A DNA stretch of 64,000 nucleotides, from contig OZ243972.1 in NCBI GenBank assembly GCA_965214705.1, positions 640,001-704,000 of the forward strand, written 5' to 3'. Shown one piece after another: positions 1-64,000 of the stretch. The translations under genes were made by a program, and so were the position numbers. Within the stretch, counting starts at the first letter, position 1. Each line of letters begins with the position of its first letter. The notes beneath the pieces were generated by a model. That model made no database searches and had not been told where the DNA came from. It saw nothing but the letters and a program-made list of their open reading frames with translations. The stretch comes from Alphaproteobacteria bacterium. GTDB taxonomy: Bacteria; Pseudomonadota; Alphaproteobacteria; UBA828.

Positions 1-340
1 GGGCTCGCTGTCGCCGAGACCATGCGCAATCTGGCCAGGAAACCGAGGCGGGTTCTCGACTTCCTGAAAATGACCGACAACGTCGCTCCGCGGACAGCGC
101 CCAGCTGACCGCCCCCTCCGGGCCGCGTCCATCGCTGCGACGCCAACCTTCGGAACGCCGGGGGCGAGCGGTCATGTCCAGATGAAGCCGTGCTCGACCC
201 TCGCGGCCAAGGGCAGCGCTATGCGGCGGCGCGATGACGGCCAAATCCGGTGGCCAGCCCCGCAAGGTCCTCAACGAAAGCGGGTGGAGCATGATTGAGT
301 GCCGTCAGCCAGCGGCGAAAATCAGAACGAATTTGCCGTG
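1..340 (+). mobile_element. 3' end of an ISAs1-family element (transposase C-terminus 1..108 and right inverted repeat)
   Basis: Frame 1 reads GLAVAETMRNLARKPRRVLDFLKMT..*, paralogous to the C-terminus of the 2402..3088 transposase. GAACGAATTTGCCGTG (325-340) resembles the IR at 3317-3336. Confidence 0.75.
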
Positions 341-349
341 GTCAATTCC

Positions 350-522
350 CAGGGCTCGTTTTTTGTCGACCCGGCGGGCGGCGTGGCGTGCTCAGCGGTC
401 CATTTGGGGGCGCGTTTCGTTGTCGGCGTGCCGAATTGAGCCTCATGGAGGTGCCGTCGACCCCGCCGCAGGCAACTTCGCAGTGGTCGCCGACACCCAA
501 TCACGACAAAAAATTGTTCCTG
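350..522. mobile_element. 173-bp MITE with CAGG termini
   Basis: IRs CAGGGCTCGTTTTTTGTCG (350-368) and CGACAAAAAATTGTTCCTG (504-522); flanking direct repeat GTCAATTCC at 341-349 and 524-532. Confidence 0.65.
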
Positions 523-534
523 CGTCAATTCCTC

Positions 535-890
535 GTAACTGCCCAGGTTGTTTCTGGGGATGATTCCGCTGTTGGGGAGTTCTCGCCGGGTCGGCTCACG
601 CGCACTTGACGGTGGCGATGAGTTGGTCCGATGGGCTCATCAGGGCTTCGATGATGTTCCAGCCCTGCTTTCTGGCGGTGGTGATGACGCTGCGCAGGAT
701 GGCGAAGTTCTCGGCCCCCTTCTCGGATCGGAAGCCGCCTGAGATCTTCTGGCGCAGCTTCATCATCCGAAGGTCGCGCTCGGCCTCGTTGTTTGTGAAC
801 CCGACCTCGAGGTCGGTCAGGAACCGGAGCACCGCGCACTTGTGGTCGCGCAGCCTCAAGGCCAGATTGTGACCGATCCGTCGTTTCCGG
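535..890 (-). pseudogene. IS66-family transposase C-terminal fragment with terminal GTAAC end
   Basis: FTNNEAERDLRMMKLRQKISGGFRS...FAILRSVITTARKQG is an IS66 C-terminal motif; GTAACTGCCCAG at 535; the 5' part is missing. Confidence 0.8.
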
Positions 891-947
891 CGTACCGCTT
901 ATGCACGAAGCTCCGGTGAACAGGGCGAATTTGTTCAAGCCTGATTT

Positions 948-3088
948 TTGAGTTCTGCGCTACGAGTTGACCTTGGGTCTGGTCAGCGCGCGCCAACCCT
1001 GCTATGGATTGAGGCGACTGGATTCGCGGTGTTCTGCTGCGGATCGGCTTCGAGCAGGGGGACGGTTTCTACGGTGGATCTTTCCGAGGTCGATGTCGCT
1101 GCTGTCCGGCCGCAGGACGAGGCCCGGTTCCGCGCGCTGATGGAGGGGCATCACTACCTGGGTGCGTCTGCGAAGGTGGGGGCGAGGGCGTGGTACGTCG
1201 CCCATCGGCGCGGCGAGTGGCTGGCGCTGGCCGTGTTTTCGGCTGCGGCGCGCAAGTGCCGGGCGCGGGACGAGTGGATCGGCTGGGACTTCCGCACGCA
1301 GCACGGGCGGCTGCATCTGATCGCGAACAACGCGCGCTTCCTGATCCTGCCGGGACGGGGTGTTCCGAACCTCGGCTCGCGGGTGCTGGGGCTTTGCGCG
1401 CGGCGCTTGGCGCGCGACTGGCCGGCCCGCTTCGGCCACCCCGTGCTGATGCTGGAAACATTCGTGGACGCGGCGAGGTTCCGGGGCACGGTCTACCGGG
1501 CGGCTGGATGGCTGGCGGTCGGCCAGACCCGCGGCTTCCGGCGCCACCGCTCGGGCTATGTCGCCGGCTCGACGCCGAAGCTTGTGCTGCTGCGCCCCCT
1601 GGTTCCCGACGCCTGCCGCCGGCTGTCCGCTGCCGGGCTGGATCGGGAGTTGTGGAAGAAAGGAGTTCCGAGAACCATGATCAGCGCCGCTCAGCAAGAG
1701 TCGCTCTACGCCTACTTCAAGGACATCGACGACCCCCGCACGCGCAAGGGACGGCGGCATTCGCTGCCCAGCGTGCTCGCGCTTGCGAGTGGCGCGACGC
1801 TCTGCGGCATGCGAGGCTGGAAGGCGATCTCCGAGTGGGTCGACGATCTCGGCGAGAAGGCGCTGGCCCGCTTCGGCGTGCGGCTGCGCGACGGGGTGCG
1901 CCGGCCGCCTTCGATGTCGACCATCCGCAATGTGGTGATCCGGGTGGACCCGGACCAGTTGGACGAGGCGTTGCGCAAGTGGCAGGAGGCCCACGGCTCA
2001 GGCGACGCGGCGCTTGCCATCGACGGCAAGACCCTGAGAGCCTGGCCGGAAATGAATTGAGTGGAATCAGACACTTGTGATTCACTGCCTGTGCTTCACA
2101 ACACGGGGAACACAAGATGTGAATCGACGCCAACCGGGAGAAGTATGAGCGCGGGGGGCTTCGCGCACTCGCCTAGCTCCTGATCGCCAGCATCCAGCCC
2201 TTCATCTGGAGACTCGCAACGCTATGAAAATAAACGATTCATTTCCGGCCAGGCTCTGAGGGGGGCCATCGACGAGGACGGGACCCAGGCTCATGTCATG
2301 AGCGCGGTCGGGCACGAGACCAAGGCCACGCTCGCCCAAAAAAACTTCTCCTGAAAGTCGGGGCCGACGAGGAGACAAAGCGCACCAACGAGATCGGCAC
2401 CGTGACGGCGCTGGTGGACCTGATCCCGAACATCGCGGGCAAGACGGTCACGACGGACGCGCTGCTGACCCAGCGCAAGTTCGCCCGCTACCTGCTCGAC
2501 CGGGGCGCGCACTTCATGTTCATCGTGAAAGGGAACCAGAAGACCATGCGGGACGATGTGACGCTGCTCTTCGAAGAGGCGCCGGAGCGTGAGCCCGACT
2601 TCGAGGAGGAGGCCGCGCTGTCGCACGGACGCATCGAGCAGCGGGCAATCTGGACGAGCACGGAGTTGAACGGCTTTCTCGACTTCCCGGGCGTCGGCCA
2701 GGTCTTCATGATCGAGCGCTCCCGCCAGGACAAGAAGACCGGCGAGACCGGTACCGAGACCGCCTACGGGATCTCCAGCCACACGCCCGGCACGGCCAAC
2801 GCGCAGAGCCTGCTCGCCCTCAACCGCGGCCACTGGTGCATCGAGAACAGCTCGCACCACTGCCTCGACTGGACCTGGGACGAGGACCGCAGCCGCATAC
2901 GCACAGGCTTCGGCCCCGAGAACATGACCCGCCTGCGGCGCTTCGCCATCGGCCTGATCAAGGGCCGGGGGCTCGAGGTCGCCTCGACCGTGCGCAGGCT
3001 CGCCCGCAACGTCCGCGCCGTCCTCGACTTCCTGAAAATGACCGGGAACACCCAGCCGAGGACCGCAAAGCGCGCCGCGCCGGCCTGA
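948..3088 (+). pseudogene. ISAs1 transposase (N-terminal DUF4338/DruA-like domain plus DDE), split by an insertion at 2038-2256 and a -1 frameshift at 2338-2345
   Basis: HHYLG...NNARFLILP...LETFVD (DUF4338); DPR..GRRH, AIDGKTLRG, NEIG, TDALLTQ, VKGNQ, HGRIE, HWCIEN, DEDRSRIR (ISAs1). Confidence 0.85.
2038..2256 (+). mobile_element. 219-bp internally deleted IS5-family (IS1031-like) element
   Basis: Perfect 20-bp IR GAGCCTGGCCGGAAATGAAT; TGA target duplication; removing it restores KTLRGAID; relics of the transposase N- and C-termini lie inside. Confidence 0.85.
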
Positions 3089-3400
3089 ACCCCGGCGCCC
3101 GGCAAGCCGGGCGCAAAGATCGTACCTGCCCTCGCTCCCGACCACGCCGGTGGCGCAATCCATCATGTCGGGGCACCGCCAAATCGCGTCGGCACCGCCC
3201 ACACGGTAATGCCAGAACCCTCTGACCGAACCGGATGCTCGGCCAGACCCCGCCGCAAACCCCGTAACAAAGCCGATCCGCACAACCCGTGGCCAGAACT
3301 CAACCGCCTACCAGCCGCTTGGACAAATTTGCCCTGCGCGCTTGACCGCTCCGCCTTTCTGGAAGTGCGGCTGCGGTGATGGCGAAGGAGACGGACCGGA

Positions 3401-3885
3401 TCAGATCGGCGGAACCATAAGGCGCATCAGTTGGCTGGCCGCCAGCACGGTCATGCCGAACATGAGGTGGGCGAGAACCTTGTCGTAACCGCGCACGCGG
3501 ACATGGCGGCCGCCGAACTCATCCTTCAGCCGCCCGCTGATCCGCTCGGACCCCGAGCGCACGACGTAGCGACGCTCCTCGGGAAAGACCAGACCGAGCG
3601 TCCGCCGCGCCTTCTTCTCACGCTTCAACGCCTCTTGCATGTCGACCGAGCTGCGCGGGTTCACGTCGATGATCGGCTTGTGGCCCAGCAAGATGCTGTG
3701 CGCCCAGATCTCGATGCAATCATAGGCCGCGTCCATCAGGTCATAGAGGCTCTCGACCCGCCCGGCCGTCAGGGTCCCCAACGGAATCGCCACCTGGGAG
3801 TCATGCGTCGACGCAGACGTCATGATGCAGCTGATGGGGACCCCGCCATCGGCGGTATCGACGTGCAGCTTGTACCCGATCCAGG
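3401..3885 (-). pseudogene. DDE transposase C-terminal fragment (IS1182/IS5-like)
   Basis: WIGYKLHVDTADG, SASTHDSQVAIPL, LMDAAYD, RSGSERISGRLKDEFG; the N-terminal half is absent. Confidence 0.75.
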
Positions 3886-4006
3886 AGCTGAGTTGCGCCG
3901 CGCTGATTGACACCGCGCCGCCCTGCGTCGACAGCCAGGTACCCAACTCGAACCAGTTTCGGTTTTTCACCACGACTTCTCCATCGCCCCGTTATGATCT
4001 TGCGTC

Positions 4007-7000
4007 ATGGTCGCGACGGTCCGCAACCTGACCTCTTCGTCTGCCACGTCGGAGTATTTCCGCCAGGACGGCGGCTACTACTTGAGGAAGGGCGAGGGCG
4101 CTGCCGACCTTCGCGCCAAACGTGCTGAGCACCGGAACGCGAGCACCTGGCACGGCGCGGGCGCGGTTGCCCTGGGACTGCATCCCGGCAAGCCGGTCGC
4201 GGCGGGCGCTTTCGAGAAGCTTCTTCAGGGCCATGTGATCGGGACGAGGGCTCGGCTCGGGCGGCCGCGCGACGGGCAGCACGAGCACCGTCCGGGCTTC
4301 GACATCACGTTCTCGGCACCGAAGTCGGTGTCGCTGGCGGCGCTTCTGCCGACGGAGGAGCACCCGCACGGCGACCGGATGGTGATTCGCGCACACAATG
4401 CGGCGGTGCGCGAGACGCTCGACTGGATCGAGGGGTCGCTGCTGGAGACCCGGGGCTGGGACCCCGCCACCGGCAGGCGGCCGCGGGTGAAGGCGCCCTG
4501 GATGGTGGCGGCATTGTTCCGCCACATCGCGAGCCGCAACCTCGATCCGCAGCTTCACACGCACGCCGTGATCGCCAACATGACCCGGGACGAGGAGGGG
4601 CGGTGGAAGAGCGTGGAGCCGACGCTGCTGCACCGCAATGCGAGATTGATCGGGGCGTATTACCGTGACCGGCTTGCGCGGCAGCTGATGGAGAGAGGAT
4701 ATACGATCGTGCCGGCGATGGTGGGCCGGCTGCCGAGCTTCGAGCTTGCGGGCTACGGCCGGGAGGTGCGGGAAGCGTTCTCGACGCGCCGGCACGAGAT
4801 CCTGGCCTACGTGGACGAGAAGGGCTGGGACCGCAGCACGGACAGGATGCAGGCGGCGACGCTGGCGACGCGCAAGCGGAAGGCGGAGCCGGTGCGGGCG
4901 CAGCTGCAGGAGCGATGGCGGGTCCGCGCTCGGGAATTGCGCCTCGACACGGCGCTCGCGGAGGCACGCGCCGGGCAGCCGATCGTGCTGCCGGAGGGCC
5001 CGTCGGCGCTGGCGATCGTGCGCCGCTGCATGCGCCAGCTGGAGGAACGGCAATCGGTCTTCTCCGAACACGATCTCGAGGCGCTTGCTCTCGGCCATTC
5101 GCCGGGCCGGCATTCGCTCGGAGAGATCCGGGACGCGGTCGCCTGGCTGGTCCGCGACGGCCACCTGGTCGAGGCCCAGCTGCGGCGCGCCGACCGGGCC
5201 TTCGTCACCGACCGGGCGCTGAAGGCAGAGCGGTCCACGATCGCGATGATGAAGGCCGGGATCGGAGCCGGCGCGGCACTGGCCCCGGAGAAGGACGTGG
5301 CGGCCCGTCTCGACGGCGCCGGCCTCACCGAGGGACAGGAAGAGGCGGTTCGCACGATCCTGCTGGCGCGCGACCGGGTGGTCGGCGTGCAGGGCCGGGC
5401 CGGGACCGGCAAGACGACGATGCTGCGCCAGGTGCGGGCGCTTGCCGGGGAGAAGCCGGTGTTCGGGCTCGCGCCCTCGACCGCCGCGGCCGCGGTGCTG
5501 GGGCGAGAGACCGGCATTCATGCCCGCACGCTTCAGTGGTTCCTGGCGCGCCGCCGGGGGGCGGGCGCCAGCGGACAGGCGCTGGAGGCGTTGAGAGAGA
5601 CCTTCGGTGGCGCGGTGCTGGTGCTGGACGAGGCCTCGATGGTGTCGACCGACCAGATGCGCTCTCTGCTGCGGGCGGCGGACGAGCTCGAGGTTTCCCG
5701 CATGGTGCTGGTGGGCGACAGCAGCCAGCTCCGCGCGGTGGAAGCGGGCCAGCCGTTCCGGCTGCTGCAGCGGGCGGGGATGACGACGGCGGCGATGGAC
5801 GACATCCTGCGCCAGCGGAACCCGGAGCTGCGGGCGGCGGTGCAGGCGGTTCTGGCGGGCGATCCCGGCGAGGCGGTGGAGCTGCTCGGCAGCAGCGTGC
5901 ACGAGGTGGCGCACGAGGAGCTCGGCGAGAAGGCGGCGCGGGCCTGGCTGGCGCTCGACCCCGCCACCCGCGACAACACCCTCCTGGTCGCACCCACCCA
6001 TGCGCTGAGGGAAAAGATCAACGGAACCGTCCGGGAAGCACTGGCGAGTGAGGGGGTGCTCCGGGGGAAGGCGCTCGGGATCGAGCGCCTGGTCAGCCTG
6101 GGCATGACCCGGACCGAGAAGGGGGACGTACGCAACTACCGGGAAGGGGATCTGGTGGTGTTCCACCAGGACCTGGTCAACTACCGGCTGAAGAAGGACG
6201 AGATCCTGACCGTGACCGGTATCGACTACGACCGGGTGATGCTTCTCCATCCCGACGGCAAGCCGCGCTGGATCCGCCCGGCGGGCTCGGTCCGTTACCA
6301 GCTCGACGTCTACGAGACCCGTCCCATGGAGGTCCGCGCGGGCGACCGGATTCGCTGGACCCGGAACGACAGGAAGCGCTCGCTCGTCAACGGCGAGCGG
6401 GCCGAGGTGGAGGGGATCGCCAAGGACCGGGTGCGGTTCAGACTGGCGGACGGGCGGGGGCTGTCGCTGCGGTTGGACGATCCGCAGCTGCGGCATATCG
6501 ACCACGCCTGGAGCTCGACGGTGCACGGCGCGCAGGGGAGCACGGCGGACGGGGTGATCGCGGTGCTGGATTCGAGCCACGGCGCGCTTGCCGACCAGTC
6601 GACCTTCTACGTCGAGATCAGCCGGGCACGGGACCGGGCGGTGGTGCTCACCGACAACGCCGAGGAGCTGGTGAAGGTTCTGGCCGACAACACCGGGGAG
6701 CGTCCGACGGCGATCGAGGCGATCGACGCACCGCTCGAGCTTGAGCCCGAGGAGATCGTCCGGCTGCTGGCGGAGAACGAGCCGGTCTGGACACTGCGCG
6801 CGGAATGGGAGGCGCTGGAACGGCGGGCGCAGCGCGAGGGTACGGTGCTGTTTCTGGTGGAGGGCTACGGGACGCTGATCGGACGCGCGCAGGAGCTCGC
6901 CGGGAAGCCGGACCTGCCGGCTGCGACCAGGGAGGTCGTGGACGGGCTGCTGGCCTACGACCGCGCCTGCCGCGAAGGGGACAGGGCGGCGGTGGAGTTT

Positions 7001-9448
7001 CTCGGGCTTCTCGATGGGCATGACGCGAGGAGGCGCGGGCTGGACGAGGCCGCCGGGTCCGCAGCGTGCCCGGTTGCCGAACTGGAAGACTACCTGGACT
7101 GGCGGGAGACGTCGGAGCGGCTCGCGGCGAACGGCAAGGTCCTGCTCGTGGAGCTGGGCGAGCGCGCGGGCGAGGCCGGCGGCACGATCTCCCGGCGCCT
7201 CGGGGAGTTCGCCGACCTGCTGGCGGTCGACGACGCGGTCCTCGAATTCGACACGCTGCGCCGCGAGGTGGCGGCGCGGGCCGCGGCGGAAGGCACGATT
7301 CCGTTCTACGCCGAGGGCCATGACGCTCTCGTCGAGCGGGCCACGACACTCGCCAGGCTGTCCCCCCTCCCGGCATGGGCGCTGGCAGCGGCCAGGGAGG
7401 TCCTTGACCATGCAGAGGCATGGGAAGAACGGAAGGCGGCAATCGTCGCGCTTCATGGAATGGCGGTCCGGCTTCTGGACGAGCGCACGACGCTGGAGGA
7501 CCGCGCCCGCACGGCTGGCCCGCCCATGTTCACCCCGCCCACCGAACTGGCGGGCTATGCCGACTGGCTGGCGCGTTGCGGGGAGGCGGGCGAACGCTGG
7601 CGCGCCATGCGTGAAGAGCCGGATTTATGGCAATCCCATCTCGACCGGATGAAGGATGAAGCGGGTGAGATCGCGGCCGCCGTCAAACGGCTCGACGAAC
7701 TCGGCGATCACGACCTGGCCTGGGCGGGGGTGTTCCAGAAGCGTCTGGCGATGGCGGAGCGGGAGAAGGCCGGGACCGTCATCGCCTTCTATCTGCCGGG
7801 CTGGGAGGAGCTCGTCGAGGCGGCCCGCGCGCTCGGCGAGCGGGAGGGCTTGCCGGACCAGGCCAGGAAAATGGTGGAGCGGGTGCTGGACTACGACCGC
7901 GAACGCAGCACGGAGCGCGCCACCGTCGACGGTTTCCTCGAGGGAGCCGAGCGACATGGGCAGTACTGGAAGGACCTGCAGGAAGAAGCGAAGCGGCGGA
8001 CCGGGCAGGACCCGGACTTCCTCGTCACCGGCCTGGACGGCTATCGGTCCCTCAGAGACTTTTCGGCGAATCTGTTGACCACGGGACGCAAGATCCACAA
8101 GGACGAAGACAAGGACAAGGACAAAGACATCTATGCTCCCCATCTCGACCGGATACCGGGCGTCAGGGATACGCTGGCTGCCGCGCTGGAGCGGATGGAG
8201 AGTCACCATCTTCTCGACCGCTTCGTCTCGGTGAAGGCCCAGCTCGAGGGCGCGAAGCACAGCGCGCTCGAGAAGGGCATATCGCCCGCCGATGACGAGG
8301 GGTGCGGCAGGGCCATCGCCCGGGCGGAGCACCTTGCCAGGGAACCGGACCTTGACGAGGCGGCCCGGCGCTGGCTGCAGGCCGAGATCGACGACCATGC
8401 TGCGCTGTCAGCCCATTGGGCGGCGTTCCAGCGCCTGTTCCGGGAGGCGAACGAGCTGGACGAACAATACCGCCATCTCGAGGAGCGCGCGGCGCGCGAG
8501 GCACTGCCGCTGTCGCTGCTTGCCGAATGGCCGGCATGGCAGGAACGAAGCCGCGACTTCGAGGATGACGTCCGGTGGGCGCGCTACGACGACGACGACC
8601 GGGAGCGCTGGCAAGGCCGCCCGGACATGCTCGAGCGCATCGAAGAAGGACTTCGGCACGCAAGCGAGCGGAAGACCATTCCCGAGCGGGAGCAGGACCG
8701 GATCGCACGGATGGTGGGCGCCGAACTGGCCCGGCTCCGCGACCCCGGCGCCTCACATGCATTCACCGGACCCTGGACGGGGCAGGAGCCGCTGCTCGCG
8801 GGCGAGCGGATCAGTCTGCGGCCATCGGAGGACGGGCCGCGTCTCGAAGCGGTGGTGCGCCGGCCCGGACGGGCGGGTGGATGGACCCCCGACGACGTGG
8901 TGGAGCTCGAGTGGGTTGCGGCCGCGGCGGGCCGCATGCCCGAAGAGCAGGTGACGCGAATGTCCTGGCTGGAGCTCGCGGGCTGCAACGTCATTCAGGC
9001 GGAGTGGAGCGACGAGAGGCTCCGGCAGGCGGAACGGGAGCGCCAGCGGCCCGAACCCCCGGACCGCTATCCGCTCGCCTGCTCACGGGATACCACCAAG
9101 GGCGACCGGTTGTGGTGCAGCGAGGTCGGCGAAACGGAGACGGCGGCGCCGGAGAGCGCGCGCCTGGGCCGCCCGGCGGTCGTGCAGATCGAGCTGGAGG
9201 TGGTCGACAGAACGGCGCGGAAGACCGAAGCGGAGGACCTCTGCACGCTTCGCGAGCTCTCTCGTTCGGACGACGAGCCCTGTCAGGAACTCAGCCTTTC
9301 GCTCCACGAACTCATGGCGTTCGCGCGAGCGCGCGCATTCCGGGACGAGGACGAGCGCTGGTCCGAGGCGCTCGCCCAGAAGATGGAGCTGGACCAGAGA
9401 CGGGCCATATTGCAACAGGATGGACCGCACTACGTCATGAAGCTCTAG
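4007..9448 (+). CDS. MobF (TrwC/TraI-type) relaxase-helicase with a long C-terminal extension
   Basis: N-terminal YF..DGGYY, GFDITFSAPKSVS, HIASRNLDPQLHTH (3H motif); helicase GRAGTGKT, LDEASM, GDSSQL, TVHGAQG, YVEISRAR. Confidence 0.95.
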   Translation: MVATVRNLTSSSATSEYFRQDGGYYLRKGEGAADLRAKRAEHRNASTWHGAGAVALGLHPGKPVAAGAFEKLLQGHVIGTRARLGRPRDGQHEHRPGFDITFSAPKSVSLAALLPTEEHPHGDRMVIRAHNAAVRETLDWIEGSLLETRGWDPATGRRPRVKAPWMVAALFRHIASRNLDPQLHTHAVIANMTRDEEGRWKSVEPTLLHRNARLIGAYYRDRLARQLMERGYTIVPAMVGRLPSFELAGYGREVREAFSTRRHEILAYVDEKGWDRSTDRMQAATLATRKRKAEPVRAQLQERWRVRARELRLDTALAEARAGQPIVLPEGPSALAIVRRCMRQLEERQSVFSEHDLEALALGHSPGRHSLGEIRDAVAWLVRDGHLVEAQLRRADRAFVTDRALKAERSTIAMMKAGIGAGAALAPEKDVAARLDGAGLTEGQEEAVRTILLARDRVVGVQGRAGTGKTTMLRQVRALAGEKPVFGLAPSTAAAAVLGRETGIHARTLQWFLARRRGAGASGQALEALRETFGGAVLVLDEASMVSTDQMRSLLRAADELEVSRMVLVGDSSQLRAVEAGQPFRLLQRAGMTTAAMDDILRQRNPELRAAVQAVLAGDPGEAVELLGSSVHEVAHEELGEKAARAWLALDPATRDNTLLVAPTHALREKINGTVREALASEGVLRGKALGIERLVSLGMTRTEKGDVRNYREGDLVVFHQDLVNYRLKKDEILTVTGIDYDRVMLLHPDGKPRWIRPAGSVRYQLDVYETRPMEVRAGDRIRWTRNDRKRSLVNGERAEVEGIAKDRVRFRLADGRGLSLRLDDPQLRHIDHAWSSTVHGAQGSTADGVIAVLDSSHGALADQSTFYVEISRARDRAVVLTDNAEELVKVLADNTGERPTAIEAIDAPLELEPEEIVRLLAENEPVWTLRAEWEALERRAQREGTVLFLVEGYGTLIGRAQELAGKPDLPAATREVVDGLLAYDRACREGDRAAVEFLGLLDGHDARRRGLDEAAGSAACPVAELEDYLDWRETSERLAANGKVLLVELGERAGEAGGTISRRLGEFADLLAVDDAVLEFDTLRREVAARAAAEGTIPFYAEGHDALVERATTLARLSPLPAWALAAAREVLDHAEAWEERKAAIVALHGMAVRLLDERTTLEDRARTAGPPMFTPPTELAGYADWLARCGEAGERWRAMREEPDLWQSHLDRMKDEAGEIAAAVKRLDELGDHDLAWAGVFQKRLAMAEREKAGTVIAFYLPGWEELVEAARALGEREGLPDQARKMVERVLDYDRERSTERATVDGFLEGAERHGQYWKDLQEEAKRRTGQDPDFLVTGLDGYRSLRDFSANLLTTGRKIHKDEDKDKDKDIYAPHLDRIPGVRDTLAAALERMESHHLLDRFVSVKAQLEGAKHSALEKGISPADDEGCGRAIARAEHLAREPDLDEAARRWLQAEIDDHAALSAHWAAFQRLFREANELDEQYRHLEERAAREALPLSLLAEWPAWQERSRDFEDDVRWARYDDDDRERWQGRPDMLERIEEGLRHASERKTIPEREQDRIARMVGAELARLRDPGASHAFTGPWTGQEPLLAGERISLRPSEDGPRLEAVVRRPGRAGGWTPDDVVELEWVAAAAGRMPEEQVTRMSWLELAGCNVIQAEWSDERLRQAERERQRPEPPDRYPLACSRDTTKGDRLWCSEVGETETAAPESARLGRPAVVQIELEVVDRTARKTEAEDLCTLRELSRSDDEPCQELSLSLHELMAFARARAFRDEDERWSEALAQKMELDQRRAILQQDGPHYVMKL

Positions 9449-9627
9449 AGAGCGATCCCGCCCGCACCGTCTGCCTCGACGAGGATTCTCAGGACCTGTC
9501 GCTCGTGTCTTGCACTCTTTGCCGTGAAGGAGGCCGGCGAGCATATGGAAAGCACTTTCTTGATCGCCGCGTTCGGGTCGCCGCACGTGCAGCGCCGCCG
9601 GCGGCCGCCTCCCCGTCGGCGACACGC

Positions 9628-10641
9628 TCACGTCTCGTCCCAGCCCGCCCGGTGCCTGGCCGCATCGCCGAAGAAGGCAAGGCAGGCCCGCGCCAGCGAC
9701 CTCTGCCTCCCCGCCTCCGTGAGCACGGCGTGGAAGCTCCTGCCGGTCTCGACGAAGCCGCCCGCCTGCATCACCAGAGTGCCGGCCTCCACGTGTCGTC
9801 CGATCAGATGACGCCAGCCGAGCACGAGGCCGCGGCCGGCAACGGCCGCTTCCAGCGCCTGGGCGTGGCTCTCGACGACTTCGTGCCGGGGGGCCGGGGC
9901 CGGACGGCCGACGGCCTCGAACCAGCGCTCCCAGGACGCTCTGCCCTTGTCGGGCCCCGCGAGATCGAGAAGGGTCAGCCCCTTCCAGCCTGCCGCAGGT
10001 TCGTTCAGAACCTGCGCATGAGCGGCGGCGTAGCCGGGAGAGCAGAAGGCGCTGACGGCTCCCATGGCAATCGTCACGCGGTGACCGGGTGCGGCAGTCT
10101 CCGCGTCCCAGGTCAGCATCACGTCGGCGGCGGTCTCCGGCGGCGCGGGCGCCGCTGCGTTCGTATGGGCGAGAATGCGGATCCGGACGTGATCTCCAAG
10201 CGCCGCTTTCAGCGCCTCGTACCGCTGCATCGCGAAGAGATGCGACAACTCGCCCGGACAGGAAATCGCCACCTCCGTCCCGTCCTCGCCGGAGTGTTCC
10301 GCGATCTCCGCAGCACCCTCATGGAGAGCCTTGAGAGCCACAAGGACCGCTTCGTGAAAGCGCAGCCCCGCGTCGGTCAGGCTCACGCCTATCCGGGAGC
10401 GCTCGAACAGCCGTGCCGAGAGCTGGTCCTCCAGGCGCGCAATGAGCCGGCTGATCGCTGACTGCGAGGTGCCGAGTTCCCGCGCCGCATGGGAGAAGCT
10501 GCCGTGCCGCGCCGCGCTCTCGAAGGCGATCAGGGCGCTCATGGAGGGAAGCCGGTAAGGGATGCGATCGCTCAAGGGCGCGCGGGCGCGGCCAGAGCGC
10601 GCGTTCTCGTCCTCGCGCCGCGGCTCTACGTCCTCTGCCAT
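9628..10641 (-). CDS. LysR-family regulator (GcvA-like)
   Basis: LPSMSALIAFESAARHGSFSHAARELGTSQSAISR..LE..L..RLFER HTH; C-terminal AAVAGRGLVLG. Confidence 0.9.
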   Translation of the reverse strand: MAEDVEPRREDENARSGRARAPLSDRIPYRLPSMSALIAFESAARHGSFSHAARELGTSQSAISRLIARLEDQLSARLFERSRIGVSLTDAGLRFHEAVLVALKALHEGAAEIAEHSGEDGTEVAISCPGELSHLFAMQRYEALKAALGDHVRIRILAHTNAAAPAPPETAADVMLTWDAETAAPGHRVTIAMGAVSAFCSPGYAAAHAQVLNEPAAGWKGLTLLDLAGPDKGRASWERWFEAVGRPAPAPRHEVVESHAQALEAAVAGRGLVLGWRHLIGRHVEAGTLVMQAGGFVETGRSFHAVLTEAGRQRSLARACLAFFGDAARHRAGWDET

Positions 10642-10872
10642 GCATTCCTCCCCGGCACGTATCGCCGTGCGCGCCCGGCCTCTGCCGCCGCCAGGCGTTC
10701 AGGCCGCCAGAACCCTGCCAGGCCTCACTCCGCCTGCGCCGGCGCCACGCGCTTCGTCAGCGTCACCACGTTGCGTCCGTCCTGCCGGCGGTAAGCCACG
10801 CCGTCCATCGTCTTGCGTACCAGATAGATGTCGAGACCACCCATGGCGCGATCCTCCAGCGGAGCGGATAAA

Positions 10873-11025
10873 TCAGGCGTAGGCGCCTGCAACGGGTCGA
10901 ACGCCCATGCCGTCGTCCGCGATCTCCATCACCAGCGCTCCGCCCTCAAGGCGGAGGACGAGATCGACCCGATGCTCCCCATCGTCGTCGTAGCCGTAGC
11001 TGATCGTGTTGGTGACCACCTCACT
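10873..11025 (-). pseudogene. RsbW-like anti-sigma/HATPase fragment
   Basis: EVVTNTISYGY...LVMEIADDG gives the N box and G1 box of HATPase_c_2; no proper N-terminus. Confidence 0.6.
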
Positions 11026-11235
11026 CGCACGCGTCGCAGGCTTCCATCCCAGCAAGCGCCAACCCCTCCCCGGAACCGAGAAAATCTGGCAGGCATGGCA
11101 ACGATACAAAGCCGGCATCGACTTCATCGACGCATGGATCGACATCGAATGAAAGAACCTTCTCAGCAGTGAGAGATTGAAAGGGCCTGGGCGGGTGCCG
11201 CCAGCACGTGCGAGCCCTGTTCGCGGCGAGCCCGC

Positions 11236-11427
11236 GTGCGCTCCCCCGAGTATCGAGGACTGCCGCCATCTCAGCCCCTCTTCACCATCGTCGAGATCGC
11301 GACCGGTCTGGAGTTGGACACATTCGAGACCGAGGCCGAGGCGGCGGCCGCGCTGGCGTTTACCGGCCTCGGCCCAGGCGACGTCGAGATAGTCTCGGAC
11401 AACACGGCCGCGCTGACCGCGTGGTAG
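11236..11427 (+). CDS. small hypothetical protein
   Basis: Protein-like composition (FTIVEIATGLELDTFETEAEAAAALAF); start uncertain. Confidence 0.4.
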   Translation: MRSPEYRGLPPSQPLFTIVEIATGLELDTFETEAEAAAALAFTGLGPGDVEIVSDNTAALTAW

Positions 11428-11499
11428 CCGCCGGTGTCGCATACGCCGTGCCGCGCGCCATCCCTGAACACCTTGCGACCTTGGCCGGCACCGCCGGCT

Positions 11500-12834
11500 T
11501 CAGGTCCACCGCCACAGGAGGTCCTTCGAGATCTGCCTCGCGATCCTGTCGCGCTGCCGCTCCAGGCCGTTGTGCGCCGACCCGAACTGTCGCCCCTCCA
11601 GCCGGATCACCCTGCCGATCCGCTTCATCAGGCGGTGGGCCTCTTCCTTCTTCTTCTCGTATTCCGCGTTGCCCAACCCCATGACCTCGATCACGTAGCG
11701 CACCTTGTCGCTGCCGTCGATGGAGCCGCCCGGGTGGCTAAAGGTGAGGAGGGCGTCCGGATGACAACGGCCGTCGCGCACCCGTATCGGGAAGAGCGGC
11801 TTCTCAAGCTCGACCCGGACGACACCGCCGAGCGCCTCCTGCGGCTCCTTGCCGCGCCGCAGATCCTCGACCAGTCGTGGAAGCGACAGGAGCGCCTGGC
11901 GCTCGTAGTCCGACTCCACCGGGATCGGCAACGCCGGCGAGGCAATCGGCTGCGCATACGCCATGCGGCACTCCCACCCGTGCATGTCTGCGGATCGCGC
12001 CAGCGCGCCCAGGAAGAGATAGGGCCCCTCCACCCTGTTGTTGTGGATGAGCCGGGAGACCACGGGAGACGTCACCCTCACATGGCCAGCGCCCCCGGTC
12101 TTGCCGTTGATCTCGTGGCCCTCCACATCGTGCGCGACCCAGCACAGGTAGCCGCAGGGCGGGGGATCTTTCGGCCAATGCCGCGCGCGCTCGTCCAGCC
12201 TTTCCCGGAACTCACCCGAGTGCCAGCTCGCGGGGTCCGTGCACAGCACCTCCGACGCCGGAACCCCCGGCGCGACGGGGAACGCAACTGCGGCGCGCCT
12301 GAGTTCCGCGAGCCAGTCCGCCGGTGACTGAAACCGCTCCGCGCCCGCCAGCGTGTGCAGCCGCGCCGCCCGGATGAAGCACTTGAGCATGTAGGCCACG
12401 ACCGGGACCGACCGGCCCGTCCCGCTCCAGGGCTTGTGTTCCAGGTCGCGTTCTGCCGAGGCCTCGACGTCCCGCTCGTGCGACAACGGATTGAAGAAGA
12501 ACCGGGAGGCGCCTTGCAAGTGTTGCAAGCGGAAGACGCAGTTCCCGGCATGCGGCACGGAAGCGTCGGGAAGGTTACCGAGACGTATGCTGCGCTTACC
12601 CCGGGCGGGCACGATGACAGGCTGCTCCAACCCCTCGGGCAGACAATCGCACAGGATCCAGCAATCCGCGTCGCAGAGGGCCCTGATCACAACGGCGTAG
12701 AGCATTCGCACCGCCGGGTTCGCCTTCCGGCGCCTTACGATCGCGTCCTTGCCCTCGCGCAGGGCGCACTCCTCGAGAAACTGGAGCCACCGGACGTGCT
12801 CCCGGCTGAAGGCCCTTATGACCTCGAGAGCCAT
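11500..12834 (-). CDS. hypothetical protein, DUF1173-like, with N-terminal CxC..H..C and a C-terminal PD-(D/E)xK-like motif
   Basis: WILCDC..PHAGNC; IPVESDYERQ; KPLF..HPDALL..YVIEVMG..Y.KKK; GGAGG RBS upstream. Confidence 0.7.
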   Translation of the reverse strand: MALEVIRAFSREHVRWLQFLEECALREGKDAIVRRRKANPAVRMLYAVVIRALCDADCWILCDCLPEGLEQPVIVPARGKRSIRLGNLPDASVPHAGNCVFRLQHLQGASRFFFNPLSHERDVEASAERDLEHKPWSGTGRSVPVVAYMLKCFIRAARLHTLAGAERFQSPADWLAELRRAAVAFPVAPGVPASEVLCTDPASWHSGEFRERLDERARHWPKDPPPCGYLCWVAHDVEGHEINGKTGGAGHVRVTSPVVSRLIHNNRVEGPYLFLGALARSADMHGWECRMAYAQPIASPALPIPVESDYERQALLSLPRLVEDLRRGKEPQEALGGVVRVELEKPLFPIRVRDGRCHPDALLTFSHPGGSIDGSDKVRYVIEVMGLGNAEYEKKKEEAHRLMKRIGRVIRLEGRQFGSAHNGLERQRDRIARQISKDLLWRWT

Positions 12835-13144
12835 GATCGTCCCTCCGATGCCCTCCGCTGCACTTCACCGACAGGAGCGCCGGGACGCCGGCGCCCGAAA
12901 CGATCGCGGGAAGAGCGCCAGCGCCTGGCCTGGACCCGCTCGATGCAGCGCGGCGAGCGCTCCCGCCATTCGTCGACCGGCCCGATCCCCTCGGCCACGG
13001 CCTTCGCCTCGGTGATCAAGGGGCGTCATTGGAGGTGTCTCCGTCTTCTCAGCCCGACACCGTCGATAGTACAAGCCCGCTCGGGTCGACCTCGCCCCTT
13101 CTCACCAGACTGCCGCACGTGTTCGCCGATCTGCCTGCCCGCAA

Positions 13145-13645
13145 TCAGAACAGCTCCTTCTGACCGGAGTCGCCGACCCTTTTCTTGCGGCGTGCCGGCT
13201 TCTTCGGTTTCTGCGCCGCTGCCGGCGCCGTCCGTACAGTCGGCATGAATGCGGCGGCGATGATCGCCGCCCGCTCGTCGCCGAACACTTGTCCAAGGAG
13301 CGCCTCGGCGTCACTGCCCCGGCCCTGCCGGACCATCGTCTCAAGCCGCGCCTTCAGCAGCGCGCCGAGGTCGTCCGTGACCTGCGAAGGCGCGTCGATG
13401 TCCGAGCGCAGGCTCCGGGCATGCTCGCTCACGGCCCGAGACACGGACTTCTGCTGTTTCTCGTCGAGCACCAGCCGGCGATGCTTCCGCGGAAGGAGGT
13501 CCACCGTCAATGCGCAATGGACCACCCAGGCCGACACCGACATTCCGGCCTGGTCCGCCCCAGATTGCACGTCGGCCCACTCCTCGTCGGTCGCGGAAAT
13601 CGTTTGTTCGGTCCCCGTCCTGCGCACGCGCGGCTTCCTCATCAC
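13145..13645 (-). CDS. ribbon-helix-helix (MobC-like) protein 3
   Basis: TISATDEEWADVQSGADQAGMSVSAWV; 4-nt overlap with the upstream gene. Confidence 0.75.
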   Translation of the reverse strand: MMRKPRVRRTGTEQTISATDEEWADVQSGADQAGMSVSAWVVHCALTVDLLPRKHRRLVLDEKQQKSVSRAVSEHARSLRSDIDAPSQVTDDLGALLKARLETMVRQGRGSDAEALLGQVFGDERAAIIAAAFMPTVRTAPAAAQKPKKPARRKKRVGDSGQKELF

Positions 13646-13965
13646 CCCCGTGCCTCTTCGCAGAGCAGCAGAAAGCGCACCACTTCATGGATCGCCAGGA
13701 TCGCCTTCCCGCCGTCCTGCGCATCGACAACGATGCTCTTCGACCGGGCAAGAACGCGGCTGTCCTCGTAAAGGCGACGCTGCGCATCCTCGGCAAGCGC
13801 CAGCGGGTGACCGGGCGGCTCCGGAGGAGCGCCCGCGCTCGCAACCTGGCGGCAGCACAGAATGATCAGACGCGAGAGCGGCATCCCCGCCTTCTTGGCC
13901 CGCCGCCGCATCTTCTCTCGCTTCTCTGGGGAGCAGTAGATGCAGCGCTTCTTCGCGAGGTTCAC
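13642..13965 (-). CDS. ribbon-helix-helix (MobC-like) protein 2
   Basis: CIYCSPEKREKMRRRAKKAGMPLSRLI. Confidence 0.7.
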   Translation of the reverse strand: MNLAKKRCIYCSPEKREKMRRRAKKAGMPLSRLIILCCRQVASAGAPPEPPGHPLALAEDAQRRLYEDSRVLARSKSIVVDAQDGGKAILAIHEVVRFLLLCEEARG

Positions 13966-13978
13966 GGCACCTTCCGCT

Positions 13979-14311
13979 TCATCCCAGATCGCCCTCGCCC
14001 TTGATCCAGGCGTCCACCTTGCCCACCGCCCTCTGCCACAGCTCTTCGCCCATCTCGCCGTCGTTCGCGAGCCGCAGCCGCTGCAGTTCTTCGAGGATCA
14101 ATACCGCCTTCACCGCTCGCTGCAGCACCGGCGAGGGCAGACCGACATCGGTCGGTTCGGCCCGCGCCTTGCCGTCGAGGCAGCACCGGATGACGTAGTC
14201 GGAGTTCGACAATCCCGCCGCTTGCGCGCCTTCGCTGATCTCGGCCCACTCGGCATCGGTTGCACCGACCCAGCGCTGCTTCCGCTTTTCGCCCTTTTGT
14301 CTCGCCGGCAT
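13979..14311 (-). CDS. ribbon-helix-helix (MobC-like) protein 1
   Basis: RWVGATDAEWAEISEGAQAAGLSNSDYVIRCCL. Confidence 0.75.
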   Translation of the reverse strand: MPARQKGEKRKQRWVGATDAEWAEISEGAQAAGLSNSDYVIRCCLDGKARAEPTDVGLPSPVLQRAVKAVLILEELQRLRLANDGEMGEELWQRAVGKVDAWIKGEGDLG

Positions 14312-14471
14312 CGGCCCGTCCGCGTCGCTATGGAGAAAATCCGATATCGCCCGCTAATGCACCACTATAACCATACGTCTCGAATATCTACCTTCGGCCC
14401 TCATCCCATCAGCCGCAGAATACTGCGCACATGATGGCCTCTTCAACACCCGAGCGTCACGGTCGCAACAG

Positions 14472-14511
14472 GACAGACAATTCCTGCCATGGCGACATGA
14501 CAGACAATTCC
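14472..14511. repeat. 13-bp direct repeat GACAGACAATTCC x2 upstream of the RHH operon
   Basis: Copies at 14472-14484 and 14499-14511, each followed closely by CCATGG. Confidence 0.7.
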
Positions 14512-14532
14512 ATGGTTGACTATACGATAACC

Positions 14533-15528
14533 CTATGATATACAACACGAGAAATGGAAAACCATCGCATATCGTGTCAGCCTACGAACCACCGATTCGT
14601 CGTTGAAAGTTTCTACACGATGCCAGACGCTGCCAACCGACGCTGCATGCAGGAGGCCGTTCCTTGGCGAGGGGAAAACCCAGACGGCAGTGCGGGGCAG
14701 GCCGTCGAGGATGGCGCGCGCGGGGGACGAGAGCCAAACCGTGCGCGGCCCGACCTTGCTATCCGGGAGGAACAGCTTGCCCTCGCGGTAGTAGCGCCAT
14801 TTCAGGGTGACGATCTCGCCCTTGCGGCATCCAGTGAGCAGCAGCAGCCGAATGATCGCCACGGCCTGCGGGTGGTCCGCCTCATGGCTCGCCAGCACCG
14901 AGCCCAAGCGACTGACTTCGGCCGTCGACAGGAAGCGCTCGCGCCCTCGGCGCCGGTACCTCCTGATGCCCGCGCAAGGGTTTGTCCGCTCGGGCCGGTA
15001 GCCGTAGACCTCGGCCTGGCGCATGATGACCGAGAGGATGGGGGCCGAGCGGTCAGCAGCTACGGGGGTCTCGTGAAGAGAGGCGAACCACTGTTGGACA
15101 TCACGGGCAGTGATGCCGGTTATCGAGCGTCCCTCGAACCAGGGCAGGATCTGCTTGCGGTAGTAGCCTTGGTTGACCTTGAGCGTGGACGCCTTCCAGT
15201 TCCGGGCGTAGCGGCGGAAGACTTCGTCGGCGACTGTCTCGAACGGGGTGTCAGGCACCGCCGCAGTCTCATCGGCTGTTCCCGTCCGGATGGAGGCCAG
15301 CATGGCCCTGGCCCGCTCACGGGCCTCGTTCACGCCGATGGTCCCGGCTTGGCCGAGCATCTTCCAGGTTCGTCGACCGTCGTGCTGGCTGTGGATGAAG
15401 TAGCGCTTGGCGCCCGAGGGCAGAACCCTGACGCCGAAGCCCTTGAGTTCCCGGTCTCGGATGTCGTATGCGGCCCTGCGGGGCTTGAGCGCATCGATCC
15501 GGCCTTGGTTGAGACGAAGCGTTGCCAT
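14533..15528 (-). pseudogene. tyrosine integrase with Arm DNA-binding domain, C-terminally truncated
   Basis: D..LKGFGVRV..SG.K arm domain; LLLLTGCRKGEI, DSKVG; similarity ends near 14615, before the HxxR motif and catalytic Tyr. Confidence 0.85.
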
Positions 15529-15979
15529 AGGATTTCCTCCTGCACTTCCTGTTGCAGCCGGGGCGAAAACGGGGACCGAATTCGCCCTTGTCGGCCAAGA
15601 ACAGGAGGAAAAAGCAACGCTAAGTCAGTACATTAGCACCGAAGGTGCGCTTGTCGGTGTGTGTCCTGGTTGCCTTGATGTACATGGCGGCGCCGTTTCT
15701 GCGATGCCTGTTTCGCATACACGGCGTTCGCGGCATCTGGCAAGAGGGATATCGACTCAACTCCAAAGTCCTGGCCCCACAATTGGCTTCCAGGACCACG
15801 AATGGCAAATGTGGGTCTCAGGTGTCCTCCAACCCCAACATCTAGTGGTTCAGCGCCGCAAAACTGGCTCGAACAGGCTCGGCTGGTCGGAAAAAGTGCC
15901 AACTTGGGTAGAGCGCAATTTGCCCGCCGATGCCTCATCCGCCGAACGGCGACACCATCATCGCTATTGGGAGACGAAC

Positions 15980-16804
15980 ATGGAGACTTCTCTTCAGGGC
16001 CGCCGCGCCCTGGTTACCGGGGCGGGAAGCGGCATCGGTGCCGCCATCGCCGAGGCCCTCGCGCGCGAGGGGGCGCATGTGGCGATTCACGCGCGCAGCG
16101 AAGAGCGCGCCCGACCGACCGTCGATGCGATCGAGGCGGCGGGAGGCCGCGCGTTCGCCGCCACGGCCGACCTCCGCGACCGCGCGGCTATCGCCCCGAT
16201 GTGTGATACCGCTGTCGAGCGGCTCGGTGGGCTCGATATCCTGGTCAACAACGCGGGCACCTTCGTCCGCAAGCAGGTGGGCGAGATGGACCTTGCGAGC
16301 TGGGACGCCATGGTCGAGATCAACCTCACCGCCCCCTATCTGGTGACCCAGGCCGCGCTGCCTGCAATCACGGCGTCGGAGGCGGGCGCATCCATCATCT
16401 TCATCTCCTCGATCGGTGCGGGCGCTTTTTCCTCGGGCTGGGGCGCCTACGCGATGACCAAGAACGGCCTTATCGCCTTCATGCGCTGCCTCGCGGACGA
16501 GCTCGGCGGCGACGGCGTCCGCGTCAACGCCATCTGCCCCGGCTGGGTCGAGACCAGGATGGCGCAGGACACCCACCGGAGCATCGCGGCGGATCTCGGC
16601 GTCGACTACGAGACCTTCTACGCGGAGAACATGCGCGCCAACATGTTGGGCGCGCTGGTGACCCCCGACAGCGTCGCCGACATCGCCGTCTTCCTCGCGA
16701 GCGATTGCAGCCGCCACATCACGGCGCAAGAGCATACCGTTTGCGGGGGCTGCAGCCCCGGCAACAACGCCAAGCCGGCCGAGGAGACCGAGGCGTCCGA
16801 ATAA
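15980..16804 (+). CDS. SDR-family oxidoreductase
   Basis: TGAGSGIG, LDILVNNAG, YAMTK, VRVNAICPG; GGAGA RBS before the ATG at 15980. Confidence 0.95.
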   Translation: METSLQGRRALVTGAGSGIGAAIAEALAREGAHVAIHARSEERARPTVDAIEAAGGRAFAATADLRDRAAIAPMCDTAVERLGGLDILVNNAGTFVRKQVGEMDLASWDAMVEINLTAPYLVTQAALPAITASEAGASIIFISSIGAGAFSSGWGAYAMTKNGLIAFMRCLADELGGDGVRVNAICPGWVETRMAQDTHRSIAADLGVDYETFYAENMRANMLGALVTPDSVADIAVFLASDCSRHITAQEHTVCGGCSPGNNAKPAEETEASE

Positions 16805-17391
16805 GCACGGCACCGGCGACTCTGGGGCTGGAGGGGCGGGCTGGTGAGTGGCCCCACGCCCACCTCTCCCTGTGCTTGGGGGTTCGCTGCAAGTTAAGGA
16901 TTGAGCAGGTTCCATGGAGCCTGCTCAATCCTTCAAGAGATTGCTCCCCTGCCGATGATCCGCTTTCACATGCGGACTACGAAGGACCTACCTGAATGCG
17001 TCGATTTGATCGCCCTCAAGGATTTGCTCGTAGACAGCTCCTCTTGTCCCGTCTTCCCATAGCTGTTGATATCTTCTCTCTCCCAACGAGACGAGCTTGT
17101 TGCAAAACACCGTTTGCCCGAATTTCTGCCTCATTTCAGGTAGTGTATCAGTTTAACTTTTCTGCGTGACTTTACCGGGACCTACCGCACTTGCGGCTCG
17201 TATCGGCGTTTCCACGGCTGAACCCCGCGCGCCACCAGATTCACAGATTCACGCGATATTCATAGAATAAACATAGGAAAGCCCCACATATATATGGATA
17301 CGTCACATAATACCTCCCTCATTGTGTATAATATCGGCGGTTCAGGTGAGTCGAAGCCAAAACCTGTGGCCAACGCGCAGGCGAGCCTCAC

Positions 17392-17772
17392 ATGCAACGT
17401 CCCATCGCCATTATGCTCGCTTTTGTCCTATTCGCCTTCTTAGCGACCGACGCGCTGGCCCACGGTGGAGGTCTGGATCGCTACGGGTGTCACCGGGAAA
17501 CGGCTACTGGTGGCTACCACTGCCACAATGACGAAGAGGAGGTTGATTGGGGTTTGGTAGCTGGAGTTGTAGGCGGTCTGATTACCCTAGTTTTCGTCCT
17601 TCGCTGGCTTCAGCCTGACAACCCGACCTATGGACTCCAGCTTTCCGTTGACGCTGATGGCACCACCGACATTGGCTACCCCATCGGGAATTCGCACCAG
17701 ATAGGCATACGCTCGATACCCTCTACTGAGGGCGACAATACGGCGCTCACCTACTGGCGGCTGCGGTTTTGA
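17392..17772 (+). CDS. YHYH-domain secreted/membrane protein
   Basis: Signal peptide, then HGGGLDRYGCH...GGYHCH, then a TM helix. Confidence 0.85.
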   Translation: MQRPIAIMLAFVLFAFLATDALAHGGGLDRYGCHRETATGGYHCHNDEEEVDWGLVAGVVGGLITLVFVLRWLQPDNPTYGLQLSVDADGTTDIGYPIGNSHQIGIRSIPSTEGDNTALTYWRLRF

Positions 17773-17801
17773 TTCAATGAAATGACCTCCAAATCCATAA
17801 T

Positions 17802-19475
17802 CCTAAATCCCGCAGTTGGTTTCGGGGCCGATCACGAAAAAGCCTTGTAGGCTAGGGGCATGAGCGAATCGAAACAGGCCCTTGAGGCTCACCCTGCGGG
17901 TGATGGTCCCAGCACTGCGCGGGAGCTCGCCCGAGAGGCCGTGAAGGTGGACACCTTCGGCGGCACCGTCCACGTCGAATGGGACCCGGATGCGGCGGCC
18001 ACACCGCTGGGTCATCTGGTGTTCTTCGCCGAATACCTGAAAGTCAGCGGCCGCTTCGACGCGCTGGTGGCGGACTGCCCGCTGCACTACACGAGCCCGA
18101 ACGCGCCCTCGAAGCGGGACGTGCTGGGGACGGTGATGCTGTCGGCCCTCGCAGGACACTGGCGCTACGCGCACATCACGGCGCTGCGCGGCGACGGCGT
18201 CAATCCGTCGCTGTTGGGCATGACCAAGGTGGCGAGCGAGGACTCGGTTCGGCGCGGCCTGGGACGGATCGACGCGGAGGACGGCGCTTCCTGGCTGCAC
18301 GGCCATCTCGACGACACGGCGCGGCCCTTGCTGAGCGAGCCGTGGGTTCTGGATTGCGACACAACGATCAAGCCGCTCTACGGCCACCAGGAGGGGGCTG
18401 TGGTGAGCTACAACCCGAAGAAGCCGGGCCGTCCGTCGCATGCCTACCATGCGTTCCTGATGGCGGGCACGCGCCTTGTTCTGGACGTCGATGTCGCGCC
18501 CGGGAACCGTCACCACTCGAAGAACGCGGCGCCTTCGCTGTGGGCCTTGCTCGACCGCCTCGGCCGTGAGAACTGGCCGCGGCTCGTACGGGGCGACAAG
18601 GACTGGGGCAACGAGGGCAACATGGCGTCGTGCGAGGGGGCGGGTCTCGACTATCTGTTCAAGCTGCGCCTGACCAAGGGCGCGCGCCGGCTTGCCGAGT
18701 GCCTGATGACGCGGGACGAGTGGACGGACGCGGGCCCGGGCTGGTCGGGGATCGAGGCCGAGCTTCGCTTGCATGGCTGGAGCCGGACGCGTCGCGTGGT
18801 GGTGCTGCGCCGTCGGCTTCCCGGGACGGTGGCGCTGACGCGCGCAGACGACGGTCAGGGCGATCTCTTCTGGGCCGACGCGCAGCCTGGCACCAAGGTG
18901 TGGGAGTTTGCGGTTCTGGCGACGTCTCTGGATCTGGAGGTTCTCTCGATCGCCCAGCTCTACCGGGATCGGGCGGACGCGGAGAACGGCTTCGACGAGT
19001 TGAAGAACCAGTGGGGCTGGGGCGGCTTCACCACGCGAGACCTGAAGCGCTGCCAGCACATGGCCCGGCTGATCGCGCTCATTTACAATTGGTGGAGCCT
19101 GTTCGTGCGCTTGGCGGACCCCGATCACCACCGCGAGGCGATCACCAGCCGACCGCTCCTGCTGCATGGGGTTGCCCGCCAGACCCATCACGCCGGTCAA
19201 ACCCGGCTGACGGTGACGTCGAGCCACGGGCGGCGGGGGGCCGTGGTCGCGGCGTTGCGGCGGATCACCGGCTTCTTCCAGACTCTGCTGACAAGTGCGG
19301 AGCAGTTGAGCGCTGAGGATCGCTGGCGCCGGATCCTGGCGGAAGCGCTGAAGAAGTACCTCCGGGGCCGCCAGCCGGGTCGCCAGCCCTGGATTCCACC
19401 GCCTCGGCCTGCGCTGGCAGGCTGAAATTGAGCCCGGAAATCGACCGATCATCGCCCCCAACTGCGGGATTTAGG
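17802..19475 (+). mobile_element. IS1380-family insertion sequence
   Basis: IR CCTAAATCCCGCAGTTGG at both ends; 5-bp TSD ATAAT (17797-17801 and 19476-19480). Confidence 0.9.
17860..19425 (+). CDS. IS1380-family transposase
   Basis: LDCDTTIKPLYGHQEGA, LVRGD, YRDRADAENGFDELK. Confidence 0.9.
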   Translation: MSESKQALEAHPAGDGPSTARELAREAVKVDTFGGTVHVEWDPDAAATPLGHLVFFAEYLKVSGRFDALVADCPLHYTSPNAPSKRDVLGTVMLSALAGHWRYAHITALRGDGVNPSLLGMTKVASEDSVRRGLGRIDAEDGASWLHGHLDDTARPLLSEPWVLDCDTTIKPLYGHQEGAVVSYNPKKPGRPSHAYHAFLMAGTRLVLDVDVAPGNRHHSKNAAPSLWALLDRLGRENWPRLVRGDKDWGNEGNMASCEGAGLDYLFKLRLTKGARRLAECLMTRDEWTDAGPGWSGIEAELRLHGWSRTRRVVVLRRRLPGTVALTRADDGQGDLFWADAQPGTKVWEFAVLATSLDLEVLSIAQLYRDRADAENGFDELKNQWGWGGFTTRDLKRCQHMARLIALIYNWWSLFVRLADPDHHREAITSRPLLLHGVARQTHHAGQTRLTVTSSHGRRGAVVAALRRITGFFQTLLTSAEQLSAEDRWRRILAEALKKYLRGRQPGRQPWIPPPRPALAG

Positions 19476-19594
19476 ATAATGGCTCGCCAGAGCGGCAACC
19501 CCTTACGGACCGCGCGGAGCATTTAGCCTCTTCGTTGACACGCTCTGCCCCATATGCTCCGGTTGGGTACGGTCATCTAGCGGGGACAGACACC

Positions 19595-19744
19595 ATGAGA
19601 TTTGTGATCATCGGGCTCGCGGCCATCGTGCTTCTGGCGGTCAGCGTATCGCACGGCCCGGCTTTCTCTCACTCTGGCGGCACGGATTCCTATGGTTGCC
19701 ACCACAACTGGGCCAATGGCAGCGGCGCTTACCACTGCCACTAA
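19595..19744 (+). CDS. minimal YHYH-domain secreted peptide (49 aa)
   Basis: Signal peptide plus HSGGTDSYGCHH..GAYHCH, ending exactly at the motif. Confidence 0.75.
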   Translation: MRFVIIGLAAIVLLAVSVSHGPAFSHSGGTDSYGCHHNWANGSGAYHCH

Positions 19745-19785
19745 TCGGGTTACCGGCGCCTCCACCGCCCGGCACCTCCTATCAC

Positions 19786-20817
19786 CTAAGTTGAGATCAT
19801 CTTCTTCTCGATTCCGACACCTGCCGCGATCGCGCGCTCGTATTCGAGCGGCAAAGTCGCGGAATCCTGAAGCGCGATTCCCGTCGAATCGAACAGCGTG
19901 ACCTCGTCCGCCGAGGTTCGACCGGGGATCTTGCCCGTGATCACCTCGCCGATATCGCCGGCGACATCACTCTCCCGAAGCTCGCCCCTGGTCAGCGGCA
20001 CGTTGATCTCGCCGTCGGTGATGCACTGGCGCATGTCGTCGACGATGATCCGCGAGCGGCGCAGGATTTCGACATCGAGCTCCTGCGTGCCCGCGAGACC
20101 GCCGCCGAGGGCCGCGATATGCATGCCGTCTTCGATCAGCTCGTTGCCGAGGACCGGCGTTTCGCCCGTCGTCCCGGTGACGATGACATCGGCGCCCGGC
20201 ACCACGTCTTCGAGAACGGTGGAGGGCTTGATCGCGAGGTCGGGGTGCTGCGGCTGCTCGGCCGCCATGAACGCATCCAGCGTCGCCTGGGTCCGGCTCC
20301 AGACCCGCACCTCCTTCCACTCATGCGTGGCCACGCAGGTGCGGAAGGCGCCGGTGTTCACATCGCCGGCCCCGACCAGCGCCAGAACCGAGGAGTCTTC
20401 GCGCGCCATCCACTTCACGGAGACCGCGCCGGACGCGCCGGTGCGCATCAGGGTGTGATGGGTGCCGTCCACGATAGCCAGTGGAAAGCCGGTCTCGGGC
20501 TCGGTGTAGATCAGGATCGAGAACACGGTGGGAAGATTGAACTTCGCACGGTTCTCGAAGCGGATGGAGACCCACTTGCACGCAGCCGCGGCGGGTGCGG
20601 CCTCCGGCTCCTCGATGTAGGACGGCATGATCTCCCACTCGCCCGGATACTCGTCGAGCACGATATGGCCCTTGGGCTCCATGTAGACCCGCCCCTCGCC
20701 CATGCGCCGGAACGCGGTCTCCACGCAGCGGACGTACTCTTCGGGCTCCAGCAGGCCGATCATTTCGCTGCGGCTGAGAATCAGGGTCTTGCGATTGCGC
20801 CAGCTTGTGTCCGCCAT
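19786..20817 (-). CDS. ornithine cyclodeaminase / mu-crystallin family protein
   Basis: MPSY, CKWVS, RTGASGAV, LVGAG, GMHIAALG, TLFDSTGIALQD. Confidence 0.9.
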   Translation of the reverse strand: MADTSWRNRKTLILSRSEMIGLLEPEEYVRCVETAFRRMGEGRVYMEPKGHIVLDEYPGEWEIMPSYIEEPEAAPAAAACKWVSIRFENRAKFNLPTVFSILIYTEPETGFPLAIVDGTHHTLMRTGASGAVSVKWMAREDSSVLALVGAGDVNTGAFRTCVATHEWKEVRVWSRTQATLDAFMAAEQPQHPDLAIKPSTVLEDVVPGADVIVTGTTGETPVLGNELIEDGMHIAALGGGLAGTQELDVEILRRSRIIVDDMRQCITDGEINVPLTRGELRESDVAGDIGEVITGKIPGRTSADEVTLFDSTGIALQDSATLPLEYERAIAAGVGIEKKMIST

Positions 20818-20971
20818 GGCTTGCCTGCTCCTTTCTCGGCTCTCTTCCTCGGGTAGGGTTCCGGTCACTATACGGTCAACCGCGCGCGAAGGCCGTGGGA
20901 AGAGCCGGCAGGACGCGCTATAACCTGCCGAGGGTCGGGCGTGAGCCGGCCCGTGGGCTGCGAGGACCGCC

Positions 20972-21166
20972 ATGCTGGCCGAGATTCTCGAAATCGTCGT
21001 CTACGTCCTGATGGGCGCGGTCGTGGTCGCGCTCGTTCTCGGGCTCGGCGCCATGTATTCCGGCGGCAAGAACAGCAAGAGCAATCTCTTCATGCGCTGG
21101 CGGGTCGGGCTCCAGTTCGCGGCGATCGCGCTGCTCGCGCTCCTGGTGTTCGTCGTCCAGAAGTAG
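20972..21166 (+). CDS. twin-transmembrane small protein (HIG1 family)
   Basis: SNLFMRWRVGLQ between two TM helices; usual position upstream of PduO. Confidence 0.85.
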   Translation: MLAEILEIVVYVLMGAVVVALVLGLGAMYSGGKNSKSNLFMRWRVGLQFAAIALLALLVFVVQK

Positions 21167-21169
21167 GCA

Positions 21170-21724
21170 GTGGTCCGCCTCACCAAGATATATACCCGCG
21201 GCGGCGATGCGGGCGAGACCTCGCTCGGCGGCGGCGCGCGGGTGAAGAAGCACGACGCCCGCGTCGAGGCTTACGGCACGGTGGACGAGGCGAATGCTGC
21301 GATCGGCCTCGCGCGGCTGGAGACCGACGGCGAGGCGGATGCGATGCTGGAGCGCATCCAGAACGACCTCTTCGACCTCGGCGCGGACCTCTGCCGGCCC
21401 GGATCACTCGACGAGGGCCTGCGCATCGTCCAGTCGCAGATCGACCGGCTCGAGGGCGAGATCGACGCGCTCAACGAGCGCCTCAAGCCGCTCGAATCCT
21501 TCGTCCTGCCGGGCGGCGCGCGCGCGGCGGCGGCCCTACATCTCGCGCGCACGGTGGTCCGCCGCGCCGAGCGCCTGATCACGGCGCTGGCGGAAACCGA
21601 GCCGGTCAATCCGCTGGCGGTAATCTACGCCAACCGGCTCTCCGACCACCTGTTCGTACTCGCCCGCCACCTCAACGACGACGGCACGACCGACACGCTC
21701 TGGGTCCCCGGCGCCAACCGGTAG
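21170..21724 (+). CDS. pduO: cob(I)yrinic acid a,c-diamide adenosyltransferase (PduO type)
   Basis: KIYTRGGDAGETSL, AYGTVDEAN, FVLPGG, RTVVRRAER, NRLSDHLF. Confidence 0.93.
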   Translation: MVRLTKIYTRGGDAGETSLGGGARVKKHDARVEAYGTVDEANAAIGLARLETDGEADAMLERIQNDLFDLGADLCRPGSLDEGLRIVQSQIDRLEGEIDALNERLKPLESFVLPGGARAAAALHLARTVVRRAERLITALAETEPVNPLAVIYANRLSDHLFVLARHLNDDGTTDTLWVPGANR

Positions 21725-21757
21725 GGAGCACCAGAACGGCGCAAAGCCCCCGAGATC

Positions 21758-21907
21758 ATGCGCTCGCGGCCGCTATTCAGGAGGGCCTTGAGAGCGGCGT
21801 GAGCGACAGGACCGTGCCCGACATCATGGAAGACGTCGAAGCACGGCTTCGCGCCGACGGCCGCTTACAGGATGATACGGAAGGCGGTTGACTATCTCGA
21901 TAGGTAA
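21758..21907 (+). pseudogene. ParD/ParE toxin-antitoxin remnant
   Basis: AAIQEGLESGVSDRTVPDIMEDVEARLRADGRL (ParD C-terminus) overlaps (M>T)AAYRMIRKAVDYLD (ParE-like N-terminus). Confidence 0.55.
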
Positions 21908-21919
21908 GGAGGCAGCTGG

Positions 21920-24814
<2,895 letters not shown>

Positions 24815-24902
24815 CGCGGTCGTTCCTTCCCTGTCGGCGGGCGTCGGCTTATGGGTGCCGCGTCCCGCAAGCGCCTTGTCGTCGCCCCTGCAGGCGACGC
24901 GG

Positions 24903-25286
24903 TTAGTCGTCGCCGAGCCCGCTGACGTAGTCGGCGTAGGCCGCTTCGTCCATCAGCCCGTCCAGCTCGCCGGGCGCGCTGAGCCGGAGCTTGAGGAACC
25001 AGCCCTCGCCGGTGGGCTCGCCGTTCACCAGTGCGGGGTCATCCTCCAGCGCCTGGTTGACCTCGACCACCTCGCCCGAGACCGGCGCATAGACCTCGCT
25101 CGCCGCCTTGACCGATTCGACCACGGCCGCCTCCTCGTTCTGGGCGACCGTCCGGCCCACCTCCGGCAGCTCGACGTAGACCACGTCGCCGAGCTGATCC
25201 TGCGCGTAGTCCGAGATACCGACGGTGCCGATGTCACCCTCGACCCGCACCCATTCGTGGTCCTTGCTGTACTTGAGCCCGCTCAT
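24903..25286 (-). CDS. gcvH: glycine cleavage system H protein
   Basis: [24 protein letters not shown] (lipoyl Lys). Confidence 0.97.
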
Positions 25287-25299
25287 GGAATCCTCCGGC

Positions 25300-26418
25300 T
25301 CAGCCTCGATGATAGTTGTGGGGGACGAACGGCAGCTTGACGATGGTCGCCGGCCGGGGCTTGCCCCGCACCAGCAGCGACACCGGTCTGCCGGTCTCGG
25401 CGGACTCGGCCGCAACGTAGCCCATGGCGACCGGCCCACCTGCGCTCGGCCCGAAGCCGCCGCTGGTGACGATGCCGATTTCGTCGCCGTCCGCGTTCAG
25501 AATCGCCGTGCCCTCCCGCGCCGGGGCCCGGCCATCGGGCAGGATGCCGACGCGCCGGCGCCGGGGGCCCTCCGCCAGCTCATGCTGAATGCGCGGGGCG
25601 CCGGGGAAGCCGCCCTCCTGCCGGCGGCGCTTGCCGATGGACCACGCAAGCCCAGCCTGGACAGGCGAGGTGGTCTCGTCGATGTCGTGACCGTAGAGGC
25701 AGAGCCCCGCCTCCAGGCGAAGCGAATCGCGGGCGCCGAGCCCCACCGGCTCGACCTCGGGCTCGGCGATGAGCCGCCGCCAGAACGCCGCCGTCTCGTT
25801 TGCGGGCAACGATACCTCGAAGCCGTCCTCGCCGGTGTAGCCCGAGCGCGAGATCAGCGCGTCCACGCCGCCGATGGTGAACCAGCCGGCGGTCATGAAG
25901 CCGAGCCCGGCGCATCCCGGTGCATGGCGCTCGAGCACCGCCGCCGCCTTCGGCCCCTGCAGCGCGACGAGGCCGCGGTCGGCGAGCACCGTCATGTCAA
26001 CGCCGGCATCGAGCCGGCGTTCGAGATGGGCGATGTCCGTGTCCTTACAGGCCGCGTTTACCACCAAAAGGAGCCCGTCGTCGGTGCGGGTGGCGAGCAG
26101 GTCGTCGAGGATGCCGCCGTCCTCGTTGGTGAACTGGGTGTAGCGCATGGCCCAGGGCGCGAGGCCCGCGATATCCCCCGGCACGAGGCGCTCGAGTGCC
26201 GCAACCGCGCCGTCGCCAGTGAGCCGCAGCTGGCCCATGTGCGAGACGTCGAAGAGGCCGGCGGCGGTCCGCGTGTGCGTGTGCTCCGCCATGATGCCGG
26301 CCGGATAGCGCACCGGCATGGCATAGCCGGCGAATGGCACCAGCGTGGCGCCGAGGGCACGGTGCTCGACGAATAGCGGCGTTCGGGCGAGGGCGTCGGT
26401 GCCGGCGTCGTCGCTCAT
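25300..26418 (-). CDS. gcvT: glycine cleavage aminomethyltransferase
   Basis: [39 protein letters not shown]. Confidence 0.97.
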
Positions 26419-26473
26419 GGCATCTCCCAGGCAAACAAAGGCGTCCGTCAACGATCCCGTGCGGGATCGTCCG

Positions 26474-26682
26474 GTGCCCCCTCTGTCTCGGAACCTGAGA
26501 GATTAACCGGGCGGCCGATTGCTCGGCGCCGGCTTACCCCGTCGGTGAGGCGGCGTGGCGTGCGCCGCCTGCTTTCCAGAGTTGCATCCCCCCGCGGTCC
26601 CTGGTGCCTGAGAGTTTCCGGGACGCTTGCTCCTTCGGCGCCGCGTGGCCGGGCCACGCGAACTCTCCCGCGGGGTTCATCT
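26474..26682 (-). promoter_or_regulatory. tandem glycine riboswitch
   Basis: On the minus strand: GGGAGAG..GCCGAAGGAGCAA..AACTCTCAGGC then CTCTGGAAAG..CACCGACGGGGTAA..AATCTCTCAGGT..GACAGAGGGG, directly upstream of gcvT. Confidence 0.93.
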
Positions 26683-26767
26683 GCAAGACCGGTGCGGCAA
26701 TACTACTGACTTAGCCGCGGCGGTCAACAGCGGTCGGACCATTGGCATGGAGAGGAAGAAATCGGGC

Positions 26768-26794
26768 GGGGCCGCCCCATCGAGAGGCGGCCCC
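26768..26794 (-). terminator. hairpin downstream of phoX
   Basis: GGGGCCGCC..GGCGGCCCC stem; the U-tract is weak. Confidence 0.5.
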
Positions 26795-26813
26795 GAAACG
26801 GCAGAGCGATCGG

Positions 26814-28727
26814 TCAGCCGATCGGGCCGCCGTCGTCGTGGGTGATCGCCACCACGGACGAGCGCGGCGCGGCATCGCCACCCTCGGGGAAATGGCTGTC
26901 CCCCTTCTCGCCAGGATGCTGGATGCCGATGAACATGGTCTTGCGGTCGGCGCTCCAGGTGATGCCGGTGACCTCGCATTCCCTGGGGCCCACGAGGAAG
27001 CGACGAATCTCGCCGGTGGCAGGATCGCCGAGCAGCATCATGTTGTTGCCCTGGCCGGCGAAATCGCCTTCGTTGGAGTACTTGCCATCGGTCTGGATCC
27101 AGAGGCGGCCTCGGCTGTCGAAGGCGATGCCGTCCGGCGAGTTGAACATGTTGTCGGCGTTCACATTGGCGGAGCCCGCACGCGCGTCGGCGTGGACCGT
27201 CGGGTTGCCGGCGATGACGTAGAGGTCCCAGGCGAAGGTATCGGCCGCGTGGTCGCCGCCGCCGGGCGTCCATCGCACGATCTGGCCGTACTTGTTCCGC
27301 TCCCTCGGGTTGGGGCCGCCGACCGGCGTCAGGTCGCCGCCCGCGTTGGGCTTGACGCCGCGGTTCTTGTTGTTGGTGAGGCAGCAGTATGCTTCGACCT
27401 TGTTCGGGTTGGCCGCCACCCACTCAGGTCGGTCCATGGTGGTGGCGCCCACTGTCGATGCCGCCTGGCGGGTGTGGATGCAGACCTCGGCCTGGGACGC
27501 CATGCCCGTGGTCTCAGGCGTGAGCGCGAGCCACGTGCCGGTGCCGTCCTCCGCGAACTTGGCGACGGAAAGCGAGCCGCTTTCCAGCAGGTCGCCATTG
27601 TCGCCGCCTTCGGCATAGACGCCATCGCTCACGAAGCGGTAGAGGAATTCGCCCCGCTCATCGTCGCCGAGATAGACGACGACCCGGCCGTCGGCGGCGA
27701 GCGTCACCTCCGCGTTCTCGTGCTTGAAGCGGCCGAGCGCCGTGCGCTTCTTCGGCGTGGCCGCGGGATCGAGCGGGTCGATCTCCACCACGTAGCCGGC
27801 GCGGTGCGGCTCGTTGGGGTGCTTGGAGACGTCGAAGCGCTCATCCGTCATAGCCCAGGCATATCCGCGGTCTTCCGCCTTGATGCCGTAGCGCTTGAAG
27901 CCTGCAGGCAGCACGAAGTCGGGATCGCTGGACGAAAAGTAGCCGTTGAAGTTCTCCTCGCAGGCAAGATAGGTGCCCCAGGGTGTGCGCCCGTTGCCGC
28001 AGTTGTTCCAGGTGCCAAGCGCGGTGATGCCGTCGGGGTCGGCGGCGGTCTTCACCAGGTCGTGGCCGCGCGCGGGTCCGGTGATTTCCATTGGCGTGTC
28101 CGGCGTGATGCGGCGGTTGTAGGGTGAATCCTGGATGATCCCCCAGGCACCGTCGTCTTGCGCGATCTCGACGACGGAGACACCGTGGCCGGCCTTGCAC
28201 TTGCGCACGTCGTCCTCGGTCTCCGGCTTCCCCGACTCGCGGTTGGCGAACATGATGCCGAGGTTCACGTACTCGTTGTTCGCGGTGAGCACGCTCTTCT
28301 CGCCGTCGGAGAAGAGCGCCATTCCGTCGCAGTTGTCGCCGAAGGCCATCTCCTGGCTCTCGCCGGTGCCGCGCGTTGCATGGTCGAACGTGGCGCCGTT
28401 CGACCAGAGCGGGTCGCCCCAGCGGGCCACAACCTGCCAGCTGTAGCCGTCCGGCAGGGTGACCGTGTCGAGGCCGTTGGCGGCGACCGGCGTGAAGTCG
28501 AGGCCCGCCGCCCCGGCATGAGCCAGAGGCACCACCATGCCGCCGGCGCCCAGGACGAACGCGCTCACGCCGAATGCAGCGCCACCTTCCAGAAAGCCGC
28601 GCCGCGAGATCGCTCGCTCGGCGAGCCGCTCGAAGTCGGTTGGTAAGGCGTGCCGGTCGATCATGTCGCCGGGATCGTTCTGTGAGACCGCGTCGCGCGC
28701 GGCCACCGCGTCATCGCGCATGTCCAT
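26814..28727 (-). CDS. phoX: PhoX-family alkaline phosphatase (Tat-exported)
   Basis: SRRGFL Tat motif; NNCGNGRTPWGTYLACEEN, ALGRFKHE, MDRPEW, FNSPDG, LWIQTDG, IQHPG. Confidence 0.95.
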   Translation of the reverse strand: MDMRDDAVAARDAVSQNDPGDMIDRHALPTDFERLAERAISRRGFLEGGAAFGVSAFVLGAGGMVVPLAHAGAAGLDFTPVAANGLDTVTLPDGYSWQVVARWGDPLWSNGATFDHATRGTGESQEMAFGDNCDGMALFSDGEKSVLTANNEYVNLGIMFANRESGKPETEDDVRKCKAGHGVSVVEIAQDDGAWGIIQDSPYNRRITPDTPMEITGPARGHDLVKTAADPDGITALGTWNNCGNGRTPWGTYLACEENFNGYFSSSDPDFVLPAGFKRYGIKAEDRGYAWAMTDERFDVSKHPNEPHRAGYVVEIDPLDPAATPKKRTALGRFKHENAEVTLAADGRVVVYLGDDERGEFLYRFVSDGVYAEGGDNGDLLESGSLSVAKFAEDGTGTWLALTPETTGMASQAEVCIHTRQAASTVGATTMDRPEWVAANPNKVEAYCCLTNNKNRGVKPNAGGDLTPVGGPNPRERNKYGQIVRWTPGGGDHAADTFAWDLYVIAGNPTVHADARAGSANVNADNMFNSPDGIAFDSRGRLWIQTDGKYSNEGDFAGQGNNMMLLGDPATGEIRRFLVGPRECEVTGITWSADRKTMFIGIQHPGEKGDSHFPEGGDAAPRSSVVAITHDDGGPIG

Positions 28728-28833
28728 CTCCCGTGGTCGAAGTGTGGTTCTGCACCGAAACCCGCACCGCCCTTCCAGCGCTGCAGATGTAACCGGGGAT
28801 AGCGCCAGCCGGTTACGGCCCGTCGTAACTCGT

Positions 28834-28851
28834 GTGACAGTCTCGTGACGC
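28834..28851 (-). promoter_or_regulatory. putative Pho box
   Basis: GCGTCAC-GAGA-CTGTCAC: half-sites 11 bp apart, about 110 bp upstream of phoX. Confidence 0.6.
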
Positions 28852-28883
28852 CGCGCGGCGCAGGCCGATGGCCCGGCCCGACG

Positions 28884-28907
28884 GCGCTCCCTTCGGGAAG
28901 GGAGCGC
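28884..28907. terminator. GC hairpin after the molybdenum hydroxylase operon
   Basis: GCGCTCCCTTC-GG-GAAGGGAGCGC inverted repeat. Confidence 0.55.
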
Positions 28908-28921
28908 TTTGCGAGTCTTCC

Positions 28922-29935
28922 TCAGCCGCTGGCCTGCGCCCTCTTCTCGTCGAGAGCGCGGAGGACCACCTCCGGCGTCACCGGAATCTGGGTGATGCGG
29001 ACGTCGAGCGCGTTGTTGATGGCGTTCACGATGGCCGGGATCGGGCCGTTGGTCACCATCTCGCCCACGCCCTTGCCACCGTAGGGGCCGCTCTCCGCCG
29101 GGTATTCCAGCACCTCGCAGGTGACCTCGGGCATCTCCGACGCGCCGGGCTGGAGGTAGTACTGGAAGTCGACCGGCGCCGGGTCGATAGCCGGATAGCC
29201 GGGCGCGGTGGTCTCGTAGAGCGCGTGGCCGATGCCCATCCAGGAGCCACCCACGATCTGGCCCTTCACAAGATCAGGATTCACCTGCTGGCCCACCTCG
29301 TAGACGCTCTTCATGTCGAGCACCTCGACCATCCCGGTCTCGGTATCGACCTCGACCTCGACGATGGTGCAGGCGTGGGCCTGGGTGGAATCCGGATCGC
29401 ACTCCCCGGTCTCCGGGTCCATCGGGCTCGGCGGCTTGAGGTAGGCGCCGCGCCCGGCAATGGTCTTGCCGTAGCCGAAATGAGCGGCGCCCGCGACCTC
29501 GCCGACTGAGACCGACCTCTCGGCCACACCCTTGATGTGGACGTTGCCGTCGCCGTCGGTCTCCAGGTCCTCCGGGCTCGCCTCCAGCAGCTCTCCGGCG
29601 ACCTCCAGCATGGCCTTGCGCGCCTCTTGCGCCGCCATCACCACCGCGTTGCCCGCGCGATGCGTGGTGCGGCTCGCGAAGGTGCCGGTGCAGTGGGGGC
29701 CGGTGTCGGTATCGGCGGTCTCCACCACGATGCTCTCGTAGGGGACGCCTAGTGTCTCCGCCGCGATTTGCGCGAGCACGGTCCTGAGACCCTGGCCGAG
29801 ATCGACGCTTGCCATGGTGACGACGAAGTCGCCCGCCGGAGTCATGTGGATCAGCGACTGGGTGGGGTCGCCGCCCAGGTGCATTCCGGTCGGATAATTC
29901 ACGGCCGCGAAGCCGGTGCCCCTTACCTTGGCCAT
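28922..29935 (-). CDS. xanthine dehydrogenase-family Mo-binding subunit, C-terminal half (NdhM-like)
   Basis: DLGQG..LAQIAAE, GTFASR, GQIVGG, GPYGGKGVGE; start overlaps the upstream stop. Confidence 0.9.
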   Translation of the reverse strand: MAKVRGTGFAAVNYPTGMHLGGDPTQSLIHMTPAGDFVVTMASVDLGQGLRTVLAQIAAETLGVPYESIVVETADTDTGPHCTGTFASRTTHRAGNAVVMAAQEARKAMLEVAGELLEASPEDLETDGDGNVHIKGVAERSVSVGEVAGAAHFGYGKTIAGRGAYLKPPSPMDPETGECDPDSTQAHACTIVEVEVDTETGMVEVLDMKSVYEVGQQVNPDLVKGQIVGGSWMGIGHALYETTAPGYPAIDPAPVDFQYYLQPGASEMPEVTCEVLEYPAESGPYGGKGVGEMVTNGPIPAIVNAINNALDVRITQIPVTPEVVLRALDEKRAQASG

Positions 29936-31281
29936 CAGCTTGCCTTTCTGTCCCAGGAGGTCATCGCTTGGTAATCCGCCGGTAGCTCGTGACCTGCAAG
30001 CCTTGCCGCCGCCTGGATGGTCTCCACCATCGCCGCGTCCTCGTTCACCTTGCGGTGCGCCCGCATATCGCCGTTGCGGTAGGCGTTGAGCAGCCTGAGC
30101 TGCCACGGGTCCATGCCGATGGTCTTGGCGACCTTGTCCATCTGCAGCTCGATGGCGAAGGAGGCCGCCATCACGCCGAAGCCCCGCATGGCGCTCGACG
30201 GCGGCCGGTTGGTGAAGACCACCCGCGCATCGACCCAGACGTTGGGGATGGTGTAGGGCCCCGGCATGTGGCCAGCGTGCTTCATCGAGCCGTAGGAGCT
30301 GAAGCGCAGATAGGCGCCGGAATCCTGGTAGGAGGTGATCTTGCGGGCGACGATGCGCCCGTCGTCCATCACCCCGTCCTTGATGAAGAGCCGCCAGGCG
30401 GAGCGGGTGGAGCTGACCTGCATCTCCTCTTCCCGCGTGTATTTGAACTTGACCGGGCGCCCGGTCCTCATCGCGGCCAGCACCGAAATCGGCTCGACCG
30501 CCACGTCCACCTTGCCGCCGAAGCCGCCGCCCACGGTGCCGCCGAGGAAGCGCAGCTTGCCCGGCGCCAGTCCCAGGATGGCGGCGGTGTTGTCGCGGGC
30601 GAAGTGAACGGCCTGCGTGTTGGTGTGTACCGTGATGCGCCCGTCGCCGCCGGGCTTCGCGATGCAGCCGTTGGTCTCCATCGGCGCCTGCTCGATGGGG
30701 CTGGTTTGGTACTTGTCCTCGACGATGTGGTCGGCCTCGGCGAATCCCTGCTCGACATCGCCGAAGCGGATCTGCGCGGCCGCGTGGTCGTCCGGGTAGA
30801 TGTAGTGGTTGTTCGGCCAGTGGGCGGTCAGCGCCGGCAGCGAGCCGGAAATCGCCTCCTCCACGTCGAACACGCCGGGGAGCGGGTCGTACTCGACCTC
30901 CACCTTGGCGGCGCCGGCGCGGGCGGCCTCGGCGCTCTCGCCGATGACGGCGACGATGGGCTCTCCCCGCCAGCGCACCTTGTCGAAGGCGAGGATCGGC
31001 TCGTCTTCCGGCCCGACGCCCACGGCGGCGAGGCCGTTCCACACCTTCTTGCCGGGCAGGTCCTCGTGGGTGAGGACGCAGACGACGCCGGGGCTCGCCT
31101 CGGCCGCGCTGGTGTCCACGCGCACGATGTTGGCGTGGGGCTCCGCGCTCCGGTGCATCTTGAGATGCAGCATGCGCGGGTAGTGGACATCCTCGTAATA
31201 GGTGGTCTGGCCGCGCGCGTGGCTTTCGAGATCGCGCTGCCCGACGTTCCGGCCGACGACGCCGAGTTCCTTCATCGACAT
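29935..31281 (-). CDS. xanthine dehydrogenase-family Mo-binding subunit, N-terminal half (NdhL-like)
   Basis: VGGGFGGK, GPYTIPN, TNRPPSSAMRGFG. Confidence 0.92.
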   Translation of the reverse strand: MSMKELGVVGRNVGQRDLESHARGQTTYYEDVHYPRMLHLKMHRSAEPHANIVRVDTSAAEASPGVVCVLTHEDLPGKKVWNGLAAVGVGPEDEPILAFDKVRWRGEPIVAVIGESAEAARAGAAKVEVEYDPLPGVFDVEEAISGSLPALTAHWPNNHYIYPDDHAAAQIRFGDVEQGFAEADHIVEDKYQTSPIEQAPMETNGCIAKPGGDGRITVHTNTQAVHFARDNTAAILGLAPGKLRFLGGTVGGGFGGKVDVAVEPISVLAAMRTGRPVKFKYTREEEMQVSSTRSAWRLFIKDGVMDDGRIVARKITSYQDSGAYLRFSSYGSMKHAGHMPGPYTIPNVWVDARVVFTNRPPSSAMRGFGVMAASFAIELQMDKVAKTIGMDPWQLRLLNAYRNGDMRAHRKVNEDAAMVETIQAAARLAGHELPADYQAMTSWDRKAS

Positions 31282-31772
31282 TAGCTCGCCTCCTCCCCGG
31301 TATCCGAGAGCGCCTGTGCGGCCTGCTGCACCGCGCGGACGATGGGCGCGAACCCGGTGCAGCGACAGAGATTGCCCGAGAGTCCCTCCACGATCTCATC
31401 GCGGCTGGGCGCCGGGTTGCGGTCGAGCAGCGCCTTCGCCGCCACGACCATGCCGGCGGTACAGTAGCCGCACTGCGCCGCGTAGTTCGCGACGAACGCC
31501 TGTTGCAGCGGCACGATCGCGTTGGTCTCGTTGAGGCCTTCCAGCGTCGTCACCTCGGCGCCCTCGGCCCGCTCGGCAAGCGTGAGGCAGGAGAGGCGCA
31601 GCTCCCCATCCACCAGCACCGAGCAGCTGCCGCAGCCACCCTGGCCGCAGCCGCTCTTGACCGCGGTGAGCTCGAGGGTGTCGCGCAGGACGTCCTGCAG
31701 GGTCGCCAGCGGCTGGATTATCACGGCCTCGTCACGGCCGTTGACCGTGAGGCGTATCAGCTTGTCTTCCAT
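31281..31772 (-). CDS. (2Fe-2S) subunit of the molybdenum hydroxylase
   Basis: GCGQGGCGSC, QCGYCTAG, GNLCRCTG. Confidence 0.95.
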   Translation of the reverse strand: MEDKLIRLTVNGRDEAVIIQPLATLQDVLRDTLELTAVKSGCGQGGCGSCSVLVDGELRLSCLTLAERAEGAEVTTLEGLNETNAIVPLQQAFVANYAAQCGYCTAGMVVAAKALLDRNPAPSRDEIVEGLSGNLCRCTGFAPIVRAVQQAAQALSDTGEEAS

Positions 31773-31794
31773 CGTTGCCTCCCGCTCAACGTCG

Positions 31795-32610
31795 TCAGGC
31801 GAGTGCCGTCAGCACCCGGCCGACGAAGACGCCGGTCATGCGCCGGCGATACCAGTCGGTCGCGACCGCGTCGGTCTGGGGCGCGACCGCGCCTTCGGCC
31901 GCTCGGGCCGCTGCCGTTATCGCCGCCTCGTCCAGGCTGGAGCCGATTACCGCCTGTTCCGCCGCAGCGCAGCGCAAGGGGTGCGCGTGCGCGCCGCTCA
32001 GCGCGATCCGGGCTGCGGCGACCGTGTCGCCGTCCTTCACAACGCAGGCGGCGACCGTGACCACCGAGGGCGTCGAGTACCGCCGCCGCGCGCACTTCAT
32101 GCAGGCGGCGTCGCCCGCCGGCGCGTCGAGCTCGATCCGGGTCAACAGGCCGCTTTGGGGCGGCGCGCCGTCCGTCCAATCGGCGTAGAAGTCCTCGATG
32201 GATTGTGTGGTCTCGCCGTCGGCGCTCGCGAAGACCAGCCGCGCGCCGAGGGCCAGCATTGCAGGCGCGAGGTCGCCGAAGGGCGCGCGGGCGAACAGGT
32301 TGCCGCCGACCGTGGCCATGTTCTGCACTGCGGGCCCGCCGATCTCGCGGGTCGCGGCCTGGAGCGCCGGGATAGGCACGGCGTCGCGCAGCACGCTCAG
32401 CGGGACCGCCGCACCGACCGACCAGCCGCCATCGCGCGATACCACCTTGTCGAGGCCGAGGCGGTCCACCCCGATCAGGTAGCCGCCATCCGACGGATAA
32501 GTCTCGCGCATCAGGCTCGTGCCGCCTGCGAGGACCGCAGCCGCGGTGCCGTGGCGCGCGATCAGATCGGCCGCCTCGTCGATCGAGCCCGGCCGAAGAA
32601 ACTCTGGCAT
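31795..32610 (-). CDS. FAD-binding subunit of the molybdenum hydroxylase
   Basis: LAGGTSL, VQNMATVGGNL, GDLAPAMLALGA. Confidence 0.93.
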   Translation of the reverse strand: MPEFLRPGSIDEAADLIARHGTAAAVLAGGTSLMRETYPSDGGYLIGVDRLGLDKVVSRDGGWSVGAAVPLSVLRDAVPIPALQAATREIGGPAVQNMATVGGNLFARAPFGDLAPAMLALGARLVFASADGETTQSIEDFYADWTDGAPPQSGLLTRIELDAPAGDAACMKCARRRYSTPSVVTVAACVVKDGDTVAAARIALSGAHAHPLRCAAAEQAVIGSSLDEAAITAAARAAEGAVAPQTDAVATDWYRRRMTGVFVGRVLTALA

Positions 32611-32804
32611 GGACGTCCCCCCCTCCGTCCGTTACTGAAGCGCGGGCCGGATATTAGCCCGCCTGTCTCACCAAGGTCACGGCCTGCGTCGCGTCGCGCG
32701 GAACGCGCGCGGAGCACGGAACGCGCGCAGGCGTTCGCTCCGGCCTTGCCGCGCCGCCGGCAAGGCGGCTATCGTCCGCCGCTCCATCGATAACGAGGCG
32801 CGAT

Positions 32805-34184
32805 ATGGCAACGAGGCCCGACCCGGTCGTCCGGAATCTCGACCTGGAGAGTGCGTTGGACGAGGTCACGGCGCGCTACACGAGCGCCAATCCCGCAAGC
32901 TGGGCGCAGTACGAGCGGGCGAAACAGAGTCTGCCCGGCGGCAACACGCGGACCGGCATGTTCTACACGCCTTTCCCACTCGCGATCGGGAAGGCGACCG
33001 GCGCGACGCTCACCGATGTCGACGGCCACACTTACACCGACTTCGTCGGCGATTTCTCCGCCGGTCTCTACGGCCATTCGCATCCCGTGATCCGCGAGGC
33101 CCTGATGGCGGCCCTCGATGATGGGATGGCCTACGGCTCGTCGAGCCCCTACGAGGAGCGGCTGGCGACGCTCGTCTGCGCCCGCTTCTCTTCCATCGAG
33201 CAGGTGCGGTTTACCAACTCGGGCACCGAGGCCAACACCATGGCGCTGGTCACCGCCCGCGCGGTCAGCGGCAAGGACCTGGTCATGGTGTTCGAAGGCG
33301 CCTATCACGGCGGCACCATCTACTTCGGCCGCAAAAGCGCGCCGATCAACATGCCCTTCCCCTTCCTCATCGCGCCCTACAACGACCCGGAGGAGGCGAC
33401 GCGCCTGATCGCTGAGAATGCGGACCGTCTCGCCTGTGTGCTGGCTGAGCCAATGCAGGGGGCGTCCGGTGCGATTCCGGGCGATGTGGACTTTCTGCGG
33501 GCGTTGCGCGAGGCCTGCACCGCCCACGGCGTGCTGCTGATCTTCGATGAGGTGATGACCTCCCGGGTCGCGCCCAACGGGCGCCAGGGGCAGCTCGGGA
33601 TCACCCCCGACTTGACGACGCTCGGCAAATACATCGGTGGCGGCATCTCCTGCGGCGCCTTCGGCGGCCCGGCCGAGATCATGTCGCGCTACGATCCGTC
33701 GAAGCCCGGCGCCTTCGTCCACCACGGCACCTTCAACAACAACGTGCTGATGCTCAGGGCTGGCGCCGCCGGGCTCGAGAAGGTCTTCACGCCGGAGGTG
33801 CAGGTCGCGCTCAGCCAGTCAGGCATTGCCTTGCGCGATGCCCTCAACGGCCTCGCTGCCAAGCACGGGGCGCCGTTTCAGGTTACCGGTCTCGGCTCGA
33901 TCATGACGATGCACTTCCAGAGCGAGCCTCTGCGCTCCATTCGCGACATCCAGCCCAGGGACGAGCGCCTGCGCCAGCTCCTGCATCTCTACCTGATCGA
34001 CAAGGGGTTCTTCACCACCCGGCGCGGCTACATGGCGCTCTCGCTGCTCATCACCGAGGCCGATTGCGCCGGCCTGATCCAGGCGATCGACGACTTCCTG
34101 GCCCACCACGGCCATCTGCTGGATGCTGTTCCGGAGAACGCTCCAGTCGACGTTTGGCCGGCGGCCGCCGGCGCCACCACTTAG
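32805..34184 (+). CDS. class III aminotransferase (GSA aminomutase-like)
   Basis: RFTNSGTEAN, YHGG, LIFDEVMTSR, DLTTLGKYIGGG, HGTFNNN. Confidence 0.93.
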   Translation: MATRPDPVVRNLDLESALDEVTARYTSANPASWAQYERAKQSLPGGNTRTGMFYTPFPLAIGKATGATLTDVDGHTYTDFVGDFSAGLYGHSHPVIREALMAALDDGMAYGSSSPYEERLATLVCARFSSIEQVRFTNSGTEANTMALVTARAVSGKDLVMVFEGAYHGGTIYFGRKSAPINMPFPFLIAPYNDPEEATRLIAENADRLACVLAEPMQGASGAIPGDVDFLRALREACTAHGVLLIFDEVMTSRVAPNGRQGQLGITPDLTTLGKYIGGGISCGAFGGPAEIMSRYDPSKPGAFVHHGTFNNNVLMLRAGAAGLEKVFTPEVQVALSQSGIALRDALNGLAAKHGAPFQVTGLGSIMTMHFQSEPLRSIRDIQPRDERLRQLLHLYLIDKGFFTTRRGYMALSLLITEADCAGLIQAIDDFLAHHGHLLDAVPENAPVDVWPAAAGATT

Positions 34185-34197
34185 TGAGGGAGAACGA

Positions 34198-34596
34198 ATG
34201 AACGATAGTGAACGCCGCAATCTCGCGGTGATTACCGAGGTCTGCGACGCCTATAACCGGCACGACGTGGAGGGCATTGTCCGGCACTTCGCCGAGGACT
34301 CGTCCTGGCTGCTCTCGCGCGGCGTGCCGCCCGAGGGGGGGCGCGCAAGAGGGATAGACGAGATCCGCGCCATGGCGCACAAGCGCTTTCGTACCATCCC
34401 AGACATGTACTGGCACATTCGCAGCCACTGGGTCGGCGGCAACCGGGGCTGCTCCGAGTGGACCGTCACTGGCACCGAATCCAACGGCAACAAGATCAAC
34501 TGGCTCGGCTGCGACATCTGGGAGCTGAACGACGACGGCAAGGTCGTCACCAAGGACACCTACTGGAAGTTTGCGGGCGAGGAGCCGCCGGAATAG
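34198..34596 (+). CDS. NTF2/SnoaL-like protein
   Basis: AYNRHDVEGIVRHFAED, SEWTVTGT, GCDIW, KDTYWK. Confidence 0.88.
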   Translation: MNDSERRNLAVITEVCDAYNRHDVEGIVRHFAEDSSWLLSRGVPPEGGRARGIDEIRAMAHKRFRTIPDMYWHIRSHWVGGNRGCSEWTVTGTESNGNKINWLGCDIWELNDDGKVVTKDTYWKFAGEEPPE

Positions 34597-34612
34597 GCAC
34601 GGCGCCCTGTTG

Positions 34613-34642
34613 TTGACAGCGTTCCGACCGGCTCTGTAAACA
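34613..34642 (+). promoter_or_regulatory. sigma70-type promoter of tRNA-Ser
   Basis: TTGACA..TAAACA followed by a GC-rich discriminator. Confidence 0.5.
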
Positions 34643-34671
34643 GCAGGGCCGCGCCGGCGCGGGACACCGCC

Positions 34672-34764
34672 GGAGGGATGGCCGAGTGGTCGAAGGCGGC
34701 GGTTTGCTAAACCGTTGTACGGTGACAAGCCGTACCGTGGGTTCGAATCCCACTCCCTCCGCCA
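34672..34764 (+). tRNA. tRNA-Ser (GCT)
   Basis: GGAGGGA/TCCCTCC acceptor stem, anticodon loop TT-GCT-AA, long variable arm, GTTCGAATC, 3' GCCA. Confidence 0.97.
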
Positions 34765-34889
34765 TCTCTCCTGCTCGACTGTATCCAGGAGGCGCCAAAA
34801 AACATCTTAGAGTCCGCAGCTTACCTCGACTTATGCCGTTGTCTGTTCCCACCGCTTTGTATATGTTCCCAACATTGGTGTTGGCATGA

Positions 34890-36098
34890 ATGTGGGGATG
34901 GGAAGTGTCGAAACTGACAGCTGCGGGGATACGGAGCCTGAAGACGCCTGGCATGCACGGCGACGGAGCCGGGCTCTACCTCAAGATCTCACGCACCGGC
35001 GCCCGGTCGTGGATACAGCGCGTGGTGATCTCAGGGAAACGGCGAGACATCGGTCTGGGTCGGTTCCCGGATGTCGGCCTTGCCCAGGCACGCGATAGTG
35101 TAACGAACAACCGCAGGCTGATCGCGGCCGGCGGCGATCCGCTCGCCGAGAAGCGCAGGGTCGCCACCCCAACGTTTCGGGAGGCCGCCGAGCGCACGTA
35201 CGAAGCGAACAAGCCGCGCTGGCGCAACGGCAAGCACACGGTGGGCTGGTGGCAGTCGCTGGAGCGGCACGCCTTCCCGATCATCGGCGACTTGCCCGTT
35301 GACCAGATCGGCCGAGAGGACGTGCTGCGCATCCTTACACCAATTTGGCATGTACGCATGGAGACCGCGCGGCGCGTCAGGCAGCGCATCCGCACGATCC
35401 TCAAGTGGGCCATGGCTCACGGATATGTCGAGAACAACGTCGCGGGCGAGACGATCGACGGCGCGTTACCGCCCATGCCGAGGGTCAAGAACCATTTTCG
35501 AGCGATGCCTTACGGCGAGGTGCATGAGGTGATCGAGGCCGTAAGGGGATCGAGAGCCTCCCTGGCGTCCAAGTGGTGTCTCGAGTTCCTGATCCTGACA
35601 GCCGCGCGGTCAGGCGAGGCGCGCGGCGCTTGCTGGTCAGAGATGGATACGGACACCGCCACTTGGACCGTCCCGGCCGAGCGCATGAAGGCCAAGGTCG
35701 AGCACCGCGTACCGCTCTCGCCTCGCGCCATGGCAATCCTGGCGGAAGCCAAGTCCATCCAGCATTTCGCGAGCGACCTCGTGTTCCCGTCTCCTCTGCG
35801 GCCGGGCAAGTCGATGAGCGACATGACCCTGACCAAGCTGCTGCGCGATCTCGCATTCGCCGATCGCACCACAGTCCACGGATTCCGGTCGAGCTTCCGG
35901 GACTGGGCGGGCGAGTGCACAAACGCGCCGCACGCGGTCATGGAGCTCTGCTTGGCCCACGCGGTGGGCAGCGCCGTTGAGGCGGCCTATGCGCGGTCTA
36001 CGCTGCTTGAGAAGCGCCGCGCTCTTATGGAGCAATGGGCGGCCTACCTGGAGGGCGAGGAAGGACGCGTCGTGCCGATGGTGCGCCACCTTGGATAG
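34890..36098 (+). CDS. P4-like tyrosine integrase
   Basis: HGDGAGLYL, GLGRFPDVGLAQAR, TAARSGEAR, RMKAKVEHRVPLS, HGFRSSFRDW, LAH, AYAR; the true start may be GTG at about 34905. Confidence 0.95.
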   Translation: MWGWEVSKLTAAGIRSLKTPGMHGDGAGLYLKISRTGARSWIQRVVISGKRRDIGLGRFPDVGLAQARDSVTNNRRLIAAGGDPLAEKRRVATPTFREAAERTYEANKPRWRNGKHTVGWWQSLERHAFPIIGDLPVDQIGREDVLRILTPIWHVRMETARRVRQRIRTILKWAMAHGYVENNVAGETIDGALPPMPRVKNHFRAMPYGEVHEVIEAVRGSRASLASKWCLEFLILTAARSGEARGACWSEMDTDTATWTVPAERMKAKVEHRVPLSPRAMAILAEAKSIQHFASDLVFPSPLRPGKSMSDMTLTKLLRDLAFADRTTVHGFRSSFRDWAGECTNAPHAVMELCLAHAVGSAVEAAYARSTLLEKRRALMEQWAAYLEGEEGRVVPMVRHLG

Positions 36099-36195
36099 GC
36101 CACGTTGCCCCTGCCTGGAAGGGCGCTCTCCCCCTGTCCCTCCTCGCCTCCACGCCCTCGTCGATCAGGATGGCCCCTTCCTGATCGAACACAGC

Positions 36196-36936
36196 TTGGC
36201 GGACCTGAAGCAATACCTAAGTGAGAAAGATCGGATCGACCACTTCAAAGCGTGCCAAAGCTTGGTCGTTGATAATCCAAAACCTGATGACGGAGGGGAT
36301 GATGATCCAGAGTTTGATCGGGGCTGGAATGTAGCGGCCACTGAAGAGAAGCGCTTTAGTCCATTCTTGGAGCCTGCGTCGAGAGATAGAGAGGCAGCGG
36401 AGAAGATCGACTCTCGGCGCGAGTTGATGGCCAGGCACATCTTGAATGTCGAGGACGGAATGCTAGCCGGATTGACCTACCAAGACGCCATTGTGCGCTA
36501 CAAGGCTTTCGGCATGCTCGATGTCTACTACCGGTTTGGTGCATGTCTGCGATGCCGAAAGTGGGTGGAACAGGCCAAGATCGACCCGCGAGCCGACAGT
36601 TTATTGCGTCATCTCGTGGCTCTGATTGTCAGTTTGGGGGAGCCGATTCCGCCCAGTCTACGAAATTGGGCGGGTGCCGCACTGTTCACTGATCGTCTGG
36701 AGCGCCGACGGGGACCGAAACCGATGAAGTGGAGGCGCGACCAGAAGATTACTTTGGCAATCGATATCTTGACCAATCTGACAAACTCGAAACTGAAGGA
36801 TGCGCTGGAGATAGTTGCAGAGGCGTGTCGAAAGGAAGGCCTCATCGATGCGGACCCGGAGACCATCAAGAAAATACGGGACCGGGTGAGGAAGAAGGCG
36901 AAGAAGAGGGAGGCGAAGGCAGACGCGGTCTCCTAA
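36196..36936 (+). CDS. hypothetical protein (start uncertain), possible C-terminal HTH
   Basis: Open frame between the integrase and alpA; RRRGPKP..RD..I..A.. is a pattern often seen in genes at this position. Confidence 0.6.
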   Translation: MADLKQYLSEKDRIDHFKACQSLVVDNPKPDDGGDDDPEFDRGWNVAATEEKRFSPFLEPASRDREAAEKIDSRRELMARHILNVEDGMLAGLTYQDAIVRYKAFGMLDVYYRFGACLRCRKWVEQAKIDPRADSLLRHLVALIVSLGEPIPPSLRNWAGAALFTDRLERRRGPKPMKWRRDQKITLAIDILTNLTNSKLKDALEIVAEACRKEGLIDADPETIKKIRDRVRKKAKKREAKADAVS

Positions 36937-37024
36937 CAGGGACACAATTCCGCGAATTCTGTCTCTCGTGCGGGCAGCAATTATTACCTATTCCTGGGCA
37001 AGTTCGATGAACAGGAGCGGGCCC

Positions 37025-37270
37025 ATGGCCACAAATGGCACACCAGCAACCGACCTGATGGCGGACAGGCTGCTACGCCGGCCCGAGGTCGAGGAGATAA
37101 CCTGCATGAGCACCTCGCGACTCTACGCCGCAATGCGAGAGGGGCGCTTTCCGCTTCCAAAGCGTATCGGGCCTGGGTCAAACGGCGCAGTCGCGTGGCG
37201 CCTCTCCGACATCCAGAAGTGGCTGGCAGATCTCCCCGATGCGAAGCGCCAGCACGCGGGCAAGTCATGA
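37025..37270 (+). CDS. alpA: AlpA-family excisionase/regulator
   Basis: RLLRRPEVEEITCMSTSRLY..MREGRFPLP..GAVAWRLSDI; AGGAG RBS. Confidence 0.9.
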   Translation: MATNGTPATDLMADRLLRRPEVEEITCMSTSRLYAAMREGRFPLPKRIGPGSNGAVAWRLSDIQKWLADLPDAKRQHAGKS

Positions 37271-37274
37271 TCCT

Positions 37275-37679
37275 ATGGTTCGAAAAGGAACGCGCCCGCC
37301 TGGATGCAGGGTCCAGGACGGGCGCGGCGGATCTCATAATCGACACGAGACCGCAAATAACTTAGCCCGCACCCGCGGCGCTCGCAACAGCGCCACGGTC
37401 TACCCTGCCCGCAAGCCCGCATGCCCGACCTGCGGGACACCGCCGGCGACCAAGACTGTGCTCGAGGTGGGCGTCGAGCTGCAGGAGGTCCTGCCGAAGA
37501 CCAAGCACGGCGAGAGCGGCGGCAAGAAGCCTAGGAGCTCGGACGTCGAGCGCCGGATCCGCGAGGCGCGGCGGTCCCACGATCCCTGTGTGGAGATCGA
37601 GCGGATCCGCCACGAGCAGGGCTACCCTGAAGGCTGGTTCGAGCAGATCGCGGGCCTCTGCGGGATCTTGCCCCCGTGA
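37275..37679 (+). CDS. hypothetical protein with CxxC
   Basis: CPTCG; GTGA overlap with the primase start. Confidence 0.5.
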   Translation: MVRKGTRPPGCRVQDGRGGSHNRHETANNLARTRGARNSATVYPARKPACPTCGTPPATKTVLEVGVELQEVLPKTKHGESGGKKPRSSDVERRIREARRSHDPCVEIERIRHEQGYPEGWFEQIAGLCGILPP

Positions 37680-40132
37680 AGACGTTGCTCGACTACCTCC
37701 GCGAGGACGGCATCGAGCCGCGCAAGGAAGGCAGCCGGTGGGTGGCGCTCTGTCCCTTCCACCAAGAGAAGACCCCATCCTTCAGCATCGATCTCGAGAA
37801 GGGGAAAGGAGGCCTCTACAAGTGCTTTGGCTGTGGCGAGGGGGGTGATTGCGTCACCTACCTCGAGAAGGCCCGTAAACTCACTAAGAAGGCGGCCCTT
37901 CGCTTGCACAAAGGGTCGCCTTCTAATGGGGCACAACCGAGCCGTGAAGGCCTCGACCGCTCCCCGGATCACAAGGCCAACGCCAAGCCTAAACAACCTC
38001 CGTTCGTTACCGAGCTGCCCCGGAACGCGCTCGCGATTTGGGATTACGTGGACGCTGAAGGCCGGCTCAAGTTCAAAATCGCGAAGCTCCCGCCGGGCCC
38101 CGACGGCAAAAGGAGGTTCTGGCCCTACACGCGCGGCAAGAAGGGGAACAAACGCGGCTGGATCATCAAGAACCTCATGAAGAAGGATCGCCCGCTCTAC
38201 CTTCTGCCCCGGCTCCTAAAGGCCCCCAAGGGCCAGCAGGTCATCGTCGTCGAGGGCGAGAAGTGCGTCCACGCGACGCTCGAGGCGTTTCCGAAAGCCT
38301 GCGTCACCACTTGGTCACACGGCACCCAATCATGGCGGCTCACCGATTTCTCGCCGATCTACGGCCGCAAGGTCCTGCTCGTCTCGGACGCCGACGAGAC
38401 CGGGCGCGAGGCGATGACTGGAATCGTTCAACTTCTCGTGAAGCACGAGTGCAAGGTGCGCGTCGCGCTCCCCCTCGGCGAAAGCGGTGACGACATTGCC
38501 GACGAGTTCGAGAAGGGCGGCACCGAAGGCGCCGCCAACTGGCTCAAGGGCCTGGCGAAGGACTACGAGCCGCCGAAGCTCCAAGTCGCAGTTACACCGG
38601 GCTCGGGCGAAGCCGCGGACACGCCGGGTGCCGGCGGTACCGCAGACACGCCGGATGAGCGCGCGGCCCCAAACGCGCCGGACTCACCGGACGCAGGCGA
38701 AGCCACAGATACGACGGATATAGCAGACAGCACGGACTGGACTAAAGATCTCCTTAAGCGAGCGGAGAATGACCCCGGCGCTCCGTTCGAGCCGGAAATC
38801 GTAGAGAAGATAAGGAAACTTAAGCACACCAACATGGCCTCGTGGATGCGCCTTAGAGCCAGTCTGCGGTTCAAGGCTAAGGTGCCTGTCGGAGAGCTTG
38901 ACAGAGAACTGAAAAAGAGGAGCCAAGATCTGGAACTCCTAGCCTCGCGAGGGCAGACATTGGAGTGGCCGGAGGATGAGCTCTGGCACGACAAAGTAAA
39001 CGGTGACGAATTGCTAGGTGAACTGGCCGCACAGTTCAAATTCCATGTCGACATGTCGGAGGCGCAGGCCGATACCGCGGCACTATGGGTCATGTATTCG
39101 TGGTCACATAATCAATGGGAAATATCGACCTTCCTGAACATCACAAGCGCGACAAAGCGGTGCGGCAAGTCCCTGTTGGTGGAGGTGATTGAGGAATTCG
39201 CAATTCGCCCGCTGAACTTAAGCGGGCACACAACATCGGCAGCTCTATTCCGTACGATCGAGCAGCATCGGCCAACAATTCTTCTCGACGAGGCCGATAC
39301 GTACCTTAGAGAAGATGAAAACTTGCGTGGCCTAATCAATGGCTCTCAACGCCTAAAGGGCGCTCAAGCATTGCGCATGGTCAAACTGGGAGACATTTGG
39401 CAACCAGCTTGCTTTGCCACATACTGCCCCAAGGTCATCGTCGGAATCGGCACTGTTCCCGGTACAATACTTGATCGCTCAATCGTGATTGAGCTGGAAC
39501 GTCGCACGTCGGGCGCCAAGAATATGCCGTTCTGGGGGGACCGCAATAAGGAAGAGACGCAAGCCATCCGGCGGAAAATGGCCCGATGGACGAATGACAA
39601 TGGCGCGTCGCTGGCTAAACCACGGCGTGATGTGGTCTTCCCGCCCGGCCTCCACGACCGGGCCCGCGACGCTTGGGCACCGTTGCATTCGATCGCCGAA
39701 TGCGCAGGCGGAGAGTGGGCCGAGACAAACGGTCGCGCGTGGAGAGCCTGCATGGCCATCACGGCTGCTACCATCGATGAGACGGACATAGCAGAAATAC
39801 TGCTGGCCGATATGCGGCAGGTGTTTTACGAAGCAGCGGATCCGCCGCATCTGCCAACCGGCAAACCTGACGCTGCTTACGACAATTTTAGTCCCGCCAT
39901 CCTCCCGGCACTAATCGCAATGGAGGGGCACCCTTGGTCGGAATATTCACGCAATCGGCCACTATCTCCGCGTGGTCTGGCGAAGCTGCTCAAGCGCTTC
40001 AAGATCACGCCGTGCACGATCCGGCTCGAGGCGGGTGCAACGCCGAAGGGATACAAGCTCGAATCGTTCGTGCCGGTTTGGAAGCGCTACGACATTGGCA
40101 AGCCCGAGGACCCTCCCGATCCTATGGGCTGA
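37676..40132 (+). CDS. primase/replicase: CHC2 zinc finger, TOPRIM and DUF3631-type ATPase region
   Basis: CPFHQEKTPSF..YKCFGCG; VVEGEKC..DADETG; SATKRCGKS, LLDEAD, LSPRGLAKLLKRF..KGY. Confidence 0.9.
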   Translation: MKTLLDYLREDGIEPRKEGSRWVALCPFHQEKTPSFSIDLEKGKGGLYKCFGCGEGGDCVTYLEKARKLTKKAALRLHKGSPSNGAQPSREGLDRSPDHKANAKPKQPPFVTELPRNALAIWDYVDAEGRLKFKIAKLPPGPDGKRRFWPYTRGKKGNKRGWIIKNLMKKDRPLYLLPRLLKAPKGQQVIVVEGEKCVHATLEAFPKACVTTWSHGTQSWRLTDFSPIYGRKVLLVSDADETGREAMTGIVQLLVKHECKVRVALPLGESGDDIADEFEKGGTEGAANWLKGLAKDYEPPKLQVAVTPGSGEAADTPGAGGTADTPDERAAPNAPDSPDAGEATDTTDIADSTDWTKDLLKRAENDPGAPFEPEIVEKIRKLKHTNMASWMRLRASLRFKAKVPVGELDRELKKRSQDLELLASRGQTLEWPEDELWHDKVNGDELLGELAAQFKFHVDMSEAQADTAALWVMYSWSHNQWEISTFLNITSATKRCGKSLLVEVIEEFAIRPLNLSGHTTSAALFRTIEQHRPTILLDEADTYLREDENLRGLINGSQRLKGAQALRMVKLGDIWQPACFATYCPKVIVGIGTVPGTILDRSIVIELERRTSGAKNMPFWGDRNKEETQAIRRKMARWTNDNGASLAKPRRDVVFPPGLHDRARDAWAPLHSIAECAGGEWAETNGRAWRACMAITAATIDETDIAEILLADMRQVFYEAADPPHLPTGKPDAAYDNFSPAILPALIAMEGHPWSEYSRNRPLSPRGLAKLLKRFKITPCTIRLEAGATPKGYKLESFVPVWKRYDIGKPEDPPDPMG

Positions 40133-40178
40133 CACTCCTACGTACTCGATCCATCAGTGTCGAATACGGCAAACTCGT

Positions 40179-41090
40179 CTACGCTCGTTTCGTTATCGTC
40201 TCCGCCAGCGAGGCCTGCACGCCGCCGAGGTCCAGTTCGCCGTCCTTGTCCGGGCTGACCGCTTCGAACCGCGTGAACCCGAGCAACGAGACGACCTCGC
40301 GCAGCCGGTGCACCAGTACCAGCTTGTCGACGGTGCCGAGCAGTCCGTCCTCGCCGGAGTCCCGGGACCCACGCTCCGGCGTCTCGGCGTGAAATGTGGA
40401 CCGTGGATCGTCCTCGCCGATTCGTGCATCGCCGTTGTCGAGGATTTCGAACTCGGCGGCCTCGATGGGGATGTCCTGCCGTTCCCCGCTTCCTGCCTGG
40501 CGCGTGAATTCCGAGATCACTATATCGTCGGCAACATCTTCGAAGGCCGCATCGAGCTCCGGTATCCTGCGGAAGTTCTCCAGCATCCCCAGATCGTCGG
40601 CCGCCTTGAGCCGTTCGTAGTGTCTCGATACCTTCGCGGCCAGCGCGGCATCGAACTCCGGCAGAGAGATGACGCGCATCGTCTGCGGGAAGTAGGCATC
40701 GCTCGCCGTGCGCACCAGAAGCCGATACGGCTCGCCGCAGGCTTCCCGGGCATACAGACCGATCCACGGCCGCTTCCCCTCGTAATGGCCGAGCGCCCCG
40801 GTGCCGGGGCTGGATGCTTCGTAGAGCGAACGTTCCTCGCCGCATTCGTACACGCCGAAGGTGTCGCCGATGTCCGCGCCGGTGCCGCACTCTTCCAACC
40901 ACAGCGGCTATTCGCAGGTCCTGCCGCTCGAATGAACGAACACCCTCCAATCGAGATCGTCGATGTGGCCCTTGCAGCAGCCGCATACGAAGCGCACCGG
41001 GACCACCGGCCAGGGCTTGCCGTCCTCGTCCCGGAACCGGCGCTTGTCCAGGTGCTCCCATCGCACCAGACTTCGGTGGCGCCATTGCGG
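40179..41090 (-). pseudogene. drmB: DISARM DrmB (DUF1998-type) internal fragment with an internal stop
   Basis: VPVRFVCGC.KGHIDD, RPW, LLVRTASDAYFPQ..VISLP, LVHRLREV..LLGFTRFE; the C-terminal DUF1998 domain is missing. Confidence 0.7.
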
Positions 41091-41329
41091 GTCGCGCCAC
41101 GGGATGCCGCGCAGATCGACGGGGTCGAGCAGCAGCGCCCGGACATCGACGTACCCGCGGTTGGCGGCCGCAGCGACCTGCCTGGCGATTATCGATTTGG
41201 CCGCGTCGGGCGGCCCCCAGACTAAATGGTCGGCTGGCGGGCCTAGACCAGGAGAGCGAAGACGTCGGCGAGCTCGCTCGGGCGCAGTGTGTAGTCGGCG
41301 GAGATGGTCTCGGGAAGGGTCATCGGCAT
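41090..41329 (-). pseudogene. MoxR-type AAA ATPase N-terminal fragment
   Basis: LRPSELAD..WGPP..AKS..DVRALLLDPVDLRGIPW, with stops and a frameshift. Confidence 0.65.
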
Positions 41330-41479
41330 GCTCCGGATGGCAGGGAGGCGGCGCGGGCTCCCACCGGGTGCCCAACCGTCACCGGGACCTCAGCGGCCCT
41401 CTGCTCGTTGTGCTGCGGGGGCTTGTAGCCGGCACGCCATGCGGAGAGCCGGCGCCGGGCTGGCGTGTGCGGGCAGGCG

Positions 41480-41760
41480 CTGACCGGGCTGGCCAGGTTT
41501 TCGAAATCGCCGCCGGCGACCGGGGGAACGCCCGTCACCTCTGGAAGCGGCAGGAGCGTTGGCGACAGCGTGTGGCCGATGCGTCGCTCAAGCGCCGCGT
41601 AGGTGTGGTAGAGGTCGCGACGGAGGTTGGCCGCCCGGCGCAAATCGGCGCGTGATGCCAGGATGCAGAAGCTGCAACTCAGCCTCGACATGCCGGCGGA
41701 GTATCGATAGCCCTTTCTGCCGTGTGCCCCGGAGGTGGTGAAGGCGTCCGATTGCCGGCG
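41480..41760 (-). pseudogene. PAPS-reductase-family C-terminal fragment
   Basis: Y.AGMSRLSCSFCILASRADL..AA..YAALERRIGHTLSP. Confidence 0.65.
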
Positions 41761-41913
41761 TGGCGGCCAATGCCTGCCGAAGGCACCGCGGTCGCCGTCC
41801 GAGCCCGTCGCGCGGCAAATGAATTGAGAGATGGGCCGTGCGGATGCTACAGCTTGCGCCGTGCTCGCCACGGAACGGCCAGTTCAACACTAGCCGGCGA
41901 TGGAGATGTCCGC

Positions 41914-42177
41914 ATGATCGACGAAGCCGCCTTGACGAAAGGCCAGCTCCGAAAGCTGAATGCCCTGCGCAAGTCTGTCGGCCCTGCCATTGCCGACGAG
42001 GCATTTTCGAAATGGCTCGAACAGTCTGTCGGAGCGCCGAAGACGGACGAAAATGCCGAAATCATCTCCAATGCCTTGTGGGACATGATCCAGGAAGGCA
42101 GGCTTTCGATCCGACGCGGCGGTTATGTCGTTCGGCGGGGCCGGGGGCGCGTGATCGTCGAGCCCCGCGAGAACTGA
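41914..42177 (+). CDS. hypothetical 87-aa protein
   Basis: GGAG RBS; LTKGQLRKLNALRKSVG..RRGRGRVIVE. Confidence 0.7.
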   Translation: MIDEAALTKGQLRKLNALRKSVGPAIADEAFSKWLEQSVGAPKTDENAEIISNALWDMIQEGRLSIRRGGYVVRRGRGRVIVEPREN

Positions 42178-42186
42178 CGGCCCGGA

Positions 42187-42498
42187 TTGCAAGAAGAGTC
42201 AGGGAGCGCTCAACTGAGCAAATCGGATCTTGTGCGACGTATCGTGGGAGAAACCGGACTGACCAGGCCGGATGCCGAGGCCGCCGTCAACTCCATGCTG
42301 TCCGGCATCGCCGCTTCACTCGCGCGAGGGGAGGCCGTCAGCCTTTCGGGCTTCGGGACCTTCGGCACCAGGAGCCGCCCCGCCCGCACGTGGCGAAATC
42401 CGAGGACCGGCGAGAGCCTGAAAATCGCCGCCTCGACCACGCCGACTTTCAAGGCCGGCAAGCCGTTGCGGGATGCCGTGAACGCAGGCGGGTCCTGA
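42187..42498 (+). CDS. HU-family DNA-binding protein (non-ATG start)
   Basis: SKSDLV, GFGTF, RNPRTGE, FKAGKPLRDAVN. Confidence 0.88.
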   Translation: MQEESGSAQLSKSDLVRRIVGETGLTRPDAEAAVNSMLSGIAASLARGEAVSLSGFGTFGTRSRPARTWRNPRTGESLKIAASTTPTFKAGKPLRDAVNAGGS

Positions 42499-42659
42499 TC
42501 GGCGTGGCCGCCGGCCGAGGACAAGCGGGGACAGGAGAGGCCGCATGTTGAATTCGGCTGCATTCCATTCGAAGACAGCGCGTGCTCCGGCGGAACCACC
42601 AGGCCGAGGGAAATCAAGCCGGGACAACGGGTTGATGCACGGCCACCGTCTCAGCTACT

Positions 42660-44350
42660 CTTGAGTAACTTCTCTCTAAGCCGTTGACATAGAGGCATTT
42701 GTGTTTTTGTTGTCGTCGTCGATCTCGACCAGTTGGAAGCCGAGCTTCTTGGCCTGTCGACGGAGCGAAGAGAACTTTCGGTCCAGGCGTCGGCTCTCGT
42801 AGACCTCCATCCCCTTCTCGGCATATTGCTGGCCGCGGGTCACCATCAGGTAGATCAGGCAGGCGAGTTCTCGGGCGGTGGCGACAACGGCTACGCTGGT
42901 GTCCATCCGGGCGAGGCGGCTGCGGTGCTTGGCGCCGATGAAGGTTTGGCTGGTGCGAGCGGTCATGGCCGCCATGCGCAGTGCCTGGCCAACGCGGTTG
43001 ACCACCTTGGGCCCCCGGCCCGGCAACGGTTTGCCGCCGCTGATCCTGGTCCCAGGCGCCAGCCCCAGCCAGGAACTGAAGTGCTGTGCGGAGGGAAAGG
43101 CGGAGAAGTCAGGACCGATCTCGGCGGCGATCACCAGGGCAGTGTTGACGCCGACGGTGGGGATTGCGGTGAGATCGACCCCCATCATCTTATGCAGCGC
43201 CATAGCCATGGCCTTATCCTGCCCGCGGAGCGCCCTGCCGCTGCTGCTTGGGGTCTCGTTCGACGCCGTGCCCGATGATCCGACACTGGGAGTGTCCTCG
43301 GGCGTACCCTCATCCGTCGGATCGTCCGGCGGGGTCAGGTGCTCAACCTCCGCCATGATCCGCGCCTCGCAGTCCGCGATCTGCTGCTCCAGAAAGTCGT
43401 AGCGCTGCATCGCCTGCTCAAGCGCGAACAGGTGCTCCTCGCGCCAAGTGCCCTCCAGGCTCGCGGCAATCGTGTCGGCGCTGGCCTTGATCCGCCTGTC
43501 GCGAAGCGACGCCAGCCGCCCGGGGTCGCGCTCGCCGGCGATGATCGCCCGCAGGATGCGCTCACCCGTCTTCCCCATGATATCGCTGATCACCGAGTCC
43601 AGACGCACGTTCATCTGGGTCAGCGCCTTCTGCATATGCAGCACGCAGCGAGAGCGGTCCTCGATCAACTGCTTCGCCTGGCGCATGAAGGAGCGCAACG
43701 GGCAGATCGCGTCGCCCGGCCGGAAGGCGCCGCGCAGAAGGCCGTAGGACATCAGCTGCCAGATCCACTGGCAGTCCAGCACATCGCTCTTGCGCCCGCC
43801 GATCTGCTTCGTCATCCGGGGCGGCACAAGCATCACCTCGAAGCCGGCTCGATCCAGGACCTCGTAAACCGGGATCCAGTAGACCGAGGTCGACTCCATC
43901 GCCACCTTCGTCACACCGCACGACTTCAGCCACTCGGCCATCGCATCCAGGTCGCGCGTGAACGCGCCGAACTCCCTCACCGGTTCCTCGGCTCGCTCCG
44001 GATCCACCGCCACGAAGTGCCGGTCCTTGCCGATGTCGATCCCGGCGCAATTCGGGTGCACTACCTTGAGGCGCTGCCTCCTTCTCCGCTTGCGCGCCAT
44101 CGAGAGCCCTCCCAAACTCCGTTGACGTTGCGGGTGGGGAGGAACCGCGGCGAAGTCTCAATCTCTTGAACGAGGTCACGGGCGAACCCGCGCCATCAGT
44201 GACAGAAGCCGATCACGGTTCGGGCCAAGCTTCCAAACGGGTGCCCTCGCACGCCACTGAAGGGACGGCCTCGTCTGCCCTACCCGCTACCACTTCACGC
44301 TTCAACCGTCGAAGACTCAACCCCAGTCGAAGACTCTACCCCCAGTTACT
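42660..44350 (-). mobile_element. IS110-family element with a ~250-bp non-coding leader
   Basis: TACT at both junctions (42656-42659 and 44347-44350); joining the ends gives the palindrome AGTTACTC-TT-GAGTAACT. Confidence 0.7.
42676..44100 (-). CDS. IS110-family transposase (DEDD recombinase)
   Basis: GIDIGK, AMESTSVYW, KSDVLD, WLGLAPGTRISGG; GGAGG RBS. Confidence 0.95.
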   Translation of the reverse strand: MARKRRRRQRLKVVHPNCAGIDIGKDRHFVAVDPERAEEPVREFGAFTRDLDAMAEWLKSCGVTKVAMESTSVYWIPVYEVLDRAGFEVMLVPPRMTKQIGGRKSDVLDCQWIWQLMSYGLLRGAFRPGDAICPLRSFMRQAKQLIEDRSRCVLHMQKALTQMNVRLDSVISDIMGKTGERILRAIIAGERDPGRLASLRDRRIKASADTIAASLEGTWREEHLFALEQAMQRYDFLEQQIADCEARIMAEVEHLTPPDDPTDEGTPEDTPSVGSSGTASNETPSSSGRALRGQDKAMAMALHKMMGVDLTAIPTVGVNTALVIAAEIGPDFSAFPSAQHFSSWLGLAPGTRISGGKPLPGRGPKVVNRVGQALRMAAMTARTSQTFIGAKHRSRLARMDTSVAVVATARELACLIYLMVTRGQQYAEKGMEVYESRRLDRKFSSLRRQAKKLGFQLVEIDDDNKNTNASMSTA

Positions 44351-44694
44351 TCAGCGACTGAGCCGCTGCGCCGCAGTGGTGGTGGCTTCCAAGCTTCTGA
44401 AACAAGCAGTTAGGTGACTAAAGACATATCCCAGCGCATTCCCGGCCAGACACATGCGAGCCTCAAGTGGCCCCATATCGCGACGGCACTGCATTTGATT
44501 GGAATCGAGGCGTGAGAGGCACGCAGGACGATGGACAAGATTGTTAACTGGTTCCTCGACCAGGTACCGCCGCGGACAGGAGACTTGCCCGGGGGAAGTC
44601 GTAGACGACACCAACACTCACTTGCGGATCGAGCGCTCAAGTCGAATTTGAAGCGTTGCTTGGAATGGCACCGGACCAACTACCGGCCCTCGCC

Positions 44695-45558
44695 TTAACC
44701 ATTTGGATCAAACAATTGAGCGAGTTCAGTTACAATTTCGTCTATGCTAAGAATTGAGGTGTTCAGCGCCACTTTGTCAGCCAACGTTGGGCTATATTGG
44801 GTAACCTCGTCCTTTGATATTTCATGCCAAATTGGGAGAATACGACTTCGGCCCTCAATTTCAAGATTTACCAAGCCATCCAACTCCCGCTGGGGCCACT
44901 TCTTTGCAATAAAATGTCGAGATATAATCACTATTCCAAAACGTGATTGGACTAGCCCTTGGTCAATTCTCTGTCGCAAACTATCCCCTATCTTTAGAGT
45001 GAACTCATCATACCAAACCCTTGCTCCTTTAGCTCGAAGAGCTTCCGCTAAAGCGTGAACAAAACTGTCTTTGTCTTCACTAGCATGAGAAATAAAGAAA
45101 TCATAGCTATCTCTAGGTTGAGGAGCTAGTTGGCGTGACACAACCGGCGTGGATTGCAATGTTGCACGAGACCTTATTTCCCTAGTGATTCTTCTTTCGT
45201 GTTGTTCGCGCTCACGAATTTGCTTTTTCTCTTGGTCGGCACGTCTTTTTGCCTCCCTTTGCACTTCTTGTGAGTGTCGGTCCTGACATGAGTTCAAGCT
45301 TCTTGACTTATCCGATATTTTTCTGGAGATATCCGCTCTCCGCTTTTGAACATTCGCCAAATCTTTCATCGCGCGCTCGGCTTCTCGCGCCTTACTCTGA
45401 AACGTCGAGGAACTTCTTGTTTTGGAAGCAGCTTCGTTAGCACGGTTTATTTTCGCAATAAGGTCAGCTTCCCTTCTTGCTTCTCGAGCGTCGTTAGCAC
45501 GGAGGTCCGCGATTTCCTTCGTAAAACGATTGATCTGGTTTTGGTTAGCGGAGGTCAT
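44695..45558 (-). CDS. coiled-coil plus TIR domain protein (TcpB/PdTIR-like)
   Basis: Helical N-terminus; YDFFISHASEDK, VWYDEF..GDSL, KWPQRELDGL, ILPIWH. Confidence 0.92.
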   Translation of the reverse strand: MTSANQNQINRFTKEIADLRANDAREARREADLIAKINRANEAASKTRSSSTFQSKAREAERAMKDLANVQKRRADISRKISDKSRSLNSCQDRHSQEVQREAKRRADQEKKQIREREQHERRITREIRSRATLQSTPVVSRQLAPQPRDSYDFFISHASEDKDSFVHALAEALRAKGARVWYDEFTLKIGDSLRQRIDQGLVQSRFGIVIISRHFIAKKWPQRELDGLVNLEIEGRSRILPIWHEISKDEVTQYSPTLADKVALNTSILSIDEIVTELAQLFDPNG

Positions 45559-45901
45559 TTTTCTCTTGGCGGAACTGGGAGCGCTGTTGCGCCGGAAGGA
45601 AAAATGTCGATGGCCCAGTCGCATTGCTGCGTCCGGCTATATCGGTACCGTGTTGAAGCCGCTCCGGGTGCAGAGGCCGCCTTCGGGTGTAACAGTCTCT
45701 GTACGACCGACCTTTATGAAGGATCTGATAGGCGACGAGGCGGTAATTGCTGACCGAGGCGGAGTTGCTGCTACAGTATCTTTCTTCGTTGAAGTAGATG
45801 TCGAAATTATCGTCGCTGCAGTCGGCAAGAGTGTGGGCTTGAATCGCGAACAGATCGATCGAGCAAACGCGGTTGAGGACGGTAGTCATGCGCGGCATCA
45901 C
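45545..45901 (-). CDS. orphan ORF inside the TIR operon
   Basis: Fills the gap exactly (9 nt after the ThsB-like stop, overlapping the next start); no recognised motif. Confidence 0.35.
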   Translation of the reverse strand: MMPRMTTVLNRVCSIDLFAIQAHTLADCSDDNFDIYFNEERYCSSNSASVSNYRLVAYQILHKGRSYRDCYTRRRPLHPERLQHGTDIAGRSNATGPSTFFLPAQQRSQFRQEKNDLR

Positions 45902-45910
45902 TGCTTCGCC

Positions 45911-46516
45911 TTAGGAGTTGGCACGCCGCATGGGCTGGCTCAGGTCGTAGCCACAGTTTGCTCGGTTACGAAAGGCAGCTTCAATCAGAAATTTGAGAGT
46001 CTCGCCGTTTATTCGTTCCCAGGGAACGACGGAGATTGTGACATCGGATTTCATGAGGTTGTCGATGAGCCGGCTTGGCATGCGGGGATACCGACGCTCG
46101 TACTCCGCTCGTTTGTCGATTGTTGTCCATGACGTAATATTTGGATACAATAATCGCTTTTCTTGTTCCCCATAGGGTGCGTGAAAATAGTCAGAAATCC
46201 CAGGAAGATTGATAACTACAATGCCCGATCTCTTGTTGACCGAGCCATCGTACATGCTCGAATGAATTTCCCAATCGACGTGTTTTCGCCGTCTGGTCTC
46301 TGTACCGACCAAAACAACGGTGACCGTGGAGTCCCTGAGATAGCGGTCTCTGATTGCCCGACGAATTTGTTCATCGGTCCATGTGTGAGGAATATCTCCG
46401 GTATCGACAGACCTGTCGACAAATATTGAATAACGCTCGCCAAAGTCTACTAACGCTTCCTTGTACCTTTGATCGTTATCATGGTGATAACTAATGAATA
46501 CTTTGTGCATAGCCAT
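45911..46516 (-). CDS. ThsB-like TIR protein (DUF1863 type)
   Basis: HKVFISYHH..DQ, IRDRYLRDSTVTVVLVG..T..RKHVDWEI. Confidence 0.9.
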   Translation of the reverse strand: MAMHKVFISYHHDNDQRYKEALVDFGERYSIFVDRSVDTGDIPHTWTDEQIRRAIRDRYLRDSTVTVVLVGTETRRRKHVDWEIHSSMYDGSVNKRSGIVVINLPGISDYFHAPYGEQEKRLLYPNITSWTTIDKRAEYERRYPRMPSRLIDNLMKSDVTISVVPWERINGETLKFLIEAAFRNRANCGYDLSQPMRRANS

Positions 46517-47330
46517 TCTTATTTGTAACGATTTGATGTAAACCACGGGATACGATGTCGACTGCCTCTTGGATATGAGGCGTCCGAGCTAGGACATAGT
46601 TTTCCTCCTGGGAGAGACCGTTGTGTAGATCGTCCGGGGAATAGTTGCGAAAACAGTCTCTTCCGGACCAATCCTCGCGCGAGCCTCCCCAGCGTTCGGA
46701 GAGCCCGAGTGTTTCCGCGATGTCGCGAGCGCAGCCGCCGAAGCCGCCCAGCAGGAAGACCGGCTGACCGGCGTCAAGCGAGAGGTATGTCTCCTCGGCG
46801 ATACCCGGCATGGCGCCTTTGAATCCCTCGACTCTGCCGCCCAGAACGATCCGAGCAGATATGTCGGCGAGCATGACGGTTCGCATTGAGGTCAGTCCTT
46901 TCGCCCATTCATACTCCTGAGGTGCATGCGCAGGAAGGCTCATACGTTGTTCCCGTTCAAGACGTGCGCCGTCCAAGGAAAGGAAGACGAGGTGAGCGGC
47001 CGGCTCGTGGTCCGCAGAGAACGCTGCAAGTTCGTTCGAGGTCATGCTGATGTGCACCGGCCACGCCAGGTAGTCTGTCACGACTATGGTGCCGGCGTGC
47101 CGCGGATGACCCCGATAGCGTCCAACCAACTCGGCCAAGAGCTGGGTAAACCCGTGTTGTCGCAGATCCCCGCCGTATGCCAGACTAATTCCAGAAGCGA
47201 GCAAGCGCAGTGCAACCTCAGCCATGGCGTCGCGCAAATGTCCGTCGCTCAGGCCGAGGACGCGGAGGTCGGGGCTCTCTGAAATCGAGATCCCGACCGA
47301 GGGGGTTGTCTCCGCTTGGGGTGAGGTCAT
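46491..47330 (-). CDS. stand-alone SLOG (cluster-2 type) domain protein
   Basis: GISISES, LAYGGDLR, LTSMR, ARIVLGG..FKGAMPGIAEE, PVFLLGGFGG. Confidence 0.82.
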   Translation of the reverse strand: MTSPQAETTPSVGISISESPDLRVLGLSDGHLRDAMAEVALRLLASGISLAYGGDLRQHGFTQLLAELVGRYRGHPRHAGTIVVTDYLAWPVHISMTSNELAAFSADHEPAAHLVFLSLDGARLEREQRMSLPAHAPQEYEWAKGLTSMRTVMLADISARIVLGGRVEGFKGAMPGIAEETYLSLDAGQPVFLLGGFGGCARDIAETLGLSERWGGSREDWSGRDCFRNYSPDDLHNGLSQEENYVLARTPHIQEAVDIVSRGLHQIVTNKNGYAQSIH

Positions 47331-48502
47331 CGACGTTCCTCCAGCCAGTCCGTCAAGGTCTGTACGCGTACCCCCGGTGCGATTTCCCGGAACAGCCTCT
47401 CATCGTCGGCGCTTAGAAGGGGTTCAGGATATACGATCGTGTGAGCCGAGTCCTCGGCACCAAGTGGTACTGCAGCCAAAGCGATCAACTCTGGTGGGCG
47501 TGCCGTGAACAGGACTCCTGGAGCATCCGTCATATACGACCCTACACGGCAAAGCCACAGCCAAGTGCGGAAGACCTCATCCAGGAGGCAGCCTGCAACC
47601 GTCCCGATCCGGTCACTACGGTCCGGATCCATACGGACGACCGGAACGTTCCCCAGATAGGACATCCCGCGCGGATCTACATCTCGCACGCAATCGACCA
47701 CGATCATGGGCACCAGGCGACGTTTCGCTTCGATGACTTCGCGCCGGCACCATTCGCGGGATGAGTACGAATCAGTATGGACCGCTAGGAGCGCGCCTGC
47801 CCCGATCTCATGCAGCAGTACGTCTCCGAACGAAAGCCCCGGCGGGATGTCATAGACATCGAAGAAGCTGTCGAGCGGGCTGTGCGTGTGGATCCAGTCG
47901 CGAATGCTGCGTCCCACGGATTCGCCATCGCCGTCATGCTTCGAGTGGCTGATGAAGACCCGAATCTTGTCCAGATAGCGTCCGAGCGTGTCGTCTCCAG
48001 CGCCGGCGGGCCGGAGTTGGTCGAGGCCATGTCGGAGCATTCGACAGAACTCGTGAGTGAGATCTGAGGTGAGGCGTCGTGCAGGGTCTACATCGGACGC
48101 GTCCCAGCGGTCCCACCGGAGGGCTTGCTGTGCGACCCCAAGGCCAAGGCCCCGGCGGTCCATTGTCACCGGGAAGAACCCGGCCGGAAGTCCTCGCCGG
48201 TGCGCGGCATCCGCGATGGCGGATGCGTAGTCGACCCACTCGCGATCTTCAACTAGGTTCGATTCCGCCAGAACCACAACGGCGGTAAACTGCGAGTCAT
48301 CCCAGTGGATTGGCAAGGGAGTGAGCGCGCCTGGCACGGGCTGGCTACGCTCAAGGACGCTTACGGCACGCTCCTGCCCGACGCCCCGATAGAGATCACG
48401 ACCAAAGTGCGTGCGGAGGAGATCAGCAATCTGCTGTCCTTCGCGATACGATGGATGCCACACCACGTACAGCGTGAACATCGGACCTGTCGATAACTCC
48501 AT
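47327..48502 (-). CDS. TIR domain protein with an extra N-terminal TIR-like domain
   Basis: VFISHSKHDG, FFDVYDIPPG, TDSYSSREWCRRE, YLGNVP; ATGA overlap with the SLOG gene. Confidence 0.88.
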   Translation of the reverse strand: MELSTGPMFTLYVVWHPSYREGQQIADLLRTHFGRDLYRGVGQERAVSVLERSQPVPGALTPLPIHWDDSQFTAVVVLAESNLVEDREWVDYASAIADAAHRRGLPAGFFPVTMDRRGLGLGVAQQALRWDRWDASDVDPARRLTSDLTHEFCRMLRHGLDQLRPAGAGDDTLGRYLDKIRVFISHSKHDGDGESVGRSIRDWIHTHSPLDSFFDVYDIPPGLSFGDVLLHEIGAGALLAVHTDSYSSREWCRREVIEAKRRLVPMIVVDCVRDVDPRGMSYLGNVPVVRMDPDRSDRIGTVAGCLLDEVFRTWLWLCRVGSYMTDAPGVLFTARPPELIALAAVPLGAEDSAHTIVYPEPLLSADDERLFREIAPGVRVQTLTDWLEERR

Positions 48503-49127
48503 GGTGCTGAAAACCCAGTCTCACGTTCGTTCAGTAATTCGCTCATTCATTCGGCGCCGATCCCGATTGCGTTGGATGTTTGTGGAAAGCAGCCTCGGCT
48601 CCTCGTCCGGATACACGCAAGGTGGGATCAAAGGCGAACTCATGGTCACGGGTTTCTCCGTCATTGCAAGCGTCTTTCGCAGCTACTTGCATAGGCCTCG
48701 GTTCAGGCTCCCCACGTCTGGGCTGCGCAAGCCCGTCGTGGGCTGCCGTGTCGATATTCAGTCTGGATCCATTTGCGGCATCGGCACTTTCCTGGGGACG
48801 GCCTCGGTGCTGCCATGACGCCAAAGGCTATCGTTGTGGGCGCCCCACAGTGAAGTTGTCGGGTTGCGCCGTCTCGACTGGGATGATCTGCGGCCTGGTG
48901 AGGACGCTGAGGCTCTGGTACGTGGTCTCGTGGTGGCGGGTGACGAGATCGGCACGGTGCGCCGCACGGGCGGGAGGGGTTGCCCGAGAGGGCTTCACCG
49001 CCAAGATTCCAACCGTGCGCGGCTGGCGGGGTTGAATTTGGCGATCAGAACCCCAGATGTAGTGTTTTGGGCGAGGGAAGGCCATACCCGTCGTGTTCGG
49101 TGGATTTGGCCAATCAGGAGAATCCAA

Positions 49128-49418
49128 GTGTCGGAGAGCAGATCTCACAAGACAACGGCGAATCGTTTGGCGGCCCGGTACAACACCGAGTACAACCGTG
49201 GACCGGGGGCCGACATCAAGGCGGAGGGCATCACGATCGAGGTAGAGACACCCGACACGGTCGCTGACGCGGGCAGGCAGCTGAGCGGTCATCGTGGTCC
49301 GGTATATGTCGCGGGGACAAACCAGAAGGCGGTAGAGCAGGCGCTGGACCGGTACGAGGACTCGACCATTGGCGTTATGAACAATCGAGGAAATATCATC
49401 AAGCCGTCGACGCGGTAG
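49128..49418 (+). CDS. small PD-(D/E)xK-like protein (96 aa)
   Basis: AGGAG RBS and GTG start; S..H..GADI..IEVET..QL..IGV pattern of a minimal restriction-endonuclease fold. Confidence 0.65.
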   Translation: MSESRSHKTTANRLAARYNTEYNRGPGADIKAEGITIEVETPDTVADAGRQLSGHRGPVYVAGTNQKAVEQALDRYEDSTIGVMNNRGNIIKPSTR

Positions 49419-49559
49419 CCTGCGGCGCTTTACGAATCAAGGTTCCGCAGACCCGCGATTGTCCGTTGCTCCAGCGTTCCATGCGCTATCCGGATTGAAT
49501 GAGGCGTAAAGCTCATTCGCGGCTTTGCAACCTAGGGATCAGAGGAGACCGCATAGATT

Positions 49560-50144
49560 ATGGCACGCTATTTTTCGGGCACGAGAAGCGAATTTCTCAC
49601 GCTTGAAGCTGCATCGAAGAGGGATTTGACGTGGGATGTTTTTGTGTCCCATACCACCGAAGACGACGATGTCGCGGAAGAGGTCGCCGAGTGCATCCGG
49701 AGCTTCGGGCTGTCGGCATGGGTGGATTCCGACCATCTGGACAGTAAGCATGATGGACCGAGTATGGCGTCCATTATCCAGGGGGTGATCCGACGGTCAT
49801 ACTGCTTACTGGCTGTCGTGACGAGCGCGACGAACGAGTCGTGGTGGGTGCCGTTTGAAATTGGTGTGGCTTCCGACAGAAAGAGGTACCTGTCCACATT
49901 CGGGGACCCGCGAGTGTTACTGCCGTCATTTCTTGCGGCCTGGCCGCGCGTGAGGGATCACGCGGAGCTGCATTTGTGGTGCTCCGAGGTGAAGAAAAAG
50001 AAAGCAACGCATAGGCCAATAATCCATGAATCGTATGTAGAGGTGGCGAGCGCACAGCGCTCCAGCTACGCTAGTGACATGAGAGCAATGGCCCGAAGGT
50101 TCCCAGGGCTCCGATGGGGTGTAGGTCTGGCATGGCGATCGTAA
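49560..50144 (+). CDS. TIR domain protein (native stop displaced by the ISKra4)
   Basis: DVFVSHT..D, AWVDS, SWWVPFEIGVA, LPSFL..WP; GAGGAG RBS. Confidence 0.88.
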   Translation: MARYFSGTRSEFLTLEAASKRDLTWDVFVSHTTEDDDVAEEVAECIRSFGLSAWVDSDHLDSKHDGPSMASIIQGVIRRSYCLLAVVTSATNESWWVPFEIGVASDRKRYLSTFGDPRVLLPSFLAAWPRVRDHAELHLWCSEVKKKKATHRPIIHESYVEVASAQRSSYASDMRAMARRFPGLRWGVGLAWRS

Positions 50145-51795
50145 GTCATTGATTTAGCGCGATTGGCGGGTGGCCGTAGGCAGCCAGAATCGGGTTTTCG
50201 TGACAATCGGCCGGTGCAGGGCCGGATTTTGTCACAACGGCGGCATCCAGCAGTGGTGGGTGGGAACGCTCCGCACCGCGAGATGCGGTAGGATGCCGCG
50301 CCGACAACCCAACATCAGACCCAACATCAGGAGCGTTCCCATGCCAGTGTCGCAGTCTCTCATCGCCTCGTCCATCGACCTTTTGGGCCTGCCTGCCGAA
50401 GTCGCCGAAGCGGTCGCCCAGGTGGTGGAGTTCTGTCGCGAACAGGCTGGGTCTGACCCGTCTGCCGAGACGTTCGAAACGGTTGAGACGGGGCTGCGGG
50501 ACGCCATGAACGGCTTGGGTTGCAAGCTCCTTGGGGCCTTCGCCGAGAGCCGCGACGACGGTGCGAGCCGGATCGAGCGCGACGGACAGAGCTGGGTCCG
50601 GGTGGCGGCGACGCCGAAGACGATCATGACGACGCTCGGTCCCGTGACCTATCGGCGTGCGCGCTATCGCAGCGGCGCGAGCAGCACGTCGCTGGTGCCG
50701 GTGGACGAGAGCCTGGGCCTCATCGACGACTACCTGACGCGGCCGGCGGCGCAGCTCGGGCTGATGATGATGGGCCACTGTACGCCGCGTGAAGCGGAGG
50801 AGTTCTTCGCGAAAATGGGCGGAATGACGCCGTCGGTGAGCACGCTGCAGCGCCTGGCCCTGAGCATGCATGAGCACTGGGAGAGCGTCGCCCCGGAGAC
50901 GCTGGCCAGCATCCGTGAAACCCAGGGCATACCGCCCGATGCGGTCACCGCGTCCGTCTCCCTTGACGGCGTCATGGTGGCGCTGCGGGCCGGCGAGGAC
51001 GGCCGTGCCGAGGCGTGCTGGCGCGAGGCCTCTTGCGGCACGGTCTCCTTCCACGACGCCGAGGGCCAACGGCTGAAGACCCTCTATCTCGGCCGTATGC
51101 CCGAGAGCGGCAAGGCCGCGCTGAAAGCGCAACTTGCAAGCGAGGTCGCCCATATCCGCCGTGTGAGCCCGAAGATCAGGATCGGCGCCGTCGCCGACGG
51201 GGCCGCCGACAACTGGACCTTCCTCGAAAGCCTCTCGCCCGAGACCGAGGTCATCGACTTCTGGCACGCTTGCGAGCATCTCCGCGTGGCCTCTGACCAT
51301 GCGGTGGCGCGCCACTGGTTCGAGAAGCACCGCGAAATCCTGCGCCACGACCCCCGCGGCGTCGACAAGGTGATCCGGGCACTGCGCTACCTCCTGGACA
51401 GGGCAAAGGGGGACCCGGCCGAGATCGAGCGCGAGCTGGCCTTCTTCCGAAAGCACCGCCATCGGATGCGCTACCACGCCCTGAAGGAAGAGGGCATCGC
51501 CATCGGCTCGGGTGTGGTCGAGGCGGCCTGCAAGACCCTCGTCGCGCAGCGCTTGAAACGCTCGGGCATGCGCTGGCGGATCGACGGCGGGCAGGCGGTT
51601 CTGACCTTCCGCGCCCTGATCAAATCCGGCCTCTTCGACCGGGCATGGGATGCGCTCATGGACGCCCGATCCGGACCAGCTAACGACAACATCAGCCCAA
51701 CCGAAGTCCTGGCACTCGCTGCTTGACCAAAATGAACCAGCCCATATCCTTTAGCGCCATCACGACTGGCATATCGCCATACGAGAATCACACCC
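50117..51795 (+). mobile_element. ISKra4-family (IS256-related) element
   Basis: Imperfect IRs GGGTGTAGGTCTGGCATGGC and GCCATACGAGAATCACACCC; 8-bp TSD CTCCGATG. Confidence 0.85.
50341..51726 (+). CDS. ISKra4-family transposase
   Basis: SLDGVMV, ADGAADNW, DFWHACEH, IGSGVVEAACK..RLKRSGMRW. Confidence 0.9.
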   Translation: MPVSQSLIASSIDLLGLPAEVAEAVAQVVEFCREQAGSDPSAETFETVETGLRDAMNGLGCKLLGAFAESRDDGASRIERDGQSWVRVAATPKTIMTTLGPVTYRRARYRSGASSTSLVPVDESLGLIDDYLTRPAAQLGLMMMGHCTPREAEEFFAKMGGMTPSVSTLQRLALSMHEHWESVAPETLASIRETQGIPPDAVTASVSLDGVMVALRAGEDGRAEACWREASCGTVSFHDAEGQRLKTLYLGRMPESGKAALKAQLASEVAHIRRVSPKIRIGAVADGAADNWTFLESLSPETEVIDFWHACEHLRVASDHAVARHWFEKHREILRHDPRGVDKVIRALRYLLDRAKGDPAEIERELAFFRKHRHRMRYHALKEEGIAIGSGVVEAACKTLVAQRLKRSGMRWRIDGGQAVLTFRALIKSGLFDRAWDALMDARSGPANDNISPTEVLALAA

Positions 51796-51800
51796 CTCCG

Positions 51801-52184
51801 ATGAGCGAAGAAAAGAGCGATTTGGCAACACTGTTCGGCATCTACAAGATTCATGCCGAACTCGCGGAACAAGCTGCCAGCTCAAGAGAGAGCTTGAACA
51901 AGCTCTACTCCGGTATGGTCACGGCGATCGTAGCGGGTTCGGTGCTAATTCACCGTGTGGCCCCGGATTCCGATACGATGTGGGTATTGCCAGTTCTTGG
52001 AATTGCTGTATCCCTGTCTTGGATGATGTCGCTTCACTCAGCGACGGGACGGCTGTCCGCCAAGCACGCGGTTCTGTTGGAATTAGAATCTAAACTACCG
52101 TTTGCCTTCTTGAAGCGTGAAAATGGGTACTGGGTTGCTTTGAAAGATAGAAAGATAACGCCAGAAGTTACACCACTAATTTAG
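51801..52184 (+). pseudogene. RipA-like (8xMP) membrane protein, 3'-truncated at 52124
   Basis: YK..AELA...R...N.LY, two TM helices, W...L.S....SAK..VL.ELE..LP; the tail after 52124 comes from the transposon IR. Confidence 0.65.
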
Positions 52185-52213
52185 GAGGAAGAAGAATTCG
52201 GGGCAACAAATCA

Positions 52214-52342
52214 ATGCCAACAAGAAAGCGCCTGACAAGGGCAGAGCGAAAAGCCAATAGACGGGGGACTAGAGAGTACTATAGAAAGCAGAAAGATAAG
52301 AAGCTGCGGGATAAACGCAACAAGCGAAACAGGAAAAGGTGA
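52214..52342 (+). CDS. possible 42-aa Arg/Lys-rich peptide
   Basis: MPTRKRLTRAERKANRRGTREYYRKQKDKKLRDKRNKRNRKR*, followed by a hairpin; the RBS is weak. Confidence 0.35.
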   Translation: MPTRKRLTRAERKANRRGTREYYRKQKDKKLRDKRNKRNRKR

Positions 52343-52591
52343 GGGTGCCGTAACTTTGACACCCTCGCCATCAAAATCACAATGATCTAATCTATGACTG
52401 GCACCTACAATCTTTACCGATCGGCTACTCCCTCATTGCCAAATCCGCCCTCAGCGAAAATATGCAAGGATGATGTGGTACTCCTTTTTGCTAGTGGGGC
52501 GGTATTGCCCCGGTGCCATGCAGCGGCACCGGGGCACCTTGGGCCGAGATCGAGTGCGGTACAAGTTAAATTTCGGTAATCATGGCAAGCC

Positions 52592-52996
52592 TTACTCAAC
52601 GGCAACACCTATGGAAAGACAGCCGAATGTTGGTGGGTTAAGTTCTTTTATAATCTTAGAAACAGATCGGTCAAGAGAAAGCGGCGGGGCAGCGTTATTC
52701 TCTATTTTAATGTGGTTGGTTCCGGGGTGCAGTAGTTTCATATCATAGTCTGGATTCCCTTGACTATCATACGTAGAAAGTCCAACAGTTAGAAGATTAC
52801 CCTCGTACACTAATCTTATAGTTGAACTGATCCAAATCGGCAATCGCGTCTCCGTGTTGTTGGTCAGCGTCATAGACATTGACCAAGAAATATATCTAGC
52901 TACACCACTATCCCCAAAGCTGATTTCTTCCCATACTTCGCTAAACGTGACATCTTCCACAAGAACATTTCCATCTTCATCAAATATTAATGACAT
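52592..52996 (-). CDS. hypothetical passenger protein
   Basis: 134-aa ORF in AT-rich DNA; no recognised motif. Confidence 0.45.
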   Translation of the reverse strand: MSLIFDEDGNVLVEDVTFSEVWEEISFGDSGVARYISWSMSMTLTNNTETRLPIWISSTIRLVYEGNLLTVGLSTYDSQGNPDYDMKLLHPGTNHIKIENNAAPPLSLDRSVSKIIKELNPPTFGCLSIGVAVE

Positions 52997-53275
52997 GTTT
53001 TTCCAGTCATCACTTGTTCCACAAGTAAAGTTTTCTACGTGAAACAGGGGAGCTACCCCGATCTCGAAGCAAGGTTATTATATTCAGTGGGCGACCCGAC
53101 CAGCGGGTTTCCCAAGAGAAAGTTTGCGCCATCATTGTTCACGCTTTCTTTGCTAGTGTCAAGGATCGCAGCAACACACTGGAATCGTTGATGAATTGAT
53201 GAGTTGACCCCATCCTCTCTTGATGCGATGATAGACTAGGTCAAGTAATGACTAGTCTACAAGGAGGATGGGAAA

Positions 53276-54130
53276 ATGAATCAGCTATCGAGGGAGAAGC
53301 GTAGACTTATATTACACTTGCTTGTGGAGGGAATGTCGATACGTTCTATTTGTCGAGTGCTAAAAGTATCTAAATCTGCGGTCACGAAACTACTGGTCGA
53401 TGGCGGCAAGGCTTGTCAGAAGTATCACGACAAAAAGGTACGCAGGCTAAATTCACTGGTGATCCAGTGTGATGAGATATGGTCATTTATCTATGCCAAG
53501 GACAAGAACCTGCATAAATGTATAGCCGCTCCAGCTTGGGCAGGCACGACATGGGCATGGACCGCGCTGGATAGTGAGAGCAAACTAATAATCTCGTACA
53601 TGGTAGGAGATCGGTCGGCAGATACCGCGATAGAATTCATGCAGGACGTAGAATCTAGACTGTTGAACAGGGTACAGATTACTACAGACGGTCATCCGGC
53701 CTATAGGGACGCGGTCTTAGAGGCGTTCGAGGGCGAAGTAGATTTTGCGCAATTGGTAAAGACATTTGACGATAATTGTCCCGGTATAAATCTAAGGGCC
53801 GTAGAAGGCGACCCGCAGGAAAACGATATTAGCACTAGTTTTGTAGAGCGGCAGAATCTAACCATGCGAATGGGCATGAAGAGATTTAGCCGTAAAACAA
53901 ATGCGCACTCGAAAAAAATAGAAAACCACTGCCACATGATAAGCCTGTATTTCGTCTACTACAATTTTATTCGTATACACGAGACCTTGGGAATCACGCC
54001 AGCTATGGCTGCCGGTGTCAGTAAAAGAGTAAGAGACCTAGATTGGCTGGTTGGTTTGATAGATAAAAATGCACCGAAGCCTAAGCGGCCCAAGCGATAT
54101 AAGAAGCGGAAAAAGAGAGATTGTAAATGA
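53276..54130 (+). CDS. IS1-family transposase
   Basis: LVEGMSIRS HTH, QCDEIWSF, QITTDG, STSFVERQNLTMR, YNF.RIH.TL..TPAM; AAGGAGG RBS. Confidence 0.92.
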   Translation: MNQLSREKRRLILHLLVEGMSIRSICRVLKVSKSAVTKLLVDGGKACQKYHDKKVRRLNSLVIQCDEIWSFIYAKDKNLHKCIAAPAWAGTTWAWTALDSESKLIISYMVGDRSADTAIEFMQDVESRLLNRVQITTDGHPAYRDAVLEAFEGEVDFAQLVKTFDDNCPGINLRAVEGDPQENDISTSFVERQNLTMRMGMKRFSRKTNAHSKKIENHCHMISLYFVYYNFIRIHETLGITPAMAAGVSKRVRDLDWLVGLIDKNAPKPKRPKRYKKRKKRDCK

Positions 54131-54176
54131 AGTGTATCGAGGAACTAATTTATCCCAAAGGGATAATCATAGTCAA

Positions 54177-54770
54177 CTAGGTTTGCATACTGATATTATA
54201 AGTGCCCTCAAGCTGGAGGTTGGAAATCTCATGGACGATACCTTTATCCTTTGCCCAGTTAGCATCATACACCCGTTGAACGTCGAAAAATTCGCGGGCC
54301 TTGGAGCGTTCCAACAAGCTACGGCTGGAGATTATATCCCCAATCCTTGTATGGTCCGCTTCAACACTATCCAAGTACTCTCTGAACTGCCGACCGTCGA
54401 GCCTTGTAGGACTGTTGAAATCAAATCCTACACTGTGAAACAAAAATATCGAAGTGGGCGCACAATATCTTTTTTCCCCTGCCAAGAAAAGCACATTAGC
54501 GATTGAATCTATATGACCTACATTGTAAGTAATCAGGGTGATAGGTAATGACCTCATCATCGTATAGCAATGTATCCCAGCATGAACATTGCCTCCATTG
54601 CTGTTAATTAGCAAATGCACCTCTGCTGATCTGGTAGAAATTTCACGAAGAGTTATTATGAGTTCATGCATGGTTTGGTCATTTACGCCACGCGAAAACC
54701 ATACGTACTCTGTCGGTTTTGTTGCCACTGCTTCCGCCTCGGGGTTGTGAATATTGTTTGCACGTAGCAT
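54177..54770 (-). CDS. ClpP-like serine peptidase
   Basis: LLINSNGGNV..G, G.IDSIANVLFLAG..R, FLFH. Confidence 0.8.
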   Translation of the reverse strand: MLRANNIHNPEAEAVATKPTEYVWFSRGVNDQTMHELIITLREISTRSAEVHLLINSNGGNVHAGIHCYTMMRSLPITLITYNVGHIDSIANVLFLAGEKRYCAPTSIFLFHSVGFDFNSPTRLDGRQFREYLDSVEADHTRIGDIISSRSLLERSKAREFFDVQRVYDANWAKDKGIVHEISNLQLEGTYNISMQT

Positions 54771-54805
54771 ACGTTCTATTGAACGTCAAGAAAAAGGATG
54801 GCATT

Positions 54806-54979
54806 ATGAGGATAAGATGGTTTAATGGTACCCTGCTTATTAGAGCAGGTACAGATGAAGAGCATGAAATGTTAGTGAAAATGTATGACTTACTGGAGGG
54901 ATTAAAATTTGGACGGGAGCTTGAAACCGGAATAATCAGCGATGTCGATGACGTTGAGCCTGTCGCCCTTGACGAATAG
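54806..54979 (+). CDS. small hypothetical protein
   Basis: MRIRWFNGTLLIRAGTDEEHEML..; AAGGA RBS; overlaps the convergent gene. Confidence 0.35.
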   Translation: MRIRWFNGTLLIRAGTDEEHEMLVKMYDLLEGLKFGRELETGIISDVDDVEPVALDE

Positions 54980-55210
54980 CTTTTTGCCATTGACCCGATG
55001 GGACAAAAGATGCTCTCTTATATCTTCAGCTGAAGTATTTTCCCAGCGTACAATCCATTGGGTCTCTGTAGCTTTCATGGCTTTGCGACTTTTACCATCA
55101 CCTTTTATTTCTTTAGCAATCTTATTGTAGCTGTCTTTATCCTTATTATCCAAGTCAAAGCTGATCGAATAGAGATCGGCGTTCTTTGCTTCGTCGAAAA
55201 TTTCTTTCAT
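54902..55210 (-). CDS. small ferredoxin-fold (Cas2/VapD-like) protein
   Basis: YSISFDL...Y..I...IK...ETQWIV...SAEDIR..L...DRL.VI. Confidence 0.6.
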   Translation of the reverse strand: MKEIFDEAKNADLYSISFDLDNKDKDSYNKIAKEIKGDGKSRKAMKATETQWIVRWENTSAEDIREHLLSHRVNGKKLFVKGDRLNVIDIADYSGFKLPSKF

Positions 55211-55335
55211 TACGCTTCTTGTTATTGATATCGGCTCTCTCCACCGGGGTTCCTCGCGGCGGGGAATTGTACCACACTATTATTTGAGCACAACTAGGGA
55301 GTTAGAAATGTATCTTTCAAAGCAACCCAGTACCC

Positions 55336-55920
55336 AGGGGAAGATTTCTCAAATACGACGTGCATGCACTCCCGGACTTTGACGCAGAATTTCCGGAAGA
55401 GGAGAGACTTCCACAGACATTTAGGATTGAAATCAAACAGCGGGGAACCGGAAAGTGCTACCTAAGGTGGAATGAAGTATTCATTGGGAACCCGTTGACT
55501 GACAATATAGAAGCTTCGGATGACTATCGTTTTCATGATGTATTTCACTTTGCGCATGCAGCCATACTGCACTGGTCGCCTACATTTCGCTCGCTCATTC
55601 GGCAAAAACGCAAGAGTGATGAGAAGTTCGACGAGAATCAGGACGGAGGACGAGCGATCGTAATTGAGGAAGGTTTAACAGCATATATATTTGCGTGTGC
55701 AAAGGAGTTAAACTTCTTCGAAGGTCAGTCGTCGATTTCCTTTGATCTCCTAAAGACGATTGGGAATTTCGTACGAGGTTACGAGGTGGAGCAGTGCCCT
55801 CTCAAGCTATGGTAAGATGCGATATTGCAAGGCTATTCTGTTTTCAGGTCATTACGTGAGAACAGTGGCGGCGTAGTTGTGGGCAACAGAGTAACGCGGA
55901 CCATTTCTTACGAAGAGGAG
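55336..55920 (+). pseudogene. MazG C-terminal-domain protein, 5'-truncated, with an internal stop
   Basis: IG.PLTDN..DDYRFHDVFHFAHAAILHWSP.FR.L..KRKS..DGGRA.VIEEG, GYEV; stop at 55813-55815. Confidence 0.75.
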
Positions 55921-55922
55921 GG

Positions 55923-56600
55923 ATGATGGCTGTTACGAATCCATGGGGTATCGTATCCATGGTAAGGGATTTGAGATTCCCGAACACGTTCAATCCGTAT
56001 GTCGAGCGGTGCGAGAAGTATGATAAGCCAAATGCACCGGAGATTAGAGCCTGTGTGCTTCTCGATATTTTGTGTGCGGCGGGTAAGGCCGACATTGATG
56101 CAATATGGATTGGTCGGGATCTAGGCCATCGCGGTGGTCGACGGACTGGCTTGGCACTGACTGACGATTTCTGGTTTTCCGCTCATACCAGACGATGGGG
56201 GGTGGACGTGGACCGACCCACACGTGGTCCGATAGTGCGGGAGAGGACCGCGACTATTGTGTGGGAAATGCTTGAACTGATCGAGGAAAATGTTTTTCTG
56301 TGGAACGTGTTTCCGCTTCATCCGTTTCCAAAAGATGATATGTACCGAGATCGCGCGCATATCGCGATTGAGCGCGACGCAGGCATGGTACTGCTACTCA
56401 GGTTGGTATCGTTCTTGCGGCCACGACGGATTATCGCAATCGGCAAGGACTCGGCACGAGCATTGGGCAACAAAACGGTGGAGGTGGACGTATTGGATGT
56501 ACGACACCCCAGCTACGGGGGTGAGAGGCGGTTTCGCGAGCAAATCGCTTCGCTTTACGGCTTAGGGATTTGTGATTCCCGGCCAAGCCTTCAATTGTAG
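55923..56600 (+). CDS. uracil-DNA glycosylase superfamily protein
   Basis: FNPY, GRDLGHRGGRRTG..LTD, E.TAT, WNVFPLHP, RHPSYGG; GAGGAGG RBS. Confidence 0.85.
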   Translation: MMAVTNPWGIVSMVRDLRFPNTFNPYVERCEKYDKPNAPEIRACVLLDILCAAGKADIDAIWIGRDLGHRGGRRTGLALTDDFWFSAHTRRWGVDVDRPTRGPIVRERTATIVWEMLELIEENVFLWNVFPLHPFPKDDMYRDRAHIAIERDAGMVLLLRLVSFLRPRRIIAIGKDSARALGNKTVEVDVLDVRHPSYGGERRFREQIASLYGLGICDSRPSLQL

Positions 56601-56741
56601 GATACGGAAGTACGAGTCGGAAGTCGGACTGGGGACGCCGGTGCGCACGTCTATGGATGGCTGCGTGTCAGGAATGGCCAACGCGTTCGATGAGCGCCGT
56701 CTTTATACAAGCTGTGGGAAGAAATTGGGGGAGGGCAAGGG

Positions 56742-57518
56742 ATGACGTTGCTCAACTTGGGTCCGGCTGAGGCGATAGAGCACGTCGGCAGGTTGGTTCC
56801 CGCTGGATGCGACGAAAACGCGGTATACGCTAGGTCTCTGCGATTTGGAGAGGATGATTCTGGTGAGGTCGTGCATGTGCCGGCGGGAAAGAGGTTGGTG
56901 ATCCGCGCCGGAGACCTGTCCATCGACTCGGATGAACTGGACGCGAAGAGCGCGAAGGGCCGAGGCGGGTACGCTCCGGTGGCGGATACCATTTGGACTT
57001 GGTATCGGATAGCAGGCGCAGGGGATAGCACACTTCTGATGCTGCTATTGGCCGCCGCCAGAAGGTTAGACGCTACACATGTATTTTGGTCAGGGACGAT
57101 GGATGCTCTGGAAGAGGCGTGCACTCTGGCTGATAATTTGCGGAGGCCCACCCTATTCCGGGCTTTGGCCATGGCTGAGGTGACATTGATTTCTTTGTCT
57201 CGAGGGATGGAGATGATTTATCGGTTGGAGAAGGAATTCAGCTTAGGCCTTCAGATATCCGAAAAATTTGACACCAACGCGAAGTCGCTGCGTCGGATGC
57301 GGAACGCTTTGGAGCATATCGACGATCGGGCGTTGGGGCAGGCCAAAGATGGAACGGCGGACAGTGCCATGTCCATCTTCTTTCAACCGTATTTCGTGGA
57401 CCACGGTGTTCTTACTTATGCCGGCGATGCGCTGTCGTTTGCCGAAGGCATTCCCAGGGTTCTGGGCGAGTGCCGGGAGCTAATCAAGAGTGTAATTGAC
57501 CTTCGTCCACGTGGTTAG
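56742..57518 (+). CDS. hypothetical protein with a HEPN-like Rx4H motif
   Basis: Helical, LRRMRNALEHIDDR; GGAGG RBS. Confidence 0.7.
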   Translation: MTLLNLGPAEAIEHVGRLVPAGCDENAVYARSLRFGEDDSGEVVHVPAGKRLVIRAGDLSIDSDELDAKSAKGRGGYAPVADTIWTWYRIAGAGDSTLLMLLLAAARRLDATHVFWSGTMDALEEACTLADNLRRPTLFRALAMAEVTLISLSRGMEMIYRLEKEFSLGLQISEKFDTNAKSLRRMRNALEHIDDRALGQAKDGTADSAMSIFFQPYFVDHGVLTYAGDALSFAEGIPRVLGECRELIKSVIDLRPRG

Positions 57519-58052
57519 GTGATACGGCTTGCGCGTACAGACGGGTCGGTATCCGCCAGAGTCTCAAAGCCCAATGAAGAGGTCATGGAAGGCCACGCGA
57601 GGTCTAGAGTTTGATTCCATTCGCTTTCGGGACGAAGACAGGCGCCGCGCCTCTTTCGCCGGAGAAACCGAGGAATCAAGGATGTTCACCGGGTTGCGCG
57701 CACCCTCGCCGCATCGGGCCGCGATTCTGACGAAACAAGGGCATGTCGTGACTCTCGGCACGAGATCGTGACCTGCGGTCGGAGAGGCGAACGGTGTGCA
57801 ACGTTGGCTTTCTCCCCGGGCTCGGGTTCGGGATCAAGGTGTCGACCAGGTAGCGGTCGATGCGCGAAGCTCAAGGTGAGCGATCGCACCTCATAGGAAG
57901 CCGTTATCCCGACCCGAAGAAAACGGTATTGGCGGCGGACCGGCGCCCGCCTCACCCGCGGCCGGTCCTGGTCTCCGGTTGCCGTCCCCGGCCCTTGTCG
58001 AACGAACACCCGGACCGGCGTCCGGGGCGGACCCGGCGGCGGCTTCGCCTCG

Positions 58053-58270
58053 CTCTGGGGCCGGGGCGCGATCTCTTCGTTCGACGGGCGCGAGGGCAAC
58101 CTCACCCTGGACAGCGAGGTGACGACGGGGCTGATCGGCGCCGACTGGTCGTCGGACCCCCGGACCGGGGTCCGGGGCGCGCCGATGGACGGCGGGGCTG
58201 GCGATCGGCCATTCCACCGGCACGGGCGGCTACCGCTCGGGCGGCTGCGGCGAGGGCAATTGCGGCGGCG
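58053..58270 (+). pseudogene. autotransporter beta-domain fragment
   Basis: LWGRGAISSFDGREGNLTLDSEVTTGLIGADW. Confidence 0.55.
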
Positions 58271-58302
58271 AATTCGAGGCCAGGGGTCGAGAGCTTGCTG
58301 CA

Positions 58303-58506
58303 ATGGTGAAGGTGCTCGACGGGCTCAGGGCGGGCAAGTCGCAACGCAGCATGGCACGTGACATCTGGGGGGACGCGAGGGTGGCCGTCGAGCGGAGTTC
58401 CAAAAGCTGGATGCGCTCTCAGGTGCGGCGGTGGATCCCGAAGGTCAAGGCGATGGTCGACGGGGGCTGGCGCGATCTGGTGCCGCGCACCGTGCCGGAG
58501 GAGTGA
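58303..58506 (+). pseudogene. DUF2285 (FseA/RovC-like) C-terminal fragment
   Basis: LDGLRAGKSQR.MA..IWG...WMRSQVRR..MVDGGWRDL. Confidence 0.65.
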
Positions 58507-60162
58507 CGGGACGACGCGCAGGTCCGGGGGTCGTCCGGCGGGGCTGCGGTCGGGGAGGACGCGCGAAGAGCGGAAGGGGCGGAGGGTCGAATCAATCCGG
58601 TGACTGTTCGATTACGGAATCACGAAGGCGGGTGTGGGGTGGGTATTATCCGGGAATGCCGTTGCGGCTCCCCTCTTCTGCCGATGGCGTGGTCGGACGC
58701 CGCCAGCAATCGCCACCGATCCGGCTTCCCAAGTGGACAATCGGGAGCGCGGGGTGGAAAACATCTGATCCCGGCATGAAGATATACGAACAGTTATGAC
58801 TTTAATCTTTTGCAATAAAATGATTAATTGACGACACTGAGCAAATGCAACACCAATGTCCTCGACGGCACCAGGGTGGTCGCCCAACGCCGCGCGTACG
58901 TTGCCTCTGTTAACAGCGGCGGAATAATGCCCCACGCGGAGCGGCCGGGCGGTCTGGTCGCGGCGGCGCAAGAATGCGCCATCCATGGTCCCTTGTCTGT
59001 GTGGACGCGGGGCGGGCAAAGAATTCGGCCCCGTGGCGAGCCGGAAACGGGGTAATTTTCGCAATACTCACCCTGGTGCCCCTTGGTCCCTCCTCCACCC
59101 CCGCGCGCGCCGACGGGCCTCCAGCCGCCTTCTGGAGCCATATCGGCTGTGACGCCATGCTGGTTGGCCGCCGCCCGTCGCCAGGAGTCCCTTTCGCTAA
59201 GAAATGGGGCCCACTCGCGCGCTCTCAGAACTGGGGTCCCCTATTCCGCTGCCTCGCAAATGCGGTTCCCTCTCCGTACCGGACGCCGGGGGCATACATA
59301 TACAGAAGGGGCCCCGATCATGGGACCCGCAGCCCTCCCTCCCCCTCGCCTTTCGTCCGCGCGCCGGCGTGCCTCTCTTTTTCGCCCACCACGTGCACCC
59401 GCCGCCCGGCCACGAGCGCCCGCGCCCATCACCCAGCGCCACACGCACGCGCTCATCCAGGTCGAGATCATCGAGGCGCACGCGCTCGGCGTGGTGCGCC
59501 TGCGGCGCCGGGACCGGACCGACGCTTCGGGAGCGGGGGCAGGGGGCAAGGGCCTCGTCGGGTGGGCATGGATGTGGGCATGGGGAGGGGATGGCTTGGG
59601 AAAGTTGCCATTACCGGCGGTTTGGGTGCGAGGTTCGATAGTCTTCATGTCCGCCACGCGGCAAAATCGAGCCTGGACGGGTCTCAAGCCAGCCCTGAGA
59701 TCGCCGGCGCTGGCCAGATCCCCTCGCCAGGCAACCCAAGGGCGCTCATCTCCCCCGATCGCCCGGCGTGAGGACCATCGTAGCCCCTCGCGCGCGCGCG
59801 CGCGCGTTTTTGGGCGCCCAACCCGTGCCAGAGGGCGGTAGGGCGAGCTGTCAGCGCTTCTGCCCTATCTATAGACGCATGGCGGGATACTAGCTCTGGA
59901 TATTGGCTGGGCTGCGGGCGGGGTCTCGCCCCGTGGGGGTTGAGCGTGCGGCCTCGAGACGTCTGTGGCGGGCCTACCCGCGGTATCTTCGCAAGCGAGG
60001 CGCATACCGGACGGTCCAAGCGCTGGGAGCCAGCGATGTTCCGCCGCTGTTCTCGGTCTTGGCGTGGCTGCCTGGCGGGGTGCGCTTGCAGCCTCGACCC
60101 CGTCGAACAGGTGTTTTGGATAGAAGTCGGCCGAAATCCAGGCTCAGCGCGGGTTGTGGCGT

Positions 60163-60601
60163 TGTGGCGGATACAGAGGGGGTAGGAAGGAGGGATGAAC
60201 GAAGGGGAATCGAAGGCATCGGTCGACACATCGGCTTTCAACGACTCTAGCTTGTGTCACACACACACTAAATCATTGACCGCGCGGGATTATCACCGAC
60301 ACACACCTTCATAATTCTTGCCTATAGAATAAGCTATGATCGATGTTGCTGTTCCGCAACATTTCAGGCTTATTAGACAGACACAGCTCCGCCCTGACCC
60401 CTTCTTTCGTTCACTCCCAGGAATTAGCGTTCTATCCGCCACAACCGGGGCAGCAGCGGTCTAGGCAGGTCGACCACACCCGGCGGTCTAGCAATCAGAA
60501 CAACGACCTAGCCCATTTCCTCTCCCGCGCTGCCCTCGCCCAAATTGTTGCGGATAGAGAGCACAGCGTATCAGCGACGTGCCGCCCCCCTATCCGCAAC
60601 A
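60163..60601. repeat. five copies of TGT(T/G)GCGGA(T/A) in mixed orientation
   Basis: 60163(+), 60351(-), 60432(-), 60546(+), 60590(-). Confidence 0.7.
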
Positions 60602-60639
60602 CAGCCCGAGATAGGGACGCATCGGCTGCGGCCTCCTCG

Positions 60640-60858
60640 CCGTCGCTCTACCAGCAAGCCATCTACCGGATCGACCCGACCGTGAACCCAGCCGGCGTCG
60701 AGGGGTCCATAAGGTTGCAGTACGGCAACCTGGACCACCTGCCTCACGAGACCTTCGTCGCGGAGGTCGCCCTGGCCCGGCGGTGCGAGGAAGTAGCGCC
60801 GTGCTTCTTGCGCGGCGTCGCGGACAGCTACGGCATGACCGATCAATTCGACGCCTAG
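60640..60858 (+). CDS. small hypothetical protein (start uncertain, perhaps a remnant)
   Basis: GC3-biased frame SLYQQAIYRIDPTVNPAGVEGSIRLQYGNLDHL..ADSYGM. Confidence 0.4.
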   Translation, partial: PSLYQQAIYRIDPTVNPAGVEGSIRLQYGNLDHLPHETFVAEVALARRCEEVAPCFLRGVADSYGMTDQFDA

Positions 60859-60869
60859 GAGACCATCAA

Positions 60870-61198
60870 GTGCCACCGCGAGATCATGCACGCGAGGGAG
60901 CGGTGCCGGGTCATCGACAGCTGCAACGAGAGGCGCCTGCACTCGGCGCTCGGATACCTAAGGAAGGTCTGAATAAGTGCCTCCTGCATTTCTCAGACGC
61001 GCAAGGCGGAAGCGCGCTTTCCGCTTTGCTCACATTTTCAGTGACTTACAGCCACCGAAAATGGTGGCACATCCCTGTGCCACGGGAACACCTGATAAAT
61101 CAGAGGTTCCCTAAGCCCCATCCGCTTCGAGGAGGAACAGTCCCGCAAGCCGGTCAAAGCAGCCGCGTGAAACTGTCCGGCCCCAGGGGCCCACTCCA
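60870..61198 (+). pseudogene. IS3-family transposase 3' remnant
   Basis: After removing the MITE the frame reads NERRLHSALGYLSPIRFEEE..*, followed by an end TGTCC..CTCCA. Confidence 0.7.
60962..61110. mobile_element. 149-bp IS5-derived MITE
   Basis: Ends GGAAGGTCTGAATAA and ATAAATCAGAGGTTCC; CTAA TSD (60958-60961 and 61111-61114). Confidence 0.75.
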
Positions 61199-61263
61199 TG
61201 CGGCGGCGTAAGAATGTACTACTGGCACGGCGCCGGCTTGTCCCTGTAGTGCACAGGGGGAGA

Positions 61264-61640
61264 CCCACGCGGCTTCGTGTAGCGCCCTACGCTACGCGAA
61301 GCCGCGTGGGAGATTCCTGTTGACCCACCGGGGCAACCGGGCCGCAGAGGAGGTCGGCGCCGGGTCAGGATCGGTTCTTGAAGCGCCAGCTCTTGTTGCC
61401 GGTCTCGATGATCTCGCAGTCATGGGTGGGACGGTCGAGCAGGGCTGTGGTCATCCGATCCTGGATGATCTCAGCAAGTGCCCGCCGGCCAAGGGGGCGG
61501 TAGCCCTCGCCCCGTTTCAGGCCATCCGCCTGCATCGCGTTCACCACCTCGAAGGCCATCGGTAGACCCTCAATCGTTGCAGTTTCACTGTGGCATCGGG
61601 GTGCTCCTGCTCGTGGCTCTTGGACAACCACAGGGAGTAC
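61264..61640 (-). pseudogene. fused IS256 N-terminal and IS21 IstB C-terminal remnants with a long hairpin
   Basis: MAFEVV.AMQA.G..GE.YRP..R.ALAEII joined to MTTALLDR.TH.CEIIETGN.SWRFK; hairpin at 61264-61310. Confidence 0.65.
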
Positions 61641-61691
61641 CCCCTCCTCACTGGCACATAATCGCGTCCGTCACCCACGAGTCCACGCGTC

Positions 61692-61724
61692 TTGACAGGC
61701 TCGATACTGGAACAAATAGTGAAT
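61692..61724 (+). promoter_or_regulatory. promoter with an alphaproteobacterial LexA box
   Basis: TTGACA (61692), 17 bp, AATAGT; GAAC-AAATAGT-GAAT (61710-61724) upstream of imuA. Confidence 0.8.
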
Positions 61725-61746
61725 AACCATAAGCACTTCCCGCCTC

Positions 61747-62040
61747 ATGCCCCCGGATCGAGTCCCGCGTGCGCTCGCCGGCGGGGCCGGTGCGGCCGAC
61801 GTCTCCCCCGATCTGGCAGCGCTGCGGCGGCGCATCGCGGCGCTCGAACGCCACCCGGCCGCGCTGGAGGATGCCGCTGACGGAAGCCGGATGGGGAGGC
61901 CCTGGCCGCTCGGCGTGGGTGCCCTGGATGGCGCGCTGCCCGAGGGCGGCCTCGCGCCGAACGGCCTGCACGAGACAGCGGGCGCGAGCGAGGTCGGGGC
62001 CCCTCGCCGGGCCCGCGCTCTCACCAACGGCGGTGGCTAG
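61747..62040 (+). pseudogene. imuA: ImuA N-terminal part, interrupted by IS1380
   Basis: LAALRRRIAALE..PLGVGALDGALPEGGLAPNGLHE. Confidence 0.8.
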
Positions 62041-63653
62041 CCCGAGTTATTCATGGAGAACCTTGCGGTTGAGGCTCGGTTATCGGGTCGCGTCGTGGCC
62101 TGACGCGGTTTGGCGCCGGGATCTGAGGATGGTCGTTATTGGGTTGAGGGTTGAACGAGCCTGGGTGATTGGGGCACGCCGCCCCGTCGCTCAGGGGCCT
62201 GCTGCGGCGAGACGGCCTGCGAGCAGGCGGAAGAGAGCGGCATCCGGGCAGGCCGAGGTGAAGTGGATGCGGACGCGGGTGGCCTTCTCGACGACGCGGG
62301 CGCCGATCTTGAGGAGGCGCAGCCTCAGGGTTGCGAACTCTGCACGGGCGAGCGGCGCGGCGCTGGGGATGGCATCGCGGAGCGCGAGCATCAGCCAGTA
62401 GGCTGCGGTGTGCAGCACCAGCCTGAGCTGGTTGGCGCGCGGGCTCTGGCAGGAGGTTCGGTCCGAGGCGAGCTGGCCCTTGTGCATCTTGATCAGGTTT
62501 TCGGCCTGGCCTCGGGCACAGTAGATGTCTTCGTAGAGATGGCGAGGCTCGCCTCCGAGCGAGGTGACGACATAGCGGGTGTCGAAGCCGCGCGTACTCG
62601 CCTCCAGCCGGGCAACGACCCGGCGTTCGCGGTCCCAGGAGCGGGCGGCGTAGGCGGAGGCGGCGAAGCTGCGCATCCTGTCCGCGCCGGCCTTGGCGCG
62701 GCGCACCTTGAGATCGTCGGCCACCTCGTATGCAAGCGCGTGCAGCGCGCGATTGCCGGCGAGGCCGAAGATGTAGTCGACCCCGTTCTGCTCGCACCAG
62801 GCCATGGCTTGCGCGCGGCCGTAGTGGCTGTCTCCCCGGAAGACGATCCGAGTGTGCGGCCAGTGGCGGCGGATGCGGCGGACCAGATGCTTGATGAGGG
62901 TGCGGACTTCGGGCCCCGACGGCGTCTTGCCCGGGCGCAGGAGAACCGCCACCGGCTTGCTGCTTTCCACGTGATAGACGTGGATGGGGAGGAAGCAGCG
63001 CGTGTCGTAATGAGCGTTGAACAGCGAGAGCTGCTGGTCGCCGTGCACGGCATCGCAGGTGTCGTCGATATCGAGGGTGATGGCGGCAGGTGGGGCTGAG
63101 AAGGAGCGGCAGAAGAGATCGACCAGGGCGGCCGTCATGCGCGCCACCTCGATGCGAGACAGCGCGTTCTCCAGGCGGCTCATGGTCGGTTGAGAACACA
63201 GGTCGCGGCCGTTCTCCGGCGCCCGGCCTGAGGCCAGCTTGAACAGCGGGTCGGTGCGCAGCGCGTCGCAGTCGTCGGCATCTTCGTAGCCACACGCAAT
63301 GGCCAGCATGCGAAAGCGCAGCATGGCCGAGATCAAGTGGACCACCTGCGCCTGATTGCGCCGATCGCGGATGCAGCCCGCCAGGGTCTCGGCCAGACGT
63401 AAACTGCGCTCCGCCTCGCGCAACAGGACCAAGCCGCCGTCCGACGAGATCAGGCCGCCGTCGAAGGCGGCGCTCACCTTCTTGCGTTGGACGCTTGGCA
63501 GATCGAAGGGGAGAAGGCTATCGTCGGTCATGGCGGGCGTGGCTTTTTCGTTGTTCGGAGAGGAAGACGCCTCGACAACGAATTCCTACCTGATGGCAAC
63601 GGCTTACGCTACGTCCGCCACCCCAAAATCAGACCCGACAAGAATAATCCGGG
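62041..63653 (-). mobile_element. IS1380-family element
   Basis: IRs CCCGAGTTATTC and GAATAATCCGGG; CTAG TSD. Confidence 0.9.
62191..63531 (-). CDS. IS1380-family transposase
   Basis: FDGGLISSDGG, GYEDADD, SQPTMSRLEN, LDIDDT, RGDSHY, YCARGQAENLIK. Confidence 0.95.
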   Translation of the reverse strand: MTDDSLLPFDLPSVQRKKVSAAFDGGLISSDGGLVLLREAERSLRLAETLAGCIRDRRNQAQVVHLISAMLRFRMLAIACGYEDADDCDALRTDPLFKLASGRAPENGRDLCSQPTMSRLENALSRIEVARMTAALVDLFCRSFSAPPAAITLDIDDTCDAVHGDQQLSLFNAHYDTRCFLPIHVYHVESSKPVAVLLRPGKTPSGPEVRTLIKHLVRRIRRHWPHTRIVFRGDSHYGRAQAMAWCEQNGVDYIFGLAGNRALHALAYEVADDLKVRRAKAGADRMRSFAASAYAARSWDRERRVVARLEASTRGFDTRYVVTSLGGEPRHLYEDIYCARGQAENLIKMHKGQLASDRTSCQSPRANQLRLVLHTAAYWLMLALRDAIPSAAPLARAEFATLRLRLLKIGARVVEKATRVRIHFTSACPDAALFRLLAGRLAAAGP

Positions 63654-63715
63654 CTAGAGCAAGGCCGTCCTTGACGGACTCGCGACGGGCCGCGACCGCG
63701 GGCCGGTGCTGTGGG

Positions 63716-64000
63716 CGGTCAACCGCGAGGCCGGCACAAAGGGGCTGAGGCCCGGCATGCTCCGTGCTCGCCGGTTTGGTGACCGCGCGCGCCGATGCGG
63801 CGGCGGACCGGCGGGGGCTCAAGCGGCTCGCCCTCTGGTGCAACCGCTTCACGCCGTGGTGCGCGGTGGACGCCAGCGACAATAGCGATAGCGGTAACGG
63901 CGGGCTGCTGCTCGACATTACCGACTGCGCCCACCTCTTCGGCGGCGAGGCGGCGCTGATGGACGAGGTCGCGGCGCGGCTCGCGGGCCTCGGTATCGAG
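63716..64000 (+). pseudogene. imuB: ImuB (Y-family polymerase-like) fragment, running off the window
   Basis: AVNREA..GLRPGM, then a frameshift to RLALWCNRFTPW..GLLLDITDCAHLFGGEAAL. Confidence 0.8.

Follow-up and report, generated by a model that had tools for sequence, protein, structure and literature searches.

A conserved TIR and SLOG gene cassette resembling type III Thoeris in a TIR-rich alphaproteobacterial genomic island

Results

Gene layout of the locus

The window analysed here, a 64,000-nucleotide stretch of alphaproteobacterial DNA, carries five open reading frames (ORFs) on the minus strand between positions 44695 and 48502, confirmed at the coordinates given by the first-pass annotation, and further features on the plus strand:

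47327..48502, minus strand: TIR391, a 391-aa TIR protein of three alpha/beta domains
46491..47330, minus strand: stand-alone SLOG protein (LD_cluster2), 279 aa
45911..46516, minus strand: ThsB-like TIR, 201 aa from the ATG at 46516 (ORF 45911-46546 from a GTG start)
45545..45901, minus strand: orf118 (the "orphan"), 118 aa, no family match
44695..45624, minus strand: coiled-coil TIR of the TcpB/BtpA/PdTIR/AbTir family, 309 aa, likely start M23 at 45558
49560..50144, plus strand: TIR194, a fourth TIR gene (TIR_2), 194 aa, divergent from the cassette
50170..51726, plus strand: transposase-like gene of the UPF0236 family (PF06782, 6.9e-08), between TIR194 and 8xMP
51723..52184, plus strand: 8xMP, octameric membrane protein family (PF24838, 1.6e-11), likely start ATG at 51801
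34672..36098, plus strand: tRNA-Ser, then a tyrosine integrase, at which the genomic island with the TIR genes begins on the left

The ATG of the SLOG gene overlaps the TGA of TIR391 in an ATGA at 47327-47330, read directly in the letters (CGTCGATGACCTCA), and the ORF coordinates give an overlap of 26 nt between the SLOG and ThsB-like genes (46491-46516). The five ORFs, their overlaps, the TIR and SLOG domains and three catalytic glutamates were all as the first-pass annotation had described. A single terminator-like site turned up in the region, within the ThsB-like gene. The TIR genes sit in a tRNA-Ser-integrated genomic island that is rich in TIR genes and also holds IS elements; the tRNA-Ser was placed at 34672-34764 by ARAGORN, and the integrase domains lie within 34890-36098.

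The plus-strand gene TIR194, absent from the first-pass annotation, matched Pfam TIR_2 (1.7e-10) and PADLOC ThsB models (down to 1.8e-12). In 4 of 13 other loci the gene immediately upstream of 8xMP encodes a TIR, and TIR194 is probably the TIR partner of this membrane protein, which was present in 13 of 301 genomes. The transposase-like gene between them has a GC3 of 0.84, as against 0.65 and 0.55 in the flanking genes.

Three of the genes recur as a cassette

Among 80 related loci, 72 have a TIR391 homologue immediately upstream of the SLOG gene (a single full-length ORF in 56) and 52 have a ThsB-like gene immediately downstream of it (full-length in 40); the trio is intact in 34. Of 67 loci, 52 show the ATGA overlap at the end of the TIR gene. 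By blastn, homology to 70 loci was confined to 45901-48519, except for two loci in which it extends further upstream, and its boundaries (45901-45915 and about 48509) coincide with the ends of the three genes. The trio of TIR391, SLOG and ThsB-like TIR (45911-48502) forms a conserved, horizontally transferred cassette. Because the nucleotide identity of 63-89% is confined to the three genes, we regard it as a candidate immune module that was recently shared. The ThsB-like gene was absent or broken beside the SLOG gene in 28 to 40 of the 80 loci, and frameshifts occur in many copies, which may reflect decay or assembly error.

The cassette is spread over many phyla, mostly in metagenome-assembled genomes (MAGs). 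The record titles of many related loci name lineages that are known sponge symbionts, and several runs in which the stretch occurs carry the label sponge metagenome. The more distant members include some from records with the titles Microcystis, Frankia and Actinoplanes and others from MAGs titled Planctomycetota and Bacteroidota. Contigs from an RNA library map to all three genes and bridge both gene junctions, which is a weak sign of expression as such contigs may derive from DNA.

TIR391 and the SLOG protein as a probable split protein

The TIR domain of TIR391, matched by Pfam TIR_2 (5e-08), is central (about 179-308) and is flanked on the N-terminal side (about 1-130) and on the C-terminal side (about 330-391) by domains for which no known family was found. 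All 36 aligned homologues retain its catalytic glutamate, E255 (REWCRRE), which lines up with the glutamate of the plant-TIR WCLxEL motif. In the structure model of TIR391 (pLDDT 86.9), the nearest fold to the TIR domain was the SARM1 TIR (Z 16.2, rmsd 2.4 over 125 residues), and the matches include TIR-STING (Z 13.2), Cat1 (12.3), ThsB (12.2) and TIR-SAVED (10.8); these Z-scores do not separate effector-type TIRs (SARM1, 16.2) from the ThsB type (12.2).

The SLOG protein matched Pfam LD_cluster2 (PF18163) at 3.7e-71 and 240.2 bits, well over the gathering threshold of 25.3 bits, across positions 6-215 of the 264-position profile; its clade lacks about 30 residues present in more distant LD_cluster2 members. 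Its structure model (pLDDT 90.1) matched the folds of TRPM2/TRPM8 MHR1/2, the BcThsA SLOG with 3'cADPR (8bto, 7uxs), LOG and DprA, where the non-catalytic SLOGs that bind ADPR or 3'cADPR (TRPM MHR1/2 and ThsA) stand at or near the top, and a sequence search of the PDB returned no solved relative and no enzyme. There are 1879 near-length relatives, and the polar residues S15, S17, D55, R57, E179, E180, N237 and N244 are invariant across 30 diverse SLOGs. Members of the same clade are fused to patatin (2), TIR plus CHAT protease (8) and AAA ATPases (14), and fusion to the patatin and CHAT effector domains marks the SLOG as a likely sensor module.

The first-pass annotation had mentioned TIR-SLOG fusions in other genomes, and such fusions do exist: 53 of the 85 longer SLOG relatives are TIR_2 plus LD_cluster2 fusions of 622-770 aa. 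One of these (P0121) aligns to TIR391 residues 1-384 at 41% identity and carries its SLOG at 398-595, and at another locus (L078) a fused 860-aa TIR-SLOG gene is directly followed by a ThsB_TIR gene. When TIR391 and SLOG were co-folded, as had been suggested, the complex model reached an ipSAE of 0.87 in three runs, whereas the best control gave 0.01. Of solved complexes, 58 of 80 attained this score, as did 2 of 110 mismatched pairs. The three runs share at least 89% of contacts with a partner pLDDT of at least 87, and the modelled interface consists of TIR391 residues 3-69 and 360-388, leaving the TIR domain uninvolved. Judging from the fusions and the predicted complex, TIR391 and SLOG seem to behave as one split protein, the model being a measure of confidence and not of binding.

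ThsB-like TIR

The third protein of the cassette matched Pfam ThsB_TIR (PF08937) at 9e-20 and 71.4 bits, against a cut-off of 21.2, and PADLOC ThsB models at 1e-10 to 1e-4. All 24 sequences compared keep its catalytic glutamate, E83 (VDWEI), and the cassette has the general hallmark of Thoeris, a ThsB-type TIR with the catalytic glutamate. The match to PADLOC PDC-M50B (39.7 bits) was not above those to generic ThsB models, and no PDC-M50A match was found among the neighbours of the gene. The Thoeris-like circuit put forward originally, which links the ThsB-like TIR and the free SLOG with the translationally coupled 391-aa TIR, is supported by the recurrence of the genes, the fusions and the confident complex model.

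orf118 and the coiled-coil TIR

No Pfam, PADLOC or NCBIfam match was obtained for orf118, and a single homologue (81% identity) was found among 5.8 billion proteins, on a contig equal in size to that carrying a 98%-identical SLOG. It was present in 0 of the 80 related loci, and in the contig of a close relative its stretch is replaced by unlike sequence between flanks that are 94-96% alike. As such, orf118 is probably a non-coding spacer and no gene, outside the cassette.

The coiled-coil TIR matched Pfam TIR_2/TIR (6e-22) and, at 1.2e-104 and 347.8 bits over positions 4-280 of 282, the single-gene PADLOC candidate PDC-S66, of which it qualifies as a member. In the PDB it matched TcpB (4lzp, 2.3e-57), AbTir (7uwg, 1.7e-49) and 3h16, and its WPQRELDGL, which contains the catalytic E247, aligns with WPARELDGL of 4lzp, the WPxRELDGL motif of TcpB/PdTIR. 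It shares a coiled-coil N-terminus and a TIR domain with TcpB/BtpA, PdTIR, AbTir and PDC-S66, and with no sequence-level difference seen the 309-aa protein looks like an ordinary member. Its GC3 is 0.40 as opposed to 0.64-0.67 in the cassette genes. No orthologue was detected in the 80 related loci, where weak TIR-domain cross-matches reached 5e-06 at best, compared with 9e-86 for its own copy (locus L001). In close relatives it stays beside the cassette, and 3722-nt contigs in two runs span both. In sequence terms, then, we take it to be an independent single-gene TIR of the TcpB/AbTir type (PDC-S66) that neighbours the cassette only in this lineage.

Discussion

Proposed mechanism

We consider it rather likely that the TIR-rich island holds three separate things here: a Thoeris-like abortive-infection cassette, the orf118 spacer and an independent coiled-coil TIR. 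For the cassette, we infer the defence function, the parts of signal maker and effector, and what the signal is, as follows. The ThsB-like TIR would sense infection and convert NAD+ to a signal derived from ADP-ribose. Seated on a platform composed of TIR391's N- and C-terminal domains, the SLOG subunit would bind this signal, and binding would release or oligomerise the TIR domain of TIR391, which would then destroy NAD+. TIR391·SLOG would, in this scheme, be a split TIR-SLOG receptor-effector. A stronger version is more tentative, and we give it somewhat less than an even chance: that the two subunits form an obligate receptor-effector in which the SLOG docks on the non-TIR domains of TIR391 and gates its NADase upon the signal of the ThsB-like TIR, that ThcB4 is likewise the effector partner of ThcA and not a fourth sensor, and that the cassette was recently passed among many phyla in shared host-associated communities.

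The roles of the two subunits could also be reversed. All TIRs including TIR391 would then be sensors and signal makers, and the SLOG would be the effector, for example a LOG-like N-glycosidase that after binding the signal acts on a nucleotide or an NAD-derived substrate, with TIR391 docking only to deliver its product. In papers on type III Thoeris, the SLOG protein (ThsD/ThcA) is indeed termed the effector and the TIRs "B" proteins, a ThcB naming that implies TIR sensors. The many invariant polar residues of the diverse SLOGs and the LOG-family enzymes among the fold matches (1rcu, 1ydh) fit such a role, and the TIR-SLOG-CHAT fusions fit an order of generator, sensor and effector that would make TIR391 the generator. 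The same SLOG clade, however, is fused to clear effector domains (patatin, CHAT), its sequence matched no PDB enzyme, and signal-binding, non-catalytic SLOGs rank at or near the top of its fold matches; we therefore regard the SLOG as an unlikely effector and favour its role as the receptor half of a split protein.

The other alternatives concern the neighbours and the target. A single five-gene operon had been proposed originally, in which the orphan and the coiled-coil TIR join the circuit, the latter as a possible SLOG-activated NADase effector. All five ORFs do abut on one strand, the spanning contigs keep the coiled-coil TIR beside the cassette, and the sole terminator-like site found lies within the ThsB-like gene, but homology stops at the ThsB-like stop codon, the 80 loci yielded no orthologue of either neighbour, a close relative shows the spacer diverging freely, and the coiled-coil TIR combines a deviating GC3 with a full-length match to a single-gene candidate. 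The proposal is thus supported for the trio, which recurs as a unit, but not for the orphan as an operon member or for the coiled-coil TIR as an alternative effector; we consider five cooperating genes very improbable. Some bacteria have TcpB-type TIR proteins that interfere with TIR signalling in their host, and the cassette, the coiled-coil TIR or both might target a eukaryotic host instead of phages, so that the spread among sponge-associated bacteria would reflect symbiosis. The close relation of the coiled-coil TIR to TcpB/BtpA, the sponge metagenome labels and the known sponge symbionts among the record titles are in line with this. We find it quite improbable, given that distant members occur in the Microcystis, Frankia and Actinoplanes records and in Planctomycetota and Bacteroidota MAGs, that the SLOG is fused to effectors of the abortive-infection type, and that the genes share a mobile island with IS elements and further TIR systems. 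Separate units with a cassette directed at infection remain our preferred reading.

With about 1,900 near-length SLOG relatives, the cassette would represent a sister design to type III Thoeris, and it offers a testable model in which the LD_cluster2 and LD_cluster3 lineages both pair a long TIR with a small SLOG as receptor and effector halves. If true, one "ThsB-like" protein of type III would be reassigned as the effector, and bacterial immunity would gain a relay in which one TIR activates another. The cassette is also a clean marker for recent exchange of genes, given its spread in near-identical copies over many phyla.

Comparison with known systems

In type I Thoeris (SIR2-SLOG ThsA plus ThsB), a ThsB-type TIR is likewise paired with a SLOG-fold receptor. 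In contrast, no SIR2 or STALD match was found in the five proteins and no PADLOC ThsA match was obtained, which sets the locus outside type I; the SLOG is here a separate protein of LD_cluster2 and not STALD, and it is a TIR, provided in trans, that is presumed to be the NADase. TIR-SAVED, TIR-STING and Cat1 of CBASS and type III CRISPR also couple a nucleotide sensor to a TIR NADase effector, whereas here the sensor would be a SLOG on a separate polypeptide and the signal would come from a TIR and not from a CD-NTase or Cas10; activation of TIR391 through filaments is assumed by analogy with these systems only.

The closest likeness is to type III Thoeris (ThcA/ThsD plus ThcB proteins; van den Berg et al. 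2024), a validated system whose signalling mode is described as uncharacterised in the literature that cites it. Both comprise several TIRs with a small stand-alone SLOG and lack SIR2, Macro and protease domains, and both have ThsB_TIR genes alongside. Compared with six ThcB4-ThcA loci, the window genes show the type III layout: in all six, ThcB4 is directly followed by ThcA (LD_cluster3), the gene of about 380-390 aa with a mid-positioned TIR overlapping the SLOG gene as here. Rare fused TIR-SLOG forms exist in both SLOG families, including 4 TIR plus LD_cluster3 fusions among the best 150 ThcA-profile matches. The TIR regions of TIR391 and ThcB4 are homologous (hhalign 97%, E 1.2e-10, columns 99-271 only), while the two proteins do not align over the N- and C-terminal domains of TIR391. 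On the NCBIfam ThcB4 model (NF058526), TIR391 scored 30.9 bits over the TIR region only, short of the cut-off of 220. The SLOG had no NCBIfam match at E <= 0.01, ThcA (NF058525, cut-off 110 bits) included, where a true ThcA scores 245 bits, and hhalign of the SLOG and ThcA alignments gave a non-significant probability of 17.8%. The type III SLOG is an LD_cluster3 protein of about 188 aa, as opposed to the 279-aa LD_cluster2 protein of another clade here, and several ThsB-type genes occur there against one here. Because both proteins fail the NCBI type III models and the SLOG clade differs, we set the cassette apart from type III Thoeris. The first-pass annotation had held the split form with extra TIRs to be possibly new, which is weakened by the combination of multiple TIRs and a stand-alone SLOG without SIR2 already present in type III, as far as its available description goes. 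Taken all together, we read the cassette as a Thoeris-like system whose TIR·SLOG module has two subunits, a variant resembling type III.

Gene content and recurrence of the cassette

The first-pass annotation had proposed five minus-strand ORFs, and all five are present where it placed them, with a fourth TIR gene on the plus strand. The ORFs and their Pfam assignments are as follows:

47327-48502, minus strand, TIR391, a 391-aa protein with a TIR_2 domain
46491-47330, minus strand, SLOG, a 279-aa LD_cluster2 SLOG protein (3.7e-71)
45911-46516, minus strand, ThsB-like TIR, a 201-aa ThsB_TIR protein (9e-20)
45545-45901, minus strand, orf118, a 118-aa ORF with zero Pfam matches
44695-45624, minus strand, coiled-coil TIR, a 309-aa protein with TIR_2/TIR matches
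49560-50144, plus strand, the fourth TIR gene, encoding 194 aa

The start/stop ATGA between TIR391 and SLOG (47327-47330) was seen directly in the sequence, and the SLOG/ThsB-like overlap (46491-46516) is 26 nt as derived from the ORF coordinates. The three glutamates proposed as catalytic correspond to conserved catalytic positions: E255 of TIR391 is kept in 36/36 homologues and aligns with the Glu of the plant-TIR WCLxEL motif, E83 of the ThsB-like TIR is kept in 24/24, and E247 of the coiled-coil TIR lines up with the motif of TcpB and PdTIR.

The window SLOG has 1879 relatives of near-equal length, the best 120 of which are 67-100% identical to it. Scanning one genome per species gave 149 stretches with a pattern match, of which 87 were confirmed and the best 80 retained. 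In 72 of these 80 loci the gene directly upstream of SLOG on the same strand is a TIR391 homologue (a single full-length ORF in 56), and in 52 the next gene downstream is ThsB-like, at full length in 40. All three genes are intact in 34, so that the gene order TIR391, SLOG, ThsB-like TIR recurs in other genomes. The ATGA overlap ends the TIR gene in 52 of 67 loci examined. When 42-52.5 kb of the window was compared with the loci by blastn, 70 of the 80 had nucleotide homology, always inside 45901-48519 except for two loci reaching upstream to 48694 and 48909; the three genes are therefore the exact conserved unit. Locus titles include Alpha- and Gammaproteobacteria, Rhodothermales, Acidobacteriota orders, Binatia, Latescibacterota, Dehalococcoidia, Acidimicrobiia, Gemmatimonadota, Opitutales and others. 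Considering that the cassette retains 63-89% nucleotide identity across such varied lineages, its sequence points to probable recent horizontal spread. Several public runs containing the window stretch are labelled sponge metagenome, and many of the named lineages are sponge symbionts. One contig (L004 and L008) carries two three-gene cassettes about 31 kb apart, whose SLOGs share 77% and 76% identity with the window SLOG. Among L002-L065, TIR391 or ThsB-like genes are often split into two to four ORFs (e.g. L021, L023, L050), through either real decay or assembly frameshifts.

Genes outside the cassette

The five ORFs had been grouped as one operon, a grouping that we rejected since locus content, the limits of blastn homology and differing GC3 speak against it. 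Across the 80 loci, orf118 is unmatched, the coiled-coil TIR has no more than weak cross-hits to TIR domains (best E 5e-06, where its own L001 copy reaches 9e-86), and homology ends at the three genes. Among 5.8 billion proteins orf118 has one homologue, at 81% identity, on a contig equal in size to that carrying a 98%-identical SLOG. A 3722-nt contig from a close relative has unlike letters at equal length in the segment corresponding to 45562-45906, between flanks that are 94-96% alike, and orf118 is read as a putative spacer. In the case of the coiled-coil TIR, PADLOC gives a match to the single-gene candidate PDC-S66 (1.2e-104, profile positions 4-280 of 282), and the protein also matches the TcpB/BtpA, PdTIR and AbTir structures (2e-57 to 4e-49). 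Its GC3 is 0.40, versus 0.64-0.67 for TIR391 and SLOG, and it stands next to the cassette in close relatives only.

TIR391 and SLOG as a probable single unit

On the basis of natural fusions and a complex model, TIR391 and SLOG are probably one functional unit. The first-pass annotation had mentioned TIR-SLOG fusions, and these do exist: of 85 longer SLOG relatives, 53 are TIR_2 plus LD_cluster2 proteins of 622-770 aa. The others are TIR-SLOG-CHAT proteins of about 1200 aa (8/85), SLOG-patatin proteins (2/85), proteins with AAA ATPase (14/85) or EF-G (2/85) domains, one multi-domain record, and five with the SLOG domain only. In one longer relative (P0121), residues 1-384 of TIR391 align at 41% identity and a SLOG follows at 398-595. 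TIR-SLOG fusions also occur in loci L076 and L078, the latter followed directly by a ThsB_TIR gene. A fused SLOG-ThsB ORF in L059 was set aside as evidence because it may result from a one-base indel over the 26-nt overlap.

The co-folding proposed earlier came out positive for SLOG with TIR391: the complex was modeled with an ipSAE of 0.87 in three runs, whereas the best control reached 0.01, which favours binding without proving it. Of 80 solved complexes, 58 attain that mark, as do 2 of 110 mismatched pairs. The runs share at least 89% of contacts, with partner pLDDT of at least 87, and the model supports binding of TIR391 to SLOG. Since the modeled interface joins TIR391 3-69 and 360-388 with SLOG 23-77 and 215-265, it would leave the TIR domain of TIR391 free.

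The AlphaFold model of TIR391 (pLDDT 86.9) has three alpha/beta domains with the TIR in the centre, and the nearest structures to this central TIR are SARM1 (Z 16.2), MyD88 (14.9) and TIR-STING (13.2), with ThsB at 12.2. Whole-model Foldseek returned nothing beyond multi-Rossmann matches of low TM (TMq 0.16-0.28), uninformative on the flanking domains. VIA-wide structural rows sit mainly on residues 176-317, with no assignment for the N- and C-terminal domains, and in the ESM Atlas residues 1-175 matched only unnamed clusters and weak TIR-like proteins (0.87-0.94), which are leads and no more. The SLOG model (pLDDT 90.1) matches TRPM MHR1/2, TM1055, the BcThsA SLOG with 3'cADPR, LOG and DprA; by sequence, a SLOG-profile search of the PDB found no solved relative below E 0.75.

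Proposed mechanism

We consider it very probable that TIR391, SLOG and the ThsB-like TIR constitute a Thoeris-like three-gene cassette. In such a cassette the ThsB-like TIR would sense infection and make an ADPR-derived signal, SLOG docked on TIR391 would take up this signal, and TIR391 would then use up NAD+. This specific division into signal maker, sensor and effector has, in our estimate, an even chance of being right. The foremost rival follows the type III names, with every TIR a generator and SLOG as effector; it stays in play through the TIR-SLOG-CHAT fusions and the invariant polar residues of SLOG. That members of this SLOG clade are fused to patatin and to CHAT argues for SLOG as a sensor, as in the division of roles that we propose.

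Expression and genomic context

Five contigs from a metatranscriptomic library, 93-98% alike, map to the ThsB-like gene, to SLOG and to the 5' end of TIR391, and two of the five cross gene junctions. Because such libraries can contain DNA, they are only a weak hint that the cassette is expressed. None of the RNA-library contigs covers the coiled-coil TIR or orf118, which is no proof of silence. A promoter and terminator scan was indecisive, with 6 promoter-like sites versus 2.4 expected and 1 terminator-like site versus 4.9 expected.

The cassette lies in an island whose left end is marked by:

34672-34764, tRNA-Ser, followed by a tyrosine integrase

The island also contains IS1 and DDE transposases. 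Within 34672-44115, the tRNA and integrase are followed by a primase-like protein of 818 aa, with matches to a DnaG-type zinc finger and TOPRIM, and then by an HU-family gene and an IS110 transposase. From about 0.64-0.69, GC drops to 0.43-0.46 past 52 kb. At 49560-52184, a high-GC transposase-like gene (50170-51726) stands between the 194-aa TIR gene and a gene for an 8xMP (PF24838) membrane protein, as if an insertion had split a second, two-gene system of a TIR and a membrane effector. Of 13 further 8xMP loci, 4 have a TIR or ThsB_TIR gene immediately upstream of the membrane-protein gene (L094, L095 weakly, L096, L099).

In the distant loci L071, L077 and L078 (about 3250-10900; two Bacteroidota, one Planctomycetota), TIR, LD_cluster2 SLOG and ThsB genes are mixed on one strand with genes for HMUDK_hel (5-hmdU DNA kinase), Nmad2 and MazG/MazG_C. 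The window island has a MazG_C gene (55360-55815) beside a UDG-family gene within 55360-56600. The 1176-aa P0129, a longer SLOG relative labelled as plant (Tanacetum), has Nmad2, LD_cluster2, TIR_2, MazG_C and ThsB_TIR domains and seems to be a bacterial cluster wrongly annotated as one protein in a plant assembly.

Comparison with known systems

The Pfam domains are as first claimed, and the PADLOC search came out negative for SLOG, which has no model in PADLOC 2.0 or NCBIfam 20. The literature searched contained no mention of its Pfam family (PF18163, LD_cluster2), and Wang et al. 2024 and PMC13069673 do not mention SLOG. In PMC9503650, "TIR-SLOG" appears as a general phrase, with systems of that kind predicted earlier, and the LD_cluster2 or TIR-SLOG effector class may already be listed in a 2025 survey (Yirmiya et al., Figure 1C or supplements). 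The novelty of the cassette is thus limited, since TIR-SLOG systems were predicted before and type III Thoeris shares its layout.

NCBIfam models exist for the type III SLOG, ThcA, and for ThcB4, its mid-TIR protein of about 380 aa. Type III Thoeris is reportedly covered by van den Berg et al. 2024. Of 301 genomes from the window's phylum, 7 carry ThcB4, and in 6 of 6 loci examined it is directly followed by ThcA, a stand-alone LD_cluster3 SLOG of about 190 aa with more TIR genes nearby; the layout therefore equals that of the window cassette, a mid-TIR gene and then a stand-alone SLOG. According to a review (PMC13276650), the type III SLOG is unlike the STALD type. In one locus with a true ThcB4-ThcA pair (L088), the neighbouring 538-aa protein G071 (6696-8312) has an N-terminal SLOG, with weak LD_cluster2 and ThcA matches, fused to a patatin/CBASS-lipase-like domain. 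Three TIR or ThsB genes precede G071, which may be the SLOG-patatin effector of another Thoeris-like system within that island.

Despite the shared layout, TIR391 scores 30.9 bits against the ThcB4 model, whose cut-off is 220, and the window SLOG has no ThcA match in NCBIfam, so neither protein falls within type III. Profile comparison links TIR391 with ThcB4 in the TIR region alone (97%, E 1.2e-10), and the match between the window SLOG clade and the ThcA clade is non-significant (17.8%). The ThcA profile has 1195 relatives, and 4 of the best 150 are TIR_2 plus LD_cluster3 fusions, one of which matches the ThcB4 profile at 99.9%. Since ThcA relatives also include such fusions, the split or fused TIR-SLOG pattern is common to the LD_cluster2 and LD_cluster3 lineages.
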